A stretch of DNA of 64,000 nucleotides from Candidatus Cloacimonadota bacterium (lineage in GTDB: Bacteria > Cloacimonadota > Cloacimonadia > Cloacimonadales > TCS61): positions 8,830 through 72,829 of the forward strand of contig JAUXIJ010000004.1 of the NCBI GenBank assembly GCA_030621085.1. Direction: 5' to 3'. The notes under the pieces were generated by a model, which was given only the letters and a program-made list of their open reading frames with translations, ran no database searches and was not told the DNA's origin. Every line of letters starts with the position of its first letter. Within the stretch, counting starts at the first letter, position 1. The position numbers and the translations under genes were made by a program. Of this stretch, positions 1 to 64,000 are shown in pieces.

Positions 1-2358
1 AACATTTCCGACAGATATTTCTGAAACTATGTTACCTGTTTGGTTCATAGGAATAAAGATGGGATCAGGATTTACAAATTCAGAAGTTATTATAAATATA
101 CCAGATGGATAATTCCCATTGCCTACTATTTCAAGTTTCCCATCATCATTCACATCCTCGATAACGATAGAAATGATTGAATCACAATCGACCTCCGTTG
201 TAGATATAATATTTCCTTCATTATCCCATATATAAATCATGTTTGTTATATCAACTGCTATTATCTCTTTATTACCATCTTCTGTTAAATCTGCAAAAGC
301 AATTTTAGCAGTTACAGGGTTATTTACTGTGCTCAATGAAGTAAAAGTGCCATTATCATATAAATAAATATTACCGTCAGTTCCATTTTCAAAAGAAGAA
401 CCAACAATCATTTCATCCAAACCATCATTATCAATGTCACCAATTGTCATTTCGGTTGTTATTTCTTCATTTTGTGATATTGGAACTGAAGCAAAAGGTG
501 ATGAAACCTGTGCCCTTACAGGAACAATGAAAGGATGTGATTGAGAATATGTTTCTCCATTTTGTTTTGTGATTTCAAGATGCAAGATTAATTCAACATC
601 TCTTAATGATGATCCAACTTCAGATATTGTTATACTCCCACTGTTTTCCACAATTTCATATTGATTTATTGTGCCCCAGCTTGCGCTATTTTCATTAATT
701 TCAATTTCATCAGTTTCGTCAGCTTCGATATAACCCGTAATGGAAAGATTAGGCTGCCACCAATTTTTCAAAGATATGTGTACTTCTACATTATCATTTG
801 CAAATTCAAGAAATGTAAGCCCATTATAAGTAATTTCCTGTGTGGTAATATTTGGGTGTGGATCATCCCATTCAGTTAAAGCACGATATGCATTAATTCT
901 ACCTGCACCTAATCTTCCAATATATTCCGGATTTGTAGATTCAATGTTATCTGCTGTACCATATAATATAGTTATCAAATCGTCATTATTCATCTGACCG
1001 CTAATGATTTCATCATAATACTTAGCTTTCAATAAAGCTAAAAGACTTGCAACAAAGGGCCCAGACATAGATGTGCCCTGACAGAAATCATAATAAGGTT
1101 CGGGTATTCCATTTGGTTCCCAACTACCAAATTGATACTTTGGAGGTGAAGTATTAGGAGGTAAAGGAGTTAGATAGTAACTTTTATAATTTGTATGTGT
1201 TGGTATTGTACTTAAAAAAGCTTCAGGAGAATGTGCATTTTCAATTGAGTAAATACCGGCACCTCCGGGTGCAGTAATTGTTACCCAGTCCGCATATGTA
1301 GAGTAAAATGCTTTTTCATCATACATATTAGAAGCAGCAACATTTATAACTCCCGGTCTGCTGGCAGGAGCATTTATCGATCCTGTCCAATCTGACCTAT
1401 GGTTTCCTGCAGAAGCTACTACAATACAATTATTATCATATGCCACAGCTAAAATTGAATCAATATATGCTATTAATGGATCCCCAGGATTAAATGGCCA
1501 TGGATATCCCCAGCTATTGTTAATAACATCAGCTCCATACTCAGCAGCCCAGAGCAGACCTTCTCCTGTGTTTGTAGCTCTACCGTAATTGTTGCCTGGA
1601 TTCCATCTAAAAACTTTTACCGGCAGGATCTTAATATTCGGATGCCAACCGCAAAGTGATGCTATTCCTTCATTATTATTACTGGTTGCTGCCACTATTC
1701 CTGCAACGTGCGTGCCGTGACCTTTATCGTCATAGGCAGGTAAAGGAAATCCTACTGGAGAAAACACATTATGACTTATGGGCTCTCCATTTTCATTCTT
1801 CATGATATTTTCTGTAAGATCTTGATGGATATCAAATTGCGTATGAGTAGAGTCGCAGATATCTACTCCGGTATCTACTACTGCTACAATAATCGTGTCA
1901 GGCGGATTACAATCGTGATCCCAGGCATCTTCTGCCTGTACAATATGAAGAGGCCATTGGTGTTCCTGGTAATATTCATCATTGGGAACTTCATAAAGTT
2001 CAACTTTGATATCCTTAAAAGCTTCAATAACATTTTCTTCTGACTCTGACTGGAAGTCTGATATGATCATATCAAGGTCTACTTCTTCAGGAAAATCACA
2101 AGTATAAATATTCTGGAAAAATTCTCTATCTGTAAAAGTAAATCTTCTTTTTAGTTCAGTAATTTGATACTGAATAGCCAATTCATTAAACCATTCCTGT
2201 TCTGTTTCGATGATCCCGTCTTCACGGATGGTAATTGTACTAAATTCATTCGTAACCTTGAACACTATTGTTCCGGGCACATAAGATTCATCTGCATTTG
2301 CAAATAAAGAGATAACAAATAAAACTAAAATAACTAAAACTACAATTTTCTTTTTCAT
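1..2358 (-). CDS. S8 (subtilisin-like) serine peptidase. The 5' end is complete and the C-terminus runs off the window start. It has a signal peptide, an I9-like propeptide, the catalytic domain and FG-GAP/VCBS-like repeats.
   Basis: Absent from the ORF track because there is no stop codon inside the window. My own translation from ATG at 2356-2358 (RBS GGAGG 8 nt upstream) gives MKKKIVVLVILVLFVISLFANADESYVPGTIVFKV.... Catalytic motifs are VAVVDTGVD, HGTHVAGIVAA and GTSMSGPFVA. Downstream repeats include GDIDNDGLDE and EDVNDDGKLE. Confidence 0.9.
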   Translation of the reverse strand, partial: MKKKIVVLVILVLFVISLFANADESYVPGTIVFKVTNEFSTITIREDGIIETEQEWFNELAIQYQITELKRRFTFTDREFFQNIYTCDFPEEVDLDMIISDFQSESEENVIEAFKDIKVELYEVPNDEYYQEHQWPLHIVQAEDAWDHDCNPPDTIIVAVVDTGVDICDSTHTQFDIHQDLTENIMKNENGEPISHNVFSPVGFPLPAYDDKGHGTHVAGIVAATSNNNEGIASLCGWHPNIKILPVKVFRWNPGNNYGRATNTGEGLLWAAEYGADVINNSWGYPWPFNPGDPLIAYIDSILAVAYDNNCIVVASAGNHRSDWTGSINAPASRPGVINVAASNMYDEKAFYSTYADWVTITAPGGAGIYSIENAHSPEAFLSTIPTHTNYKSYYLTPLPPNTSPPKYQFGSWEPNGIPEPYYDFCQGTSMSGPFVASLLALLKAKYYDEIISGQMNNDDLITILYGTADNIESTNPEYIGRLGAGRINAYRALTEWDDPHPNITTQEITYNGLTFLEFANDNVEVHISLKNWWQPNLSITGYIEADETDEIEINENSASWGTINQYEIVENSGSITISEVGSSLRDVELILHLEITKQNGETYSQSHPFIVPVRAQVSSPFASVPISQNEEITTEMTIGDIDNDGLDEMIVGSSFENGTDGNIYLYDNGTFTSLSTVNNPVTAKIAFADLTEDGNKEIIAVDITNMIYIWDNEGNIISTTEVDCDSIISIVIEDVNDDGKLEIVGNGNYPSGIFIITSEFVNPDPIFIPMNQTGNIVSEISVGNV

Positions 2359-2370
2359 GATAAAATCCTC

Positions 2371-3405
2371 CTATTTAATTAAAATCATTTTATTAAGTTT
2401 GGAACAAAAGTTATCTGATTTAATTCGATAAAAATAAACACCTGAGCAGAATTTTTCCGCATTCCAAATAACTAACGACTGTAATGAATTAATTGTTAAT
2501 TGCTCCACTTTTTGTCCCTTTATATTATAAATCTCAATAAAAGGGTTTTCGATATCAACGAGTAATTCATACTTGATAGTTGTTGATGGATTAAAAGGAT
2601 TGGGAAAGTTTGACAATGAAATCAGATTATTTTTAATAAAGTTAGTTTCTATAGAATTTGTTTCATTAGAAAAAAACAAATAAAGCGTTGGTTTTATTAC
2701 ATCGTAAGGATGTCCGCTTGAAGTCATAAATCCCACATTATCATAAAGATCATCCCAGTCGGTATCAATGCCATCGAAGTCTATTCTGTATTGGGTTTTA
2801 TCTCTGCTTAATTCATAATCTTGGATAACACTGGAAGTAACATCGAGATAGCGATAACCAACTTCACCACTTTCAGTCATTACTCCTATATTATGCTGAT
2901 ATGTGTAAGGATTGCCTGTATCTCCCTTTCCCCAGTCTCCCACATCCAATTCGCTGCCGTAATCTATGTGGCTTACAATACACCGGATTGTATCACCTCC
3001 GGGAACATCCCAAACCGGAAAATCCTGGGGATTGGTCTGATAAAATCCACTATTCCCTGTGCTGTAATGCTGATAGAGACGGACATAAACACTATCTACC
3101 TGGTAACCTTCCGGAATTTCCGGCAAGAAGAACGAAATGTAAGATCGACTGTATGAATTATTATCAGAATTAAGGGGAGGCGCTATTCCATTATCCCCAA
3201 TATCACCAGCGAACATATCATACATCCAATTATCTATAAAAAAAAACTGCCCTGATTGGCTAAAGCAAATTTGTCCATCCAGCAGCGGATCTGAGTAAAC
3301 GGAATCAATGATGGTGTCGGCAGAGAGAAAGGAAAAAGGTGAAAGGAGAAAGGTAAAAGAAAAAATTAAAATAACATGTTTCAATTTCATAGCTACCTCC
3401 TTCAA
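2371..3405 (-). CDS. Secreted T9SS-cargo protein, array paralog P1. The passenger domain resembles a DNRLRE/CBM96-like beta-sandwich by motif order only.
   Basis: Signal peptide, then ADTIIDSVYS. Family motifs are SYISFFLPEIPEGY..DSVYVRLYQ, GGDTIRCIVSHIDYG, GYRYLDVT and TQYRI. The C-terminal NFPNPFNPSTTI...IYNIKGQK...GVYFYRI...MILIK is a T9SS sorting-domain signature. RBS GGAGGTAGCTATG. Confidence 0.85.
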   Translation of the reverse strand: MKEVAMKLKHVILIFSFTFLLSPFSFLSADTIIDSVYSDPLLDGQICFSQSGQFFFIDNWMYDMFAGDIGDNGIAPPLNSDNNSYSRSYISFFLPEIPEGYQVDSVYVRLYQHYSTGNSGFYQTNPQDFPVWDVPGGDTIRCIVSHIDYGSELDVGDWGKGDTGNPYTYQHNIGVMTESGEVGYRYLDVTSSVIQDYELSRDKTQYRIDFDGIDTDWDDLYDNVGFMTSSGHPYDVIKPTLYLFFSNETNSIETNFIKNNLISLSNFPNPFNPSTTIKYELLVDIENPFIEIYNIKGQKVEQLTINSLQSLVIWNAEKFCSGVYFYRIKSDNFCSKLNKMILIK

Positions 3406-3473
3406 TATCTCAGAAGTTTTAATTTCATTTTGAATAGACCACTTAAACGTTTCTATTATGTATTTTTAAAGAG

Positions 3474-3773
3474 TCAAGAAAAAATTATATAAAGATTTAC
3501 ATCTTCAGGAAAATCACAGGTATAAATATTCTGAAAAAAATCTCTGTCTGTAAAAGTAAATCTTCTTTTTAATTCAGTAATTTGATACTGAATCGCCAAT
3601 TCATTAAACCATTCCTGTTCTGTTTCGATGATCCCGTCTTCACGGATGGTAATTGTACTAAATTCATTCGTAACCTTGAACACTAATGTTCCGGGCACAT
3701 AAGATTCATCTGCATTTGCTAATAATAGTGCAAATGCGTATAAAATGATTAAAGCTAAAATTGTTCTTTTCAT
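3474..3773 (-). CDS. Propeptide-only duplicate of the S8 peptidase 5' end (signal peptide plus I9-like propeptide, 99 aa). It is either a stand-alone inhibitor/chaperone-like ORF or a gene fragment.
   Basis: About 230 nt (roughly 3497-3718) are nearly identical to 2085-2305 inside the 1-2358 peptidase gene. The ORF keeps its own RBS (GGAGGAAAAGATG) and signal peptide, but ends just after ...CDFPEDV, before any catalytic domain. Confidence 0.5.
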   Translation of the reverse strand: MKRTILALIILYAFALLLANADESYVPGTLVFKVTNEFSTITIREDGIIETEQEWFNELAIQYQITELKRRFTFTDRDFFQNIYTCDFPEDVNLYIIFS

Positions 3774-3784
3774 CTTTTCCTCCT

Positions 3785-4795
3785 TTAATGAATTATAACA
3801 ATTTTTTTAATAACTGCCTGTTTACCATCAGAAGCTCTCATGAAGTAAATACCTGATGGTAGATTTTGGGTACTGAATTCAATTTCTTCTGTACATTTAA
3901 TATTACCATTGAAGATAGATCTTAATTTTTGTCCTTTAATATTGAAAATTCCAAGATTTATAAAGCATTCTTTTTTTATTGAGAGCAAGATCTTAACTGA
4001 ATTGGAAATTGGATTTGGAAAAATCTGATAAGTAAAATTTGAGTTCACTACAATACAATGATCATCTGTTGTGGTATCTTCATAGAAAGTGAAAAATAGT
4101 TGTGGTCGATGATAAGTAACCCATGAATTTGAAGTTTTGAAACCCACATTATCATAAAGATCATCCCAGTCCGTATCGATGCCATCAAAGGCAATTCTGT
4201 ATTGGGTTTTGTCTCTATTTATTTCATAATCCTGCAATACGCTGGAAGTTAAGTTTAGATAGCGGTAACCATCTTCGCCACTTTCAGTCATTACTCCTAT
4301 ATTATGCTGATATGTATTAGGATTACCTATATCTCCATTTTCCCAGTCTCCCACATCCAATTCGTTGCCGTAATCTATATGGCTTACAATACACCGGATT
4401 GTATCACCTCCGGTTACATCCCACACCGGGAAATCCTGGGGATCGGTCTGATAAAATCCACTATTCCCTGTGCTGTAATTTTGATAGAGACGGACATAAA
4501 CACTATCTACCTCGTAACCTTCCGGAATTTCCGGCAAGAAGAACGAAATGTAAGATCGGCTGTAGGAATTATTGTCAGAATTAAGGGGTGGCGCTATTCC
4601 ATTATCTCCAATATCTCCTGCTCCCATATCATACATCCAATTATTTACAAAAAATCCCTGATTCTGTTGGCTATATCCGATATAACCATCCAAAACTGGT
4701 GTAGCATAAACGCTGTCGATGATTGTGTCTGCTCTAACCGGATGAGATAAAATTATAAACAACAGAATTGTTAGAATCAGGCATAGGTTTTTCAT
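3785..4795 (-). CDS. Secreted T9SS-cargo protein, array paralog P2. It is closest to P1 but carries a different C-terminal sorting-domain subtype.
   Basis: The track ORF 3785-4831 begins MSGQIRRDKEGMMK. The first 12 codons translate the conserved leader. The likely start is the second ATG (4793-4795), 5 nt after GGAGG. The passenger is highly similar to P1 (GDIGDNGIAPPLNSDNNSYSRSYISFFLPEIPEGY). The CTD is IFPNPISNSV...IFNIKGQK...GIYFMRA...KKIVIIH. Confidence 0.85.
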   Translation of the reverse strand: MKNLCLILTILLFIILSHPVRADTIIDSVYATPVLDGYIGYSQQNQGFFVNNWMYDMGAGDIGDNGIAPPLNSDNNSYSRSYISFFLPEIPEGYEVDSVYVRLYQNYSTGNSGFYQTDPQDFPVWDVTGGDTIRCIVSHIDYGNELDVGDWENGDIGNPNTYQHNIGVMTESGEDGYRYLNLTSSVLQDYEINRDKTQYRIAFDGIDTDWDDLYDNVGFKTSNSWVTYHRPQLFFTFYEDTTTDDHCIVVNSNFTYQIFPNPISNSVKILLSIKKECFINLGIFNIKGQKLRSIFNGNIKCTEEIEFSTQNLPSGIYFMRASDGKQAVIKKIVIIH

Positions 4796-4800
4796 CATTC

Positions 4801-4858
4801 CCTCCTTGTCACGGCGTATCTGACCACTCACGAGTGGTACAGAGAAGTCGGACTATTT
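4801..4858 (-). promoter_or_regulatory. Conserved intercistronic leader element, copy 1 (P3 to P2 junction): previous stop codon, hairpin, then RBS.
   Basis: Minus-strand sequence is TAGTCCGACTTCTCTGTACCACTCGTGAGTGGTCAGATACGCCGTGACAAGGAGG. The inverted repeat ACCACTC/GAGTGGT lies at 4824-4839. The core is identical in the four copies. Confidence 0.55.
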
Positions 4859-5806
4859 TAACAGCAGGCATTTACCTGTTGCAGTTTGGATTCCGACTGT
4901 AATCTCATAAAGATAAATACCGGAAGACAAACCATCTGCATTCCAGATAATTGAATTATGAGCACTATTTAAGGAAAAGGTTTCAATTATTTGCCCTTTG
5001 ATATTATAGATCACAATCTCTGCATCCTTTGTGTCTCTACAAGAAATTTTAAATGAGATAGTAGTTTCCGGGTTGAAAGGATTAGGGTAATTGGATAAAT
5101 AAATCTGATTATCCGGTAATTGCTCATTTGAAATATTCGAATTTTCTTCAATTATATAAATTACATAAGGTTTTAAATCCATTGATGTATCCGATGTTTT
5201 AAAGAAAAGTGCATCTACATACTGATCTTCATCCATATCTATTGCAAGTCTCAAACGATACTGGGTAAATGGTCTTGCATTTTCAATGTCATCCAGAACA
5301 AATTCAGTAACTTCTATAGAACGCCATCCTACTTCCGGTGTATCACTGATAGTTCCTATAAAATGGAGCGGTGTCAGGAAAAAATCAGTTTCATCCAGAG
5401 TGTATCCATAATCAAGATGCTCGATAAAGCAGGGTGGCTCAAAAGTACCTGAAGCCATATCAAAGATAGGATAGTTCCCTACGATTCCATTACCTTCAGA
5501 CGCAAACTGATAAATATATATATATGATGAAGTCAGAGAATAACCTTCTGGTATTACAGGTAATTCAAACGCAAAAAAAGATCTGTTGAAGAAATAATCC
5601 CATAATATATTACTATAATAATCTCCCACAATTCCATAAGGTGAATTTGCTCCAATTCCGAAATAGCCTAATCCCGGGCTATGTGCGATAGTACCATCTA
5701 AATATGCTATGCTGTAAACAGTATCTATTATAGTTTCCTGCGCTGTTAATAATGAGAAATGAAAAATCATAATAATAAGTATAAGAAAAAAAAGTTTTAA
5801 TTTCAT
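4853..5806 (-). CDS. Secreted T9SS-cargo protein, array paralog P3 (the most divergent member).
   Basis: Signal peptide, then QETIIDTVYS. Motifs are NRSFFAFELPVIPEGY, FIEHLDYG, GWRSIEVTEFVL and TQYRLR. The CTD is NYPNPFNPETTISF...IYNIKGQ...GIYLYEI...TATGKCLLLK. Confidence 0.85.
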   Translation of the reverse strand: MKLKLFFLILIIMIFHFSLLTAQETIIDTVYSIAYLDGTIAHSPGLGYFGIGANSPYGIVGDYYSNILWDYFFNRSFFAFELPVIPEGYSLTSSYIYIYQFASEGNGIVGNYPIFDMASGTFEPPCFIEHLDYGYTLDETDFFLTPLHFIGTISDTPEVGWRSIEVTEFVLDDIENARPFTQYRLRLAIDMDEDQYVDALFFKTSDTSMDLKPYVIYIIEENSNISNEQLPDNQIYLSNYPNPFNPETTISFKISCRDTKDAEIVIYNIKGQIIETFSLNSAHNSIIWNADGLSSGIYLYEITVGIQTATGKCLLLK

Positions 5807-6012
5807 ACCTACCTCCAGAAAAAATAGTTTTAGTAAAAATTAAGAATATCTCAAGCTGTTTCAGTTTAGTTTTTCAAATCCAAGTTTCTAAATTCTATCA
5901 ATTATCCGATGACAATAGTTTTCTATATAATTTCTATCTCACACAATAAGCAAAATTTACTAATGGAAGTATTTGTCAAATTATTTTTCATTTTCATATT
6001 AATTATTGTGTT
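5807..6012 (-). repeat. Upstream (promoter-region-like) repeat, copy A, immediately 5' of P3.
   Basis: About 170 nt align with 10177-10350 (same orientation) and with 34590-34760 (inverted). An example is the shared string GATAAGAATTTAGAAAC(C/T)TGGATTTG(A/G)AAAACTAAACTGAAA. It ends directly at the P3 RBS. Confidence 0.7.
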
Positions 6013-6999
6013 TTATTTCAACAGCAGGCATTTGCCTGTTGCTGTTTGAATTCCGGTTTTTATCTTGTAAAAATATATGCCGGAACTTTGGTTTGATGCA
6101 TCCCAGATTACAGAGTATCTTCCTGCTGTCTGGATTTCATTTACGATAGTTTCGATCAATTGACCTTCTACATTGAATATTTGAAGCATAACATTTGAAT
6201 TCTGCGAAAGCTCATATTGTATTTTTGTTTCAGGATTAAAAGGGTTAGGGAAATTCTTACAGTTTAAATTATTAGTTTGAACCAAAACATTTTCTATTAC
6301 TAAACCATTAGATAAATAGAAAAATAGATTTGGCCAGTAGCTTTCTATCCAAGAATCTGCTGTAGAAAATGCTACAAAATCAGGATGATCATCCAAATCC
6401 GTATCTATTTGAAAAGAGATGCGATATTGTGTTAAAGTTCTTTCCTGTTGATAATCGTATAATATGCAATCTGTAACATCGAGATAACGGTATCCGTCTT
6501 CACCACTCTCTGTTACCGTTCCTGCATTGTGTGTGAAAGTATAAGGATTTCCGACATCTCCTTTTTCCCAGTCTCCAGGGTCTAATTCAAAACCATAATC
6601 GATATGATTTAAAATACATTTTATCGTATCTCCACCTGCTACGTTCCATACAGGGAAATACTGTGTAGGATATCCCCCAAGGGCATCGAACTGGTAGAGT
6701 CTCATCGATACACTATCAATCTCATATCCAGTAATTATTTCAGGTAATTCAAAAGATATAAATGCTCTTTTTGTCGAATTTGAGGGTGGAGAAACAGGTA
6801 TTGAACTATCTCCCAAATCTCCTGCTTTCATAGCGTATGTCCAAGCATTTAATGACCAAAACTGTCCGGTTGTAGTATAACACATATTACCATCTAATTC
6901 AGGTACGGAATAAACGCTGTCTATTATGGTATCTGCTCTAATCGGACGAGATAAAAAGAACAAAAGTAAAACCGATGCTATTAAGAGTATCTTTTTCAT
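6013..6999 (-). CDS. Secreted T9SS-cargo protein, array paralog P4.
   Basis: The track ORF 6013-7035 starts in the leader (MSGQIRRDKVEMMKK). The likely start is ATG 6997-6999. Family motifs are present. The CTD is NFPNPFNPETKI...IFNVEGQ...GIYFYKI...TATGKCLLLK. Confidence 0.85.
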   Translation of the reverse strand: MKKILLIASVLLLFFLSRPIRADTIIDSVYSVPELDGNMCYTTTGQFWSLNAWTYAMKAGDLGDSSIPVSPPSNSTKRAFISFELPEIITGYEIDSVSMRLYQFDALGGYPTQYFPVWNVAGGDTIKCILNHIDYGFELDPGDWEKGDVGNPYTFTHNAGTVTESGEDGYRYLDVTDCILYDYQQERTLTQYRISFQIDTDLDDHPDFVAFSTADSWIESYWPNLFFYLSNGLVIENVLVQTNNLNCKNFPNPFNPETKIQYELSQNSNVMLQIFNVEGQLIETIVNEIQTAGRYSVIWDASNQSSGIYFYKIKTGIQTATGKCLLLK

Positions 7000-7004
7000 C
7001 ATTT

Positions 7005-7062
7005 CCACCTTGTCACGGCGTATCTGACCACTCACGAGTGGTACAGCAAAGCCGGACTATTT
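7005..7062 (-). promoter_or_regulatory. Conserved intercistronic leader element, copy 2 (P5 to P4 junction).
   Basis: Same core as copy 1: TGTACCACTCGTGAGTGGTCAGATACGCCGTGACAAGGTGG. It begins at the P5 stop codon. Confidence 0.55.
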
Positions 7063-8064
7063 CATTATGATGATTTTTTTTGTAAAAACTTGATTATCTG
7101 TTTTTGCTTTTAGAAAATAAATTCCATTTGACAATTCTTTTGTATCAAAAAGAATTTCATTTTCTCCTCTTTCGATATTTCCTGTAAATACAGTTTGAAC
7201 TAACTGTCCTTTGATATTATATATTTTGATATTATATATTTTGACATTAATACTATACGTTTTTTTTGAGTATAACATAATTCTACAATTTTTTGATGTG
7301 GGGTTTGGATAAACTTGGAAATTAAAATCTGAGTAATTTAATAAATTATTGTTAACACCTAAATTATCTGATAAATAAAAAAATAATTGTGGTTTATGAG
7401 CATCAATTCCGGAATCTCCAGACTTAAATGCAACTAAATCCCAACAACTATCATTATCACTATCTATTTGAAAAGAGATACGGTATTGTGTTAATGATCT
7501 TTCCTGTTGATAATCGTATAATATGCAATCTGTAACATCGATATAACGGTATCCGTCTTCACTACTCTCTATTACAGTTCCTGCATTGTGCGTGAAAGTA
7601 TAGGGATTTCCGACATTTCCTTTTTCCCAATCTTCTTCGTCTAATTCATCACCATAATCAATGTGGCTTAGAATACATTTTATAGTATCTCCCCCTGGAA
7701 TATTCCATTCAGGAAAACCAAAACCTCCCAATTCTGATCCGTTACATATTGCTCTATTCTGGTATAAACGAATATACACACTGTCTAAATCACAATTTCC
7801 TGGTATTTGAGGTAATTCAAAGGATACAAATGATCGATTACATGAATTTGGTGGGGGTCCGGGTATTAACGGAACTCCAGTATCTCCTGATTGCATTTCA
7901 TAGGTAAAGTTATTCAGTAATTCCGGTTCTCCTTCCGGATTAAAAAGAATTGTTCCATCCAGTTCCGGCACGGAATAAACGCTGTCTATTATTGTGTCTG
8001 CAATAATTGGATGAGATAAAATTATAAAAAACAGAATTGAAAATATTAGGTAGAGTTTTTTCAT
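7057..8064 (-). CDS. Secreted T9SS-cargo protein, array paralog P5.
   Basis: The track ORF 7057-8100 starts in the leader. The likely start is ATG 8062-8064 (AAGGAG plus 6 nt). The N-terminal third is near-identical to P7 and the middle third to P4. The CTD is VYPNPTSKN...IYNIKIYNIKGQ...GIYFLKA...KKIIIMK. Confidence 0.85.
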   Translation of the reverse strand: MKKLYLIFSILFFIILSHPIIADTIIDSVYSVPELDGTILFNPEGEPELLNNFTYEMQSGDTGVPLIPGPPPNSCNRSFVSFELPQIPGNCDLDSVYIRLYQNRAICNGSELGGFGFPEWNIPGGDTIKCILSHIDYGDELDEEDWEKGNVGNPYTFTHNAGTVIESSEDGYRYIDVTDCILYDYQQERSLTQYRISFQIDSDNDSCWDLVAFKSGDSGIDAHKPQLFFYLSDNLGVNNNLLNYSDFNFQVYPNPTSKNCRIMLYSKKTYSINVKIYNIKIYNIKGQLVQTVFTGNIERGENEILFDTKELSNGIYFLKAKTDNQVFTKKIIIMK

Positions 8065-8070
8065 ATTAAT

Positions 8071-8127
8071 CTCCTTGTCACGGCGTATCTGACCACTCAC
8101 GAGTGGTACAGAGAAGCCGGACTATTT
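8071..8127 (-). promoter_or_regulatory. Conserved intercistronic leader element, copy 3 (P6 to P5 junction).
   Basis: Same core sequence and hairpin as copy 1. It begins at the P6 stop codon (8122-8124). Confidence 0.55.
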
Positions 8128-9114
8128 CAACAACAGGCATTTGCCTGTTGCTGTTTGAGTTCCGATATTTATACTGTAAAAATAAATCCCGGAACTCATA
8201 TCAGATGCATTCCAGATTACAGAGTATGTTCCTACTGTCTGGATTTCATTTAAGATAGTTTCAATCAATTGCCCTTTTACATTATATATTTGAATTAAAA
8301 TATACTCATCTTGTTCTAAAAAGTATTCAAAGGTTGTTTCAGGATTAAAAGGATTTGGAAAAATTCTACAATTCATACTATTTTTATTTTCTAAAACATT
8401 TCCTGTTCCCACACCATTAGATAAATAAAAAAATAGTTTTGGTATAGCATAATCAAATGTGCCATTTCCTGTTATAAACCCTACCTTATCCCAGAGAGAA
8501 TCCCCATCTGTATTTACTTCAAAAGATATACGATATTGGGTTAGTATTCTTCCTAAATCATAATCCTGCAATACACAATCGGTTACATCGAGGTAACGAT
8601 AGCCATCTTCACCGCTTTCCGTTATTGTTCCAACATTATGAGTATAAGTATAAGGATTACCAATACTACCTTTTTCCCAGTCTCCAAAATCAAGTTGAAA
8701 TCCGTAGTCAATGTGGCTCATAATGCATTTTATAGTATCCCCACCAGGAATATTCCACTCGGGAAAATCAAGACCGGTTACCCCATTATAATTACCACAA
8801 CTGGTATGTTGATATAATCGAACATATACACTATCTATCTGATAGCTCTCAGGGTACTCAGGTAATTCAAAAGATAGAAATGATCTTGTTGTAGAATTAA
8901 TTGGTTGAGCTGGAATCCAAGGTTCACCTGTATCTCCTATGATCATAGAATATGTCCAGTTATTCAGTGAATAAGGTAATCCTTCAGGTGTAAAACACAT
9001 ATCTCCATCCAATTCAGGAACAGCGTATACGCTATCGATTATTATGTCTGCTCTAATTGGATGAAATAAAATTATAAACAACAGAATTGTTAGAATCAGG
9101 CAAAGGTTTTTCAT
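8122..9114 (-). CDS. Secreted T9SS-cargo protein, array paralog P6.
   Basis: The track ORF 8122-9150 starts in the leader. The likely start is ATG 9112-9114. Its signal peptide is almost identical to that of P2. The middle third is close to P7 and the CTD is close to P4 (…TATGKCLLLK). Confidence 0.85.
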   Translation of the reverse strand: MKNLCLILTILLFIILFHPIRADIIIDSVYAVPELDGDMCFTPEGLPYSLNNWTYSMIIGDTGEPWIPAQPINSTTRSFLSFELPEYPESYQIDSVYVRLYQHTSCGNYNGVTGLDFPEWNIPGGDTIKCIMSHIDYGFQLDFGDWEKGSIGNPYTYTHNVGTITESGEDGYRYLDVTDCVLQDYDLGRILTQYRISFEVNTDGDSLWDKVGFITGNGTFDYAIPKLFFYLSNGVGTGNVLENKNSMNCRIFPNPFNPETTFEYFLEQDEYILIQIYNVKGQLIETILNEIQTVGTYSVIWNASDMSSGIYFYSINIGTQTATGKCLLLK

Positions 9115-9120
9115 CATTCC

Positions 9121-9177
9121 CTCCTTGTCACGGCGTATCTGACCACTCACGAGTGGTACAAAAAAGCCGGACTTTTA
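9121..9177 (-). promoter_or_regulatory. Conserved intercistronic leader element, copy 4 (P7 to P6 junction).
   Basis: Same core and hairpin as copy 1. It begins at the P7 stop codon (9175-9177). Confidence 0.55.
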
Positions 9178-10164
9178 ATGAATTATAGCAATTTTTTTCA
9201 TTACTTGTGTTTCTCCATCATAATTGAGTTTAAGAAAATAAATACCACTACTTAAACTCGCCATATTTACGAAAACTTTGTTTTTTCCTTGTTTACCAGG
9301 ACTACTGACTATATTTTTTACTTTTTGCCCTTTAATGTTATAAAGTTCAATATATATTGGCTTTTGAGTTAAAAGGTTAAAATAAATATTTGTAGAATTA
9401 TTTATTGGATTGGGAATAATTGTGACACCATTTTCTTTTGATACTTCGTCCTCAACACCTGTACCATCAGACAAATAGAAAAATAATTTTGGACGTTTAC
9501 TCTCATTATTAGCTTCAAAAGTTTTAATAGTAATCCCGTCCTTTAGAGAATCCCCATCTGTATTAACTTCAAAAGCTATGCGGTATTGCGTTAAAATTCG
9601 TCCCATATCATAATCTTGTAAAGCATATTCTGTCACATTCAGATAACGATAACCTTCTATACCACTTTCAGTTATTGTACCGATATTATGAGTAAAAGTA
9701 TCAGGATTTCCGATATCACCTTTTTCCCAATCTTCAAAATCAAGTTGAAAGCCGTAATCTATATGACTCATTATGCACTTTATTGTATCTCCTCCGGTAA
9801 TATTCCATTCGGGAAAACCAAAACCTCCCAATTCTGATCCGTTACAAAATGCTCTATGCTGGTATAAACGAATATACACACTGTCTAAATCATAGTTCTC
9901 CGGAATTTGAGGTAATTCAAAGGATACAAATGAGCGGTTACAAGAATTTGGTGGGGGACCGGGTACTAACGGAACTCCGGTATCTCCTGCTTGCATTTGA
10001 TAGGTAAAGTTATTCAGTAATTCCGGTTCTCCTTCCGGATTAAAAAGAATTGTTCCATCCAGTTCCGGCACGGAATAAACGCTGTCGATGATTGTGTCTG
10101 AAAATAAGAATGTAAAATGGAAAATGAAGAATGTAAAAAGTAAAATGGTTAGTATTAATTTCAT
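9175..10164 (-). CDS. Secreted T9SS-cargo protein, array paralog P7 (first gene of the array).
   Basis: Signal peptide, then SDTIIDSVYSVPELDG. Family motifs are present. The CTD is IIPNPINNSTNI...LYNIKGQK...GIYFLKL...KKIAIIH. RBS GGAGGTAGCTATG. Confidence 0.85.
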   Translation of the reverse strand: MKLILTILLFTFFIFHFTFLFSDTIIDSVYSVPELDGTILFNPEGEPELLNNFTYQMQAGDTGVPLVPGPPPNSCNRSFVSFELPQIPENYDLDSVYIRLYQHRAFCNGSELGGFGFPEWNITGGDTIKCIMSHIDYGFQLDFEDWEKGDIGNPDTFTHNIGTITESGIEGYRYLNVTEYALQDYDMGRILTQYRIAFEVNTDGDSLKDGITIKTFEANNESKRPKLFFYLSDGTGVEDEVSKENGVTIIPNPINNSTNIYFNLLTQKPIYIELYNIKGQKVKNIVSSPGKQGKNKVFVNMASLSSGIYFLKLNYDGETQVMKKIAIIH

Positions 10165-10571
10165 AGCTACCTCCTAAAACATTATTATTGCAACAGTTTT
10201 GAAGATCACGTTTTTCAGTTTAGTTTTCCAAATCCAGGTTTCTAAATTCTTATCAATTTTACGATGATACCAGTTTCTCTATAATTCATTTAGCAAAAAA
10301 CCAAATCCTTGTTTACTAAAATTAAAAAATTATGTCAATTACTTTTTTAAAATAAATCCTGTTTAGCACAAATGACAGAACAATGTTCTGTCACTACAAT
10401 ATTTTTTTTAGCAGTACGTATTATACTGATGCGTCAGAAACCTTGCGATTCAATCTACTCCGATAAATCGGAGAACCTGCTGAAGACAGAATGATGTTTT
10501 GTTACTACATTGAACCATTGAAAAGGTCAAGCAAGAAGAATGTTCCCATTAGAGACCATTTTCAAGGTTTT
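10165..10571 (-). repeat. Upstream repeat, copy B (longest copy), between the EEP-gene remnant and P7.
   Basis: Read on the minus strand, it matches 34474-34760 (plus strand) from the stop codon onward. Shared strings are AAAACCTTGAAAA(C/T)GGTCTCT, the palindrome GACAGAACATTGTTCTGTC, AATTGACATA and GATAAGAATTT(A/G)GAAACCTGGATTTG. It carries an extra ~95-nt internal insertion or duplication at about 10395-10490. Confidence 0.7.
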
Positions 10572-10989
10572 TTATTCAAGAACCAATTTCAATACCACAG
10601 GTCGGTGGTCGGTGATATATTTGTACCTGGCACCATTTCCGCCTTCCATAAATTTATCGATAGTAATTGTTTTTATATCTGAACCCTTTTTTTCAAATTC
10701 ATCAAACAGCTCGTTGGAAATTAGAATATGATCGAGATGACTGCGATATTTCCAATATGGATAGCTCCAGTTGGCTGTGCTGTCCGCTGCAATGAACCAG
10801 TCTGCAAAATAGTAGTTCTGTTTATCATAAACATATTGATACCATAATGATTTTGCAAAGACTATTTTTTGTCTTCGCTTGTTCTCGAAAACATGATTAC
10901 AATGTAAACATTTATACCGTTGTTTGCTATTCCATTTACTATTTTTTTGTATGATAAGATTTGCATTTGGGACACTGTTTATTACTCAT
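10572..10989 (-). pseudogene. Chimeric, frameshifted pseudogene. A CxxC...CxxC zinc-ribbon N-terminus (of the type found on transposases) is joined to the 3' third of an EEP-family gene.
   Basis: My own translation: ATG at 10987-10989 (RBS GGAG) gives MSNKQCPKCKSYHTKK, then TAG at 10939-10941 right after an A7 run (10942-10948). Shifting one base gives ...NSKWNSKQRYKCLHCNHVFENKRRQKIVFAKSLWYQYVYDKQNYYFADWFIAADSTANWSYPYWKYRSHLDHILISNELFDEF...ITDHRPVVLKLVLE*. From DKQNYYFADW onward this is near-identical to the C-terminus of the 33550-34473 protein. Confidence 0.6.
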
Positions 10990-11230
10990 TTTTATTCTCC
11001 TAAATAAAAATACGTACTTAAATACTTAACATATTTATATTTAACACCATTTTTAGCAACAAACTTTTGTCCATTACGCCAAAGAAAAACAGAAAAAATG
11101 TGTCAACCATATTTAGGACTGGACAAATTGATTCCCCTTCTTTGTTTGAGAGAAGGGGTAAGGGGATGAGTTAAACCCCCACCAATTCAGCGGGGGTTCG
11201 GTTTTTTAATTTCTAACAAACTATTAATTA

Positions 11231-12505
11231 TCAGCTTTTTTTCATTTCACCAAAGTTCAGAATTAAATTCAGAAGGATACCGACTATAGCAGCCAGACCC
11301 AATCCGCTTAGTTGAAAATTACCAACAGCAAATTTAGCTCCACCTAATCCCAGAACCAGCATTGCAGCACTTATCATTAAAATCTTAGGATCAGAAAAAT
11401 TAACTTTGTGGTCTACCATGTTTTTGATACCGATAGATGAGATCATACCGAAAAGCAGAACGGAAATACCGCCAATAACAGGTCCGGGAATAGTAGAGAT
11501 GATGGAGGTAAATTTGGGGATAAAAGAAAGCAAGATGGCAAAAACAGCTGCAATCCTCATGATGACAGGATTATAAACACCAGTTAGTGCAACAGCACCT
11601 GTATTTTCGCTGTAAGTTGTGTTTGCCGGACCACCAATAAGGGCAGAAAGAGTGGTAGCCAGTCCATCCCCGATTAAGGTTCTGTGAATACCAGGTTTTT
11701 TTATAAAATCATTTCCTGTTACATTTCCAATAGCTAATACATCCCCGAAGTGTTCTACAATAGTTACAATTGCTATTGGAACAATGATAGAAAGTGAACG
11801 TGTAGAAAAAACAGGTAAAGAAAATTTGGGAAGACCAAACCAAGCAGCTTCTTCTATTGGTGTAAAATTAACGATACCCAGGATCATTGCGAAGATATAT
11901 CCAAAAATGAGTGCTAAAAGAACAGGCAGCATAGAGATGAATTTCTTGCCGACCTTTGCAAAGTATATCTTCACAAATACTGCTACAGTAAAAGTAAAGA
12001 GTGCTACTCCCCAACATCCATTCGTTCCGATTATGTCCACTATATGTGGAGCAAAAGTACCATTAGAATTTTGAATGGCAACCGGTGCCAAAATCAAACC
12101 GATAAGAACAATCATAGGTCCTGTAACGTGGGGAGGAAGAATCTTGTGGATTATATCAGATCCCACATATTTGAAAATTATAGCTACGATTATGTACATT
12201 ATCCCTGCAACAGCAATTCCTCCTAATGCTTCTGGTAAAGAACCACCCTGAGCTGTTGCTACAGCAATGATACCCGGGATAAAAGCGAAAGATGAACCCA
12301 GGAAAACGGGGACCTGAAATTTAGTTACAATATGAAATAAAAGTGTTCCAATACCTGCCGCAAAAAGCGTTACTCCCACATCCAGTCCCGTGATAAGAGG
12401 AACAAGAATGGTTGCTCCGAACATAACAAAAGTGTGTTGCAAACCCATTACAATGTTTTTGCCATTAAGATCTTTCATAGCATCTCCTTTTCTTTTTTTC
12501 ATCAA
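11231..12505 (-). CDS. uraA: Uracil/xanthine permease, NCS2 family.
   Basis: LQHTFVMFGATILVPLITG, GIGTLLFH, FLGSSFAF, EHFGD and NTTYSENTG align along the full length with what I recall of E. coli UraA. The true start may be an internal Met. Confidence 0.85.
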   Translation of the reverse strand: MMKKRKGDAMKDLNGKNIVMGLQHTFVMFGATILVPLITGLDVGVTLFAAGIGTLLFHIVTKFQVPVFLGSSFAFIPGIIAVATAQGGSLPEALGGIAVAGIMYIIVAIIFKYVGSDIIHKILPPHVTGPMIVLIGLILAPVAIQNSNGTFAPHIVDIIGTNGCWGVALFTFTVAVFVKIYFAKVGKKFISMLPVLLALIFGYIFAMILGIVNFTPIEEAAWFGLPKFSLPVFSTRSLSIIVPIAIVTIVEHFGDVLAIGNVTGNDFIKKPGIHRTLIGDGLATTLSALIGGPANTTYSENTGAVALTGVYNPVIMRIAAVFAILLSFIPKFTSIISTIPGPVIGGISVLLFGMISSIGIKNMVDHKVNFSDPKILMISAAMLVLGLGGAKFAVGNFQLSGLGLAAIVGILLNLILNFGEMKKS

Positions 12506-12655
12506 TTTTTCAATTATTGATTATTGATTTTTTAAATTATTATATGTATGTCAATTGGAATTTCTAAAGAGTAATATTAATGATGGTTCATAGCTCACTT
12601 TCTTCTTCTTGACATCTACATTAACAAGGAAATTATTCATCCAGAGATATGTAAA

Positions 12656-13348
12656 ATGAATAAAAGAAAAACAAAAATTACTCGTAATTACCTGATGCAT
12701 CCGGCAGGATCGGTGTTGATCGAAACCGGTAATACAAAAGTTATTTGTACGGCAATGATAGAAAAGGGAGTACCCTCGTTCCTGAAAGAAGTTGACCCAC
12801 CCCAGGGTTGGCTCACAGCCGAATACAGCATGCTTCCCGGTGCTCCCAATCAACGGTTCAAGCGAGAACGCGGAAAATCGAATAGCCGCTCAACAGAGAT
12901 ACAAAGACTTATCGGGCGTGTATTGCGAACAACAGTGGATATGACAAAATTCCCCGGGTTTACTATACATGTGGATTGTGATGTTATCCAGGCGGATGGC
13001 GGCACCAGGACAGCTGCCATTACCGGAGCTTGTGTAGCCATCAAAGATGCATTTACTAATATGATATCCGAAGGCTCGATAACTGAAGATCCCTTCAAAG
13101 AATGGATAGCTGCTGTGAGTGTAGGCATGGTGAATAGTGAAGCGGTGGTCGATCTTTGTTACGAAGAAGATTTCCAGGCAGATGTAGATATGAATATCGT
13201 GATGACCGAAAGTGGAAAATATGTGGAAATCCAGAGAACGGGTGAAACTAAGTCCTTTTCCGATGAAGAGCTGAGAGAAATGCTGAAGGAAGCAAAGAAA
13301 GCTATCAGACAGCTCATTAAGTTTCAGAAACGATTGTATGAAAAGTGA
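12656..13348 (+). CDS. rph: Ribonuclease PH.
   Basis: TRNYLMHPAGSVLIETGNTKVICTA, GWLTAEYSMLP, STEIQRLIGR, DCDVIQADGGTRTAAITGA and DMNIVMTE. Confidence 0.95.
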   Translation: MNKRKTKITRNYLMHPAGSVLIETGNTKVICTAMIEKGVPSFLKEVDPPQGWLTAEYSMLPGAPNQRFKRERGKSNSRSTEIQRLIGRVLRTTVDMTKFPGFTIHVDCDVIQADGGTRTAAITGACVAIKDAFTNMISEGSITEDPFKEWIAAVSVGMVNSEAVVDLCYEEDFQADVDMNIVMTESGKYVEIQRTGETKSFSDEELREMLKEAKKAIRQLIKFQKRLYEK

Positions 13349-13416
13349 CAACTTTTACTTGACATCAACTACTGCTCGAACGAGGAAGTATTCCACTTAA
13401 ATTTATAGGAAATGAT

Positions 13417-14187
13417 ATGTTTAGGAAAAAAAGGAAAAAGATTAAAAGAAAAAAAAATATTATTCAGGAATATGTGGAAGCTATCCTGTTTGCTTTTGTG
13501 GTGGCAATGCTCATCCGCAATTATACGATACAGACCTTTAAAATTCCTTCTTCATCTATGGAGTCTACCCTTCTTATCGGTGATTTTCTTATAGGAAATA
13601 AACTGAAGTATTTCTTTGATGATCCCGAGCAGGAAGATATCGTTATTTTCCAATATCCGGCTGATCCGGAAGAACCGGAACCACGTGAAAACTTTGAAAA
13701 GATACTTGGCCCTATTTACTTAGATAAAACCCGATGGATACCGATCTGGCATCAGAAGAAGAATGTGGTGAAACGTGTGATCGGGATGCCGGGAGATAAA
13801 GTGGAACTGATCGATAAAGAAGTGTATGTTAACGATAAATTGTTCCATCAAGGATACGAACAATATATTGATTCGCGCATTATTCCGCGGGGATCCGGCA
13901 GGATCTACTGGGATGATGAATTCATGGGAAGCAGAGACAATTTCGGTCCCGTCATTGTTCCCGAAGGACAGTATTTTGTTATGGGAGATAATCGTGATGT
14001 GAGCGGTGACAGCCGCTACTGGGGATTTCTACCTCGAGTAGATATTACTGGTACTCCAGCAGTGATCTATATGTCCATCGGTAAACCACCCTACAAAGAT
14101 ATTCGAGATTACATATATAAACAGCAGAGAAGGTTCAAAGGAAAATCCGAGATCAGATGGAAGAGATTTTTCAAACTGATCCACTGA
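13417..14187 (+). CDS. lepB: Signal peptidase I.
   Basis: IPSSSMESTLLIGDFL (catalytic Ser box), KRVIGMPGD (Lys box) and GDNRDVSGDSRYWGFLP. Confidence 0.9.
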   Translation: MFRKKRKKIKRKKNIIQEYVEAILFAFVVAMLIRNYTIQTFKIPSSSMESTLLIGDFLIGNKLKYFFDDPEQEDIVIFQYPADPEEPEPRENFEKILGPIYLDKTRWIPIWHQKKNVVKRVIGMPGDKVELIDKEVYVNDKLFHQGYEQYIDSRIIPRGSGRIYWDDEFMGSRDNFGPVIVPEGQYFVMGDNRDVSGDSRYWGFLPRVDITGTPAVIYMSIGKPPYKDIRDYIYKQQRRFKGKSEIRWKRFFKLIH

Positions 14188-15272
14188 TTGAACATATTTA
14201 TATTCATGTTCCTTTCTGCTTAAAGAAATGTGATTATTGCTCATTTTACTCGGAAATATTTTCTGAAGAAGTAAAAAATAAATATCTTACAAATCTAACA
14301 AAAGAAATAGAAGCTTACAAAGCTCATTTCAAAATACAACCTCGAACGATATATTTCGGTGGCGGAACTCCATCTCTTTTGCTACCGGAAGAGATCGAAT
14401 CGATCTTACAAAGATTTAATACATCTAACACGATCGAAGCTACACTAGAGATCAATCCTGTTAGTATAACATGTGAATACGCAAATAAACTTAAACAGAC
14501 AAGTATTAATCGTATCAGCCTTGGAGCACAGTCATTTGTAGATGAAGAACTAAAATTGCTTGGTCGTCTGCATAACTCGAAGCAAATAATAAAAGCATAT
14601 GATCATCTTCGAGCAGCTGGTTTTACCAACATCTCGTTGGATCTGATCTATGGGCTTCCCCGGCAGAAAAAATCCGATCTGTTATTTTCTATAGAAAAAT
14701 CCATAGAACTTGATCCCGAGCATATTTCTACATATTGTTTAAGTTTAGATGAGGATGTTCCGTTATTCTCGCAAAAAGCTTTAATTCCTGATGATGAAAC
14801 CGTTTCTGAATTCTATTATCTGATTCGAAAGAAATTGATCTCGGCGGGTTTTGAGCAATATGAAATTTCCAACTTTGCTAGAAAAAGATTTGAATCGGAG
14901 CATAATTTGTGCTATTGGAAAGATAAATTTTATCTGGGACTGGGACCTGCTGCTGCTGGATATATTGATTTATTCAGATATACAAACCCAGCTGATATTA
15001 AGAAGTATTTTCAAATGGATCTTTTCTTGAACTGGAAAAAAATATCGGATGAGGACCATGAAAAGGAATTCATTTTTTTAGCGTTAAGAAAAACAAAAGG
15101 AATGAATTTGAAAGATTTTCAATTTAGTTTTAAAGAAAATTTTCTTTTAAAATATGAAAAAGAAATTGCAAAATATTTGGAAAATAAATATCTGGAAATT
15201 GCTGGAGATTTTATCAGATTAACTCCTAAATCTTATTTTATATCGAATGAGATTTTTACGGAGTTTATGTAA
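14157..15272 (+). CDS. hemW: Radical SAM heme chaperone HemW / HemN-like protein.
   Basis: IYIHVPFCLKKCDYCSFYS (CxxxCxxC), IYFGGGTPSLL and the C-terminal HemN_C-like region. It overlaps the lepB 3' end by 31 nt. Confidence 0.85.
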   Translation: MEEIFQTDPLIEHIYIHVPFCLKKCDYCSFYSEIFSEEVKNKYLTNLTKEIEAYKAHFKIQPRTIYFGGGTPSLLLPEEIESILQRFNTSNTIEATLEINPVSITCEYANKLKQTSINRISLGAQSFVDEELKLLGRLHNSKQIIKAYDHLRAAGFTNISLDLIYGLPRQKKSDLLFSIEKSIELDPEHISTYCLSLDEDVPLFSQKALIPDDETVSEFYYLIRKKLISAGFEQYEISNFARKRFESEHNLCYWKDKFYLGLGPAAAGYIDLFRYTNPADIKKYFQMDLFLNWKKISDEDHEKEFIFLALRKTKGMNLKDFQFSFKENFLLKYEKEIAKYLENKYLEIAGDFIRLTPKSYFISNEIFTEFM

Positions 15273-15437
15273 AAACCTTCGGAACGGTTAAAATCCTTCC
15301 TAATGGTTTTATAAGAGTTTCTTGTTCTCAAGTCGAACTTGAGAACACAATTGTATGGAAGTTTAACTTCCATCGAACAAAGATGATTCGTTCGCAAGTA
15401 CAACTTACGAACGAGATTATTTTAGCCTGGAGTAAAA

Positions 15438-16685
15438 ATGAAATATATCTTAATTATTATAATTCTTGCGGTTAGCTTTTCAGCGTGTACTGAAATTCTC
15501 ATTCCAATGGACCTTACACAATCAAACCACCTGAAAGCTTATGGGGTAGCTTTCTCTGCACTGAAAATGCAGATGATCGTGAAGTGGCTCCTAAATTACC
15601 GTGGCGGTTCCTGGATCATTCCGGATTCTCCAGAAATAGAAGGATTTTGCAACATTCGTGGAGTGAGCTACGAAAATATATCGGCTATTGAGATTGCTTC
15701 CATAACTTCAGAGATTGAAGCATCCAATATGGATATAGTAGTACTGGAAAAAGAACCGACCATTGCCATTTACACTCCTCCTAATAAACAGCCCTGGGAT
15801 GATGCGGTTACTTTGGCTCTTACTTATGCAGAAATCGAATATGAAACCGTCTGGGATGAGGAAGTACTTGCCGGAAAGCTGGATAAATATGACTGGTTGC
15901 ATCTGCATCATGAAGATTTTACAGGGCAATATGGCAAATTCTATTCTGGATTTCGTAATGCTCCCTGGTATCAGGAAGATGTACGTAATAATGAGGAACT
16001 TGCTGTCAAACTCGGTTTCAATAAAGTATGGAAATTAAAGCATGCTGTAGCAGAGAAGATACGGGAATATGTAAAAAACGGAGGATTCTTATTTGCCATG
16101 TGTGCCGCAACCGATACTTACGATATTGCTCTGGCAGCACGAAATGTGGATATCTGTGAACCGGTTTTTGATGGAGATGGTTTCGATCCAGATTACCAAA
16201 GCAAGTTGGATTTTTCACGCACTTTTGCCTTTGAGAATTTCGAATTGATCACCAATCCATTTGTGTATGAATTCTCCGGAATCGATGCCAGCGATTATGC
16301 TAAACTCCGCGGAGCAGAAGCCGATTATTTCACACTTTTCGATTTTTCCGCTAAATACGATCCCGTTCCTACAATGCTTACCCAATGTCACACCAGCATC
16401 ATCAATGGTTTTCTGGGGCAGACAACATCTTTTCATAAAAAATACGTTAAGAAAAGTGTGATCATTCTGGGAGAATCTCCACAGGTAGAGGAAGTGAAAT
16501 ACTTACATGGGAACTTTGGAAAAGGTACGTTTACGTTTTATGGTGGTCACGATCCGGAAGATTATCAGCACAGGATAGGTGATCCTGAAACTGTGTTAGA
16601 CCTTCATAAACAGTCACCAGGCTACAGACTTATATTGAATAATATTCTCTTTCCAGCAGCAGAGAAGAAAAAATTGAAAACATAA
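15438..16685 (+). CDS. Conserved hypothetical lipoprotein of unknown function.
   Basis: Lipobox ILAVSFSAC. It is a long, well-conserved-looking ORF (NHLKAYGVAF, WLLNYRGGSW, DWLHLHHEDFTGQYGKFY). I could not assign a catalytic family from the sequence alone. Confidence 0.6.
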   Translation: MKYILIIIILAVSFSACTEILIPMDLTQSNHLKAYGVAFSALKMQMIVKWLLNYRGGSWIIPDSPEIEGFCNIRGVSYENISAIEIASITSEIEASNMDIVVLEKEPTIAIYTPPNKQPWDDAVTLALTYAEIEYETVWDEEVLAGKLDKYDWLHLHHEDFTGQYGKFYSGFRNAPWYQEDVRNNEELAVKLGFNKVWKLKHAVAEKIREYVKNGGFLFAMCAATDTYDIALAARNVDICEPVFDGDGFDPDYQSKLDFSRTFAFENFELITNPFVYEFSGIDASDYAKLRGAEADYFTLFDFSAKYDPVPTMLTQCHTSIINGFLGQTTSFHKKYVKKSVIILGESPQVEEVKYLHGNFGKGTFTFYGGHDPEDYQHRIGDPETVLDLHKQSPGYRLILNNILFPAAEKKKLKT

Positions 16686-16727
16686 AACCTTGCGAACGGT
16701 TGAAGAATTTGTGGGTTAGCACCCACC

Positions 16728-17780
16728 CTACTTAATAAACACATCCTGCATGAAAACATTCTGCATGAAAAAGAGTGCTACATAAGCAATTATGGCAGAA
16801 GCAACGGGAGTTGCCACCCATCCTATACTGATCTTTCCCAGGATACGGAAATTCACATTCTTGCCGCCTTTAGCCAGGCTGATACCAATAATCGCACCGA
16901 CTACTGCCTGTGAGCTGGAAACAGGAACCAGAGGAAATGAAGGTAACCCGTGTGATATAAGAATATCTTTCAACCCTTGAGAAGCGAACAGGAATAATAC
17001 TGTAGAACTGGCCAGTACAACTACTAAAGCAGAAATTGGAGAAAGTTTGAAAATCCTGGAACCTACTGTCATCATCACCTTTCTGGAATATGTAAATATA
17101 CCGATAGCAATAGCTATTCCACCCAAAAGGAAGAGTTGCTGAACTCCACTGAAATTAAAAATACTTCCAAGATTCAAGTCTTTAAATGGAGATGACTGTA
17201 CAAAAACTCCCATTACATTAGCGATATTATTTGCACCAAGGCTGTACGATCCGAAAATTCCTGCCAGGATCAGACCAAAACGAGTTAGCGAATCCAATCG
17301 TATCAAGTGGATCTTCGAATTATCAAGAATAAATTTTATAATATGAAAAAATAGAAATGCGAAAAGGGCAGATAAAACTGGAGAAAAAACCCATGTCCCC
17401 ACGATCTTGGTGAGAGCAGAAATATCTGTATGAGTCCCAGAAAAAAAGTTCCAGCCAAGAATGGCTCCAACAATAGCTTGGGATGTTGAAACAGGCAATC
17501 CGGCTTTTGTCATCCACGTTACAGTAAAGGCAGCTGCAAGTGCAACAATAAATGCACCGGACATAGTATTGATAGCACCCAGTTTTCCAAGCGTATGAGA
17601 TGCACCGGCACCGCTTATAACTGCACCCAGAAGAACAAAAATACTGCAGATAATTGCGGCTGTATAGAAACGGACCATCTTGGTGCCAACAGCAGTTCCA
17701 AAGATGTTTGCAGCATCATTGGCACCAAGCGACCAACCCAGGAAAAGTCCGCTGGAAAGATAGAATAATATTTGTATCAT
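16728..17780 (-). CDS. Inorganic phosphate transporter, PiT (PHO4) family.
   Basis: GANDAANIFGTAVGT at the N-terminus, a second GANNIANVMG repeat, and about 10 hydrophobic segments. Confidence 0.9.
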   Translation of the reverse strand: MIQILFYLSSGLFLGWSLGANDAANIFGTAVGTKMVRFYTAAIICSIFVLLGAVISGAGASHTLGKLGAINTMSGAFIVALAAAFTVTWMTKAGLPVSTSQAIVGAILGWNFFSGTHTDISALTKIVGTWVFSPVLSALFAFLFFHIIKFILDNSKIHLIRLDSLTRFGLILAGIFGSYSLGANNIANVMGVFVQSSPFKDLNLGSIFNFSGVQQLFLLGGIAIAIGIFTYSRKVMMTVGSRIFKLSPISALVVVLASSTVLFLFASQGLKDILISHGLPSFPLVPVSSSQAVVGAIIGISLAKGGKNVNFRILGKISIGWVATPVASAIIAYVALFFMQNVFMQDVFIK

Positions 17781-17783
17781 TAA

Positions 17784-18434
17784 TTATATCCTGCGTTTTA
17801 TAGCGTAAATGGCAAGTCGTTCTGCTACTGATTCGGCTTCATCAGAAAGAAACGCAATTTTTTCTGCAAAATAACGTAAATGTACTCTTTTACTGAAATC
17901 TTTTATCTTCTCGCTATTGAATATCTTTCGCTTCAGTATTTTTTCCAGTTTATCTGCTTCATGCTCATAGAAATGTACTTTGTTCACGTAGTTATTCACC
18001 AGCTTCAACTCAGTAAAAAAAGCCCTGGACGCTTTAGCCAGCTCTTCCACAGATTTATATGAAAGCTCTGCCAGGTCCAGAAAGTCCTCTCTAAGAAATT
18101 CGGGGATATCCGGTGTTTCAATAGAGAAATGTTCCAGAACTTTTTCTGTAATATCGATCACATCATCCAGCGTTTCCAATACACCCAGAACATCACCTCG
18201 CGATTCCGGGATCAGCATGTGAGTATATAATTTGTATTTAATATCTCTGCGTACAGCATCTGCTTTCGATTCAAGTTCGGTAAGTTCTATTGTGTATTCC
18301 TCGAATCGTTCCATTTTACCGGAAAAGTACGCTTTCAAACCTTCAAAAAAAATAAGACCAGCTTTTTCTACACGATCTATAAACCCGTCCATAGAAGCTT
18401 GCAGGTCTTTAGTTCTGGAAAATAATCCGTTCAA
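17784..18434 (-). CDS. DUF47 / PhoU-like accessory protein, the usual partner of PiT transporters.
   Basis: Helical 216-aa protein located 3 nt upstream of the PiT gene. DUF47-like features are RFEEY...ELESKADAVRRDI and ...HFYEHEADKLE. Confidence 0.8.
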   Translation of the reverse strand: MNGLFSRTKDLQASMDGFIDRVEKAGLIFFEGLKAYFSGKMERFEEYTIELTELESKADAVRRDIKYKLYTHMLIPESRGDVLGVLETLDDVIDITEKVLEHFSIETPDIPEFLREDFLDLAELSYKSVEELAKASRAFFTELKLVNNYVNKVHFYEHEADKLEKILKRKIFNSEKIKDFSKRVHLRYFAEKIAFLSDEAESVAERLAIYAIKRRI

Positions 18435-18566
18435 AATAACCTCCCTGAAATCATCAATAATCTTATGCTACGCACATGTAAAATTTAAAATTGAAGATTT
18501 ATAATAAGTCAAGCTAATTTTACAGTTAAGTCTGTTAGTTGTCCAGTTTCTGCATACAGTAAAATA

Positions 18567-20183
18567 ATGCTGGACAAACCAAATGTAGTTAGCTTTTTGA
18601 CACTTAATAATCATAATTTATCAGGAGTTATAGTGGAGAAAATTGAAGAAAAAGTCGTGAATCCGGAAGAAGTGAAAGAAACTTCCGACCAGCAGATAGA
18701 AGAGAAAGTTCAAGAAACTTCCGCAGAAAAAGAAGAAATTTCCCCGGAAATAGAAACAATTGCTGAAGAACCTCTTCTTGAAAGTGAGGAAGTTGTCGAT
18801 GAGAATAACTTTGAACATATGCTGGAAGAATCTTTGGCTAATATAAAAAATCTGGAAGTTGGTGACAAGATTAGCGGGGAGATCATAAAAATTACAGATT
18901 CTTACATTTTTGTTACACTGGGTGGTAAACGCGACTGCTATGCCAACAAGGAAGACTATCTTGATAAAAAGGGGAAATTATCCTACGAAATAGGTCAAAA
19001 ACTTACAGGTTATGTAGTTAAATGTTCCGATACGGAAACCCTGATCGCTAAAAGTCTTTATTCGGTAAACCTGAATGTACTACACAGTGCTTATGAAGAA
19101 AAGATCCCTGTTCAGGGTAAAGTACAATCCATGACTAAGGGTGGTTACATAATAGATATCTCCGGCATCAAAGCATTTTGTCCCATTTCTCAGATCGATG
19201 GAAGGGTTGTGATAGATCCCAAAAAATATATGAATTCCGAATTTGATTTCAGGATAATAGAATTTAAGAAAAATGGTAAAAATATAGTTGTATCCCGCAG
19301 GAAAATATTGGATGAAGAAAAAGAGGTGCAAAAGAAAGAAACACTTTCTCAACTCAACATTGGCGATATTATCACGGGCAAAGTAACCCGTCTCACAAAC
19401 TTCGGAGCTTTTGTAGATATTGGTGGAGTAGATGGATTGCTTCATATTTCCCAATTTTCCTGGAGCAGAGTGGAATCTCCATCGGAAATTCTGAATATTG
19501 GTGATGAAATAAAAGCAAAGATCATCAAGCTGCAAGGCGAAAAAATATCTCTCAGCATGAAAGCACTGCAGGAAAATCCTGTGGAAACAGCCATGAAGGA
19601 ATTTAATGAAGGTGACATCGTAAGCTGCCGTGTTGTTCGCAATCTTCCCTTTGGTTCTTTTGTAGAAATTAGAGCAGGAGTTGAAGGATTAATTCCCATT
19701 TCAGAATTAGCCAGGGGCAGACGTATCAACAATCCTTCCGAAGTAGTAAAAGAAGGTGACCTGCTGGAAGCACAGATCCTCAAAATCGATCCTGAAAAAC
19801 AAAAAATATCTTTATCACTGAAAGCGCTTCAACCTGATCCCTGGGATAATATCGATGAATTTATTAATGAAGACGACATCGTTACAGGTACCATTGAAAA
19901 TGTTGCCAGTTTTGGTGCTTTTATCAAACTCAGCGAAGGTGTCACTGGTCTTCTTCCTAATGTGAAAATGAAAATTGCCGGGATAAAACTGGATAAAAAT
20001 AAAATTGGTGAAGAATTTAAAGTACGGGTTGTGAAAATAGATAAAGATGCTCGCAGAATCTCTTTGGAACCAACCAATATGCCTGAATCCGCTGTGGAAG
20101 CAAAAGACGACTGGCATAAATATAAAAAGCAAAAATCAAAGAAAACAATTATTGATGAAGATAGCCCATTTGCAAATTTGTAG
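18567..20183 (+). CDS. rpsA: 30S ribosomal protein S1 with an acidic N-terminal extension.
   Basis: Several S1 domains are present (GDIITGKVTRLTNFGAFVDIGGVDGLLHISQ, GDIVSCRVVRNLPFGSFVEI, DIVTGTIENVASFGAFIKL). A more likely start is the in-frame GTG at 18633-18635, 5 nt after AGGAG (18623-18627). Confidence 0.9.
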   Translation: MLDKPNVVSFLTLNNHNLSGVIVEKIEEKVVNPEEVKETSDQQIEEKVQETSAEKEEISPEIETIAEEPLLESEEVVDENNFEHMLEESLANIKNLEVGDKISGEIIKITDSYIFVTLGGKRDCYANKEDYLDKKGKLSYEIGQKLTGYVVKCSDTETLIAKSLYSVNLNVLHSAYEEKIPVQGKVQSMTKGGYIIDISGIKAFCPISQIDGRVVIDPKKYMNSEFDFRIIEFKKNGKNIVVSRRKILDEEKEVQKKETLSQLNIGDIITGKVTRLTNFGAFVDIGGVDGLLHISQFSWSRVESPSEILNIGDEIKAKIIKLQGEKISLSMKALQENPVETAMKEFNEGDIVSCRVVRNLPFGSFVEIRAGVEGLIPISELARGRRINNPSEVVKEGDLLEAQILKIDPEKQKISLSLKALQPDPWDNIDEFINEDDIVTGTIENVASFGAFIKLSEGVTGLLPNVKMKIAGIKLDKNKIGEEFKVRVVKIDKDARRISLEPTNMPESAVEAKDDWHKYKKQKSKKTIIDEDSPFANL

Positions 20184-20217
20184 ATTGGTTGAACTAATTA
20201 ATTGGTAGAAATTATAA

Positions 20218-20251
20218 ACCGGGCAGAAAAAGATTCTTGTCCGGTTTTTTT
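20218..20251 (+). terminator. Rho-independent terminator between the convergent rpsA and MBL-fold genes.
   Basis: ACCGGGCAGAAAAAGATTCTTGTCCGGT followed by T7. The arms ACCGGGC/GTCCGGT include one G-T pair. Confidence 0.6.
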
Positions 20252-20984
20252 ATTTTATCTCAAATTTTCTGCCCAGAGACAGATCTAAAAAATTATCCTT
20301 CCACTTCTCCTGGAATATCTTTATTGCACGATCTCCCGTGCAATGAGAAGGAGCAATATATTTTACATTTAGTTTCTGTAGGGAATTGACGATTTTATTG
20401 ATTTTATATTTAGTAGTTGCACCCAGATGAAATCCGCCGGTTACCAAACAGATCGGTTCATCAGGAAACATCTTATGACCTTCCTTAACAATTTTATCGA
20501 TCCCGGGATGGGAACAGCCTGTAACGATGACCAATCCTTCTTTTGTATCCAGAACCAATGCGTGTTCATAAATTGGCAGTAAATTATATGTGCCCTTGAT
20601 CTCGCCGGTTGACCAGGCTCCATCTGCTATCTCAATGGGATTTTTTACTGCAACCAGATTTACTGTGGGATATTCCTTTTGAATATCTTTGAAAGCTTTG
20701 GCAGGAACATAAACTCTTACATCCTCTTTTGCCGATTCCAGGAATTTATTTAATCCACCGATATGATCCCAATGATTGTGCGAAATTACAACGATATCTA
20801 CATCTTTCGGATTAAGTTTAAGAGCATAGATATTATCCATCAATATTTTGCCATCTCCACCCGTATCGAATAAAATGGTGGTGGAATCTGCCACGATCCA
20901 GGCACCAAAGCCAAAGCCCGGTGTTAGTTCCGAAGATTTGATAACATTATTAAAAACAATCCACATTAAAAGGTATTCAAGCAT
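20250..20984 (-). CDS. MBL-fold metallo-hydrolase.
   Basis: ILFDTGGDG...VVISHNHWDHIGGL (HxHxDH motif), and later GCSHPG and APSHCTG. Confidence 0.8.
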   Translation of the reverse strand: MLEYLLMWIVFNNVIKSSELTPGFGFGAWIVADSTTILFDTGGDGKILMDNIYALKLNPKDVDIVVISHNHWDHIGGLNKFLESAKEDVRVYVPAKAFKDIQKEYPTVNLVAVKNPIEIADGAWSTGEIKGTYNLLPIYEHALVLDTKEGLVIVTGCSHPGIDKIVKEGHKMFPDEPICLVTGGFHLGATTKYKINKIVNSLQKLNVKYIAPSHCTGDRAIKIFQEKWKDNFLDLSLGRKFEIK

Positions 20985-21144
20985 TAGATTAACTTATTCC
21001 CTTTTCTCCATCTTCTCATTCAAAGCTTCCACAGCCTTCTTGAAGCCGATAAAAGAAATGAACGAAACAATTCCAGCAAGTACAAGATGTAATGATACTT
21101 TTACTATTTTTTTCATTAGAGCTATCCAAATGTTTTCATAGTAA

Positions 21145-21993
21145 TTACAAATCAAATTTTAGTTGAGAATTCTCTTTCGTTTTTGGTGGATAAAATAATC
21201 CAATTATCATAAAAGGATTAAGAGCTTTTTTATTATGCCATTCATAGTTTGTTCCAACGAAAAAATGTAAATCTTTATTAAATGCAAAATCATCAAAATA
21301 TTTTTTCCTTACAAGTTTAAGTGTCTCTTTTTCATTATTATGAGTAGATTTTAAACAGTTCCAAAATAATGCACCAATTTCCCAATCAATAATTTCAATT
21401 TTTCTGGGATTCTTATCTTCTTCAGTAATAAACTTATAATAGAATTTATATGGTAGTTTCTTAACAATTGATGAAAGATTTATTTTGTTAAAGAAATCGA
21501 GTTGCTGCAATTTACCTAACCATTTTTTTGGCCATTCTCTTTCAGTTTCTTTCCAATAAAAATCAATAATTTCTTGAGGTTTTATAGTTGCTAAAGATTT
21601 TTTCTCTTCACCTAAAGAAAGCTCAATTAACTCATTAAATGATGTAAATACATCTTTGAGAACAATTTCCTTTCTTAGCTGCCAATTATTTTTAGTCCCC
21701 AATTTGCTTATTATTTTCAAGTCCTGGTCAATGTCACTTTTTGGGCTATAAGTTTCAGGTCTGAAATCTGTTTTTCTATGTTTCTTTAAATTGATCTCTA
21801 TCCAATTAAATTTTTCAAATTTATTGTATTCAGATAGAAGCCTAAATGGAACAGGATAAATCCTTACCCATTTTCCGTTCTCGAGTAATCCTGCAGTACA
21901 GACTATTTCACCATGAAAATCCGATGGTTGGGGATATGTCTTAACAGTTATTAACACCTTTGCTTTTAAGATTTCTCTTGGTGAGTAACTCAT
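21145..21993 (-). CDS. Hypothetical protein (282 aa), second gene of the AT-rich DUF488 cassette.
   Basis: Its ATG directly abuts the stop of the upstream gene (TAAATG). The sequence is MSYSPREILKAKVLITVKTYPQPS...EIVCTAGL..GKWVRIYPVPFR...IDWEIGALFWNC...IIGLFYPP. I recognise no named domain. Confidence 0.7.
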   Translation of the reverse strand: MSYSPREILKAKVLITVKTYPQPSDFHGEIVCTAGLLENGKWVRIYPVPFRLLSEYNKFEKFNWIEINLKKHRKTDFRPETYSPKSDIDQDLKIISKLGTKNNWQLRKEIVLKDVFTSFNELIELSLGEEKKSLATIKPQEIIDFYWKETEREWPKKWLGKLQQLDFFNKINLSSIVKKLPYKFYYKFITEEDKNPRKIEIIDWEIGALFWNCLKSTHNNEKETLKLVRKKYFDDFAFNKDLHFFVGTNYEWHNKKALNPFMIIGLFYPPKTKENSQLKFDL

Positions 21994-22866
21994 TTATAAA
22001 TGTTTAACAAAAATATTATAATGTGTTTCAAAATAATCAGATATTATGTGGCGATGACAGTAATAAAAATCTCTCTCAAAACAAGTTAATGCAATTCTTT
22101 TTTTATTGTTAAGTAGAGAATATATATTTTTTAGTTTATTAACCTGATGTACCAAGTTATTCTTTTTATAATAATCGAATAAACTTTTGTAATCTTTTTC
22201 TGTTTCAAGTTTTGCTCTACGATCAGATTCTATTCCAAGTTCAGGTATATGAAAATAATCAATATCTACTCTTTTTAGATGTTCTGAAAATTTCTTTTTT
22301 GTGAAATTAAATTTCATGGAATAGGGATTTTTTCTTACATCTATAATAGTATTAATCTGATTTTGAATTAGTATTTGCAGATATTTATCAATTGTTTTAC
22401 CTTCATAACCTATTGTAAACATTGTTTTTCGATTTAATTTTCTATGATTGGGAATCATTTTCTTTTCATCATCATCTAAAACATCATCCAAAATGATACT
22501 TTTTGAAGCATAAAATGGATATTCAAGATAAGTTTTCCTTATTAATTGATTATTTGTAAGTTTTTTATATTTTAAAGAAAAATTTATTAAATCTTTACTA
22601 TCTTCATTTTTAATTTTATCGATGAATGAAATATTCTTCTTCAAAATGAAGCTTTTTTCAGAATCTTCTAAAAATCCGTTTTTTATCAAAACTCGTTTAT
22701 CATGATAACTTTGTAAGCTGAAACAACCATATTTGAAGGGGAAAAAGTCATAGTAACTACTATGTTTTTTTGAATAAAGAAAAAGTAATTTCTCCAATTT
22801 TGTATTACTTAACCTTCTTCCACAAAATTCAATTAATGATAATAGTATTTTTTGACGATAATACAT
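21994..22866 (-). CDS. DUF488 domain protein with an additional ~140-aa N-terminal domain (possibly wHTH/Panacea-like, weak call).
   Basis: The C-terminal half matches the DUF488 pattern as I recall it: FTIGYEGKTIDKYLQILIQNQINTIIDVRKNPYSMKFNFTKKKFSEHLKRVDIDYFHIPELG...IALTCFERDFYYCHRHIISDYF. The N-terminus reads KLEKLLFLYSKK..YYDFFPFKYGCFS. Confidence 0.75.
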   Translation of the reverse strand: MYYRQKILLSLIEFCGRRLSNTKLEKLLFLYSKKHSSYYDFFPFKYGCFSLQSYHDKRVLIKNGFLEDSEKSFILKKNISFIDKIKNEDSKDLINFSLKYKKLTNNQLIRKTYLEYPFYASKSIILDDVLDDDEKKMIPNHRKLNRKTMFTIGYEGKTIDKYLQILIQNQINTIIDVRKNPYSMKFNFTKKKFSEHLKRVDIDYFHIPELGIESDRRAKLETEKDYKSLFDYYKKNNLVHQVNKLKNIYSLLNNKKRIALTCFERDFYYCHRHIISDYFETHYNIFVKHL

Positions 22867-23001
22867 TTTATTATTTTCCTATTAATTCTTAACCTAACTT
22901 ATTATTATAATATTTTTTGTAAAGTAATACATTACTTTTATATTGTAAAGGGCAGATAAATGATCTGTCCCTACATATTTTCTTTTGTTCGTTGCTAAAA
23001 T

Positions 23002-24453
23002 CTACCACTCAAACTTTACATTCAACTGCCGCACGGCAAGAGTATCATCAACCCTTTTCACGGGAGTATTGAGCGGTGCATTTTTCAGAAGTTCAGGATT
23101 TTCTTCACATTCTTTGGCGATCTCGATCATAGCATTTATAAATTCATCCAACGTCTCTTTGCTCTCGGTTTCTGTGGGTTCTATCATCATTGCTTCGTGC
23201 ACAATAAGTGGAAAATAAATGGTTGGTGCGTGATAACCTTTATCCAGAATCCGCTTGGCAATATCCAGTGTTTTGATGCCATACTTTTCTTTTTGCCAGT
23301 TACCGCTGGCTACGAATTCATGCATACAGAATGAATCCTTGAAAGGAATATCATAATATTTTTCTAATTTCTTCTGAATGTAGTTTGCATTGATAACGGC
23401 ATTTTCCGCAACCCGTCTCAAGCCTTTTGGACCAAGCATCTTAAGATAAATGTATGCTTTAATATTCACTGCAAAATTACCGAAGAATGAATGTACTTTT
23501 CCAAAGGATGTTTTTTCATGAGTATAATCGAGGAAATATTTATCATCTTTCTTCCCAATTAAGGGAGCAGGTAAGAATTTAATTAGATCTTCACGAACAC
23601 CAATTGGACCTGCACCCGGACCACCGCCGCCATGTGGAGTAGCGAAAGTTTTGTGAAGATTGAAGTGCATAATATCAAATCCATTCTCACCTGGTTTCAC
23701 GAGTCCCATAATAGCGTTGAAATTTGCTCCATCCATATACATCAAGCCGTCCACGCTGTGAATTATCTCTGCAATTTCCTCAACTTGAGATTCAAATAGA
23801 CCCAAAGTGTTTGGGTTTGTAAGCATAAAACCTGCTGTCTCGTCATTTACATGGGCTTTCAGATCTTCAATATCGACCAGTCCCTTTTCATTGGATTTGA
23901 TCTCTACCATTTCGTATCCAACCAAAGTTACACTGGCAGGATTTGTTCCATGAGCAGAATCAGGAAGAATGATCTTCTTCTTGTGGGAATTCCCTTTATG
24001 GTCATGATATGCTTTCATAATTTTAAGACCTGTAAATTCACCGTGAGCACCTGCAACTGGCTGCAATGTTACATTTGTAAATCCTGATATTTCTGCCAGA
24101 TCTTTTTGAAGTTCATATAGAATTTCCAAAGCACCTTGAACAGTGTCTTCATCCTGGAAGGGATGCAGATTGTTGAAACCATCGTTGCGAACCAGAGTCT
24201 CATTTATTTTGGGATTATATTTCATAGTGCAGGAACCCAGCGGATAAAAACCCTTCTCAATGCAGTGGTTCATATGGCTCAACTCAAGAAAATGACGCAT
24301 AACATCGAGTTCGCTTACTTCAGGAAGTTTAACTTCTTCTTTTCTCTGGAATTTTTCAGGAATGCATTTCTCCAGTGTTATATCTATATCATTAGCGGGA
24401 AGAGTGTAACCTTTTCTGTCGGGACTGTGTTTTTCGAAAATTGTTTTAGCCAT
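23002..24453 (-). CDS. gcvPB: Glycine dehydrogenase (aminomethyl-transferring), subunit 2.
   Basis: [22 protein letters not shown] (PLP-lysine region). The overall layout matches P-protein subunit 2. Confidence 0.95.
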
Positions 24454-25789
24454 TGATTACCTCCTGTAGAGCATTCACTAATTCATCCAAATCGCATTTC
24501 CTCTTTTTTTCTGTAACTGCAATTAGCAGTGTATTTTTATATCCGAATTGTTTCAGATCGATTCCCGGGAAAATGTTTTTTTCTCTCAATCCGGAAATTA
24601 TCTCTTCTACCGGAACAGGAGTTTTCACTGCGAATTCTTTGAAGAAAGCAGCATCAAAAGCCAGAGAGAAACCATCGAGTTTGTTTATTTCATCAGCCAA
24701 GTAATGCGCCTTGGTTGTACTCTGTACAGCAATTTCTTTCAATCCTTCTTTTCCCATCAAGGTCATATAAACCGTTGCTGCCAAGTTACACAAAGCTTCG
24801 TTTGAGCATATATTGGAAGTTGCTTTGGCACGGCGAATATGTTGCTCTCGAGCCTGCAAAGTCAAGCAATATGCTCTTTTCCCATCAGCATCCAGAGTTG
24901 CTCCCACGATCCTGCCGGGCATACCTCTTCCAAGCTTGATACTCGAAGCCAGAAAACCGAATAAAGGTCCTCCGTAATTCTGGGAATTTCCCAACGACTG
25001 ACCTTCGCCCACAACGATGTCTGCTTTATATTCTGCGGGAGAGTTCATAACAGCCAAAGATATAGGATCAACGCAGGCTATGAAAAGAGCTTTTTTGTAT
25101 GCATGCACGATTTCCTCAATCGCAAAAGCATCTTCGATATTTCCGAAGAAGTTTGGTGTTTGCAACAGTACACAGCCAGTGTTGTCATCGACAGCTTCTT
25201 TTAATCCATTCAGATCAACCAGTCCATTTTTTGCAGGAATAAGAACAAGCTCGATTCCTACGCCTTCCGTGTAAGATTTTATTACTTCCAGATAATTTGG
25301 ATTAAGCGTTCCAGCAATAATAGCTTTAAAATTCTTAGTTTTCCGGGTTGCCATTAGAATTGCTTCAGCAGCAGCACTTGCACCATCATACATTCCTGCA
25401 TTGGAAATTTCCATTCCGGTCAATTCACATATCATCGTTTGATATTCGTAGATATACTGCAAAGTTCCCTGGCTTACTTCTGCCTGGTATGGAGTGTATG
25501 CAGAATGAAATTCAGGTCGCAAGATAATGTGATCGACTGCTGCCGGGATAAAATGATCATAGATTCCGCCACCCAGAAATGAGTTTGCGTGGCTAGTAGA
25601 AATATTATTTGTTGCCAGTTCAGATATTTTACGTGTAATTTCCAGTTCGGAATACGGCTCATCTAAACAGCAGTCTTTGTTCAGTAGGAATTTTTTGGGG
25701 ATATTAATTAGGAGATCTTCAAATCTTTCCACTCCGATAGCTGCCAACATCTCTTTTCTTTCCTTATCTGTATTGGAAATAAAAGGCAT
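24446..25789 (-). CDS. gcvPA: Glycine dehydrogenase (aminomethyl-transferring), subunit 1.
   Basis: [37 protein letters not shown] and [20 protein letters not shown]. It overlaps gcvPB by 8 nt. Confidence 0.95.
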
Positions 25790-25873
25790 AATTTTACTCC
25801 TTGAGTCATTAAATTTTTTCTACAAATTTCTATGAAGGATTATTCTGTCAAATGAAAAGGTTTGCTACAGCAG

Positions 25874-25907
25874 AATATAAAAGAGGTTCGATTTGCATCG
25901 AACCTCT
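25874..25907 (-). terminator. Rho-independent terminator downstream of the 25931-26653 gene.
   Basis: An 11-bp perfect stem AGAGGTTCGAT/ATCGAACCTCT (25882-25907), followed on the minus strand by TTTTATATT. Confidence 0.6.
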
Positions 25908-25930
25908 TACTTTGAAAACGCCGATTAAAA

Positions 25931-26653
25931 TTATATCCAGGTACCGTGTGCAATTACATTACCTGCTTCATCGTACTCCCACCATTCGCCGGTTCCTGCT
26001 GCTGTCCATTCGATCCTCAGGTTTCTCCAATAGCCGGTAGTTTCATATATATGGTATTCAAGTGAACCAGAACCATCGGGATTAACATCGATGAAAATCT
26101 TTGCTACGTCAATAGATTCAAACATGAAATGAAATACTTCATTTGCATCCCAGTTCCATTGCCAGAAACAACTAAGTCCTGTTAGCGCAGGATCATATAA
26201 TGTCATGCTGCCGCTATTTCCGTCAATAGTTTGTTCTGCTTCGATGTATAAGAAGTCATTGTAAGTCACATTTCCCTGTGTACCATCAAAGTAGATTTTC
26301 CAATAATAATGAGTTGATGTTTCTGTGATATTAAGTGTGACAGTTAATAAGCCATCTGACCATGTATAAGTCCATTCTCCGTCTCTATTCACAGAACAGA
26401 GAGCTCTGGCTGGTGGTGCAAAAAGACCTCCATAAGCACTGAAACTGTTTGCTAATCCCACATAGGTTACAGCCATTTGTGCATGAGGATCAGAAGATTG
26501 CGCCATATTTTCGGGAATTTCTACCGGATCAACATTCCATTCAGGACCGTCGAATTGATTGTCATCGTTTGTCTTCTTGTCTTCCGAACAGGCAGCGATA
26601 AATAAAAAGACTGTAAAAACTAGAAACAAAAAAAATAATTTTTTTAGTTTCAT
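25931..26653 (-). CDS. Hypothetical lipoprotein.
   Basis: Lipobox LFIAAC, then a Trp/Tyr-rich soluble domain. No family recognised. Confidence 0.7.
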   Translation of the reverse strand: MKLKKLFFLFLVFTVFLFIAACSEDKKTNDDNQFDGPEWNVDPVEIPENMAQSSDPHAQMAVTYVGLANSFSAYGGLFAPPARALCSVNRDGEWTYTWSDGLLTVTLNITETSTHYYWKIYFDGTQGNVTYNDFLYIEAEQTIDGNSGSMTLYDPALTGLSCFWQWNWDANEVFHFMFESIDVAKIFIDVNPDGSGSLEYHIYETTGYWRNLRIEWTAAGTGEWWEYDEAGNVIAHGTWI

Positions 26654-26790
26654 AAAACCTCCTTTTTTTATAAAAAACCATGCCTATAATTGGAAATAAT
26701 AAATAAAATGTCAATTAGAAAAAGATTTAACTATAAGAAATTGATATTATTATAAAAAATAATGAAATAAATAGTATTCGATAAAAGTAT

Positions 26791-27531
26791 TTAATCAAAC
26801 AGATTCAATCCGGAAATCAAGGATAATATTCCCATTAATATCAAAAGCACAAGTATCAGTTTCCTGAAATGATTTTCTTTAATTTTATGTGAAAGTAAAT
26901 TGCCGGCTATCACTCCAACAAGAAGCCCCGGGAAGAAAACAACAGAATAAGTAAAGACTTCTTTAGTGAAAAGCTCGTTTAGAAAGTAAACCGGAATAGT
27001 GAATATATTCAGTAGAAAAAAGTAAACTGCCAGATTGCCGCGGAAGGCATGTTTTTCAACGCCTTTATTTGCCATGAACAAAATTATGGGAGGTCCGCTG
27101 ATAGAGATGCTTCCTCCCAATAGACCGCTGATCAGTCCGATGGGGATCATAGACAGTTTTTCATGTTTGAATTGCTTCTTAAATCCCAAAAGCAAGAGTA
27201 GTCCAAATACAAAGATACAGCTTCCAATGAAAATCTTTAAAGTATTCTCGTTTAAAATTACCAGCAGGTGAGCGCCAAATGGCATAGCAATAATTGCAAA
27301 AAACAATAGTATCCAGATCTTCCTTAAATTTATTTCTTTCCAAGTTGAATAAAGTATAACAATATTAATGATCATAGAAAATAAAATAAGTACTGGAACA
27401 GCCGTTCTGGGAGAAATAAATAGCGTAATTAGTGGAATTGCCAAAATGGAAAAACCAAACCCGGAAAGTCCCTGCAGCATGGCTGAAACCAGGAAAATAC
27501 AACTTCCTATTAAGATCAATTCAATTTCCAT
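26791..27531 (-). CDS. TSUP (TauE/SafE) family membrane transporter.
   Basis: Polytopic membrane protein with GLSGFGFSILAIPL and GLLGGSISISGPP motifs. The track ORF starts at a TTG (27591). The ATG at 27529-27531 (MEIELILIG) gives the usual ~246-aa length. Confidence 0.8.
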   Translation of the reverse strand: MEIELILIGSCIFLVSAMLQGLSGFGFSILAIPLITLFISPRTAVPVLILFSMIINIVILYSTWKEINLRKIWILLFFAIIAMPFGAHLLVILNENTLKIFIGSCIFVFGLLLLLGFKKQFKHEKLSMIPIGLISGLLGGSISISGPPIILFMANKGVEKHAFRGNLAVYFFLLNIFTIPVYFLNELFTKEVFTYSVVFFPGLLVGVIAGNLLSHKIKENHFRKLILVLLILMGILSLISGLNLFD

Positions 27532-27652
27532 GCCTTGAATACTCCTCCCAAAATATTGCTTCGAAAATTGAAAATTGTTTCTCTTTGTCAAAGTAAATTA
27601 TAGTAAACGTGTATTATTACCTTTTCTTGACACAATAGACAATAACTGAAAA

Positions 27653-30148
27653 ATGCCAATAATGAAAAAATATGTATCGAAAATAAAAGCTGCGGTTCCA
27701 GCAGCTATTATTTTACTTTTTAGCGTTGTTTTTCTGTGGGGACAGGAAAATGCAATCGAACCGATTTTGGAACCCTCCGACAGCTTGAGCATAGATTCTC
27801 TGGAAATTGAACAGGTAGCTATCGATACAGTAGAGATAGATTCGGTTTTCTATTTTGCAGACAGTATTTTCTATAATGTAAAAAATGAAACAATTGATCT
27901 GGTTGGGAAAGCTAAGATCACCTATCATAATTCAAATATTATTTCAGATACAATTACGATCAACCTGGCTAAAGAGCAAGCTTGCGCCAAGGGAAAATCT
28001 TACCTGCAGGATGGCACCCAAAACATGCTGGGAAGAGACATCTACTTCGATCTCGATTCGCAGTGGGGACTCATAAAAAATGGGATTAGCGAATTCGATA
28101 AAGGATTTTACTACGGCGAAGAAATACGTAAAGTAGATAAACGAACATTTGATGTGGATAATGGACTTTTTACAACCTGCGATGCTCTGCATCCTCACTT
28201 TTACATATATGCAAATAAACTACGCGTTTACCAGAATGATAAAATAGTAGCTAAACCGATTGTGTTTTATGTTAATCATTTTCCGGTAATGGCTCTCCCT
28301 TTTGGAACTTTCAATATCAAACGGGGCAGGCAGACAGGCATTCTTGTGCCTTCCCCCGGCTGGAATAAAGTTAAAGGGAAATACCTGGAAAACATAGCTT
28401 TTTATTATGCCTATAAGAATTTTGCTGACGCAACTCTCTACATGGATTATTTTGAAAAAACCGGTTGGGAAACCGGATTCAATTCCAGATATATTAAACG
28501 CTATATTTTTAATGGGAAATTGAATGCTGTCTTACAAAAAAGGATTGAAGGACCTAATCAATCCAGCTATGAATGGGAGATCAAAAGCAGACACCATCAC
28601 GATTTCGGTAATAAGACCACTTTCGATGAGAACATAACTTTTGTAAGTAGTAAACGAGTGTGGGAAGGAAGTGATATCCTGGATGAAAGATTGACGGAAA
28701 AGATCACTTCCTCACTTGCTTATAAGAGACCTTTTTTAAACAGCACTTTATGGATGAAAGCAACATACATCGACGACTTTGAGAATAACACGAAAGATAT
28801 TACATTGCCATACATTTCGTATTTACCTCCTTCCAAACCAGTATATGAACTTTTCTTAAGTGAAGATGATGAAATGCCGGAAGATGCCTGGTGGCAGGAT
28901 TTTTCTTGTTCCTATAATTTTAAAGCAAGTCATGTGGGTGATATCAATGATTCAACAGCTACATTCTGGGATGTGCTCTACGACGATACATTGGGACCGG
29001 ATTCAACCTATGCAACAGGTAATCAGCATAACGCCGGTATCAAACATTCTGCCAGCTTGAGTTATTCTTATAAAATTAAGGGTTGGTTGAATCTTTCTCA
29101 GTCTATTTCCGGAAATGAAGTCTGGTTCGATCGTGATAGGGAAGGTACAAAGTTAGTGCGAGGAGCAGATTACAGTACAAGATCTTCTCTCTCGTTCAAC
29201 TTGTACGGGATCAGGCAAATGCCTGCATTCTATCTATCTGCTATCAGACATATCATTACTCCCAGCGTGAGTTTTACTTATAAGCCTGATTTTTCCAGGA
29301 ACGACAGATTTTATAATTTTGGTGGGATTGGCCTCGCTACTGGAGTAAAACAAAGAAAGATCAGTCTTTCGTTGAGCAATAAATGGCAGTTGAAATTGAA
29401 AGAAACTGCAAAAACCAAAGAACGAAAAATAAATGATTTCTTCAAAATTAGCTCCTCTATTAGTTATGATTTTGAGAAAGAAGGAAAAGGATTTACCGAG
29501 ACTATCGGTCACAACATAAATCTGAATCCGAAGAAATTTGTATGGAGCGTTATTGATCTTTCAACAAAACCTTCCGGCTCGATCACTCAGGCAACTTATG
29601 GATTAAAATTTAAAGGATGGAACCCTGAAAAATGGAATTGGGCAGTATCGAACTGGACTTTTAGAGTTACCACAAAATTGAATTTCTCCGGTGATGCAAA
29701 TTATATAGATTATTTTCCTACTCCCCAAAATGATTTTGTTACAGGTGAATTTTTCCAGAGTGATACACTCTCTGTGGAAGATGAAAGAGCGATAACCACC
29801 CTGGAAGAATTAGATGAGTTGAACCGGGAGAAAAAGAACTGGTCATTCAATTTCTCTCATTCTTATAAAACCAATAAAGCGTCTTACGAAATTAATAATT
29901 ATACCAGCGATCTTCGTATGTCGGTTTCTGCCAAACTTACCCGGAACTGGTCGATCAATTATGATAATTATATAGACCTTAAAGACGATGAACTGGTCTC
30001 ACACAACTTCACTATCACGCGTGATCTTCATTGCTGGAAAGTTTACTTTAAATACACCAGGCAGGGAGACTACTGGAGCTACCGGTTCCAATTATTTAAT
30101 ATCAAGCTTCCGGAGGATCTTAAATTCAGAACTTCGGATCATAGTTAA
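27653..30148 (+). CDS. LptD/OstA-like outer-membrane LPS-assembly protein.
   Basis: Signal peptide, an OstA-like N-terminal region (ITADTITINL..., FTTCD) and a long beta-strand-rich, aromatic-rich C-terminus. It lies next to gmhB. Confidence 0.6.
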   Translation: MPIMKKYVSKIKAAVPAAIILLFSVVFLWGQENAIEPILEPSDSLSIDSLEIEQVAIDTVEIDSVFYFADSIFYNVKNETIDLVGKAKITYHNSNIISDTITINLAKEQACAKGKSYLQDGTQNMLGRDIYFDLDSQWGLIKNGISEFDKGFYYGEEIRKVDKRTFDVDNGLFTTCDALHPHFYIYANKLRVYQNDKIVAKPIVFYVNHFPVMALPFGTFNIKRGRQTGILVPSPGWNKVKGKYLENIAFYYAYKNFADATLYMDYFEKTGWETGFNSRYIKRYIFNGKLNAVLQKRIEGPNQSSYEWEIKSRHHHDFGNKTTFDENITFVSSKRVWEGSDILDERLTEKITSSLAYKRPFLNSTLWMKATYIDDFENNTKDITLPYISYLPPSKPVYELFLSEDDEMPEDAWWQDFSCSYNFKASHVGDINDSTATFWDVLYDDTLGPDSTYATGNQHNAGIKHSASLSYSYKIKGWLNLSQSISGNEVWFDRDREGTKLVRGADYSTRSSLSFNLYGIRQMPAFYLSAIRHIITPSVSFTYKPDFSRNDRFYNFGGIGLATGVKQRKISLSLSNKWQLKLKETAKTKERKINDFFKISSSISYDFEKEGKGFTETIGHNINLNPKKFVWSVIDLSTKPSGSITQATYGLKFKGWNPEKWNWAVSNWTFRVTTKLNFSGDANYIDYFPTPQNDFVTGEFFQSDTLSVEDERAITTLEELDELNREKKNWSFNFSHSYKTNKASYEINNYTSDLRMSVSAKLTRNWSINYDNYIDLKDDELVSHNFTITRDLHCWKVYFKYTRQGDYWSYRFQLFNIKLPEDLKFRTSDHS

Positions 30149-30176
30149 AAATGAACTATAATAAAAGAGTGAAATT

Positions 30177-30761
30177 ATGGATTTAAAAAAAGCTGTATTC
30201 CTTGATCGTGATGGAACTATAAACTGGGATGAAAACGGATATATCAACAATCCCGATGATTTCCATCTTTATCCGTATGCAGGCAAAGCAATAGCAGAAC
30301 TTAATAAAATGGATTACCTGGTCTTTGTGGTTACAAACCAGTCCGGAGTTGCCAGGGATATTTATAAAATTAAGGATATTGAAATTATACATGATAAAAT
30401 GAATTCCTGCCTGAAAGAATTTGGAGCACATATTGATGAAATATTCTTCTCTCCTTACCATAAACATGGAAAGATCAAGCCTTACAACGTGGATCATGAA
30501 GACCGTAAACCCGGGGTGGGAATGTTCAAAAAAGCATTGAAGAAACATAGTTTTAATATTAAGAAATCTTTCATGATAGGAGACAGGTACTCAGATATTG
30601 CTTTCGGAAAGAAAGCAGGATTAACTACGATACTCGTTCTTACTGGAAATGGGAAAAAAGAATTTTACCAAAAAAGAGATGAGAGAGAATATAAACCCGA
30701 TTATATTGTTAAAAATTTGATTTCGGCAGCGAAATTAATTCAATGGATGAAAGATAAATGA
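30177..30761 (+). CDS. gmhB: D-glycero-D-manno-heptose 1,7-bisphosphate 7-phosphatase (HAD-IIIA).
   Basis: FLDRDGTIN, VVTNQSGVARD, RKPGVGMF and IGDRYSDIAFGKKAG. Confidence 0.85.
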   Translation: MDLKKAVFLDRDGTINWDENGYINNPDDFHLYPYAGKAIAELNKMDYLVFVVTNQSGVARDIYKIKDIEIIHDKMNSCLKEFGAHIDEIFFSPYHKHGKIKPYNVDHEDRKPGVGMFKKALKKHSFNIKKSFMIGDRYSDIAFGKKAGLTTILVLTGNGKKEFYQKRDEREYKPDYIVKNLISAAKLIQWMKDK

Positions 30762-31678
30762 AGAAAATCGGGATTTCAATTATAGTAGTTTTCATAATAA
30801 TTTCCTGTGGAAAAACTGAATCAGGTCCCACCTCTATCGATCCGCCAATAGTTCCCACATTAGATAGCCTTTTCTTTGGAACGGATTCCACCTTCGAAAT
30901 TGTTACGTGGAATATTCAGAACTTTCCTAAACTGAATATGATAACTGCAGATTATGTGGTTCAGATCATTATGGCTATCGATGCAGATGTGGTTGCTTTG
31001 CAGGAGATCGAGAGCAGCGGCTATTTTAATTATGTAGTTGAAGAATTGAATGAAATTGATTCACTATTTTCATGGGAAGAATATCGGGCAAATAGTGCCA
31101 GCTATGAGATGAACCTGGCGTATATCTATAAAAGTGATTTTGTAGAAGTAGATAGTATTTATGAAATTTATCAGGATGACTGGTATGCTTTTCCGCGCAG
31201 TCCGCTTGTTTTCGAATTAACTTATGATGAACAGGAACTGGTGATCATTGATAATCATTTGAAAGCAGGTGGCGATCCTGAGGATGAAGCTAGACGTGAA
31301 GAAGCCTCTCAAAAACTTCAGGCTTTTATTGATAGTACTTACTCTGATGTTGAAGTGATATTGGTGGGTGATCTAAATGATGATATTACTGAACCACAGG
31401 AAACAAATGTTTTCTGGAATTTTATTTCTCAGCCCGATAATTACATCTTCACTGATATGGAAATTGCAGAGGGAAGCTATTCAAACTGGTCATATCCCAC
31501 CTGGCCCAGCCATCTGGATCATATCCTGATAACTAATGAACTCTTCGATGAATTTGCTCTGCTTTCAACGGTAATTCAAACCTTGAAGATCGATAATTAC
31601 CTGGGAAACGGATGGAGTGAATATTATGAAAATGTATCCGATCACCGACCGGTGGGGTTGAAATTATATTTTGAATAA
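30758..31678 (+). CDS. Endonuclease/exonuclease/phosphatase (EEP) family lipoprotein.
   Basis: Lipobox IIISCG. Motifs are VTWNIQNFP, DADVVALQEIE, LVGDLND, SHLDHILI and SDHRPV. Confidence 0.8.
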   Translation: MKKIGISIIVVFIIISCGKTESGPTSIDPPIVPTLDSLFFGTDSTFEIVTWNIQNFPKLNMITADYVVQIIMAIDADVVALQEIESSGYFNYVVEELNEIDSLFSWEEYRANSASYEMNLAYIYKSDFVEVDSIYEIYQDDWYAFPRSPLVFELTYDEQELVIIDNHLKAGGDPEDEARREEASQKLQAFIDSTYSDVEVILVGDLNDDITEPQETNVFWNFISQPDNYIFTDMEIAEGSYSNWSYPTWPSHLDHILITNELFDEFALLSTVIQTLKIDNYLGNGWSEYYENVSDHRPVGLKLYFE

Positions 31679-31684
31679 TGTAGT

Positions 31685-31710
31685 GACAGAACATTGTTCT
31701 GTCTTTTGTT
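31685..31710 (+). terminator. Rho-independent terminator after the first EEP gene.
   Basis: GACAGAAC-ATT-GTTCTGTC followed by TTTTGTT. The same palindrome recurs after the other EEP copies, at about 34552-34568 (left arm degenerate) and about 10374-10392. Confidence 0.6.
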
Positions 31711-31800
31711 CAACATTCCAAAGCCGGTCCAATGAAACGAAAGGATTTCATAGACTAAAGGGCTTTGGAACGAGAAATAGAATAAAACATGGAGTGAATT

Positions 31801-33477
31801 ATGAAAATAATAATTACGTTAATAATTCTATTTTTTTTATTTTCATATTTAATTGCTGGTGAATCTCTTTATGTGCCAGGGCAGGTTCTGGTTCAGCTTG
31901 AAGAGAATACAAGCGAGAATATGCAACTGCTCTCAGAGAGCTTTTCTAATTTTAATCTAAAACCGGTAAAACAACTATCCCGCAGAATGCATATCTGGCT
32001 TTTTGAATATGATGCAGGTATTCAGCGGGATGAAGATATTCTGATTGCAGTAAAGAACCATTCCAAAGTAAAAGAAGCTCAATTCAATCATTATGTGCGG
32101 GAGCGGGAAACATATCCCGATGATCCTCATTTTGATCTTCAATGGGCATTGGAAAATACCGGACAAACCGGTGGACTCTTCGATGCCGATATTGATGCTC
32201 CCGAAGCATGGGATATGAATACAGGAGGTACTACGGTTCTTGGTGATACTCTAATTGTGGCAATTGTAGATGGCGGAGCATATATTAGTCATCCCGATAT
32301 TAACTGGTGGAAGAATTATGATGAGATCCCCGGTAACGGAATCGACGATGATGAGAATGGTTATATTGACGATTATGATGGTTGGAATGCCTATAACAGT
32401 ACAGGTAATATAATAGCCAGCAGCCATGGCACTCATGTCTCAGGAATTGCCGGTGCTGTTGGGAATAATGGACTGGGAGTATGCGGTGTAAATTGGAATG
32501 TACAAACGATGCCGGTGGCAGGTTCCTCAAATACGGAATCTATAGTAGTGGAAGCTTATGGATATGTTCTGGAAATGCGCAGTATTTATAATGAAACATA
32601 TGGAGATTCAGGAGCTTTTGTTGTTGCTACAAATTCTTCCTTTGGTATTAATTACGGTAACCCGACAAATTACCCGCTCTGGAGTGCAATGTATGATTCT
32701 ATGGGAGTAGCAGGAATTTTAAGTGCTGCTGCCACGATGAATATCAACGCGAATGTGGATGAAACCGGTGATATGCCCACAGCCTGCGAGAGTGATTATC
32801 TGATAACAGTTACAAATACTACCAACCTCGATGAAAAGAACGGTTCTGCTGCTTATGGTCTTACCACTATCGATCTGGGAGCACCTGGAACTGTCATCTA
32901 TTCAACTGATCAATCTAATAGCTACAGTTATAAAACGGGAACTTCGATGGCTACACCACATGTTACCGGTGCAGTTGCTCTACTTTTATCAGCAGCACCA
33001 GAAGGACTATTGAACCAATATATGGAAAATCCCGCTGAAGTAGCTTTACAAATAAAAGATTATATACTGGAAAGTGTTGATATTCTCCCATCACTTGACA
33101 GCTTGACCGTTTCCGGTGGAAGGCTGAATATTTTCAATTCACTCGATCTAATGCTAAACCAGAATTCTGCTCAAAACAATTTGCCAGAATCGGCGATCAT
33201 ACTAAATAATTATCCCAATCCATTCAACCCTGAAACAACGATTACGTTCGATCTCACCGCAGAGGACGCAAAGAACGCAAAGTTGGAAATCTATAATCTG
33301 AAAGGGCAAAAAATAAAAACATTATATTCGTTCCCATCCGGCAGCTGCCGAATAGGAACGAGAAGTGTGGTTTGGAATGGAACTGACGAAAACAATCAAC
33401 CTGTGAGTTCAGGTATTTATTTATATAAACTGAATATTGAAAATTCACCGGTGAAGAAGATGTTGTTGTTGAAATAA
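31801..33477 (+). CDS. S8 (subtilisin-like) serine peptidase with a T9SS C-terminal sorting domain.
   Basis: Catalytic motifs are AIVDGGAY, HGTHVSGIAGA and GTSMATPHVTGAVALL. The N-terminal propeptide resembles that of the 1-2358 gene (ESLYVPGQVLVQL). The CTD is NYPNPFNPETTITF...IYNLKGQK...GIYLYKL...MLLLK. Confidence 0.9.
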   Translation: MKIIITLIILFFLFSYLIAGESLYVPGQVLVQLEENTSENMQLLSESFSNFNLKPVKQLSRRMHIWLFEYDAGIQRDEDILIAVKNHSKVKEAQFNHYVRERETYPDDPHFDLQWALENTGQTGGLFDADIDAPEAWDMNTGGTTVLGDTLIVAIVDGGAYISHPDINWWKNYDEIPGNGIDDDENGYIDDYDGWNAYNSTGNIIASSHGTHVSGIAGAVGNNGLGVCGVNWNVQTMPVAGSSNTESIVVEAYGYVLEMRSIYNETYGDSGAFVVATNSSFGINYGNPTNYPLWSAMYDSMGVAGILSAAATMNINANVDETGDMPTACESDYLITVTNTTNLDEKNGSAAYGLTTIDLGAPGTVIYSTDQSNSYSYKTGTSMATPHVTGAVALLLSAAPEGLLNQYMENPAEVALQIKDYILESVDILPSLDSLTVSGGRLNIFNSLDLMLNQNSAQNNLPESAIILNNYPNPFNPETTITFDLTAEDAKNAKLEIYNLKGQKIKTLYSFPSGSCRIGTRSVVWNGTDENNQPVSSGIYLYKLNIENSPVKKMLLLK

Positions 33478-33549
33478 CCTTGTGAATGGTCATAGACCTT
33501 CGCAATGGTTATTGACATCAGCAATGATGTTGCTAGTTAATGATATTTA

Positions 33550-34473
33550 ATGACTCTGGAGAATAATGTGAAAAAAATAATTTTTTCTTTTTGTTTTGTG
33601 CTTTCTGCATTTCTGTGGACAGAAGAACTTCCCAAAATAGAATATGATCAACTTTCTTTTGGAGAGGAAAATACTCTGGAAGTAATGACCTGGAATATTC
33701 AGAATTTCCCTAAAAGTGAATATACAGTCGATTATGCAACGGGAATATTATTAGCGGTAGATGCCGATGTTATAGGATTGCAGGAGATCGAGAGTGATTC
33801 TGCTTTTGTGGTGCTACTGGAAAATTTGCAGAAGCAAGATCCTGAAAATAAATGGAACGGATTCCGGGCAAATACTAATGAATGGGAGATGAACCTGGCA
33901 TATCTCTATAAATCGAGTATAATAAATGTGGATAGTATTTACCAGATCTATCCCGATGATGAAAAATATCATCAACCATTTCCCCGAAAACCTCTGGTAC
34001 TGGAATTTTACTGTTTTAACCAGAAATTCTTTATCATAAATAATCACTTAAAAGCAATGCCAGGTGAGAAAAACATTGTGCGCAGAAGAGAAGCCTGCAA
34101 ACTGCTGGATGAATACATTGATAGTTTTCTCCCCGAGGAAAATGTTATTTTATTGGGTGATTTGAATGACCAACTCACCGATCCTGAAGAGGAAAATGCT
34201 TTCACTGTCTTTTTGGATGATAAACAGAACTACTATTTTGCAGACTGGTTCATTGCAGCGGACAGTACAGCCAACTGGAGCTATCCATACTGGAAATATC
34301 GCAGTCATCTCGATCATATTCTTATTTCCAACGAGCTGTTTGATGAATTTGAAAAAGAAGGTTCGGATATAATGACAATTGCTATCAATAAATTTATGGA
34401 AGGCGGAGAAGATTCAAGGTACAAATATATCACCGATCATAGACCTGTTGTATTGAAGCTGAATATTAAATAA
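33550..34473 (+). CDS. Endonuclease/exonuclease/phosphatase (EEP) family protein, paralog of 30758-31678.
   Basis: MTWNIQNFP, DADVIGLQEIE, LLGDLND, SHLDHILIS and TDHRPV. Confidence 0.8.
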   Translation: MTLENNVKKIIFSFCFVLSAFLWTEELPKIEYDQLSFGEENTLEVMTWNIQNFPKSEYTVDYATGILLAVDADVIGLQEIESDSAFVVLLENLQKQDPENKWNGFRANTNEWEMNLAYLYKSSIINVDSIYQIYPDDEKYHQPFPRKPLVLEFYCFNQKFFIINNHLKAMPGEKNIVRRREACKLLDEYIDSFLPEENVILLGDLNDQLTDPEEENAFTVFLDDKQNYYFADWFIAADSTANWSYPYWKYRSHLDHILISNELFDEFEKEGSDIMTIAINKFMEGGEDSRYKYITDHRPVVLKLNIK

Positions 34474-34760
34474 AAACCTTGAAAACGGTCTCTTTTGGGA
34501 ACATTCTTCTTACTTGACCTTTTCAACGGTTTAATGTAGTAATAAAACATTGTTCTGTCATTTGTGCTGGACAGGAGTTATTTTAAAAATAATTGACATA
34601 TTTTTTTTCATTTTAGTAAAAAAGGATTTGATTTTTGCTAAATAAATTGTACAGGAAACTGGCATCATCGGAAAATTGATAAGAATTTGGAAACCTGGAT
34701 TTGAAAAACTAAACTGAAACAACTCGAGATATGCATAATTTTTACTAAAACTATTTTTTC
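34474..34760 (+). repeat. Upstream repeat, copy C (orphan, inverted relative to copies A and B). It ends at the island junction.
   Basis: It aligns with the reverse complement of 10177-10571. Its last ~45 nt (…AAACTAAACTGAAACAACTCGAGATATGCATAATTTTTACTAAAACTATTTTTT) match the stretch that abuts the P3 RBS in copy A. Here, AT-rich island sequence follows instead of an RBS and gene. Confidence 0.7.
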
Positions 34761-35518
34761 ATATTAGCTATTTTTCGATATTTAGTTAATCCTTTATTTA
34801 AATAATCAAAATATGTATCCCTTATCGTAACATTAAATGAACGTGGACTCATATGAATTAAAGGTATTATAAAAACTTTTCTAGTATCACTTAAATTCCA
34901 GGTATATAAAGAACCATGCAATTCAGAAATCATATCATCTCTATTTGAATCTATATTATTGTTTTCAACTTTAACGATTTTAATATATTTTGTTTTATAT
35001 TTTATTAGATTCTTGAAAGCAACATTACCAAATATAAAGATTAATTGAATATTGCTCAAAATAATAATTTCTTTTCTAAACAAATTTACACTATCCTTAT
35101 TTACTTTTATTTTATTATCTTTAACGTACTTCGATCTATATTTAATTATATCAGAAAAATAAAAATCCTTAAGTATATTATTATTTAGAAACGTCTTATT
35201 AAAATTTGAATTAAGGTTTTTTTGTAAAACTTTTTCAAAAAAAGGCTCAAAAAATGGCTTTTTTGTATTATCATGTAAAATCCATTTAATTAAATATTTT
35301 ATATAGATATCTAAATAATTTCCAATAGGAGTATTAACACTAATTAATTTTTCTAATTCTTCTTTTTCATTTTCATTTTTTAAATATTTGCCAGGTTTTT
35401 CCATTAATATACAATATTTAGGATTTGTTCCTTTTCTGAAGTAAAAGGTTTTATGTAAAAATTGATTATTTAATACTCTCTTAGCACATCTGAACATGCT
35501 CTTATCGATATCACTCAT
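34751..35518 (-). CDS. Hypothetical protein (255 aa). Possibly a divergent uracil-DNA-glycosylase-superfamily fold, based on motif order only.
   Basis: Motif order matches a UDG-like layout: YCILMEKPG (compare GEAPG/GINPG/GMNPG motif A), FYFSDIIKYR (compare N.vK.rP), LIFIFGNVAFKNL and IIPLIHMSPRSF (compare the HPSPLS-type motif B). The gene is very AT-rich and sits directly downstream of the RM gene. Confidence 0.45.
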   Translation of the reverse strand: MSDIDKSMFRCAKRVLNNQFLHKTFYFRKGTNPKYCILMEKPGKYLKNENEKEELEKLISVNTPIGNYLDIYIKYLIKWILHDNTKKPFFEPFFEKVLQKNLNSNFNKTFLNNNILKDFYFSDIIKYRSKYVKDNKIKVNKDSVNLFRKEIIILSNIQLIFIFGNVAFKNLIKYKTKYIKIVKVENNNIDSNRDDMISELHGSLYTWNLSDTRKVFIIPLIHMSPRSFNVTIRDTYFDYLNKGLTKYRKIANMKK

Positions 35519-35527
35519 TTCAACCTC

Positions 35528-35617
35528 CAGTTACATAACAGTTACATAAGCAACCTGCTATCTCACATTAAGTTAGCTCTTCTATTTATGTTTAATCCGG
35601 ATTACAGTTACATAAGC
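35528..35617 (-). promoter_or_regulatory. Direct repeats (G)CTTATGTAACTG, three copies, in the RM / 255-aa intergenic region. Candidate operator or RNA element.
   Basis: On the minus strand, GCTTATGTAACTGTAAT lies at 35605-35617, and GCTTATGTAACTG plus TTATGTAACTG lie in tandem at 35528-35550. The last copy runs into the RBS (ACTGGAGGTTGAAATG). GAGATAG is also duplicated. Confidence 0.35.
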
Positions 35618-35642
35618 CGCTTGTGTTTTTTTCTATCTCTTC

Positions 35643-38600
35643 TCATAACTTCAGCCCATACTCTGCCAAAATCTCTTTTGCCATTTGTTCTGCTTCGTTC
35701 CAGCTATGAAGTTTCTGTTGAGCATTTGCTGTAAGTTGCTCTTCTAATTGGCTTACATAATTTCTGTAGTTTTTCAAAATATTTGAAACAATCCTTTCAT
35801 CTTTCGGAATTTTTAACCTATAAACATCCGGTTTTGCAAGAATTACCGCAAATTTAGCTCTATTATAATTTTTTGTAGAAAATATTTCCTCATTATCTTT
35901 ATCTATCAAAGTGCAAATATTTATAAATTCATCAATGTAAAGTTCTTGTCCGCTTGTATTGTAAACTTCTGTTTCTACACTCTCATAATTGTGACCCAAC
36001 TTTGCATCAGTATAAAAATCTTCAGGGAATTTTTTCAATTTGCTGCCGATAATTTCGTTTACTACAGATTTTTTAACTTCATTATAAGAGATTTTAATTT
36101 TCTGCTTTTTCTTTTTCTTGCGCATCTTTGGTAATTCAAGACGCTCTTTTACCATTTGAGTAATACCTTCATAAATGCGGGGAAGATATTCTTCTGGATT
36201 TAAACCGAGGGCTTTTAAAACTGCTTTATCAAGTTCTTGACGGTCTATAAGTTTCACCTCTTCAGAAATTGATTTTACCTTTCTGCTCATTAATTTTTCG
36301 ATGTTATATTCAATTATTAAAGGTACTTTAGAAATTAACATCAAATTATTCCAATCAACACCCTCAGTTTTTGTGGCTCCATCACCCAAGTTTATTCTGC
36401 TATTCACTTCTTTGATAATTGCAAAAAGAGTTGAATTCAAATATTTAATTGCAGAGTTAATAATTTCTTTATCTTCAAGTAAATACTCAAAAAGGTTGTG
36501 GTCAACTTTTACATTCGATTCATTAGCATAAACAAGAAATCTTTCATTATTGATCATCTGAAATAATATCGTTGCTGGTTGATTATCCGGTAACCCCCAC
36601 CAATATTTTCTTCCTTGAACAGAAGGAACATTTGTCCAAAGTTTATTTTCTTTTGTTCTTTGCGTTTCACCCCACTCAATGTATTTTAAAGCGTTTAAAT
36701 GGTTCGCTTTCTTTAACTCTGCTTTGCTTTTGTTACAAATAAAAATCAGGTTTTTCAATTTCTTTGGATCAATGATTATGCTATCAGATTCTTTTGGACT
36801 TTTGATAACCTGCTTTAAATATTTGTTTTCGATCTCACCTTTCCAATCACGACCGTTCTCACATAAAAAAGTTTTATTTTCCTTATTTTTTTGAATTGGT
36901 TTCAGATAGAAAAACTCATTTATTCCAGTTTTAATCCCAAATCTAACGTCAGCAATTTCTTTTAATGGAACAAGTTTATCTTTGCATTTTTCCAGGATTT
37001 CAAAGTAAACATCCGGTGCACGCAAATATTTTCCCCATTTGGAAAATTCATTCTGTTTTTTAATTTCTTTAGATAGTTCCTTTTGTTCAATTAATCTCAC
37101 TCTTATCTGCTCATTTTCAAAGGAAGAAATTTTCTCATCGATCTTTTCAGCTTTATATTGAGCAGATTCTATAGTGTTTACAATTCCGTCAATCCTCCGC
37201 CAGCGGTTATTAGATTCGATTTTCAGGTTTCTTTCCGGTATTAGTTCTTCAAATTTTTTCTTTAGTTTCACGAAATGAACAATGTTTTTATTTCGGTCAT
37301 TTTCATCATTGCATTTTTCCAGAACCGTGAATACAGTATTTACGGCAGCATCATCAAACCAGGGTTCTGCCCACGAAGCAACTATCATCTTGATCTTGAA
37401 ATGGTCTAAAAAGAATTCCTTAAGAACAGAACCATAAGCAACATCCAGCCAGGAATTCGATGTAATAATGGCAAACGAACCACTTCTACTTAAAAGGGTT
37501 GCAGTATGAATAAAAATGTAAGTGTAAATGTCAGCCTGTCCTGAAAGTCGTAAATCAATATGTTTGTTTTTGATCCAATGATCAATTAGTTTATGTTGTT
37601 CGGCAATAGATTTATCATTGAAATGATCTAATTCTGCATCCTTCAATTTATCTAGTTTGAAGAGTTTTGGATAATCTGCCAAATATTCATAAGCCAATAA
37701 TTTAGTAAGAAATTGCTTATATCCTTTCACATTCTTTTCTATCAGTTCCTGCCTGATATATGGAAAGTTTCCGAAAAGGCCATAGAATTGAGGAATTTTG
37801 ATTTTGATTTTATTGTAATTCTGATTGTAATTAACATTGTTTGGAGGGAATTCAACTTCCATCCCAGTAAAGATATTGAAAATATCGTTTTTTAAGACAC
37901 GAGGGAAGTTTTCAAAATTACTCGGAGACTGCCTGAACAGATTTATCGTGGAAAGTTCAGCGGGAAATTTACCAATATCTACTCCCCATATCTTTTCTAA
38001 AATTTCTTCGTGCTTCATTCTGTATCCGCTCAAGAATTGCAATCTATCGTATAATCTTATCAGAAATGTTCCCGAACCGCAAGTAGGATCTGCATAGATT
38101 TTATCTTTATCATTCACAATAATTGCGATTATCAGGTCAACCAAGTCTTCCCGTGTAAAATATTGTCCCAATTCGTGTCGTCTTTTGGGTTCGATAATTT
38201 CTTCAAATAATTCACCGATGACATCTTCCGGTAAAGCTCCGAAATTATAGATTTTTAAATGAGAGAACAATTCATTTAAAGAAGAATATGCTTCCTCTGG
38301 AATTCCCAATTCTTCTATCGAATCAGTTTCAAAAACTGCCTGCCAGTCAATTTCCCGCGCTTGAGAGAAAGAAGATTTTAGATTTGCTTCAAGATCTTTC
38401 TCATCTTCAGTATATAATTCAGGTAATTCTTTAAAGTGTCTTTTTATGGTTAGATAAAAAATAATTTTTGTAATCAAACCATATACTCGCTGGCTTGCAA
38501 TTAACCTGTAAAAATCTTCATCATTGGGATAGGCGATTCCCTGTTCAGCAACAAACTTATTAATTATGTCTTTGTATTCTTTTTGTTTATGGTATATTCT

Positions 38601-39155
38601 TATGAATTGCTCAAATAAAGGAATCAGATCATCGACAATATCTCGTAAGAAGCGGATGAAATAATGTTTTTCAGGTTTGAATTTTCGGAACTTTCCTTTT
38701 TCAGAAAAATTAAGAAGTTCGTCACAAATCCTGGAAATAAAGGCTTTTATTTCTGCTTGTTTATCTCCTCTTTTCCAATCTTCTATATTTGTTAATACCG
38801 AATGAGATTCGCTATCTTCCAATTTTATTTTATTCTCTTTTATTTCGTAAGCATTTAAAGATTGAAAGTCCCAAGTGTAGGCAATTTTAACTTTTAACTG
38901 AACAGCTTTTGCTCTGAACCGTTCTAAATTCTCAGTTTTTCCAAAGGGTGGTTTAAGTTCAATATAAGAAAATGCTTTATTAATTTCCCTATTTTCCCAA
39001 ATTATCAAATCACCAAAATAAGTTGATTTATCAACTTTAATTCCGGTTTCACAACTTGCAGATGTAAAAGGATATTGTCCTCTTTTTATCTGCTCATTGA
39101 ACCATTGAGCAATCTTGCTCGCAAGTTCTCGTTCGTTGGTTTTTATATTTTGCAT
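35643..39155 (-). CDS. Fused type IIG (MmeI/Eco57I-like) restriction endonuclease / N6-adenine DNA methyltransferase with a C-terminal specificity region.
   Basis: Single polypeptide of 1170 aa. The N-terminal PD-(D/E)xK-like motif is FGDLIIWEN...SYIELKPP. MTase motif I is YADPTCGSGTFLI. The motif IV variant is FGNFPYIRQE. The remaining ~500-aa tail has no recognisable motif. Confidence 0.8.
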   Translation of the reverse strand: MQNIKTNERELASKIAQWFNEQIKRGQYPFTSASCETGIKVDKSTYFGDLIIWENREINKAFSYIELKPPFGKTENLERFRAKAVQLKVKIAYTWDFQSLNAYEIKENKIKLEDSESHSVLTNIEDWKRGDKQAEIKAFISRICDELLNFSEKGKFRKFKPEKHYFIRFLRDIVDDLIPLFEQFIRIYHKQKEYKDIINKFVAEQGIAYPNDEDFYRLIASQRVYGLITKIIFYLTIKRHFKELPELYTEDEKDLEANLKSSFSQAREIDWQAVFETDSIEELGIPEEAYSSLNELFSHLKIYNFGALPEDVIGELFEEIIEPKRRHELGQYFTREDLVDLIIAIIVNDKDKIYADPTCGSGTFLIRLYDRLQFLSGYRMKHEEILEKIWGVDIGKFPAELSTINLFRQSPSNFENFPRVLKNDIFNIFTGMEVEFPPNNVNYNQNYNKIKIKIPQFYGLFGNFPYIRQELIEKNVKGYKQFLTKLLAYEYLADYPKLFKLDKLKDAELDHFNDKSIAEQHKLIDHWIKNKHIDLRLSGQADIYTYIFIHTATLLSRSGSFAIITSNSWLDVAYGSVLKEFFLDHFKIKMIVASWAEPWFDDAAVNTVFTVLEKCNDENDRNKNIVHFVKLKKKFEELIPERNLKIESNNRWRRIDGIVNTIESAQYKAEKIDEKISSFENEQIRVRLIEQKELSKEIKKQNEFSKWGKYLRAPDVYFEILEKCKDKLVPLKEIADVRFGIKTGINEFFYLKPIQKNKENKTFLCENGRDWKGEIENKYLKQVIKSPKESDSIIIDPKKLKNLIFICNKSKAELKKANHLNALKYIEWGETQRTKENKLWTNVPSVQGRKYWWGLPDNQPATILFQMINNERFLVYANESNVKVDHNLFEYLLEDKEIINSAIKYLNSTLFAIIKEVNSRINLGDGATKTEGVDWNNLMLISKVPLIIEYNIEKLMSRKVKSISEEVKLIDRQELDKAVLKALGLNPEEYLPRIYEGITQMVKERLELPKMRKKKKKQKIKISYNEVKKSVVNEIIGSKLKKFPEDFYTDAKLGHNYESVETEVYNTSGQELYIDEFINICTLIDKDNEEIFSTKNYNRAKFAVILAKPDVYRLKIPKDERIVSNILKNYRNYVSQLEEQLTANAQQKLHSWNEAEQMAKEILAEYGLKL

Positions 39156-39209
39156 AATTTGAAACTAACCTCTTGTTTTTTTAGTCAATACAAAAATATT
39201 TAATACTAC

Positions 39210-39647
39210 TCATCCCTCAGTCTTCGCCAAGGCTACGACCCGACACGCCAGCCCCTTCTCTCCAACATAGAAGGGGAGCGAATTATTTCTTATAAAAGTA
39301 TTTTTCAATTTTTCTATAACATCCTCAATATGATAAAGAACTTCATCATTCGAAAATCTAATAATTCTATATCCAAGTTGACCAATAATTTGCTCTCTCA
39401 TTTTATCATAATCCTTCTGATTTTCATGAATACCACCATCAATTTCTATAACAAGTTTCATTTTATGGCAGCAGAAATCTGCGATGAAGAATCTAATTTG
39501 TTTATTCCATTCAAAGCCAATTGGATATTGCCGTAATATTTTAAAACCATCAATTTGCCTGTTACGAACAAGCTTCCATAAAGATTTTTCGGCTTTTGTT
39601 TGATTCTTTCTGAATCTTCGACAAATTACTCTAATATCTTCTTTCAT
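39210..39647 (-). CDS. DUF559 (Vsr-like endonuclease fold) domain protein.
   Basis: TKAEKSLWKLVRNRQIDGFKILRQYPIG..FIADFCCHKMKLVIEIDGGIH...D..R...L...GY.IIRFSNDEV is the DUF559 pattern. The C-terminal tail reads into a GGGG-rich dispersed repeat. Confidence 0.8.
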   Translation of the reverse strand: MKEDIRVICRRFRKNQTKAEKSLWKLVRNRQIDGFKILRQYPIGFEWNKQIRFFIADFCCHKMKLVIEIDGGIHENQKDYDKMREQIIGQLGYRIIRFSNDEVLYHIEDVIEKLKNTFIRNNSLPFYVGEKGLACRVVALAKTEG

Positions 39648-39718
39648 ATTTCATTCACATATTCTTATGTTCCTTCTTTTCGATTTCATGAGAAGAGAGG
39701 AATAGCAAGGTGAGTTCC

Positions 39719-40810
39719 TCAATACAACGGTACGATCTTATTACCCGGAACTTTTTTTATTACGTTTTTTAGTTCCAGAGAAAGCAATATTGTGGAAAGC
39801 TCTCCCACCGAAAAGCCTGTTTTCATTACCAATGTATCAAAATGCATTTCAGGTTTATTTTCGATCAATATCTGGTAGATATTCTCTTCGTTTGCGTTCA
39901 GTTCAGGAAATACCCGCGTTTGCTCATCTAATATTAAATCGTATTCTTCCAAGATGTCTTTTGCGGAAGTTACGATCTTTGCACCCAGTTTTATGAGATA
40001 GTTCGGTCCTTCTGCCTGCTTCCGATTTATATCTCCGGGCAGGGCAAATACATCCCGATTCTGATCCATGGCAAATTTTGCGGTTAACAGAGCTCCACTT
40101 TGTCGTGAACCTTCTATGATCAGGCTGCCCAAACTGAGACCACTAATGATTCTGTTACGCGTGGGAAAGTTCCATTTTTCGGCTTTATTGCCGGGAACAT
40201 ATTCGGACACAATGATCCCATTCTGAATAATATCTTCTGCCAATTCCCTATTCTCGGGCGGATAAAATTGGTCCACTCCAGTGCCCATTACAGCAATAGT
40301 TCTACCTCCGTTATTCAAAGCAGCAATATGCGATAGCGCATCTACACCGTAAGCTAACCCGCTTACGATGGTGAAGCCGGCTCTTGCCAGTTGACCACCA
40401 ATTTCGTTTGTCATCATTTTTCCATAATTACTGGCTCTGCGTGTTCCTACAATGGCAAGAGTCCGCCGAAAATCTTCTTTTCTCAAATTCCCGCGATAGA
40501 AAAGAAAAGCAGGTGGATCGAAAATATTTCTCAGGAGGGTGGGATAGACATCATCCAGCACAGTGAGAAAATTTATTTCATATTTTTCGATCAATTTTAC
40601 TGTTCTGTTCCAGTTGGCTGGTTCATTTGGGTTGGAAAGATATTCTTTAGTAGTTTCGGAAATGAATTCGATATCAGTCAAAGCACCTTTTTGTCCGATA
40701 AATCCTGAAGGTTCTCCCAAAATGCCAGTCAATTTTATAGCTGCTACATTTCCAAAATTTGGTGTGGATAGTAATTGTATCCAGGCTTTTATTCTTTCAA
40801 TTTTATCCAT
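39719..40810 (-). CDS. dprA: DNA-processing protein DprA.
   Basis: AIVGTRRASNYG, IVSGLAYGVDALSHIAAL, IAVMGTGVDQFYPPEN, NFPTRNRIISGLS and SGALLTAKFA. Confidence 0.9.
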   Translation of the reverse strand: MDKIERIKAWIQLLSTPNFGNVAAIKLTGILGEPSGFIGQKGALTDIEFISETTKEYLSNPNEPANWNRTVKLIEKYEINFLTVLDDVYPTLLRNIFDPPAFLFYRGNLRKEDFRRTLAIVGTRRASNYGKMMTNEIGGQLARAGFTIVSGLAYGVDALSHIAALNNGGRTIAVMGTGVDQFYPPENRELAEDIIQNGIIVSEYVPGNKAEKWNFPTRNRIISGLSLGSLIIEGSRQSGALLTAKFAMDQNRDVFALPGDINRKQAEGPNYLIKLGAKIVTSAKDILEEYDLILDEQTRVFPELNANEENIYQILIENKPEMHFDTLVMKTGFSVGELSTILLSLELKNVIKKVPGNKIVPLY

Positions 40811-41768
40811 ATATCTCCGGGTTTACAACTTGTGGAGCTTTCCTGCCCTCGATAATAGCAATAGCATTTTCAGCAGCGATCATACCCATATTTGTACGTG
40901 TTTCGATGGTACCGCTACCTACATGTGGAAATAGGACTGCATTTTCACACTCTGCCAGACCTACTGTAAGTTCCGGTTCGTTCTCATAAACATCTAATCC
41001 AGCTCCTGCTATCTGACCTTCTTGTAATGCTTTTACAAGAGCCTTCTCGTCAACTACAGGACCACGGGAAGTGTTGATAAGATAGGCTGTTTTCTTCATT
41101 AATTTCAATTCATGTTCACCGATAAGATGTCTGGTAGATGGAACCAACGGCACATGCAGGCTAATAAAATCTGACCTTTTAAGAAGCTCGATAATTTCTA
41201 CTTTTTCAGCCTTAATATCTTTTTCGATAGTTATACTCTTATTTGTGTAAATCACTTTCATATTGAAACCGGCAGCACGTTTTGCTACTGCTGTACCTAT
41301 TCTGCCTGCTCCTATTATGCCCAGCGTTTTCCCATTGATATCTCCACCCAGGCAAAGCATTGGCCCCCAGCCTTTGAACTTACCAGCACGTACGAATTTA
41401 TCGGCTTCAACCGTACGCCGTGCAACGGCACAAATCAACGACCAGGCAAGATCAGCAGTGGTTTCCGTGAGAACACCCGGAGTATTCGTAACAGGAATTT
41501 TCAGATGTGTGGCTGTTTTTACATCTATATTATTGAATCCCACGGCATAATTTACAATTCCTTTCAGATTAGAATTTACCGTTATAATATCTTTGTCGAT
41601 GGTATCTGTGAGCAAGCAAAGAAGAATATCACACCATTTTACACCCTCGATGATCTCAGACTTCGTGAGTACTCGATCTTCAGAATTTATTCGTAATTCA
41701 AATACTTCTTTAATATTATCTAATGCTGGTTGCGGTAAAGTTCTGGTTATGAATATCTTTGGTTTCAA
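40803..41768 (-). CDS. D-isomer-specific 2-hydroxyacid dehydrogenase (glyoxylate/hydroxypyruvate reductase-like).
   Basis: The NAD-binding motif is GIIGAGRIGTAVAKRA. Other motifs are NTSRGPVVDE, AGLDVYENEP and PHVGSGT. It overlaps the dprA start by 8 nt. Confidence 0.85.
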   Translation of the reverse strand: MKPKIFITRTLPQPALDNIKEVFELRINSEDRVLTKSEIIEGVKWCDILLCLLTDTIDKDIITVNSNLKGIVNYAVGFNNIDVKTATHLKIPVTNTPGVLTETTADLAWSLICAVARRTVEADKFVRAGKFKGWGPMLCLGGDINGKTLGIIGAGRIGTAVAKRAAGFNMKVIYTNKSITIEKDIKAEKVEIIELLKRSDFISLHVPLVPSTRHLIGEHELKLMKKTAYLINTSRGPVVDEKALVKALQEGQIAGAGLDVYENEPELTVGLAECENAVLFPHVGSGTIETRTNMGMIAAENAIAIIEGRKAPQVVNPEIYG

Positions 41769-41780
41769 CTATCCTCCGGT

Positions 41781-42806
<1,026 letters not shown>

Positions 42807-42923
42807 TTACCTTTATATACGACCTTCACAGTATACACTATTTTTCAGAGCAAATAATCTTTTTCAACCAAACCATTCTGAAAGTTAAGAAAACCCCTCT
42901 TAATAAGCCAAAGGCTTATAAAT

Positions 42924-42942
42924 CTCCCCTTACAAAGGGGAG
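42924..42942 (-). terminator. Possible terminator hairpin after the 980-aa gene.
   Basis: CTCCCCTT-ACA-AAGGGGAG lies 2 nt beyond the stop codon. The minus-strand tail ATTTAT is only moderately U-rich. A second hairpin, ATAAGCC/GGCTTAT, follows. Confidence 0.35.
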
Positions 42943-42944
42943 CT

Positions 42945-45887
42945 TCATTTCAACAATAACATTTTCCGGGTTCGTGAAAATTCACCTGCTTTCAATTTAT
43001 AGAAATAAATTCCTGAACTTACAGGCTGATTATTTTCATCAGTGCCATCCCAAACCACATTTCTCGTTCCCAAACCCCCGTTTGGGGATGTGTTGTTTAA
43101 AGTTTTTATCTTCTGTCCCTTTATATTATAGATCTCAAGAGTCACAAACGAGGACGTTTGTGCTACTAAAAAAGAAATCGTGGTTTCAGGATTGAACGGA
43201 TTGGGATAGTTCATTAATTTGAAATTAGAAATTTGGAATTCGTAATTTTCTGAGGAAACCTGTGGTTCTCCCAGAGGATTTTCATAAGCTCCCATATCCG
43301 GCATAGATCCTGTAGGATCGGGACGTGGATTTCCCTCGATATCGAATAAAGGTGCATAATACCAGTTTCCGGCAATTTGAATTTCATCTATTCCTGCTCC
43401 AATGCAGGGACTTGTGTCCTGAAGGTGGAAATCACCTTCTTCCGGATTTATGAATAATGGATCGGAATCTATATTGCCTTCACCTTCCCAGCCTCCCTGG
43501 ATATCTGAATAATACACAATTGTACTTGAACCAAGATGAGGCTCTGTATTATCCCAAATAATAGAATTAAATATAAAATCTATCCCACCAAATAAACTAC
43601 CATTCGGTGATTGTGCAGTATTGTTGATTAATAATGAATTAACAATATATACATCATTAGCTGCTGAACATGAAATAATACCATGTTCATAACAACCATT
43701 ATCGGCAATAATAGAATTAATAATTTGGAAGTTCGAAGTATCTGCTGTGATAGCTGCACCTGATTCGGAACCATTATTCATAATCATCGTATTTTTTATA
43801 GAGATATCACATCCATCAGCATATATTCCTGCTCCAAAACTTGCACAATTATAACTGATTTGTACGTTTTCAAAATCTAATTGAGAATTACCACATTTGA
43901 TCCCGCCGCCATATGAAAATGCATCTCCATGATTAATCGTAGTATTCTCAAATACAACATCTGAGAGATTAATATATAAATTACCGCCGATGTAGCCACT
44001 TTCATTATTTTCAAGAATTACGTTTTCCGTTGTCATGGATTCGCATCCGCTTATACACATACCGGCTCCATGTCCTCCGGTGGTATTATTTATTACGGTT
44101 AGATTTTCAATATTCATATCATCGCAATTCATCAGGAAAATGCCACCTCCACCTCCTGATGCAGGTGGAGCTTCATTGTCAGTTATCATCAGATCGTTAA
44201 TGATGGGACAGCCGTTGTAGCAATAAATACCACCCCCATTATGAGCATAATTTGCTGATATGATCAGATCACGAAGATTGGGACTGGAATCTAGCATAAA
44301 AATTCCACCCCCACCAAAAGACATGGATGTATTCAAACCATTTATTATTGTGAAACCACTAAGCACAGCAGTGGAATCTTCTCCACTCTCAAAAGTAACA
44401 ACACTTCCATTCTGGTTTCCGTCGATGATGGTTTGTGAAATGTAGGAAGTATCCTGCGTAGCATAGAATAACGAAGCAACTGTAATATTCTTACCATTGA
44501 AATTTATATTTTCAATATAAGTTCCGGGATTGACCAAAACAATATCTCCATTTTCCACAGCATTTATTGCTTCCTGGATCGTGGGATAATCATCAGGTAC
44601 AAAAACTACATTATCCTCATAAGTAAGTTTCAATGTAGGATCTCCCTGGATAACCATTCCATAAAACCAGGCACGCTGCCACATCCAGTCATCTCCTACA
44701 TCCACACTAAGTTCCCACCATTGTCGCAGGGCTTCTCCCAGGTTTTCATCTAACGAGAGCGGCTCATAAAAATCTTCGAACCAGAGCATGCTTCCGGTCT
44801 TGGTAGAACCTATTGTTCCCAGACAGTAATCATTTCCCAGAAGATACATTCCTCCCATGTTATTATTTTCCGTAAAACGTGAATTGGAACAGGCAAAAAG
44901 ATTATAGAAATATGAAGTCGGATTAAGATATGATATCTGATAATTGGTAACTGTATTACAGTTGTTACCATTGTTTTCATAAAAATAGTGCGCATCCGGT
45001 CCGGAATGAACATGAACCTGAATAAATTCATAATCTGCGGTGAGTCTATTTGTTCTATAATCATTGGCTGTTGTCTGATTTATATCATCAACTAATACAG
45101 TTTCCGGATAAACGAATTGCATGGCTTCCTGGTATTCAGGTCCCCAATATGCCCAGTCATCATCGATATAGGCAAGTGCAATATCTGGGTTTTGCAGGAA
45201 TCCATTTCGGTAAAGATGGTTTCTTTGAAAATAACTATTTATCAGCTCAGCTTCAGAAAAACTGAGATAGCTCATGTTACTTGCTTTAATACGACCGATT
45301 CCAATTTCGGGATGTTTGTCACCTTCGTGGTAATCGTAAATCCCGTTATTATCGATATCTTCCCAAGCACCGTCAATATCAGAGAAATAAAGTTCTATGG
45401 GAAATTCTACCCAATTTTCATCAGGATCCCAGATGCCATTATTATTAAAATCTTCGAACATTTCAAACCAGGCAACCGGAAGATCTCCAATAAGAAATAC
45501 ATTTCTTACATTATCTTCCTGGTAATAGAGCATCAATATAATTTTCATATCAAACACAATTGTGCTGGAGAATTCAACAAGAAACGAGTTATAACCTTCG
45601 TTGGCAAGATCGTTTTGATAAGTAGCAATGGCATCTGTAATTTCTGGATAGAGATCTGATTCCACAATGATAAGAACACCTTCATCTCTCTGGTTGGAAC
45701 TTACTCTGTTAATTTCGGAATATTCCGTTGGACGGAATGGATGTTTCTCCAAATATTCTTCGTAGGAAATGTATTTCCTGTCAGGATTCAAATCACGGGT
45801 TACAGGAATATCCTTGTATCGAGCCGAAAGAGCGCTTGCTGTTAACAAATAGATAACAATTAGTATTACTAAGTAGCTTTTTTTCAT
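42945..45887 (-). CDS. Large secreted T9SS cargo (980 aa): a putative clan-CD (C25/caspase-like) peptidase-like N-terminal domain, parallel beta-helix (PbH1) repeats and a sorting domain.
   Basis: Signal peptide. The His...Cys candidates VHVHSGPD and NLFACSN are arranged as in C25-type enzymes (inference). There are repeated GGGIY/GGGIF/NN beta-helix turns. The CTD is NYPNPFNPETTISF...IYNIKGQK...GIYFYKL...MLLLK. Confidence 0.65.
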   Translation of the reverse strand: MKKSYLVILIVIYLLTASALSARYKDIPVTRDLNPDRKYISYEEYLEKHPFRPTEYSEINRVSSNQRDEGVLIIVESDLYPEITDAIATYQNDLANEGYNSFLVEFSSTIVFDMKIILMLYYQEDNVRNVFLIGDLPVAWFEMFEDFNNNGIWDPDENWVEFPIELYFSDIDGAWEDIDNNGIYDYHEGDKHPEIGIGRIKASNMSYLSFSEAELINSYFQRNHLYRNGFLQNPDIALAYIDDDWAYWGPEYQEAMQFVYPETVLVDDINQTTANDYRTNRLTADYEFIQVHVHSGPDAHYFYENNGNNCNTVTNYQISYLNPTSYFYNLFACSNSRFTENNNMGGMYLLGNDYCLGTIGSTKTGSMLWFEDFYEPLSLDENLGEALRQWWELSVDVGDDWMWQRAWFYGMVIQGDPTLKLTYEDNVVFVPDDYPTIQEAINAVENGDIVLVNPGTYIENINFNGKNITVASLFYATQDTSYISQTIIDGNQNGSVVTFESGEDSTAVLSGFTIINGLNTSMSFGGGGIFMLDSSPNLRDLIISANYAHNGGGIYCYNGCPIINDLMITDNEAPPASGGGGGIFLMNCDDMNIENLTVINNTTGGHGAGMCISGCESMTTENVILENNESGYIGGNLYINLSDVVFENTTINHGDAFSYGGGIKCGNSQLDFENVQISYNCASFGAGIYADGCDISIKNTMIMNNGSESGAAITADTSNFQIINSIIADNGCYEHGIISCSAANDVYIVNSLLINNTAQSPNGSLFGGIDFIFNSIIWDNTEPHLGSSTIVYYSDIQGGWEGEGNIDSDPLFINPEEGDFHLQDTSPCIGAGIDEIQIAGNWYYAPLFDIEGNPRPDPTGSMPDMGAYENPLGEPQVSSENYEFQISNFKLMNYPNPFNPETTISFLVAQTSSFVTLEIYNIKGQKIKTLNNTSPNGGLGTRNVVWDGTDENNQPVSSGIYFYKLKAGEFSRTRKMLLLK

Positions 45888-45919
45888 TTTAATTTCCTTC
45901 TATTTTATTATTTGAATTA

Positions 45920-48025
45920 TTATTTCAACAATATCATTTTCCTGGTTTGTGAAAACTCACCTGCATCCAATTTATAGAAATAAATTCCTGAACTAACCAG
46001 TTGATTATTTTCATCAGTGCCATCCCAGACAATTGAAGATTGATTATTGAATATTGAAAATTGTTTAATTTTCTGACCTTTGATATTGTAGATTACAAGC
46101 TCCGTGTCCTTTGCGTTCTCTGCAGTGAAATTAAATGAGATTGTTGTGGTTGGATTGAAGGGATTGGGATAATTATACAGATATGATCCACATGGATTAA
46201 TTTCGTTTTCTTCAGACTCCAATAATCCATCTAATGACATCACTGCAAAACCACTTCTACTATTACCTGTAAGTAGATAGTCATCAACTAATATCATCTT
46301 AATAATTCGTCTGCAGCCACGATAATTATTTACTAAAACGGGAACAGTGGGATTTGAAATGTCATATATAAACAGCTCATTCCAACTTGCATCAGCAATT
46401 ATTAGATCATTACCGTCTATTATAACTGGAGCAGTAAATTCAGAATCTTCGTGGGGCTGAATAGAAGTAATAAACATAATGGAAGCAGGATTTGTTATAT
46501 CCAACAAGATAACTCCACTTTCAGCGGAAACATAAAGAATATTATCATTTATTTTCATCCCACCCACAAATCCGTCTATAGAATAAAACTCAACCAACTC
46601 CGGATTTTCAGGATCTGTGAGATTAATAATTTTGATTCCCTGCTGAGAGATTGCATAATATACAAATCCATCTTTTGCTTCCTCAGCCGTTTTCAAACCA
46701 ATATCGGAATATCCGCTAATTTCAGATATTTCAAATGGGCTAACGATTGAATAGAATTTAATTTCAGAATAATCGAAATCAATAAGTATATCTTCCATAG
46801 TTAATAAGATATCGCCACCTGGAATTGATTCAAAGGTATTCAGTAATTCAGGTTCAAGAGGATTGGATAAATCATAAGAATAGATATTAAACCAATCTTT
46901 TGCAAACAAAACATCATTCCATAATGTAAAACTTTCTAATTGTTCTTCAGCATTGGGAAATGGCAGATAAATTGGATCTTCCAAATCCGAAACATCAACA
47001 ATTCCAGCCATTTCATTGTAGTCAAAACCAAAATATACAGCGTTCTCAAAGTGATCCATATCGTCCGGAATAATTGGTAATTCACAACTACCAATGCACT
47101 TTTCTTCCAAAGGATCAGAAAGATCTATTATTTGCATTCCTTCCCATGTTGTAACATCAAAAGCGATCCTATCAGAAACCATAAAACCTTCAATATTTGA
47201 CCAACTATCATACATTCCCAATGGAGAAAGTTCAAAATCATCATTGATTTGGAATACATCTATACCTGTTCCACGCGTATATAGTATATTTTCTTCTACA
47301 GAAAGTGGTCTGCCAACTCCTTCCAGAGATGATAACTGTACCGGCTCCAAAGGATTGCTGATATCGAATATGTTGATAAAGTTTTGCTCTGCATTAATGT
47401 ACAATTGCTCTTCATTTATGATAAAATAATCTGTATATGATGGGAGTTCACCAACCTGTGTGATATTATTAATATCTTCAATATTGAATATATGTAAACC
47501 ACATTCGAAATACTGAACATAAGCAGCAGGCCAAACAACATCAATGAGAATCGACCTCCAAAACTCTTCGTAATGTGCTTCGATAATTGGTGATTGTGGA
47601 TTGGATACATCTACAAAATATAGACCTCCCTGACCACAAGCAGCATACAACATATCATTTTTTACTGAAAGAGACACGCACCAATAAGTCACAGGAATCA
47701 TAGAAAGATGAATAGGATTTTCAGGATTTGAGACGTCAAAAATATCAATACGACCACCACCGCCTATGTAAGCAATATCATCCTGTACAACAATATCCTG
47801 AGCTTGGGAATACATAGTTGTTGTGGAAATCAATTCCGGGTTTTCAGGATTACTGACATCTAATATACTCATTATATCCAACTCTAATAAATACAAATTA
47901 TCGCCAATTAATTCTCCATCAACTGAGATATATTCAGCAGGATAATGCCCGATTTTATGGTAAACTGCTTCAGTATTTGAAAATAAGATAAGTAGAGTAA
48001 AAATTAATACTGTTGCTTTTTTCAT
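45920..48025 (-). CDS. LVIVD-repeat beta-propeller protein with a T9SS sorting domain.
   Basis: There are at least 8 repeats of the type ...IFDVSNPENP / FVDVSNPQSP / IFDISNPLEP / IINLTDPENP / IYDISNPTVP. The CTD is NYPNPFNPTTTISF...IYNIKGQK...GIYFYKL...MILLK. Confidence 0.75.
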   Translation of the reverse strand: MKKATVLIFTLLILFSNTEAVYHKIGHYPAEYISVDGELIGDNLYLLELDIMSILDVSNPENPELISTTTMYSQAQDIVVQDDIAYIGGGGRIDIFDVSNPENPIHLSMIPVTYWCVSLSVKNDMLYAACGQGGLYFVDVSNPQSPIIEAHYEEFWRSILIDVVWPAAYVQYFECGLHIFNIEDINNITQVGELPSYTDYFIINEEQLYINAEQNFINIFDISNPLEPVQLSSLEGVGRPLSVEENILYTRGTGIDVFQINDDFELSPLGMYDSWSNIEGFMVSDRIAFDVTTWEGMQIIDLSDPLEEKCIGSCELPIIPDDMDHFENAVYFGFDYNEMAGIVDVSDLEDPIYLPFPNAEEQLESFTLWNDVLFAKDWFNIYSYDLSNPLEPELLNTFESIPGGDILLTMEDILIDFDYSEIKFYSIVSPFEISEISGYSDIGLKTAEEAKDGFVYYAISQQGIKIINLTDPENPELVEFYSIDGFVGGMKINDNILYVSAESGVILLDITNPASIMFITSIQPHEDSEFTAPVIIDGNDLIIADASWNELFIYDISNPTVPVLVNNYRGCRRIIKMILVDDYLLTGNSRSGFAVMSLDGLLESEENEINPCGSYLYNYPNPFNPTTTISFNFTAENAKDTELVIYNIKGQKIKQFSIFNNQSSIVWDGTDENNQLVSSGIYFYKLDAGEFSQTRKMILLK

Positions 48026-48038
48026 TTTTTCCTTCCTC

Positions 48039-49391
48039 CTATTTCAATAACAAACATTTCTTCATTGCAACAGATGTTCCATCTACTCTTAATTGATAAA
48101 AATAAATTCCTGAACTAACAGGTTCATTGTTTTCATCAGTACCATTCCAAATAACTGATTGCTGACCTCTGAAAGCTGAAAGCTGCTTTACCTTCTGACC
48201 TTTGATATTATAGATATCAATCTCTGCGTCCTTTGTGTTCTCTGCGGTGAGATTAAATGTAATCGTTGTGCTGGGATTGAACGGGTTAGGATAATTGGTT
48301 AGTTGGTAATCGGTGCTGGGTAATTGGTTTTGGGTGATGCCAACCTGCGGTTCTCCAAGAGGATTTTCATAAGCTCCCATATCCGGCATTGAACCTGCAG
48401 GATCGGGACGTGGATTTCCCTCGATATCGAATAAAGGTGCATAATACCAGGTTCCATTTATTTCAATCTCATCGATTCCTGCTCCAATGCAGGGACTTGT
48501 ATCTTGAAGGTGGAAATCTCCTTCAACAGGATTTATGAATAATGGGTCAGAATCTATGTTGCCCTCAAGCCAGTAAATAGTACCAATATTATTTGTAACA
48601 ATACCTAATTCACCACCTTCAACAATAGAATATGATATTGTAATCGAAGAATTCCCGCCATATTCATAAAAACAAATTTCTTCTGGAGAATTATTCCATA
48701 AAATAGAATTTATGCAAACTACATTTTCCACATAATTAGATAAGTAGATTCCTCCACCTGCATCAGCAAAATTATTAGTAATTGTAACGTTAGTTAAAAC
48801 TGGTATTATGCCAGTTGAAATAGAAGAAAAACATATTCCTCCCCCAGAATGAGCAATATTATCTGTAATTACTGTATTTGTTATTTTTGAATTAAAATCA
48901 CCAATAATAAATATACCCCCACCTCTTGCATAAAATACCCCAAGATGATCTAATAGAAAGTTACCTTTAATGATTAAATTTCTTAGTGTTGGACTGGAAG
49001 AATCACAATAAATTCCCCCTCCATTATAATAATTCATACCTCCTGCATACGAATATTTACCACTTCCATTTGTTATTGTAAAGCCACATAAAACTGCTGT
49101 GGAATCTTCACCATTAATGAAAGTAACCACACTTCCATTTTGGTCTCCATCTATAATCGTTTGGGAAATATATGAACTATCCTGTGTTACATAAAATAAT
49201 GAAGCAACTGCGATGTTCTTACCATTATAATTTATGTCTTCAACATAAGTTCCGGGATGAACAAGCACTGTATCACCATCTACAGCAACGTTAATTCCTT
49301 CTTGTATTGTCGGTTGGTCGCCAGGAATATTTATAATTAATGCATTTATTAAAATAGGGGGAAAAAGAAGAAAGATTATTATTTTTTTCAT
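48039..49391 (-). CDS. Right-handed parallel beta-helix protein with a T9SS sorting domain.
   Basis: IPGDQPTIQEGINVAVDGDTVLVHPGTYVEDINYNGKNI, then GGGIY/GGGIF/GGGIC turns. The segment EGNIDSDPLFINP.EGDFHLQDTSPCIGAG...GNPRPDP.GSMPDMGAYENPLGEPQV is shared with the 980-aa protein. A CTD is present. Confidence 0.75.
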   Translation of the reverse strand: MKKIIIFLLFPPILINALIINIPGDQPTIQEGINVAVDGDTVLVHPGTYVEDINYNGKNIAVASLFYVTQDSSYISQTIIDGDQNGSVVTFINGEDSTAVLCGFTITNGSGKYSYAGGMNYYNGGGIYCDSSSPTLRNLIIKGNFLLDHLGVFYARGGGIFIIGDFNSKITNTVITDNIAHSGGGICFSSISTGIIPVLTNVTITNNFADAGGGIYLSNYVENVVCINSILWNNSPEEICFYEYGGNSSITISYSIVEGGELGIVTNNIGTIYWLEGNIDSDPLFINPVEGDFHLQDTSPCIGAGIDEIEINGTWYYAPLFDIEGNPRPDPAGSMPDMGAYENPLGEPQVGITQNQLPSTDYQLTNYPNPFNPSTTITFNLTAENTKDAEIDIYNIKGQKVKQLSAFRGQQSVIWNGTDENNEPVSSGIYFYQLRVDGTSVAMKKCLLLK

Positions 49392-49404
49392 TGATATCTC
49401 CTTT

Positions 49405-50892
49405 TTATTTTATCAATACCATTTTCTTCATTGTAATATTTTCTTGAACTTTCAATTTATAGAAATAAACTCCCGAACTTACAGGTTGGTTGTTTTCATC
49501 AGTGCCATCCCACACAGCTAAGCTCGTTCCCAAACTCCCGTTTGGGAATGCATTTAAAGCTTTTACCTTTTGTCCTTTCATATTATAAATTTCAAGAGTC
49601 ACAAACGAGGACGTTTGCGCTACATTAAACGAGATCGTGGTTGTTGGGTTGAAAGGGTTGGGGTAGTTTCTCAATTGAAAACCACTCACCGATAATTGAT
49701 TATCTTCAATTTCTGTAGTATTTATAATTGTTTCTTCCACGAATTCATATCCATTGTCACTGAAACGGAAAGTAGCTTCCTCCCAATTTGTCAGGGGTAT
49801 TTCCGTAATAAAATTTACAGGTACATAATAATCGAAAGAGGTTGGAAGTATGGGATACATTGAGCCTTCAATTTCAACTTCGGCAACTATGGGAAAATGT
49901 CCGTTCTCATCAAAATACGTGCAGGTGAAGGTTGTAAATCCTCCCGAAATATTATAATTAAGATCGGAAATTTCAGGTAATACATTAGTAAACAGCTCAA
50001 TGATATATTGATCGATATTCTGCAATGAGGGTTTGGAGAAATCTGTCATCAGAAAATCCATAGGAAGAGAATATTTAGCGGTAATCATTTCTAATCCAAT
50101 GGAATTGGTCATATTGGGCCAATCGCCAAAAAATTCATCGCTGGTAAGCGTTTCGATATCGCAAGCCATTACCAGGGTCGTATCGATCACCTGGGTTTCA
50201 ATACTTCCGATCATTTCAAATGTTCCCAAACTGAATTCTGTTCCTGTTATCCGATATAAACCAGGACTTAATAAAAACGAAATATCTGCATAGATCATGG
50301 CGTAAACAACTGAATCGATGAGCACGGTTTCCGGATTTAGAATAGTAGTTACATAAAAATAATATGTGTCAGGGAACATACCACCACAATCTAAAGGAAA
50401 ATCTCCTGAATCATTTGTGAGTCCTCCGTAAAACCTGCTGTCCGAATAGCCAAAATAGTTTCCGGTAATATCAAGATTGGGACAAGCCGGATCAAGAACA
50501 TCTCCAGTAGTATCTGCCGCAACATAACTTAGTTCTTCCACTGCAGGAGGAAAAACATCATCCGGAATGTAAGCAGGCATCATTCCCACCAAAGTATCGG
50601 TATCTGTCTTAAATCGACAGAATTGTGTTTCGCTGGGAAGTCCGGGAATAATTCCTTCATAAGTTAAACCCATAAAATTCAGCATCTCTACAGATTCCCA
50701 GCCGCTTTCGGTGGAATAGAACAACTCGGTTTCAATTCCGGGAAGTTCGATAGTTTCACACCTGATATGAAGTTCGTTATCGATAGTGAAAGAACTGTTT
50801 CTTATATTATTCCAGAACGTTAGCTCCGGTATCTGGGCAAAGGCAGTAATTGCCATTAATATCAATACAAACATAAAGATCACTTTCTTCAT
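49405..50892 (-). CDS. Hypothetical secreted protein with a T9SS sorting domain.
   Basis: Signal peptide (AFAQ). The passenger domain is unassigned. The CTD is NYPNPFNPTTTISF...IYNMKGQK...GVYFYKL...MVLIK. Confidence 0.7.
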   Translation of the reverse strand: MKKVIFMFVLILMAITAFAQIPELTFWNNIRNSSFTIDNELHIRCETIELPGIETELFYSTESGWESVEMLNFMGLTYEGIIPGLPSETQFCRFKTDTDTLVGMMPAYIPDDVFPPAVEELSYVAADTTGDVLDPACPNLDITGNYFGYSDSRFYGGLTNDSGDFPLDCGGMFPDTYYFYVTTILNPETVLIDSVVYAMIYADISFLLSPGLYRITGTEFSLGTFEMIGSIETQVIDTTLVMACDIETLTSDEFFGDWPNMTNSIGLEMITAKYSLPMDFLMTDFSKPSLQNIDQYIIELFTNVLPEISDLNYNISGGFTTFTCTYFDENGHFPIVAEVEIEGSMYPILPTSFDYYVPVNFITEIPLTNWEEATFRFSDNGYEFVEETIINTTEIEDNQLSVSGFQLRNYPNPFNPTTTISFNVAQTSSFVTLEIYNMKGQKVKALNAFPNGSLGTSLAVWDGTDENNQPVSSGVYFYKLKVQENITMKKMVLIK

Positions 50893-51131
50893 TATGCAGC
50901 TCCTGATCTTGAAAAATATTTACTATGTAAATTTCAAAAATTGTAAATTAGCCGTCAAGTTTTCCCTTTAGAAAGCGAATTCTTGACAAAAAACGACAGC
51001 ATCGATTTCTTTCAGGAGAGATTTATCGGAGGGTTCATGGATAAGATCCAGATCAAAAGAACTTTAGGGACAGAGAAAGAGGATTAGCAGGAGTTGAAAA
51101 ATGAAACTTAGCATTGGAAAAAGGATTCTAA

Positions 51132-52370
51132 ATGCCTTCTAAGGATAATATTTTTACAGTTTCGGAAGTTAATAAACACATCAAGAATGTGATCGAATCG
51201 AATATTCCTAATCTTTTTGTTGAAGGTGAGATAGCCAACTTTACTAAACACAGTTCAGGTCATATCTATTTTTCTTTGAAAGATGAAAAAAGTTCTCTGC
51301 GATGCGTATTCTTTAAAACTTACAATAAGTATGTAGTATTCAACCCGAAAGACGGAGATAAAGTAGTTTGTGGTGGAAAGATATCTGTTTTTGAAAAAGG
51401 CGGCAGTTACCAGTTGAACGTTTCACGTATGGTTTTATCCGGTGTGGGAGAGTTACAACGAAAATTCGATGAACTGAAACAGAAACTTTCTGACGAAGGA
51501 TTATTCGATGAAGAATTCAAGAAACCTATTCCCGACTTTCCCGAAACTATCGGGGTTGTTACTTCACCTACAGGTGCAGCTATTCAAGATATTCGTAATG
51601 TGATTTCCCGTAGATTTCCTGTAAAAATATATCTCTATCCCGCCACAGTTCAAGGAGATATTGCACCCTTGCAGATAATTTCCGGGATCGAATATTTTAA
51701 TTCTCATCATCCTGTCGATATGCTTATCATCGGGCGGGGAGGTGGTTCGCAGGAAGACCTTTTCTGCTTCAATGATGAAAACCTGGCACGCGCTATCTTT
51801 GCTTCTGGAATTCCTGTGATTTCTGCTGTTGGTCACGAGATCGATTTTACAATCTCCGATTTTGTTGCGGACCTGAGAGCTCCCACGCCTTCGGCTGCAG
51901 CAGAACTGGCTGTCCCCGATAGAGTAGATCTTTTAAATCAATTAACCGGTCTTACGAGTTCGATGCAATATGCCACGCAAGAACATTTCTTTTCACGGAA
52001 AATGGAGATCCAGGAATTGGAATTATCGCTTCAGCAATTTCATCCTCAAACCATCCTGAATAACCTTTGGCAGCGCTACAAAGAAGCTGTTCTAAAAATG
52101 GAACACAACCTGAAACAATTGTTGAAAGATAAAAAGAACCAACTGGCAATCGTGATTAACGAACTGCGTGAACTTTCACCTCAGGAAGCATTGAAGCGGG
52201 GTTACAGTTTTATTCGTAAAGAGAAAAAAATATTAAATTCGATAGAAAAAATAGCAGTTAATGAAGAGTTGGAACTTATTCTTTCTGACGGAAAATTAAT
52301 AACAAAAGTTAAGAATATAAAAAGAAACGGTTTACCGGGAAAAAAGAAAAAGGATTCATTCGATGTATAA
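51132..52370 (+). CDS. xseA: Exodeoxyribonuclease VII large subunit.
   Basis: The OB-fold start is FTVSEVNKHIKNVIES...VEGEIANFTKHSSGHIYFSLKD. Other motifs are GVVTSPTGAAIQDI, IIGRGGGSQEDL, ISAVGHEIDFTISDFVAD and APTPSAAAE. Confidence 0.9.
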   Translation: MPSKDNIFTVSEVNKHIKNVIESNIPNLFVEGEIANFTKHSSGHIYFSLKDEKSSLRCVFFKTYNKYVVFNPKDGDKVVCGGKISVFEKGGSYQLNVSRMVLSGVGELQRKFDELKQKLSDEGLFDEEFKKPIPDFPETIGVVTSPTGAAIQDIRNVISRRFPVKIYLYPATVQGDIAPLQIISGIEYFNSHHPVDMLIIGRGGGSQEDLFCFNDENLARAIFASGIPVISAVGHEIDFTISDFVADLRAPTPSAAAELAVPDRVDLLNQLTGLTSSMQYATQEHFFSRKMEIQELELSLQQFHPQTILNNLWQRYKEAVLKMEHNLKQLLKDKKNQLAIVINELRELSPQEALKRGYSFIRKEKKILNSIEKIAVNEELELILSDGKLITKVKNIKRNGLPGKKKKDSFDV

Positions 52371-53436
52371 GCTCACTGTAATTATAACCCTGTTACTAAT
52401 TATTTTTTCTACTTCATTGTTTGGCAGCATCCGAGCAGTATGGGTACCGTTGTGGGAGATCACAACGCTGGAAAAAGCAGACACGATCTTTTGTGAGTTA
52501 TCAAAGCACAATGTAAACCAGATACTCTTACAAGTTCGTTATCGCGGTGATGCAGGTTATTTTCCAAACAGGTATAATAATTTCTTTCCTAATCCCGAAA
52601 AGAGATATCATGCATTGAAAGATTCGCTTTTCGATCCTCTCGATTATTTCATAAAAAAAGGGAGAGCTGCCGATATCGAAGTACATGCATGGTTTACGGT
52701 TTTTGTGATCACCGGTCACGATCTTACGGTCTTCGATTCCACTCACGTTTATTTTTCTAATCCCCATTGGGTAACTACCGATTATTCCCAAACACCCATG
52801 AACTATGAACTATTGGAAGGTGCTTATTTCGATCCGGGAATTCCTGAAGTTCAGGATTACACTTTCAATGTGCTGATGGATATCGTGGCAAATTACGATA
52901 TTGATGGGATTCACCTGGATTACATCCGCTATCCGGGACAGGACTACGGTTATAACAAACTGGCAGTGGAAAAATATAAACAGGATATAGAATTGCAGGA
53001 TGCAAAAAACTGGCAGAACTGGAAAGAGAAGCAGGTAAGCAATTTTGTGCAGAAAGTTTATAATAAGGTCAAAGCTGTTTCGGAACATCTGCAGGTTACA
53101 GCGGCGGTACTCACCGATCCCGATGATGCACAGGAATTCTATTCACAGAACTGGCTTGAATGGCTGGAGCAGGGATTTATAGATAAGGTTTACCTGATGG
53201 CTTACACTACTTCTACTTCTTCATTGGAAAAAAAACTTACATACCTTTCCAACCTGGATATGAATGATAAAATTGTGGTGGGCTTAAGAAGCTGGAGTGA
53301 ATCTAAGAAATATCCGGCTTATGAGATCAATAAAAAGATCATGCTTTCCAAAAAAATGGATTTCGCCGGTTATGCCCTTTTCAGCTATTCCGGAATAAGG
53401 CAATCGGAATATTTTAAAGAACTGAAAATGAAATAA
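52363..53436 (+). CDS. Glycoside-hydrolase-like family 10 (GHL10/DUF187, YngK-like) protein.
   Basis: Signal peptide. Motifs are RAVWVP, QVRYRGDAGYFPN, HAWF, GIHLDYIRYP and W...QVSNFV. It overlaps the xseA 3' end by 8 nt. Confidence 0.8.
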   Translation: MYKLTVIITLLLIIFSTSLFGSIRAVWVPLWEITTLEKADTIFCELSKHNVNQILLQVRYRGDAGYFPNRYNNFFPNPEKRYHALKDSLFDPLDYFIKKGRAADIEVHAWFTVFVITGHDLTVFDSTHVYFSNPHWVTTDYSQTPMNYELLEGAYFDPGIPEVQDYTFNVLMDIVANYDIDGIHLDYIRYPGQDYGYNKLAVEKYKQDIELQDAKNWQNWKEKQVSNFVQKVYNKVKAVSEHLQVTAAVLTDPDDAQEFYSQNWLEWLEQGFIDKVYLMAYTTSTSSLEKKLTYLSNLDMNDKIVVGLRSWSESKKYPAYEINKKIMLSKKMDFAGYALFSYSGIRQSEYFKELKMK

Positions 53437-53552
53437 GGAACTCACCCCCAGCCCCTCTCTTTTGCAAAAAGAGGGGAAAACTGAAAGCTGTGAGACGCCA
53501 TTTTTAGCTTGTAGTATTAATCGAACCTAAGTCGGGTTAGAAAGGAGACATT

Positions 53553-53819
53553 ATGCGTGTTGATCAATTATTGAATAAACTCTGCCTGGTGAAAACCCGC
53601 AGTATAGCCAAAAAGGCTTGCGATAAGAACCTGGTAAAAATAAACGATAAAATATCCAAAGCAAGTGCAAGTGTAAATGATGGAGATATCATAGAATACA
53701 AACTTTACGGGTATTTTAATAAACTGCGAATAACAACTGTTCCCAAGGGGAATGTATCGAAAAATAATGCTCCTGAATTTTATGAGATCTTGGAACGGGA
53801 AAAATTGGAGATAGAATAA
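53553..53819 (+). CDS. S4-domain RNA-binding protein (Hsp15/YlmH-like small protein).
   Basis: MRVDQLLNKLCLVKTRSIAKKACDKNLVKINDK..KASASVNDGDII follows the S4 alpha-L motif pattern. Confidence 0.7.
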   Translation: MRVDQLLNKLCLVKTRSIAKKACDKNLVKINDKISKASASVNDGDIIEYKLYGYFNKLRITTVPKGNVSKNNAPEFYEILEREKLEIE

Positions 53820-53821
53820 AA

Positions 53822-53843
53822 ACGCCCGATTTTCATCGGGCGT
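53822..53843. terminator. Bidirectional rho-independent terminator between convergent genes.
   Basis: A GC-rich stem ACGCCCGAT/ATCGGGCGT is flanked by an A-run on the left and by TTTTTAT on the minus-strand side. It is strongest for the minus-strand lipoprotein gene. Confidence 0.7.
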
Positions 53844-53865
53844 AAAAGTAATTTTAAGCTCTTTC

Positions 53866-54414
53866 TTATTCGTCGTATTTTTCAATTTCTTTATCCAGCT
53901 CACCAAATGCTTGTGAAGCTTTGAATTGATTGTAAAGAGCTTCTTCGTTCTTGATCTGGTTCATCATGTTTTTGTTAACAGCTTCTTTGGGAACGCTTAC
54001 GCGTACAAAAGTCTGAAAACGATTATCTTCATTTACGATAGTTTCCTGCTTTGTTACCATCACATTAGTAAACTTGGCGTTGGCAACAGCTTTAACCACT
54101 TTACTGGTAAGCGCCAGAACCTGCGGATCATTAACTCCAGCTTCTTCCTCATAATTTTTAACCATACCTTTCACATAAGTTTCTACATATTGAGCAGCTT
54201 GCAGCATGGCATTTGCATAAGCGGCATCGTAAGATGAATTCTGAGAAACTTTGGTTGCCATTCCATAAGTTTGAACGTACTCTGCGTTATCCTGCTTTTG
54301 CCACCAATCCGGATAATACACTTTTTTTACACCCTTTGGACCGCCTTTCCCGCCGCAGGCGGTGATAACAAATGCAACGATCAATAACAATGCAATGATC
54401 TTAAATACTCTCAT
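53866..54414 (-). CDS. Hypothetical lipoprotein.
   Basis: Lipobox FVITAC plus a Gly/Lys linker, then a helical soluble domain. Confidence 0.6.
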   Translation of the reverse strand: MRVFKIIALLLIVAFVITACGGKGGPKGVKKVYYPDWWQKQDNAEYVQTYGMATKVSQNSSYDAAYANAMLQAAQYVETYVKGMVKNYEEEAGVNDPQVLALTSKVVKAVANAKFTNVMVTKQETIVNEDNRFQTFVRVSVPKEAVNKNMMNQIKNEEALYNQFKASQAFGELDKEIEKYDE

Positions 54415-54425
54415 ACTTCCTCCTT

Positions 54426-55586
54426 TTATTGAATATTTCTTTCATTTTTCACGAAATCAATTTCATTAATTTGAATAATTTCGTGTATTTCATTAATTCT
54501 AAACACATGCCAGCAATTGCCCCGAATATTTTGAGGTACATCAAAACTGGCAAGTAATTTATTTTGTTCATATACTTGCACAAGGGCATTACTGCGAGAA
54601 AGGTATTTGCTTCTTTTCTTCTTTTTGTTGGAATAATCATATACGGAATAATAATAATCACCTGTTGCAGGCTTGTAAATGGTAATAGTTTCGGGACCAT
54701 ATTTATCTGTATCATCTCTATCCAGGAAGTCTTTTCCGGCAATCAGGATCTTGTTTCGATACCAGATATGGAAATCTCCACCATCAGGATTGGGACCACT
54801 GAGATGTGCATCAAGATCGCGTGGTCTGCTGCCCCAGGTGAGCACAATTCGGAATTCTTTGATCTCGGGAGATAAAGCACAAATAACTTCTCGTGGTGTT
54901 TCGTCGGCTCCCATCCTGGTGGCTACCGTCATACCTATAAAACCTTCTTTTGTTACACTCAGCGTATATTGCCCTACCTCGACATCAAATATAAAAATTC
55001 CTGTTTCATCGGTTTTATCTATACTGGTATCATGCATATAATCTTCAATGCTGATACCGGCACCAGCAAGAGGTTCACCTGTAACTGCATTTACCACTCT
55101 ACCCACAATGATTCGGGATTTGGGATAGAATTTTATTTCACGATCAACTTCACCGGTGGAAGCATCTAAAGTAAACACTTTACATGCCAATCCTGCTCCA
55201 TCGGGAATTTTGATCAGGTCTATCAGGTTTTTTCCTTTATAAATGGAAATCATTGGTTTGGAACGGGCTATTAAAGTAGGATCGATATTCATATCATCAT
55301 CGGCAAATTTATCTTTTATCCAGAAAGTGAAATACCCTTCATCTGATTTCACTTTGAAGACCTGTTTGGAATCCATAGACATACCTTCACCCACGGAGAT
55401 CAGCTTTCCGTTCAATACTTCCTGTGCTCCACCGCCGCTTACAAAAGCGTGCTCTTTTCCTATAGAACCACTCATGAATCCGTTACATTCACCTTCAAAC
55501 TCGTCCCAGGCAAGATTTATCTGGTATTCAATTGCATATAATTGGCTGAAAAATAAGATTGTTAACAATAATATCAACTTTTTCAT
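54426..55586 (-). CDS. Secreted protein with a carboxypeptidase-regulatory-like (CarboxypepD_reg) domain.
   Basis: Signal peptide. GRVVNAVTGEPLAGAGISIED...TDETGIFIFDVEVGQYTLSVTKEGF is the typical Ig-like CarboxypepD_reg pattern. Confidence 0.6.
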   Translation of the reverse strand: MKKLILLLTILFFSQLYAIEYQINLAWDEFEGECNGFMSGSIGKEHAFVSGGGAQEVLNGKLISVGEGMSMDSKQVFKVKSDEGYFTFWIKDKFADDDMNIDPTLIARSKPMISIYKGKNLIDLIKIPDGAGLACKVFTLDASTGEVDREIKFYPKSRIIVGRVVNAVTGEPLAGAGISIEDYMHDTSIDKTDETGIFIFDVEVGQYTLSVTKEGFIGMTVATRMGADETPREVICALSPEIKEFRIVLTWGSRPRDLDAHLSGPNPDGGDFHIWYRNKILIAGKDFLDRDDTDKYGPETITIYKPATGDYYYSVYDYSNKKKKRSKYLSRSNALVQVYEQNKLLASFDVPQNIRGNCWHVFRINEIHEIIQINEIDFVKNERNIQ

Positions 55587-55675
55587 TAAAACTCCTGCAA
55601 CAAGAAATCAGATTTTTCAATTTCATCGTCAAGTAAAATGTTCTCAATTGATATTAAGATCAGTGATGATTTAAT

Positions 55676-56500
55676 CTATAAGTCTATATCTTCTTCGAAA
55701 TTACCTATGATATCGTCTACTTTAATAATTTGAATAAAGCCTACACCTTTTTTATCGAGATCAATCCCGTTTTCTTTGAGAAGGTCTGCCAATTGATGTG
55801 CAACATCTTTATTTTCCACATGAGCAAAGATCACGTTGGAGTGTTTCGATTTGCCTTGCGCCATGTAACTGAGTCCGGCAAATACAGGTACTTCGTAGGC
55901 TAATTTCTTGGCCATGGAAACGGCATCAAGAATGGAAGCATTTGTAATTCCCACTTCCACCATCGCATTCATAACTTCTGATTCTATATTTGGTTTGTTC
56001 AGAGTCAATATCATCAGGTAGTTTTTACCATCAGATTTTTTCAGTTCTTTCTCATCATATTTTTCCAGGATATTTATCACATCATCTTTTGTTTTACTTT
56101 TAAGCAATTCCTCACAAAAATTTTTCTTTCTAAGAAGGCGGTTTGATTGAGCCAGAAGCTGCAGGTATTCCTTGTTCTGGTCTTCCGAACAGCCAAAAAA
56201 GAAAATTATCCTGGCAGGTCCCATTTCAGGATTTTCATATTCAACGCCATCTTTAAAGATAATGATGCACATAAAGAGTTTTTCTACAACATTGCTGCGA
56301 GCATGAGGAAGAGCAATTCCAAGCATCAATTCGGTATTTGCCATGTTCTCCCGTTTATTTAAAGCTTGCAGAAATTTTTTCTGATTTCTGATATAATCGT
56401 GGTTGTAAACATGGTTTACCATACCTTCAAAGAGAGATTTTTTATTCTTTACATCAGGATTGATAACTATTAAATTTTTATCAATAATATTTTTCCACAT
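55676..56500 (-). CDS. PTS EIIA type-2 (PtsN/fructose-family) domain protein with an extra C-terminal domain.
   Basis: The phospho-His region is GIALPHARS. The N-terminal ~145 aa look EIIA-2-like. It lies 9 nt downstream of the CPA2 antiporter gene. Confidence 0.7.
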   Translation of the reverse strand: MWKNIIDKNLIVINPDVKNKKSLFEGMVNHVYNHDYIRNQKKFLQALNKRENMANTELMLGIALPHARSNVVEKLFMCIIIFKDGVEYENPEMGPARIIFFFGCSEDQNKEYLQLLAQSNRLLRKKNFCEELLKSKTKDDVINILEKYDEKELKKSDGKNYLMILTLNKPNIESEVMNAMVEVGITNASILDAVSMAKKLAYEVPVFAGLSYMAQGKSKHSNVIFAHVENKDVAHQLADLLKENGIDLDKKGVGFIQIIKVDDIIGNFEEDIDL

Positions 56501-56509
56501 AATTTCTCC

Positions 56510-57673
56510 TTAAAAACTTTTCCTTTTAAATTTTATGAAGCCTAATTTTAAAAGTAGTGGCGTAAGAAGAGCACTTATTATTACCATCAGAATTGTAGCC
56601 GAGAGGATGTCGGTTGAAACCACCTTTTTTTCCAAAGCCATATTAGCCACGATGAGAGCTACTTCTCCTCGCGGTATCATCCCCGTGCCTATCCGAAATG
56701 AACGGATAGCGTCAAAATTATTCAACCTTGCACCCAATCCACTACCAATTGCTTTTCCTGCAATTGCAAGAACTACGAATGAAAGCAGGAATAGAGGTTC
56801 AGCTTCGATATCAAACAGATTGAACTGCAAACCTATACTAACAAAAAAAACATCTACAAAAAATGATTTCCCAATATTTGTTATGCCGATTTGCACGGCA
56901 TTCTTATGATGTGTCTGCCCCAGGAATAACCCGGCAAAATACGCTCCCGTAATAGCGGCTAAACCTGTCATTTCTGCGAACCAGGAATATAAAAATGCGG
57001 TTGCAATTGCTAAAGATAAAACCACATTATTAAGCAGTAATTTTTTCAAATTCAGGAAAAATGGTTGTAAGATAAAAATGCCAAAAAGAAAAGAAACCAA
57101 AAAGAATGCTGCTATTTTGATAATGGAAATTGAGATATCTGAACCAGCTTTTGCTGAACCAGCAGTTAATCCAAATACAAAGGTCAACAAAAGAATCCCT
57201 ACAATATCGTCTATAATTGCAGCGTTAATAATACATCTACCTTCCAGGCTTTTCATTTTGCCCAGATCAAGCAGGGTCATCACACTCACGCTTACACTTG
57301 TAGCAGTAAAGATCACACCCACAATTAATGCCTGAGAAACGTTATGCAGAATGAAATATGTTAAGAAAAAGCCTAAAGTAAATGGCAAGATAATACCACC
57401 TACAGCAGGTAACAATGCCTGGCGTGAATCTTCTCTGATCTGTTTGATATTCGTTTCCAAGCCTGCTTCAAAAAGCAGAAAAAGTACACCGACTTTGGCT
57501 ATCCAGATAATTACTTCATCAGGTTCGATGAAATGCAAAAAGGTGGGCCCTAACACAATTCCCAGAAACAGCATTCCTATTACCGGGGGTTGTTTAAATT
57601 TTTTGGAGATGGCTCCAAGTATTTTTGAGAAGAAGATGATTATTGCCAGATGCAATAAAATATTATTTTCCAT
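56510..57673 (-). CDS. Cation:proton antiporter (CPA2, Kef/NapA-like membrane domain).
   Basis: About 12 TM segments. Motifs are PPVIGMLFLGIVLGP, LLFEAGLE and AIIDDIVGILLL. Confidence 0.85.
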   Translation of the reverse strand: MENNILLHLAIIIFFSKILGAISKKFKQPPVIGMLFLGIVLGPTFLHFIEPDEVIIWIAKVGVLFLLFEAGLETNIKQIREDSRQALLPAVGGIILPFTLGFFLTYFILHNVSQALIVGVIFTATSVSVSVMTLLDLGKMKSLEGRCIINAAIIDDIVGILLLTFVFGLTAGSAKAGSDISISIIKIAAFFLVSFLFGIFILQPFFLNLKKLLLNNVVLSLAIATAFLYSWFAEMTGLAAITGAYFAGLFLGQTHHKNAVQIGITNIGKSFFVDVFFVSIGLQFNLFDIEAEPLFLLSFVVLAIAGKAIGSGLGARLNNFDAIRSFRIGTGMIPRGEVALIVANMALEKKVVSTDILSATILMVIISALLTPLLLKLGFIKFKRKSF

Positions 57674-58661
57674 TATTATTCTTTATAATTCTTTGCTGAT
57701 TTATATGTTGATCGTATGTCTTTGTAAATTCATGCTGACCGGTCCCTGTGGCAAAAAAGAAGAAATAATCAGTTTCTTCGGGCTCCAGAACCGCTTGAAT
57801 AGAAGTAACAGAAGGATTACAGATAGGAGTGGGTGGCAAGCCATAATTCTTGTATGTGTTGTAGGGAGAATCTATATTTAGATCTTTATAATATATATAT
57901 TTTCTGGTCTTACCACGTTCCTCTAAAGCATACGCAATAGTTGGATCTGCCTGCAGCTTGTAATGGTAATTCAACCTGTTTAAATACACACTGGCAATTG
58001 TGGGTTTTTCTTCTTCCACCCGCGCTTCACGTTCCACGATCGATGCCAGGATTATAACATCATAAAAATCTAATTTCTCATCAGGTACAAAATTCAGGTC
58101 AGCTGTTTGGGAAAAAAAGCTTTTTACTAGATGAGAAATAATATATTTTTCGCTAACACCTTCTGGAAAATGATAAGTTTCAGGATAAAGAAAACCCTCC
58201 AGACTGGAAATTGAAAAGCCGGTAAATTGCTTTGCGATCTGAGGATCATTGCAAATTTCCATAAAATGCTGAAAATCTCCAAATTTTTCTTTACTCAATA
58301 GTTTGCATGTTTTTCTTACAGATAATCCTTCTGGAATGGTTACTTTACGAAGAACTACTTTACCGGATTTTATTGTTTCAATTACATCAAATAAAGCTAA
58401 TCTACCTTTGAATAAATATTTTCCATAACTTAGAATTCCAGCAGATTTTGTTAATTTAATAAAAAGATAAAACGAATTTTTACTACGGATCACCCTATGA
58501 TCAGCAAGTTTCTGAGCTATCGAGAGAGCTGTTTCACCCTTCTTAATTTCCACCAGAACTTCATTAACTTGTCTGGGCAAAAAAAACAAAGACATTACAT
58601 AGCTGCCTATAGAAACAAACAATATCAGAGAAATAATTATTATTTTTTTATACAGTTTCAT
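57663..58661 (-). CDS. mltG: Endolytic murein transglycosylase MltG (YceG-like).
   Basis: N-terminal TM segment. Motifs are LASIVEREA, LQADPTIAY, SPYNTYKNYGLPPTPICNP and FFFATG. Confidence 0.9.
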   Translation of the reverse strand: MKLYKKIIIISLILFVSIGSYVMSLFFLPRQVNEVLVEIKKGETALSIAQKLADHRVIRSKNSFYLFIKLTKSAGILSYGKYLFKGRLALFDVIETIKSGKVVLRKVTIPEGLSVRKTCKLLSKEKFGDFQHFMEICNDPQIAKQFTGFSISSLEGFLYPETYHFPEGVSEKYIISHLVKSFFSQTADLNFVPDEKLDFYDVIILASIVEREARVEEEKPTIASVYLNRLNYHYKLQADPTIAYALEERGKTRKYIYYKDLNIDSPYNTYKNYGLPPTPICNPSVTSIQAVLEPEETDYFFFFATGTGQHEFTKTYDQHINQQRIIKNNNGK

Positions 58662-59104
58662 TTGTTGTTTTCCAGATAATTTCTTAATATTAAAGATGCA
58701 GCAACTTTATCGATCACATCTTTACTCTCATGAATATTGTATCCCATTTCCTGTAAGGCTTCATTTGCTTCTACGGTTGTATATCTTTCATCCCACAGAA
58801 TTACAGGAATAGAAATGCTCTTTTTCAATTTCTCTGCAAAATCGCGTACTTCTATGGTTTTTTGAGTATCCTCTCCAGCAAGGTTCAGTGGCAATCCCAG
58901 AATGATTTTTCCAATATTTTCTTTCTTAATTATACTGTTTATTTTATCAAGAAGGTCATTGTCATTATTTATTACTTTGTAGGGACGGGCAATAATCTGC
59001 ATCGGATCGCTAATGGCAATACCAACCCGCACCGCACCATAATCGATGCCCATAATTCTATATAATTCCATATGTAAGTTCTTCCCTGTAAACGAAGTAG
59101 ACAA
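58658..59104 (-). CDS. ruvX: Holliday-junction resolvase-like nuclease RuvX (YqgF).
   Basis: MGIDYGAVRVGIAISD, IILGLPLNLAGE and WDERYTTVEA. Confidence 0.9.
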   Translation of the reverse strand: MSTSFTGKNLHMELYRIMGIDYGAVRVGIAISDPMQIIARPYKVINNDNDLLDKINSIIKKENIGKIILGLPLNLAGEDTQKTIEVRDFAEKLKKSISIPVILWDERYTTVEANEALQEMGYNIHESKDVIDKVAASLILRNYLENNK

Positions 59105-59119
59105 GCTGAGTGTTATCTG

Positions 59120-59452
59120 TCACAGAGAAGGGGTGTTTGTGTCCTCTTCTTTTTTTTCTTCATCTTTTTCTTTCAATTTTGCTATAAGGACTTTTTTTGC
59201 TTCGATCTCTTTTTCAAATTTTTTGATCTTCTTGATGTGCTCCTGAATCTGGGTACTTTCTTTGAACTCTTTCTGATTATTATATATATAATCACCAATT
59301 TCTGTTTTTTGATCTCTTATCTGTGCTTTTAAGCCACTTATTTTCATTTTCAAGGCAGATATCTTGCTAACTTCCTCAACTTTATCGAAAACCTTTGATA
59401 ATGCCGTACTCGCCTCTTTTCGAATGTTATCAAAAAAAGCCTTTTTATCCAT
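59120..59452 (-). CDS. Hypothetical coiled-coil protein (~110 aa).
   Basis: The track ORF extends to 59551, but GGAGGTAAATATG supports a start at 59450-59452 (MDKKAFFDNIRKE...). The sequence is Lys/Glu-rich with heptad character. Confidence 0.5.
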   Translation of the reverse strand: MDKKAFFDNIRKEASTALSKVFDKVEEVSKISALKMKISGLKAQIRDQKTEIGDYIYNNQKEFKESTQIQEHIKKIKKFEKEIEAKKVLIAKLKEKDEEKKEEDTNTPSL

Positions 59453-59634
59453 ATTTACCTCCAAAAGAGTTTTGATATTCTTCATAAACGTTTTTTTGTC
59501 AATTTTTTTAAATGTAAATTTTTGTATATTAACATTAAATAAAAAACACAATTTAAAATAGATTTAGTGGATTTTGGTATTAATTTTGCATAGCTTATAT
59601 AAATAATAAAATAAAAAAATTCAGGAGAAATAAA

Positions 59635-62600
59635 ATGAAAAGAATTTTAATTATTTGTATTATATTGATCGCAATCTCATTTCTTTATTCATCAGAATCA
59701 GGGATTGATTTGAATTATGAAAAAATCGATTCCCGGCTCTTAAGAAATGATATATCTGGAATGGAAGCTAATTTCACATTATCGGAGATCGTGTCATTCG
59801 ATGTAAATACCCCGGAAGGAACTTTTTCCCAGTTAAATGTACCCGGATACACACATACAAATAACATAGGTGCCCCAAAGCTTCCGGCAATAAGAAAGAT
59901 AATTTCTGTTCCTTTTGGAGCTGAGGTCAAGATAACATCTCTGAACTATAAATCCACTGAATATGTATTGAATAATTATGGAATTAATTATCCTGTAATG
60001 CCTGCTCAACCACCTGTTCCCAAAAGTGCAGATCCCTCTACAATTAAATTCAAATACAATCCGCAAGCTTACTTGGAAACCAGTTATTCCAATAATAACA
60101 TTGTACGAGTCGAAGAAATCGGGATAATGCGTGGAACGAGACTGTTTACACTGATAGTGGAACCAATTAAATATAATCCTGTTTCCGGAACAATAAAAGT
60201 TTTCAATAATATTAATGTTCGTATCGATTTTACAGGAGCAGATCTGGCTGAAACAAATTTGAGAAGAGCAAAAACATATTCTCCTTACTTTGAATCTGCT
60301 TACCAGAATTACGTTTTAAATTATTCTCTCGCATCTTCAAGAGAAGACTTAACCAGGTATCCAATAAAATATGTAATCATTTCCGACCCGATGTTCGAAG
60401 AACAATTGGAACCTTTCATCGATTGGAAAATCCAGAAAGGTTTTGAAGTAATTGTAGGTTATACCGATGATCCAGCAGTTGGAGGTACAACTACATCCAT
60501 AAAGAATTATATTCAAACTTTGTGGGATGCTGCAACTCCTGAATCTCCAGCTCCTTCATTCATTCTGTTCGTGGGAGATGTAGCTCAGATCCCTGCCTGG
60601 AATGGAAGCACAGGTGGTCATATCACAGATCTGAATTATGTTAAAATAGAAGGGGGAGATTATCTCCCTGAAATTTATTATGGAAGATTCTCGGCAAATA
60701 ATGAAACTGAACTGCAACCTCAAATCGATAAAACGCTTGAATATGAAAAGTACGAAATGCCTGACCCCACTTTTCTTGGTGAAGTAGTTATGATCGCAGG
60801 AATGGATGCCTCTCATGGTTACACCTGGGGAAATGGACAGATAAATTATGGAACTGAAAATTATTTTAATGCTGCTCATGGAATTCTTTCACACACATAT
60901 TTGTATCCCAATTCAGGAAGCAACTCTGCGAATATTATTCAGAATGTCAGCGATGGTGTATCATATATTAATTATACTGCTCATGGCTGGGATCAAGGTT
61001 GGGCTGACCCAAGTTTTACAATTGCCAATATAAATAGTTTGCAGAATGTAAGTAAATACTGCCTTGCTGTTGGTAATTGCTGTTTAACAAACAAATTTGA
61101 AGTTTATAATTGCTTTGGTGAAGCCTGGCTGAGAGCAGAGAACAAGGGAGCAATAGGTTATATCGGCGGAACAAACAGCACTTATTGGGATGAAGATTAC
61201 TGGTGGGGTGTTGGTGCAGGTACAGTCACTGCACATCCTGCTTATGCAAACACAGGTCCCGGTGCTTATGACGGTATGTTCCATGATCATGGAGAACCTT
61301 TTAATGAATGGTATACAACCTCTTATGCTGTTATCATGGCTGGAAATCTGGCTGTTGTTCAGGGAGGAGGAAGCTCAGACTATTATTGGGAAATTTACTC
61401 GATTATGGGTGATCCCTCATTATCTACTTATTTCGGAGTTCCTTCAGATAATATTGTAAGTTATCCTTCCACTATATTCCTGGGGTTAACTACAGTTCAA
61501 ATTTCAGCAGAACCATATTCTTATGTATCAATTTCAATGAATGGAGTTAGTCATGGAGTTGGTCTGGTCGACGCTACAGGTGTTATCGATCTGGAGATTG
61601 ACCTGTTCGTCACTCCAGGTCTTGCTCAATTAGTAATTACACGTCAAAATAGAGTACCGATCATTGAAGATATCGAAGTTATTCCTAATGCCGGTGCTTA
61701 TATCATTGTTAACAATTTTGTGGTTAATGATGATAATAATAATATCCCCGAATACGATGAGAGCATAACACTCGATGTAACATTTGAAAATGTAGGAATT
61801 GAAGATGCATTAAATGTTAATGCTACTCTCAGTACAAATGATACTTATGTAAATATTACTTCCGATTATGTTGAAATTGGAGATATTTTAGCAGGTTCTA
61901 CTGTTACAATTACAGATGCTTTCGAAATTGATATTGCCGATGATATTCCCGATCAACACCAGATATTTTTTGATGTTGAAATTGTGGGTTCAAGCACCTG
62001 GAATTCAACGATCAACATAATCTTTAATGCTCCGGCTTTCGAAATTGGCGAGATGGTGATAAACGATTCCGGAGGAGATGGCACTCTTGATCCGGGAGAA
62101 ACAGCTACGTTATTAATACCTTTAACAAATACTGGCAACGCTGTATCACCTGAAATTTTCACCCAGCTTGTGAATGGCTCACCCGATATTCTTACAATTA
62201 TTTCGGGCAACTTCGATCTGAATGCTTTGAATCCTGCCGAAGAAGGTATCGCAGAATTTGAGATAGAAGTAGATGCCGGTGTCGTTCCCGGAACAATCGC
62301 TATACTTGGTTTTATGTCTACCAGCGGTGCTTATAATTCAAGTTTTACTTTCTTCCCTTCTATAGGTTTAATATCAGAAGATTTTGAAACCGGTGATTTT
62401 TCACAATACGATTGGCAGATGGGAACCTTTGGTTGGCAGATCAGCAGTACGCAGCCTTATGAAGGTGTTTACTGTGCTCAATCAATTGATATATCCGATA
62501 ATCAGACAGCCAGCATCAGCTTAACGATGGATATTCCTGCAGATGGAGAGATCAGTTTCTGGAAAAAAGTTTCCTCGGAAGCTAATTATGATTATCTTCG

Positions 62601-63426
62601 TTTCTACATCAATAACCAGGAGCAGGGAGAATGGGCTGGAATAGTAACATGGAGTCAGGAAACATTCCCTGTTTCTGCTGGTAATGTTACCTTTAAATGG
62701 GCTTATGAAAAGGATGGTTATGTTAGCAATGGCAGTGATTGTGCCTGGATAGATTATATTATATTCCCCGCAATAGGTGGAGGAGATGCAGCTATTTTAG
62801 GTGTGAATGCCGAATCACTTGAGTTCGGTGAAGTCGAGATCGGTGAAACTGCTCTTCAACAATTTAATATTTTTAATCTGGGAGTACTGGATCTGAATGG
62901 TACGATCACCACTCCGGAAGGCTATACTGTAAGCATTGAAGAAACCAGAAACGAAGTAGACTATTTTGTGAGTCCGGGTGAGTATATTACAGTGATTATA
63001 GAATTTGCACCTACACAAGCTGTTCAATATGATGGAGATATCATCATTACCAGCAACGATCCAAATCAGAGTGAAGTTAATATTCCTGTGAGTGGAACAG
63101 GTTTCAGTACAGAGAACGGTATGGAGCTTATTCCTCTTGCTACCAAACTTCAAAGAAATTTTCCCAATCCTTTCAATCCTACTACTTCTATTAAATATGC
63201 ACTTCATGAAGACGCAAAGATCTGCATTGAAATATTCAATATAAAGGGACAGAAAGTAAAAACACTAATTGATAAGAAACAATCTGCAGGTTATCATGCA
63301 GTTATGTGGAATGGAAAAGATAACTCCGGCAAAACTGCTGCCAGCGGATTATATTTCTACAAAATGGCCTCCGAAGGAAACAGCGGAGATTATATATCTA
63401 TAAAGAAAATGATTTTATTAAAATAA
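59635..63426 (+). CDS. Peptidase C25 (gingipain-like) family protein with a T9SS sorting domain.
   Basis: Signal peptide and an N-terminal propeptide-like domain. Motifs are YVIISDPMFEEQLEPFIDWK..GF, FILFVGDVAQIP, YGRFSA, His YTAHGW and Cys CLAVGNCC. There are Ig-like/MAM-like domains. The CTD is NFPNPFNPTTSIKY...IFNIKGQK...GLYFYKM...MILLK. Confidence 0.85.
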   Translation: MKRILIICIILIAISFLYSSESGIDLNYEKIDSRLLRNDISGMEANFTLSEIVSFDVNTPEGTFSQLNVPGYTHTNNIGAPKLPAIRKIISVPFGAEVKITSLNYKSTEYVLNNYGINYPVMPAQPPVPKSADPSTIKFKYNPQAYLETSYSNNNIVRVEEIGIMRGTRLFTLIVEPIKYNPVSGTIKVFNNINVRIDFTGADLAETNLRRAKTYSPYFESAYQNYVLNYSLASSREDLTRYPIKYVIISDPMFEEQLEPFIDWKIQKGFEVIVGYTDDPAVGGTTTSIKNYIQTLWDAATPESPAPSFILFVGDVAQIPAWNGSTGGHITDLNYVKIEGGDYLPEIYYGRFSANNETELQPQIDKTLEYEKYEMPDPTFLGEVVMIAGMDASHGYTWGNGQINYGTENYFNAAHGILSHTYLYPNSGSNSANIIQNVSDGVSYINYTAHGWDQGWADPSFTIANINSLQNVSKYCLAVGNCCLTNKFEVYNCFGEAWLRAENKGAIGYIGGTNSTYWDEDYWWGVGAGTVTAHPAYANTGPGAYDGMFHDHGEPFNEWYTTSYAVIMAGNLAVVQGGGSSDYYWEIYSIMGDPSLSTYFGVPSDNIVSYPSTIFLGLTTVQISAEPYSYVSISMNGVSHGVGLVDATGVIDLEIDLFVTPGLAQLVITRQNRVPIIEDIEVIPNAGAYIIVNNFVVNDDNNNIPEYDESITLDVTFENVGIEDALNVNATLSTNDTYVNITSDYVEIGDILAGSTVTITDAFEIDIADDIPDQHQIFFDVEIVGSSTWNSTINIIFNAPAFEIGEMVINDSGGDGTLDPGETATLLIPLTNTGNAVSPEIFTQLVNGSPDILTIISGNFDLNALNPAEEGIAEFEIEVDAGVVPGTIAILGFMSTSGAYNSSFTFFPSIGLISEDFETGDFSQYDWQMGTFGWQISSTQPYEGVYCAQSIDISDNQTASISLTMDIPADGEISFWKKVSSEANYDYLRFYINNQEQGEWAGIVTWSQETFPVSAGNVTFKWAYEKDGYVSNGSDCAWIDYIIFPAIGGGDAAILGVNAESLEFGEVEIGETALQQFNIFNLGVLDLNGTITTPEGYTVSIEETRNEVDYFVSPGEYITVIIEFAPTQAVQYDGDIIITSNDPNQSEVNIPVSGTGFSTENGMELIPLATKLQRNFPNPFNPTTSIKYALHEDAKICIEIFNIKGQKVKTLIDKKQSAGYHAVMWNGKDNSGKTAASGLYFYKMASEGNSGDYISIKKMILLK

Positions 63427-63444
63427 AAAAAATAGGAGAATAGT

Positions 63445-64000
63445 ATGAAAACCTTAAAAAATGTTGTTTTATTAACACTTCTTCTTTTATTAGGCGCAAC
63501 CGGTTTGTTCGCTTCACAAGGATTTGAAGTGAATTTCAATCAACCTGTAAGTTCCGAGTATGACCTTGAGTTTGAGCTTGGTAACTACAGGCTGAACGAA
63601 ACACAGAAAAATGGCAAGATGTTCACTGAAATCGATTTTGCAAGTAGTGTAGTAACAAACAAAAAAGGATTTGCAGCACTTCCCTACATTCATGCTTCGG
63701 TTCAAATTTCACCGGACAGAAACGTAACAACGGAAATCGTTTCTTCTGATTACGTGGAATATCAACTCGATCATCCGCTTGTTCCATCACGAGGAATTAT
63801 TTACCGTAACCAGGATCCGTCTACCATTCCTTACGAAATTGCTCGAGAATCTATCGTAGATGAATTTTATCCTGTTAATATTACTCAAACTACTGAACCT
63901 TATATCCTGAGAGATATTCGTGGTGTGAACGTTTATGTTTATCCCTTCCAATATAATGCTGCCCGAAATATTCTGCGTGTTTATACAAACGTAACCGTGA
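63445..64000 (+). CDS. C25-family peptidase paralog, N-terminal part only (runs off the window end).
   Basis: Absent from the ORF track. The ATG at 63445 lies 8 nt after AGGAG. My own translation gives MKTLKNVVLLTLLLLLGATGLFASQGFEVNF...GFAALPYIHASVQI...PSRG...EPYILRDIRGVNVYVYPFQYNA, which resembles a gingipain-propeptide-type N-terminal domain. Confidence 0.7.
   Translation, partial: MKTLKNVVLLTLLLLLGATGLFASQGFEVNFNQPVSSEYDLEFELGNYRLNETQKNGKMFTEIDFASSVVTNKKGFAALPYIHASVQISPDRNVTTEIVSSDYVEYQLDHPLVPSRGIIYRNQDPSTIPYEIARESIVDEFYPVNITQTTEPYILRDIRGVNVYVYPFQYNAARNILRVYTNVTV

Follow-up and report, generated by a model that had tools for sequence, protein, structure and literature searches.

A small hairpin repeat with REP-like features at the gene junctions of a Cloacimonadota paralog array

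Lineage specificity is the usual assumption for small palindromic repeats, and REP sequences are normally restricted to a genus or species. RAYTs are single-copy and typically flanked by REPs. REPs inside operons stabilize upstream mRNA (malE-malF), and Liang, Rudd and Deutscher reportedly found in 2015 that a gene is expressed less when a REP lies within ~15 nt of its stop codon. The ends of IS200/IS605 elements and their miniature derivatives (PATEs) are hairpins bound and cut as single-stranded DNA by HUH/Y1 transposases, and integron attC sites are defined by the core sites R'' (RYYYAAC) and R' (GTTRRRY). REPs have been described as carrying a tag (GTAG or CGTC in the described super-families), a stem, di- or trinucleotides that are not complementary, and self-complementary loops that are closed by GC and vary in length, with intragenic copies and with stem subfamilies that differ by complementary changes (PMC3733652).

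The stretch of Cloacimonadota DNA analyzed here (64,000 nt, hereafter the window) contains the following array.

2371..10164, minus strand: seven paralogous genes (~320-340 aa), all encoding a signal peptide and a C-terminal T9SS sorting domain
9175-10164, minus strand: G1
8122-9117, minus strand: G2
7057-8064, minus strand: G3
6013-7002, minus strand: G4
4853-5806, minus strand: G5
3785-4798, minus strand: G6
2371-3390, minus strand: G7

The sorting domain was assigned from Pfam Por_Secre_tail and from homologues named as Cloacimonadota T9SS sorting-domain proteins; amino-acid identity between paralogs is 30-63%. ORFs on the 5′ side of the array encode a xanthine/uracil permease, RNase PH, a signal peptidase, a radical SAM protein and one product with no Pfam match, and the other flank is an S8 peptidase.

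The original prediction placed one hairpin element in four intercistronic gaps (4801-4858, 7005-7062, 8071-8127 and 9121-9177), beginning TCCG(G/A)CTT and ending in a Shine-Dalgarno (SD) sequence. A whole-window search with the exact 38-nt core TGTACCACTCGTGAGTGGTCAGATACGCCGTGACAAGG returned four matches, all on the minus strand, at 4804-4841, 7008-7045, 8073-8110 and 9123-9160. Shuffled sequences gave an expectation of zero and no fifth core was present in the window even when ≤3 mismatches were allowed, so the four-gap element is real; its coordinates and 5′ part were correct in the sequence, as was its placement ahead of non-first genes (G2, G3, G4 and G6). The copies below were scored with CM R1, a covariance model trained without any window sequence.

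9123..9171, minus strand: copy A, between G1 (stop TAA 9177-9175) and G2 (ATG 9117), UCCGGCUUUUUUGUACCACUCGUGAGUGGUCAGAUACGCCGUGACAAGG, exact core; CM R1 28.7 bits, E 1.3e-4; predicted fold -21.7 kcal/mol, z -2.9
8073..8121, minus strand: copy B, between G2 (stop TAG 8124-8122) and G3 (ATG 8064), exact core; CM R1 36.4 bits, E 2.1e-6; predicted fold -23.7 kcal/mol, z -4.0
7008..7056, minus strand: copy C, between G3 (stop TAG 7059-7057) and G4 (ATG 7002), exact core, SD AAGGUGG; CM R1 31 bits, E 3.7e-5; filled counterpart of the empty junction at L001 7900-7915
4804..4852, minus strand: copy D, between G5 (stop TAG 4855-4853) and G6 (ATG 4798), exact core, G5 of stem P1 changed to A (A.C mismatch); CM R1 32 bits, E 2.2e-5; predicted fold -16.5 kcal/mol, z -0.9, which alone is not significant
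39217..39248, plus strand: fifth copy, degenerate short form UCAGUCUUCGCCAAGGCUACGACCCGACACGCC; CM R1 26.7 bits, E 3.8e-4
4801..4807, minus strand: composite SD AAGGAGG, apparently AAG from the element tail plus GAGG of the pre-existing junction
9120-9126, 7005-7011 and 8071-8076: equivalent composite SD sites, from the sequence and the comparison of filled and empty junctions

CM R1 thus recovered the four junction copies (E 2e-6 to 1e-4, predicted folds of -16.5 to -23.7 kcal/mol) and the degenerate fifth, giving five known copies in the window's own genome, within the 64 kb scanned. The fifth runs antisense to the genes on either side, overlaps a listed DUF559 ORF at the 3′ end of that ORF and has a tail differing from CAAGG; its UCAGUC variant type also occurs in Victivallaceae (L141/L145).

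Every junction copy sits between a stop codon and an SD plus ATG, with the hairpin starting 0-3 nt past the upstream stop and ending just 5′ of the SD. The description as a discrete conserved hairpin ending in the SD was borne out, the 38-nt core having a mean pairwise identity of 100% across the four aligned junction units (best other 38-nt window in the same units 0.83, mean 0.59) and the SD being AAGGAGG or AAGGAG in three copies and AAGGTGG in one. That the element starts at the stop codon itself is right for the 4804, 7008 and 8073 copies and wrong for the 9123 copy, which abuts a codon AAG, the stop TAA lying one codon further 5′. After the hairpin comes CAAGGAGG rather than a U-tract, and neither a T-tract after the hairpin nor a terminator-like site was found in 2300-10700; an intrinsic terminator is ruled out, in agreement with the original prediction.

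The 6-7 bp inverted repeat first proposed underestimates the structure, in which an internal loop is predicted to separate an outer stem from an inner stem of 10 bp. The lower stem P1, the sole inverted repeat of the motif, pairs UCCGGC with GCCG-U-GA and leaves one bulged U; a conserved 3x3 internal loop (UUC facing UAC) follows, and the 3′ tail is CAAG(G). The apical stem P2 is free in sequence and length, from near-absent (2 bp plus 3 nt) to ~13 bp, and is swapped for unrelated stems among family members; in the window's lineage it is the 10-bp stem UCUG-U-ACCACU[CGUG]AGUGGUCAGA. Elements range from a 31-nt short form to the 49 nt of the window copies. In copy B, the P1 5′ strand is 8121-8116, loop UUC 8115-8113, P2 8112-8088 with tetraloop CGUG 8101-8098, loop UAC 8087-8085, the P1 3′ strand GCCGUGA 8084-8078 (bulged U 8080) and tail CAAGG 8077-8073. 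Across the family, 91.5% of cells were paired versus 27-51% with partners slid, and the compensatory stem changes that had been suggested as a check were present in 6 of 9 pairs (U-A/C-G, G-C/C-G, G-C/A-U). These fold and covariation values were reached in none of 500 shuffles, and the covariation supports the predicted fold.

The assumption that the element is specific to this paralog array did not survive, as it belongs to a dispersed repeat family. The pattern TCCGRCTT-N5-35-ACGCCGTGACAAGG matched 53 metagenome loci and at least 116 genome loci (in fact more), in Lentisphaerota, Kiritimatiellia, Opitutales, Planctomycetota, Cloacimonadota and Sulfomarinibacteraceae. The genomic GC of the host phyla runs from 0.32 to 0.70 with stem, bulge, internal loop and tail almost unchanged, and CG and CT flanking the insert are nearly universal though outside the pattern constraints. 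Invariance of stem, bulge, loop and tail across phyla points to a conserved putative partner. Tandem copies are joined at a fixed point, L080 holds a BIME-like cluster of three copies within 130 nt, and at least 17 loci lie in one Victivallaceae MAG, many at contig ends. Against Rfam, the window produced no match at the gathering score, the motif in 20 loci none at E ≤ 1, L029 60-400 none at E ≤ 10, and L094 and window positions 6950-9250 chance-level matches only; the literature search found no paper describing the element. No catalogued RNA family corresponds to it.

Evidence for insertion came from a related array (L001), where AAATAG is followed directly by GAGGAAATGATG and the window instead has AAATAG, the element and then GTGGAAATGATG. 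The related junction being empty, the element corresponds to a precise 48-nt indel whose tail completes the SD, so that, at this one junction, it behaves as an insertion. Related arrays also have plain junctions lacking the element. No clear target-site duplication was seen at the filled/empty junction (AG at most). No transposase of any kind was found adjoining the copies, and approximate IS200-/RAYT-like queries (tblastn, 1.2 Mb of loci) gave one IS200-like fragment, 4 kb from a copy. The 150 flanking ORFs matched 167 Pfam families with no functional theme, and there was no transposase among the 25 families listed.

The closest likeness is to REPs. The element is an imperfect palindrome, GC-rich and short (31-49 nt), that can fold into a stem-loop and whose short form falls within the 20-40 bp REP size; it has many copies, in PVC genomes at least, almost always intergenic and occasionally intragenic, single, in tandem or as inverted pairs; and it shares the unpaired tag, the stem with its subfamilies, the trinucleotides that do not pair, and an inner loop that is closed by GC and self-complementary but variable in sequence. 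It differs in its unpaired end, CAAG(G) (CCTTG on the other strand) rather than GTAG/CGTC, in that no RAYT was found nearby by the approximate queries of 1.2 Mb of loci, in the strong sense bias of Cloacimonadota copies directly upstream of start codons, and in keeping the same 26 outer nt across phyla, a near-identity unusual for REPs, which are normally lineage-specific. GTAG does occur on the element's complementary strand, within the internal loop and not at the terminus. The element resembles IS200/IS605 ends and PATEs in being an imperfect hairpin that has an extrahelical base, carries a short conserved sequence at its foot and tolerates any apical sequence, but there is no left-end/right-end pair bounding a larger element, and no TnpA/TnpB gene was found in 1.2 Mb of flanks except the one IS200-like fragment. 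Phage T7 RNase III sites and operon stabilizer hairpins are likewise stable internal-loop hairpins between cistrons with no U-tract; those differ in being experimentally defined and not conserved in sequence between phyla. Riboswitches and other cis-regulatory RNAs differ in that no curated Rfam model matched and the element has no consistent position upstream of functionally related genes.

The best explanation of the four gaps is that each holds one copy of a small self-complementary repeat spread over several bacterial phyla. We lean, by a modest degree, toward a REP-like mobile hairpin family that was co-opted here as an intercistronic mRNA hairpin, with a putative mobilizing enzyme and a predicted effect on the RNA. 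The family would spread in the manner of a REP/MITE, with a hairpin-recognizing enzyme probably acting on the unit as folded single-stranded DNA; such an enzyme would account for the invariance of stem, bulge, loop and tail. Here the element may have landed between a stop codon and an SD, tandem duplication then carrying it along and gene conversion partly homogenizing the copies. Presumably transcribed within a polycistronic mRNA, its tail AAG plus the old GAGG would form the SD of the next gene, and the hairpin could act as a barrier to 3′ exonucleases protecting the upstream cistron, as a protective 5′ structure for the downstream cistron after any cleavage, and as an obstacle to be melted by terminating ribosomes. 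RNA processing or stability and translational control, two roles named in the original prediction, are candidates. The tail CAAG, the near-identity across phyla, the failure to find a neighboring transposase or a clear target-site duplication and the sense bias of low-GC copies count against the REP-like model, and a further observation is left unaccounted for by it: among the window copies the 3′ 38 nt are invariant and the 5′ 11 nt differ at four positions.

A rather unlikely alternative is a dedicated structured RNA whose reader, a conserved factor acting in trans (protein or ribosome), controls downstream translation initiation or mRNA stability, with PVC copies hitch-hiking in mobile DNA. 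Conservation of the unpaired UUC/UAC loop, bulged U and CAAG tail across phyla beside covarying stems resembles protein-binding RNA motifs, the SD is unpaired in all four predicted window folds, and P2 is identical or nearly so in two genomes with coding DNA no more than ~78% identical. Of ~20 copies in low-GC genomes (Cloacimonadota plus a few others), ~14 are sense, with CAAGG, the SD-forming tail, 5-13 nt before the start codon, a pattern more like selection for, or targeting of, the regions where translation starts than like random spread. Yet PVC copies, nearly all intergenic, fall with similar frequency in the four gene-orientation classes, and this indifference to orientation and the lack of a neighbor theme argue against a dedicated regulator of these genes. 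Downstream genes are also unrelated in function (T9SS proteins, pyrE/pyrF, BamA and unknowns in Cloacimonadota, and many others), some copies are antisense and one lies within a coding region, G.U content shows no asymmetry between strands and no sense-strand excess, and the precise presence/absence difference at a homologous junction fits a dedicated RNA poorly.

It is less probable still that the identical 38-49 nt serve mainly as a homology anchor at which unequal recombination, gene conversion or cassette exchange among the paralogs would cross over, whether RecA-dependent or site-specific and integron-like. Copies are direct repeats flanking cassette-like genes in a co-directional array, and the paralogs are mosaic (G4 and G2 are 85% identical over their C-terminal 181 nt and 63% as whole proteins). 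The role also draws some support from a ~100-nt tract running from P2 through the signal peptide that is 98/100 identical between the 4804 and 9123 copies, a pattern suggestive of exchange. An attC-like hairpin is suggested by the extrahelical bases (the bulged U), the unpaired central spacer and the variable terminal structure, but both GTTRRRY and RYYYAAC are absent from the 57-nt gaps, no integrase was found in the five 5′-side ORFs scanned, which begin beyond the 10.2-11.2 kb stretch between array and permease, or in the S8 peptidase gene, and the would-be cassettes are paralogs, each with its own SD. Outside arrays the element stands singly before unrelated genes, it is scattered in PVC genomes, and related arrays manage with plain junctions.

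That the element is a passive leftover of a recent tandem duplication or of gene conversion, devoid of properties of its own, is very improbable. The paralogs are in tandem with ~1050-nt periodicity and two copies bear signs of conversion, but the adjoining coding DNA is 39-83% identical versus 100% for the core. Another Cloacimonadota genome (L091) has an identical 49-nt copy ahead of an unrelated gene in a match to the window of only ~72 nt, and the outer 26 nt recur in several phyla, so the duplication-residue comparison raised by the original prediction favors an element; the residue reading is already contradicted by the family's matches in other genomes, the L091 copy and recovery of the window copies by a model built from foreign sequences. 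Scarcely credible is a recoding signal giving readthrough or ribosome bypass and fusion proteins: stop, element and ATG share one frame with no further stop at 4 of 4 junctions (stop-to-ATG spans of 60, 60, 57 and 57 nt), as does the short form in L001, but the shared frame follows from the common ancestry of the junctions, every downstream gene comes with an SD, ATG and signal peptide of its own and every upstream one with a complete sorting domain, the array in another genome (L137; three junction copies, two different P2) carries an in-frame TGA within the element, and relatives elsewhere are not beside stop codons.

Returning to the REP-like reading, a further and more tentative extension is that a conserved reader, either a hairpin-specific single-stranded DNA enzyme or an RNA-binding factor, keeps the ~26 outer nt across Cloacimonadota, the PVC superphylum, Acidobacteriota and others, and that in Cloacimonadota the hairpin may have been domesticated as a portable stop-hairpin-SD module setting cistron expression in secreted-protein operons. 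The element would illustrate how repeats reshape operons, in that it splits an existing SD, rebuilds it with its own tail and sits between stop and SD. The covariance model made here can be used to map the family, whose repeats break Lentisphaeria/Victivallaceae MAG assemblies. In one Victivallaceae subfamily the motif is carried inside a ~300-bp MITE-like unit bounded by CTGTTCCC terminal inverted repeats. The MSGQIRRDKE N-termini that the original prediction called artefactual are explained by a GTG inside the hairpin, which generates the ORF extension and has already yielded wrong N-termini in public records; one public annotation adopts the extension (P0001, 342 aa).

Homologues of the seven tandem paralogous genes G1-G7 are annotated in Cloacimonadota protein records, and the same array is also present in two JGI metagenomes. 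The array and the hairpin copies in the window are as follows:

G1 at 9175-10164 to G7 at 2371-3390, minus strand: array of seven paralogs of ~320-340 aa, each with a signal peptide and a T9SS C-terminal sorting domain
9123, 8073, 7008 and 4804, minus strand: 49-nt copies of the element, preceding G2, G3, G4 and G6
39217-39248, plus strand: fifth copy, a degenerate short form found by the covariance model R1, antisense to its neighbours

The 38-nt core TGTACCACTCGTGAGTGGTCAGATACGCCGTGACAAGG was found exactly four times in the 64-kb window, in the four intercistronic gaps named in the original prediction, with no further copy even when three mismatches were allowed; the observation is real and above chance. 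As had been claimed, it is invariant while the coding sequences have diverged: identity across the four aligned junction units was 100% (best other 38-nt window 0.83, mean 0.59), and the array proteins are 30-63% identical to one another. The upstream stop codon lies 0-3 nt before the start of each copy, and the copy's end, 4-5 nt 5′ of the ATG, reads AAGGAGG, AAGGAG or AAGGUGG. Upstream stop, element and downstream ATG share one frame with no intervening stop at all four junctions (4853-4798, 7059-7002, 8124-8064 and 9177-9117), with a stop-to-ATG distance of 60 nt at two and 57 nt at two; at 9123 the codon is AAG where the other copies have TAG, with TAA, one codon earlier, as the actual stop. 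Since a variant of the element at L137, in another Cloacimonadota genome, has TGA in frame, the common reading frame probably reflects shared ancestry. A GTG within the hairpin produces the MSGQIRRDKE N-terminal extension of the ORFs, correctly described as artefactual; public gene calls use this GTG as start (P0001, 342 aa, MSGQIRRDKEGMMKN...; also L176, 1315-1590), and the true start of these paralogs is almost certainly the ATG 3′ of the SD.

A common fold was obtained for all four junction copies, in which (G)UCCGGC pairs with GCCG-U-GA(C) as the outer stem, an internal loop leads to the inner stem (UCUG-U-ACCACU[CGUG]AGUGGUCAGA) and the SD stays unpaired, with folding energies of -16.5 to -23.7 kcal/mol and z-scores of -0.9 to -4.0. 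Public collections were searched with the pattern TCCGRCTT-N5-35-ACGCCGTGACAAGG, leaving the middle unconstrained. The pattern gave 53 loci in metagenomes, at least 116 in species-representative genomes and one low-scoring match in 2.9 million viral contigs, on which count a phage element was rejected; a handful of the lowest-scoring matches are probably chance. Hosts were Lentisphaeria/Victivallaceae, Kiritimatiellae, Opitutales, Puniceicoccaceae, Planctomycetales, Phycisphaerae, Cloacimonadota and Sulfomarinibacteraceae, with one Desulfobacteraceae MAG and one gammaproteobacterial MAG, and the GC content of the loci was 0.32-0.70. R1, trained on 54 sequences of which none came from the window, recovered all four junction copies (28.7-36.4 bits, E 1e-4 to 2e-6). 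The fifth copy is flanked by a DUF559 endonuclease-like gene on one side and an N6 methylase/Eco57I-type gene on the other, adjoining dprA; a link to DUF559 was rejected, as no locus contained a second one. GC-rich hairpins of the CCCCTTCT...AGAAGGGG type are present just past this copy, at 39252-39282, and again at 11125-11165, and may be another small repeat family.

Family members consist of a lower stem P1 (UCCGGC/GCCG(U)GA), a 3x3 internal loop (UUC/UAC), an apical stem P2 with a G-C closing pair and otherwise free sequence, and a CAAG(G) tail. The CG 3′ of CTT and the CT 5′ of ACGCC were left free by the search pattern yet are almost constant, the middle part being ~5 nt in some members and a hairpin of unrelated sequence in the rest. 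When matching was relaxed, the retrieved loci yielded variant copies with compensatory changes:

UCCGCC...GGCGGA
CCCGGC...GCCGUGG
UCAGUC...GCCCUGA versus UCUGUC...GCCCAGA
UUCA...UUAC versus UUCG...CUAC

In these 54 sequences, all distinct, 91.5% of cells were paired (27-51% with the partners slid), six of nine pairs had both-sided changes, and none of 500 shuffles matched the observed values. The pattern by which most of these sequences were gathered has P1 fixed, so it is the unconstrained secondary copies that supply the informative covariation. The element is a folded, covarying bipartite hairpin, and the compensatory stem changes that the original prediction had suggested looking for are present. 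G.U pairs in P2 showed no asymmetry by strand (21/333 versus 25/335), so strand assignment from them was rejected, and RNA and DNA cannot be told apart on these counts. Tandem copies outside the window invariably join as ...GUGACAA|UCCGGC.... One Lentisphaeria subfamily (L061, L095, L100 and others) has a fixed head-to-tail dimer, in which a second copy of another stem type (UCCGCC...GGCGGA, without the bulge and with a compensatory G-C to C-G change) stands 12 nt 3′ of a canonical one.

At L091, in the same Cloacimonadota genome as L137, a window-type element identical over 49 nt precedes an unrelated gene, and similarity to the window extends over only ~72 nt. L137 is a T9SS array with the element at three junctions, one copy being window-type with a single loop change and two having another P2, GUUCCGAA-AGAA-UUCGGAAC. 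Coding DNA of the two genomes is at most ~78% identical, so these copies exclude the alternative that the conservation is simple duplication residue. L001, a related Cloacimonadota scaffold with a homologous array, has one junction (TAGTCCGGCTTTGCTACGCTACGCCGTGACAAGG) that retains the outer part of the element with 5 nt in place of the inner hairpin; its remaining junctions are plain SD spacers. Because the L001 junction ...atcatcatactaaaaTAG|GAGGAAATGATG and the window junction at 7008, ...atcatcataatgaaaTAG|tccggc...gtgacaag|GTGGAAATGATG, have homologous flanks on both sides, the element is a precise 48-nt presence/absence difference, and the present SD is a composite of the element's AAG and an older GAGG. 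Family-wide, 16 of the 38 invariant core bases are constant; the remaining 22 (P2) are lineage-specific and are also retained in the second genome. From P2 through the signal-peptide region (4700-4841 versus 9020-9160), 98/100 positions agree between copies 4804 and 9123, with the G6 and G2 proteins only 49% identical overall, which indicates a gene conversion or recombination tract; the other two copies are more divergent downstream, with the core retained.

In PVC genomes the element is a dispersed intergenic repeat. One Victivallaceae MAG carries at least 17 loci, with copies frequently at contig ends. The four flanking-gene orientation classes are roughly equal in frequency, and few copies are overlapped by long ORFs. 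The 150 flanking ORFs matched 167 Pfam families without a common theme, and no transposase was among the 25 families listed. One subfamily lies within a ~300-bp unit edged by CTGTTCCC inverted repeats; others form tandem pairs, inverted pairs or small clusters. A MITE-like ~300-bp repeat, present at L094 (~1700-2060) and at seven more loci in one Victivallaceae MAG, has terminal inverted repeats (G)CTCTGTTCCC...GGGAACAGCG. Besides the motif it includes a long, perfect AT-rich hairpin, a second hairpin (CTCGCAGCT...AGCTGCGAG) and, in inverted orientation, a partial copy of the motif's 5′ half; it forms the end of many contigs in these Victivallaceae MAGs. In L015, a low-GC metagenome contig, one copy (1212-1242) lies antisense inside a 337-aa ORF, apparently in a linker region, and two head-to-tail copies (2146-2205) occupy the gap from a terminase-small-subunit-like ORF (judged by eye) to the next gene. 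At L020 a copy lies ~370 nt downstream of a tmRNA gene (Rfam 205.6 bits; sites 1126-1158, 1529-1882), counted from the gene's 3′ end. Mobile elements commonly integrate at such genes.

In Cloacimonadota and a few other low-GC loci, most copies are sense, with CAAGG 5-13 nt 5′ of the start codon of unrelated genes (T9SS proteins, a pyrE/pyrF fusion, unknowns); BamA has another sense copy ~150 nt upstream. This orientation and position bias, with the conservation of unpaired bases, favours the main rival explanation, in which the element is a dedicated RNA recognised by a conserved reader. We prefer spread as a REP/MITE-like unit, which may proceed via a hairpin-recognising enzyme; at the RNA level the intercistronic hairpin could act as an exonuclease barrier, a protective 5′ hairpin and an obstacle to terminating ribosomes. 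The family architecture is parallel to that of REPs (Di Nocera et al., PMC3733652); its tag and its identity across phyla set the family apart, as does the lack of a known RAYT. A RAYT/IS200 neighbourhood search over 1.2 Mb of loci around the copies, a weak test, was essentially negative.

Other candidates were rejected: a riboswitch or regulon (heterogeneous neighbouring genes), an integron (no core sites, no integrase among the flanking ORFs scanned) and a promoter or terminator (consensus scans at or below chance, the latter in line with the original prediction). Likenesses to preQ1-I, SAM/SAH and guanidine-III aptamers, the sarcin-ricin loop, a CsrA site, IS91 CAAG targets and a 16S rRNA GUCGUAACAAGG stretch passed no test and did not exceed chance. 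The motif matched no family in an Rfam 15 covariance search at gathering and permissive thresholds; literature searches gave only chance primer matches by sequence string, and nothing in full text for the motif or such a repeat in these taxa. Its covarying hairpin, family membership, insertion-like presence/absence, dispersed-repeat behaviour and composite SD are established by the analysis. The element is a kind of small palindromic repeat that is uncatalogued as far as the searched libraries show; its cross-phylum conservation is unusual for such repeats. The earlier description was essentially right, except that the element is not specific to the array.

Two further repeats were seen in the array. 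Several paralogs end in codons (..TATGKCLLLK*) that include a perfect 8-bp inverted repeat, CAACAGGC-AAAT-GCCTGTTG (window 8131-8150, ~6021-6045 and ~4861-4885; L001, L031, L043 and L137), which stops 9 nt 5′ of the stop codon, so that such junctions have two back-to-back hairpins; its absence from L091 shows that it does not belong to the element. Between G6 and G7, a 242-nt segment of the S8 peptidase N-terminus (gene 1-2358, minus strand) is duplicated (3484-3725 versus 2066-2307, 95% identity) and yields a 99-aa ORF (3474-3773) with no Pfam match.

Follow-up and report, generated by a model that had tools for sequence, protein, structure and literature searches.

Bacterial inversions that arise by homologous recombination of long inverted repeats are familiar from IS copies, rrn operons and duplicated genes such as tufA/tufB. 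Invertons, such as the Bacteroides capsule promoters and the fim and hin systems, are built differently: their repeats are tens of bp long, the segment is small, a dedicated invertase turns it and both orientations occur in the population. Long repeats have been described as major mediators of bacterial chromosomal rearrangements (PMC9297083).

Here we analyze a 64,000-nt stretch of a Candidatus Cloacimonadota contig (hereafter the window) in which two inverted copies of a gene end and its downstream spacer, A and B, bound a segment that is flipped with respect to related genomes. A third, partial copy, C, lies at 5807-6012.

Structure of the inverted duplication

The first-pass annotation of this DNA had proposed an inverted duplication between the 10-kb and the 34-kb regions, and this is real. 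In a global alignment (A 10830-10176 against B 34215-34759), 480 of 543 aligned positions were identical (88.4%) between copy A on the minus strand and copy B on the plus strand, with one 111-nt gap. Repeat detection in the whole window returned collinear inverted arms, 10213-10828 against 34217-34719, with 74-94% complementarity; the arm length of the repeat is about 545-660 nt. We checked whether the similarity was limited to low-complexity stretches, and it is not: the first 344 nt of the A/B repeat gave a blastn E value of 5e-130, and a 38-nt core pattern had three matches in the window and none in shuffles. A and B are a true inverted segmental duplication that starts within EEP (endonuclease/exonuclease/phosphatase) coding sequence, where the match had been placed before, at the residues DKQNYYF (A 10826, B 34219). 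Several of the elements reported as common to both copies were also recovered: the AACCTTGAAAAYGGT motifs (10555-10569 and 34475-34489), the TTGACA stretch (10331-10340 in A, 34591-34600 in B) and the GAATTT.GAAACCTGGATTTG block. The shorter third copy was likewise confirmed, since repeat detection aligned 5818-5896 with 34682-34760 at 92% identity and an nhmmer profile matched copy C at 5847-5986. The coordinates of all features are collected in Table 1.

Table 1. Features of the duplicated module, the inverted segment and their surroundings (positions in the window)
Feature	Position	Strand	Description
Copy A	10165-10828	-	EEP 3' fragment and whole downstream intergenic module; heads the T9SS cargo gene array
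Copy B	34217-34760	+	last 84 codons of EEP2 (33550-34473) and 287 nt of spacer
Copy C	5807-6012	-	promoter-like box and conserved leader only; upstream of array gene 4853-5806
Inverted arm 1	10560-10828 / 34217-34485		269 nt, 89%
Inverted arm 2	10485-10572 / 34472-34559		90%
Inverted arm 3	10344-10401 / 34532-34589		88%
Inverted arm 4	10274-10346 / 34585-34657		74%
Inverted arm 5	10213-10277 / 34655-34719		94%
A/B identity, first 138 coding nt			97.8%
A/B identity, next 114-116 coding nt			81%
A/B identity, spacer			about 90%
A/B identity, leader core			92.5%
A/B identity, last 35 nt			66%
EEP gene remnant in A	10573-10826	-	last 84 codons and stop, without 5' part or start codon; open (DKQNYYF...VLKLVLE*), in frame with the IS fragment
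IS remnant	10829-11125	-	10829-10989, zinc-ribbon N-terminus of an IS1/IS1595-type transposase, about 55 codons; 10990-11125, upstream end
Hairpin CCCCTTCTCTCAAACAAAGAAGGGGA	11126-11158	-	downstream of the permease gene; about 33 nt
Inverted segment	10829-34216		23.4 kb: permease ... rpsA ... gcvP ... LptD-HAD-EEP1-S8-EEP2 5' part
Inserted island	34751-39647	-	UDG-family gene, Eco57I-like type IIG restriction-modification gene, DUF559 gene; not in the L051/L052 empty site
Post-stop stem-loop, A	10513-10569	-	arms AACCTTGAAAATGGTC and GACCTTTTCAATGGTT; folding z=-1.9
Post-stop stem-loop, B	34475-34531	+	folding z=-3.35
Terminator-type hairpin TGTAGTGACAGAACATTGTTCTGTC	10374-10398	-	25-mer; -13 kcal/mol, z=-4.0
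Hairpin motif, B	34535-34559	+	hybrid, degenerate stem; marks the deletion junction
111-nt segment	10388-10498	-	in A and the L005 ortholog spacer, deleted in B; bounded by 25-nt direct repeats 10485-10509 and 10374-10398
Promoter-like box, A	10312-10340	-	TTGACA and downstream TTAGTAAA; prediction
Promoter-like box, B / C	34591-34620 / 5956-5981	+ / -	alignment with the A box
Conserved leader core, A	10204-10267	-	TCATCG.A.AATTGATAAGAATTT.GAAAC.TGGATTTG.AAAACTAAACTGAAA...
Conserved leader core, B / C	34665-34731 / 5847-5912	+ / -	match to the A core
RBS GGAGG and ATG	10162-10174	-	belong to the array's first gene (9175-10164), into which copy A runs directly

Genes and remnants at the copies

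The EEP part of copy B belongs to an intact gene. EEP2 has a full PF03372 domain match (E=5.7e-16) and is the last gene of an LptD-HAD-EEP1-S8 peptidase-EEP2 cluster that is syntenic in about 20 related MAG contigs; the protein relatives of EEP come from Candidatus Cloacimonadota MAGs. Homology in copy B reaches as far as the stop codon of a UDG-family gene in convergent orientation (34751-35518, minus strand); B is still homologous with C up to AAAACTATTTTTT, after which this stop codon follows. The array headed by copy A (genes in 2371-10164) encodes proteins of about 330 aa with a T9SS C-terminal sorting domain. That the element runs straight into the RBS of an array gene is correct for the 10-kb copy (10162-10174) and the 5.8-kb copy (5804-5816); it does not apply to the 34-kb copy, which ends at the UDG-family stop codon.

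The EEP piece in copy A is a fragment and not a gene, as it comprises only the last 84 codons. Its reading frame runs directly and in frame into an IS fragment at 10828/10829, exactly at the homology boundary, and this fusion to a transposase fragment indicates that copy A is a gene remnant joined to an IS remnant. After a frameshift in an A7 run was corrected, the IS fragment matched profile NF050000 with an E value of 1.7e-8 and 34.8 bits (cut-off 28). It lacks the catalytic domain, no ends were definable and no second copy was found within the window; the IS-remnant DNA gave no match in a plasmid collection, and the stretch 10829-11125 is missing from the close relative L051. Contigs of five independent assemblies stop at 10989-11162, which is expected at the edge of a multi-copy IS. 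The fragment is a decayed remnant of an IS1/IS1595-type element. No tRNA or tmRNA genes were detected in the window.

The shared spacer

Right after the EEP stop codon, the AACCTTGAAAAYGGTC and GACCTTTTCAAYGGTT motifs are the two arms of a stem-loop. A variant of this stem-loop also follows the S8 stop codon at 33476, where the changes keep the pairing (GAAAA:UUUUC to GUGAA:UUCGC).

Further downstream lies a terminator-type hairpin. An identical 25-mer follows the EEP1 stop codon (31679-31703), where it has a T-rich tail, TTTTGTTC, and was called terminator-like by the scan; in A the 25-mer is intact, but its tail is ATTTGTGC. The palindrome said to be shared by both copies is complete, as GACAGAACATTGTTCTGTC, in A, where it falls within 10374-10398, and behind the EEP1 stop codon; its left arm is degenerate in B.

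An extra stretch of about 95 nt in A had been taken for an internal duplication. Its real length is 111 nt and it is also present in the orthologous spacer of a related species (L005), which makes it a deletion in B and not a gain in A. Copy A has two 25-mers 111 nt apart, a degenerate one (10485-10509) and the intact one (10374-10398), whereas B has a single hybrid copy and the L005 spacer has both copies together with the intervening sequence. Since L005 keeps the 111-nt segment, the segment is ancestral and B lost it by deletion between the direct repeats.

Promoter-like box and conserved leader

The TTGACA of the promoter-like box is invariant in all five copies compared (A, B, C, L005 and L030), which belong to two species. 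Sigma-70-type promoters have 16-18 nt between the -35 and -10 hexamers; here the putative -10 is only AT-rich (TAGTAAA) and its spacing from TTGACA varies, that of C being 2-4 nt shorter. A generic sigma-70 scan did not call the TTGACA box; it found 60 sites against 53.6 expected in shuffles, a result that is uninformative in AT-rich DNA. The leader core of about 65 nt is almost invariant in the same five copies and its flanks vary.

At A, at C and in the related species represented by L030, the distal part is followed immediately by array-family T9SS cargo genes, and an RBS and ATG are present downstream of the module in these three copies. L030 has an unrelated gene upstream and contains no EEP sequence. 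At L005 the EEP2 ortholog precedes the distal part, and a T9SS cargo gene of 488 aa comes after it. This positional conservation ahead of cargo genes is the reason to read the distal part as a promoter followed by a 5' leader; the reading is plausible, and the promoter, recognized by its resemblance to the consensus, is putative, as is its activity.

We looked for known features in the leader. The whole window had no Rfam match at the gathering score, and at E<=1 the A region gave only a chance-level sar match on the permease terminator (E=0.17). Single-sequence folding of the leader yielded z-scores of +0.5, +1.9, -1.8 and +1.4, no better than shuffled sequences, and RNAalifold predicted a weak structure of -5.7 kcal/mol with a positive (unfavourable) covariation term. 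A structured RNA was rejected because of this weak RNAalifold signal and the shuffle-like folding. A leader peptide was also rejected, as the small ORFs, read by eye, keep neither start codon nor frame across the copies. Without a known RNA family, a stable fold or conserved small ORFs, we favour a recognition element independent of a stable RNA fold, which would act at the DNA level or as linear RNA.

A search of 56 loci with an nhmmer profile of promoter and core found no copies outside the window species and the NIOZ-UU2 lineage, and a metagenome scan with a 21-mer of the core returned only two contigs, both from the NIOZ-UU2 assembly. In more distant relatives another region is conserved upstream of the array heads, in which the leader was not seen, and the arrays of L053-L056 combine such a different region with other upstream genes. 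Because of these distant array heads the leader appears to be lineage-specific.

Gene order in related genomes

In L046/L047, whose permease is 81-84% identical to that of the window, the order is rpsA, PhoU, PHO4, a 415-aa gene, a HemN-like gene, RNase PH(-) and permease(+); the last two are separated by a NYN-domain gene(-) for which the window has no counterpart. The permease is followed by a lineage-specific AAA_14/DUF4143 gene, convergent DprA(-), 2-hydroxyacid dehydrogenase(-), Obg(-), T9SS genes and xseA. In L048, DprA and Obg directly follow the HemN-like gene, RNase PH and permease. In the window, the DprA...xseA block (39719-52370) has the orientation seen in L046/L047 and L048, whereas the permease...rpsA block (11231-20183) is reversed with respect to the relatives and lies about 27 kb from it. 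L051/L052, about 90% identical, follows the window from 13440 down to 11126 and continues at 39623 within 7 nt, so that it represents an empty site. The permease faces DprA in three related lineages.

When 10829-34216 is un-inverted, the order becomes permease(+), IS remnant, EEP fragment, spacer, UDG, restriction-modification gene, DUF559 and dprA, and LptD-HAD-EEP1-S8-EEP2-spacer-array comes to lie on one strand, like the order in L005. Since this restores the permease-dprA order of the relatives, the repeats mark the ends of a real inversion. Judged by synteny with L046/L047, L048 and L051/L052, the 10.8-34.2 kb segment is inverted relative to related genomes, with the repeats at both ends; an inversion by the inverted copies had been suggested as something they could mediate, and the evidence for it turned out stronger than proposed. 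On the other side, the ancestral junction between EEP2 and the array is deduced from the un-inverted order and from L005; among the relatives searched through array homologs, none had EEP2 directly ahead of this array family.

The island next to copy B has a GC content of 30%, against 36% for the window. A second, diverged copy of the CCCCTTCTCTCAAACAAAGAAGGGGA hairpin is located at 39252-39287 (plus strand), and once the segment is un-inverted the two hairpins would be direct repeats that flank the inserted material.

Divergence and exchange between the copies

The identity between A and B is not uniform (Table 1), and this mosaic shows an exchange of sequence between the copies after their first divergence. 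Their longest exact run is only 49 nt, a point against the recombination proposed below. RecA-type pairing takes roughly 25-30 nt of uninterrupted identity, and by this measure the 49-nt run and the 138 nt at 97.8% are sufficient.

When the coding changes, 25 differences only, were polarised against four orthologs, 6 of 9 on the A branch were synonymous and 11 of 12 on the B branch were non-synonymous (Fisher p=0.016). The non-synonymous changes of the B branch are all in the distal part of the coding stretch. There, the last 116 coding nt of B are 79-83% identical to the orthologs and form the least ortholog-like part of EEP2 apart from the N-terminal end, whereas those of A are 85-90% identical, as is the rest of the gene. 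Such a pattern fits a crossover near the high-identity tract by which the 3' end that EEP2 had at first would have gone to the IS side, and a formerly detached copy would have been joined to EEP2. Codons 72-80, which surround the catalytic DHRP motif, contain six differences, every one of them synonymous, and the coding parts of A and B show overall a dN/dS of 0.19 with a dS of about 0.33. It is also possible that both copies were for long parts of functional genes, for instance if a full second EEP gene was later truncated by an IS-associated deletion. The derived changes in the spacer are balanced, with 21 on A and 18 on B, and thus show no excess on B.

Origin of the inversion

The history that we consider probable has two stages, an older inverted duplication next to the IS and the inserted island, followed by homologous recombination between the copies that flipped the segment. 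The duplicated unit would be the last 84 codons of EEP2 and the downstream intergenic module, with its post-stop stem-loop, terminator-type hairpin or hairpins, TTGACA promoter-like box, non-folding conserved leader and the RBS of a T9SS cargo gene. One copy would at first have stood after EEP2, heading the cargo gene array, and the other about 23 kb away, inverted and beside the IS. The latter would have been part of an insert between a uracil/xanthine-family permease gene and dprA that comprised the IS, the EEP fragment and the UDG-family, type IIG restriction-modification and DUF559 genes. Recombination between the inverted copies would then have turned the 23.4 kb and left the order permease, IS remnant, EEP fragment, module and array at A, and EEP2, module and convergent UDG gene, with an orphan promoter/leader, at B. 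We infer that RecA-type recombination between these repeats, and not another process, made the inversion, with a crossover near the proximal 138-nt high-identity tract that would have swapped the last 38 or so codons of the gene.

Duplication and inversion could instead be the product of one event, IS-mediated or by a replication-template switch (a duplicative inversion), with no recombination of earlier repeats. In its favour, copy A borders on the IS remnant precisely where the homology ends, and the region of this boundary is an insertion hot spot. However, the copies differ by about 12% with the dS and dN/dS given above, the A branch shows a pattern of purifying selection that is unexpected for a fragment dead since the event, and the change from 98% to 81% identity along the coding part reveals later exchange. 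Besides, classical intramolecular replicative transposition duplicates the IS and not the host sequence. We therefore regard a single event as unlikely. Far less credit is due to a mobile, promoter-carrying repeat of the MITE type that was transposed to three sites: it would account for copies whose left boundaries vary, three of them in the window and two in a related species, but A and B carry 252 nt of EEP coding sequence, the boundaries of the copies track gene structure from stop codon to RBS, and no terminal inverted repeats or target duplications were found around them. C and L030 fit a tandem duplication in which array units were copied along with the region upstream of them. Transposition of this kind is very improbable.

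The inverted arrangement is hardly credible as an artefact of MAG assembly, even though several short-read contigs break inside the near-identical tract of the repeat. Three JGI samples and several Logan runs yielded independent contigs, with 99.96-100% identity to the window, that span or tile both junctions and carry their own copy-specific SNPs. Copy A is crossed completely, between the IS-remnant/permease side and the array, by three contigs from three samples, the longest of them 15.4 kb, and two of the three start beyond the permease gene; copy B is spanned by a 25-kb contig and tiled by L045 and L033 with B-specific SNPs. These contigs bear also on a reversible, programmed switch (phase variation) that would connect the array with EEP2 in one state and with the permease side in the other, and would exchange the C-terminus of EEP2. 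The geometry permits it, since a flip exchanges the last 38 to 84 or so codons of EEP2 and alters the sequence upstream of the array, and the near-identical 138-nt tract suggests ongoing exchange. Against it, every recovered contig has the same orientation or is broken inside the repeat: exact-protein look-ups with EEP2, S8, UDG, permease and the array head gene found no opposite orientation in the three JGI samples and several Logan runs. Moreover, the arms are long and diverged, unlike invertase sites, and no site-specific recombinase was detected among the 40 window ORFs scanned against Pfam, which included all those adjoining the repeats. Such a switch is quite improbable. Only slightly more weight can be given to the bolder reading in which the 23-kb flip would be a recombination toggle that exchanges the C-terminal end of a secreted nuclease and connects or disconnects the cargo array and the LptD-EEP-S8-EEP cluster, and the invariant, non-folding leader of about 65 nt, separately, a new lineage-specific control element that serves T9SS cargo genes of Cloacimonadota; we hold it to be improbable. 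The older duplication followed by recombination between its copies is the account that we retain.

Comparison with known systems

The repeat-associated inversion described here is a known sort of rearrangement, clear but ordinary, and it leaves the knowledge of inversion mechanisms unchanged. What it offers is a breakpoint-resolved inversion from an uncultured phylum, with an empty-site relative to compare, in which a duplicated gene end and spacer, beside an IS and a restriction-modification island, accompanies the inversion of many genes. The event would have re-wired an operon-like cluster, leaving a chimeric gene remnant and a stranded copy of the putative promoter and leader, which now points into the UDG gene from its 3' end. 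The result also draws attention to a conserved module upstream of genes for T9SS-secreted proteins of a fast-evolving family, and is useful for annotation and for reading contig breaks in MAGs.

Several described systems share features with this locus. The IS remnant resembles IS1/IS1595-type elements in its zinc-ribbon transposase N-terminus (NF050000), placed exactly at the duplication boundary where assemblies break; intact elements of this type differ from the 55 or so frameshifted codons present here, which have no catalytic domain. As in invertons, inverted repeats flank DNA whose orientation sets the genes downstream of a promoter. Unlike in invertons, the arms measure 545-660 nt, the segment 23.4 kb, no recombinase was found among the 40 ORFs scanned against Pfam and one orientation was present in the recovered contigs. 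The promoterless, inverted 3' gene fragment is also reminiscent of pilE/pilS and of inverted hsdS half-genes, since it can exchange with the expressed copy and change its C-terminus. In contrast to those systems, there is a single fragment here, apparently a by-product of IS-associated truncation, with nothing that points to repeated switching or to selection for diversity.

The closest match is with the inversions between long repeats. Inverted copies of several hundred bp lie at the ends of the flipped segment, and their mosaic identity suggests crossover or gene conversion. The repeat itself differs from those of the IS and rrn inversions, as it consists of a gene 3' end and a putative regulatory spacer whose copies are only about 88% identical, and the event, unlike those inversions, would swap a C-terminal coding end and strand one copy of the promoter and leader.

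Insertions and rearrangements around the permease gene

The low-GC island lies between the permease gene and dprA. Its restriction-modification gene encodes an Eco57I-like type IIG protein of 1170 aa, and its DUF559 gene is endonuclease-like. The island is missing in the close relative (L051/L052). The related genome L046 carries an AAA_14/DUF4143 gene in the same spot, which makes the permease/dprA site an apparent hot spot for insertions. A hairpin sequence of about 33 nt, CCCCTTCTCTC.AACA.AGAAGGGGA...AATT, is present as a single copy in the empty site of L051 and as two copies in the window, one on either side of the inserted material; for this pair, an attachment-like duplication and a REP-like element are both conceivable. 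In the stretch 10989-11162, immediately downstream of the permease gene, the contigs of five independent short-read assemblies (L037-L041) all end within 170 nt of each other, which suggests that the insertion sequence that left its remnant here is present in multiple copies at other sites of the genome.

Inverted repeats are also formed between the sorting-domain coding regions of the second cargo gene cluster and the tail of the S8 peptidase gene (33201-33323), at 75-78%, and these are further substrates for rearrangement. The position of the C25 peptidase gene suggests another rearrangement in the region, because in L046 (1-1424) a T9SS peptidase gene of this gingipain-like type adjoins rpsA, whereas the only one found in the window, a putative ortholog, is about 40 kb away from rpsA.

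Features of the region (window positions unless a relative is named)
Feature	Position	Strand
Tandem array, at least 7 paralogous ~330-aa T9SS-sorted proteins	2371-10164	-
51-nt piece inside the 111 nt specific to copy A	10407-10457	-
Counterparts of the 51-nt piece	L005 9894-9944; L010 9866-9916; L019 3645-3695	
Motif AACCTTG..AAYGGT(C/T)	10554-10569; 16686-16700; 33476-33490; 34475-34490	
Hairpin, ~33 nt	11126-11158	-
Hairpin, ~33 nt	39252-39287	+
Low-GC (30%) island: UDG-superfamily, type IIG restriction-modification and DUF559 genes	34751-39647	
Second cluster, large T9SS cargo genes with internal repeats (families D5-D9)	42945-50892	-
C25 (gingipain-like) peptidase gene	59635-63426	+
Conserved region upstream of array head, more distant relatives	L053 3019-3640; L056 5071-5846	

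Spacer modules and the T9SS protein array

The motif AACCTTG..AAYGGT(C/T) starts at the stop codon, or 1-2 nt past it, in three different genes (15438-16685, S8 and the nuclease gene EEP2) and likewise in copy A, which has a 3' fragment of EEP2. At S8 and EEP2 it pairs with a partner arm downstream, and the differences between these two sites keep the pairing. In related species, the spacer between S8 and EEP2 has 78-80% similarity to the 51-nt piece. Spacers in the gene cluster that includes S8 and EEP2 appear to be assembled from recurring sub-modules.

Upstream of the array head, the more distant relatives have about 250-300 nt that are conserved among them and unlike the window's. In L053-L055 this region includes a called 70-aa ORF with a T9SS-tail-like sequence at its end; the homologous stretch of L056 has the same start and tail without a called gene. 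Four of the array genes follow an exact 1050-nt period, and the array proteins show weak CBM96/DNRLRE-like matches. The array family is fast-evolving: among 5.8 billion proteins, its closest non-self homolog is 68% identical.
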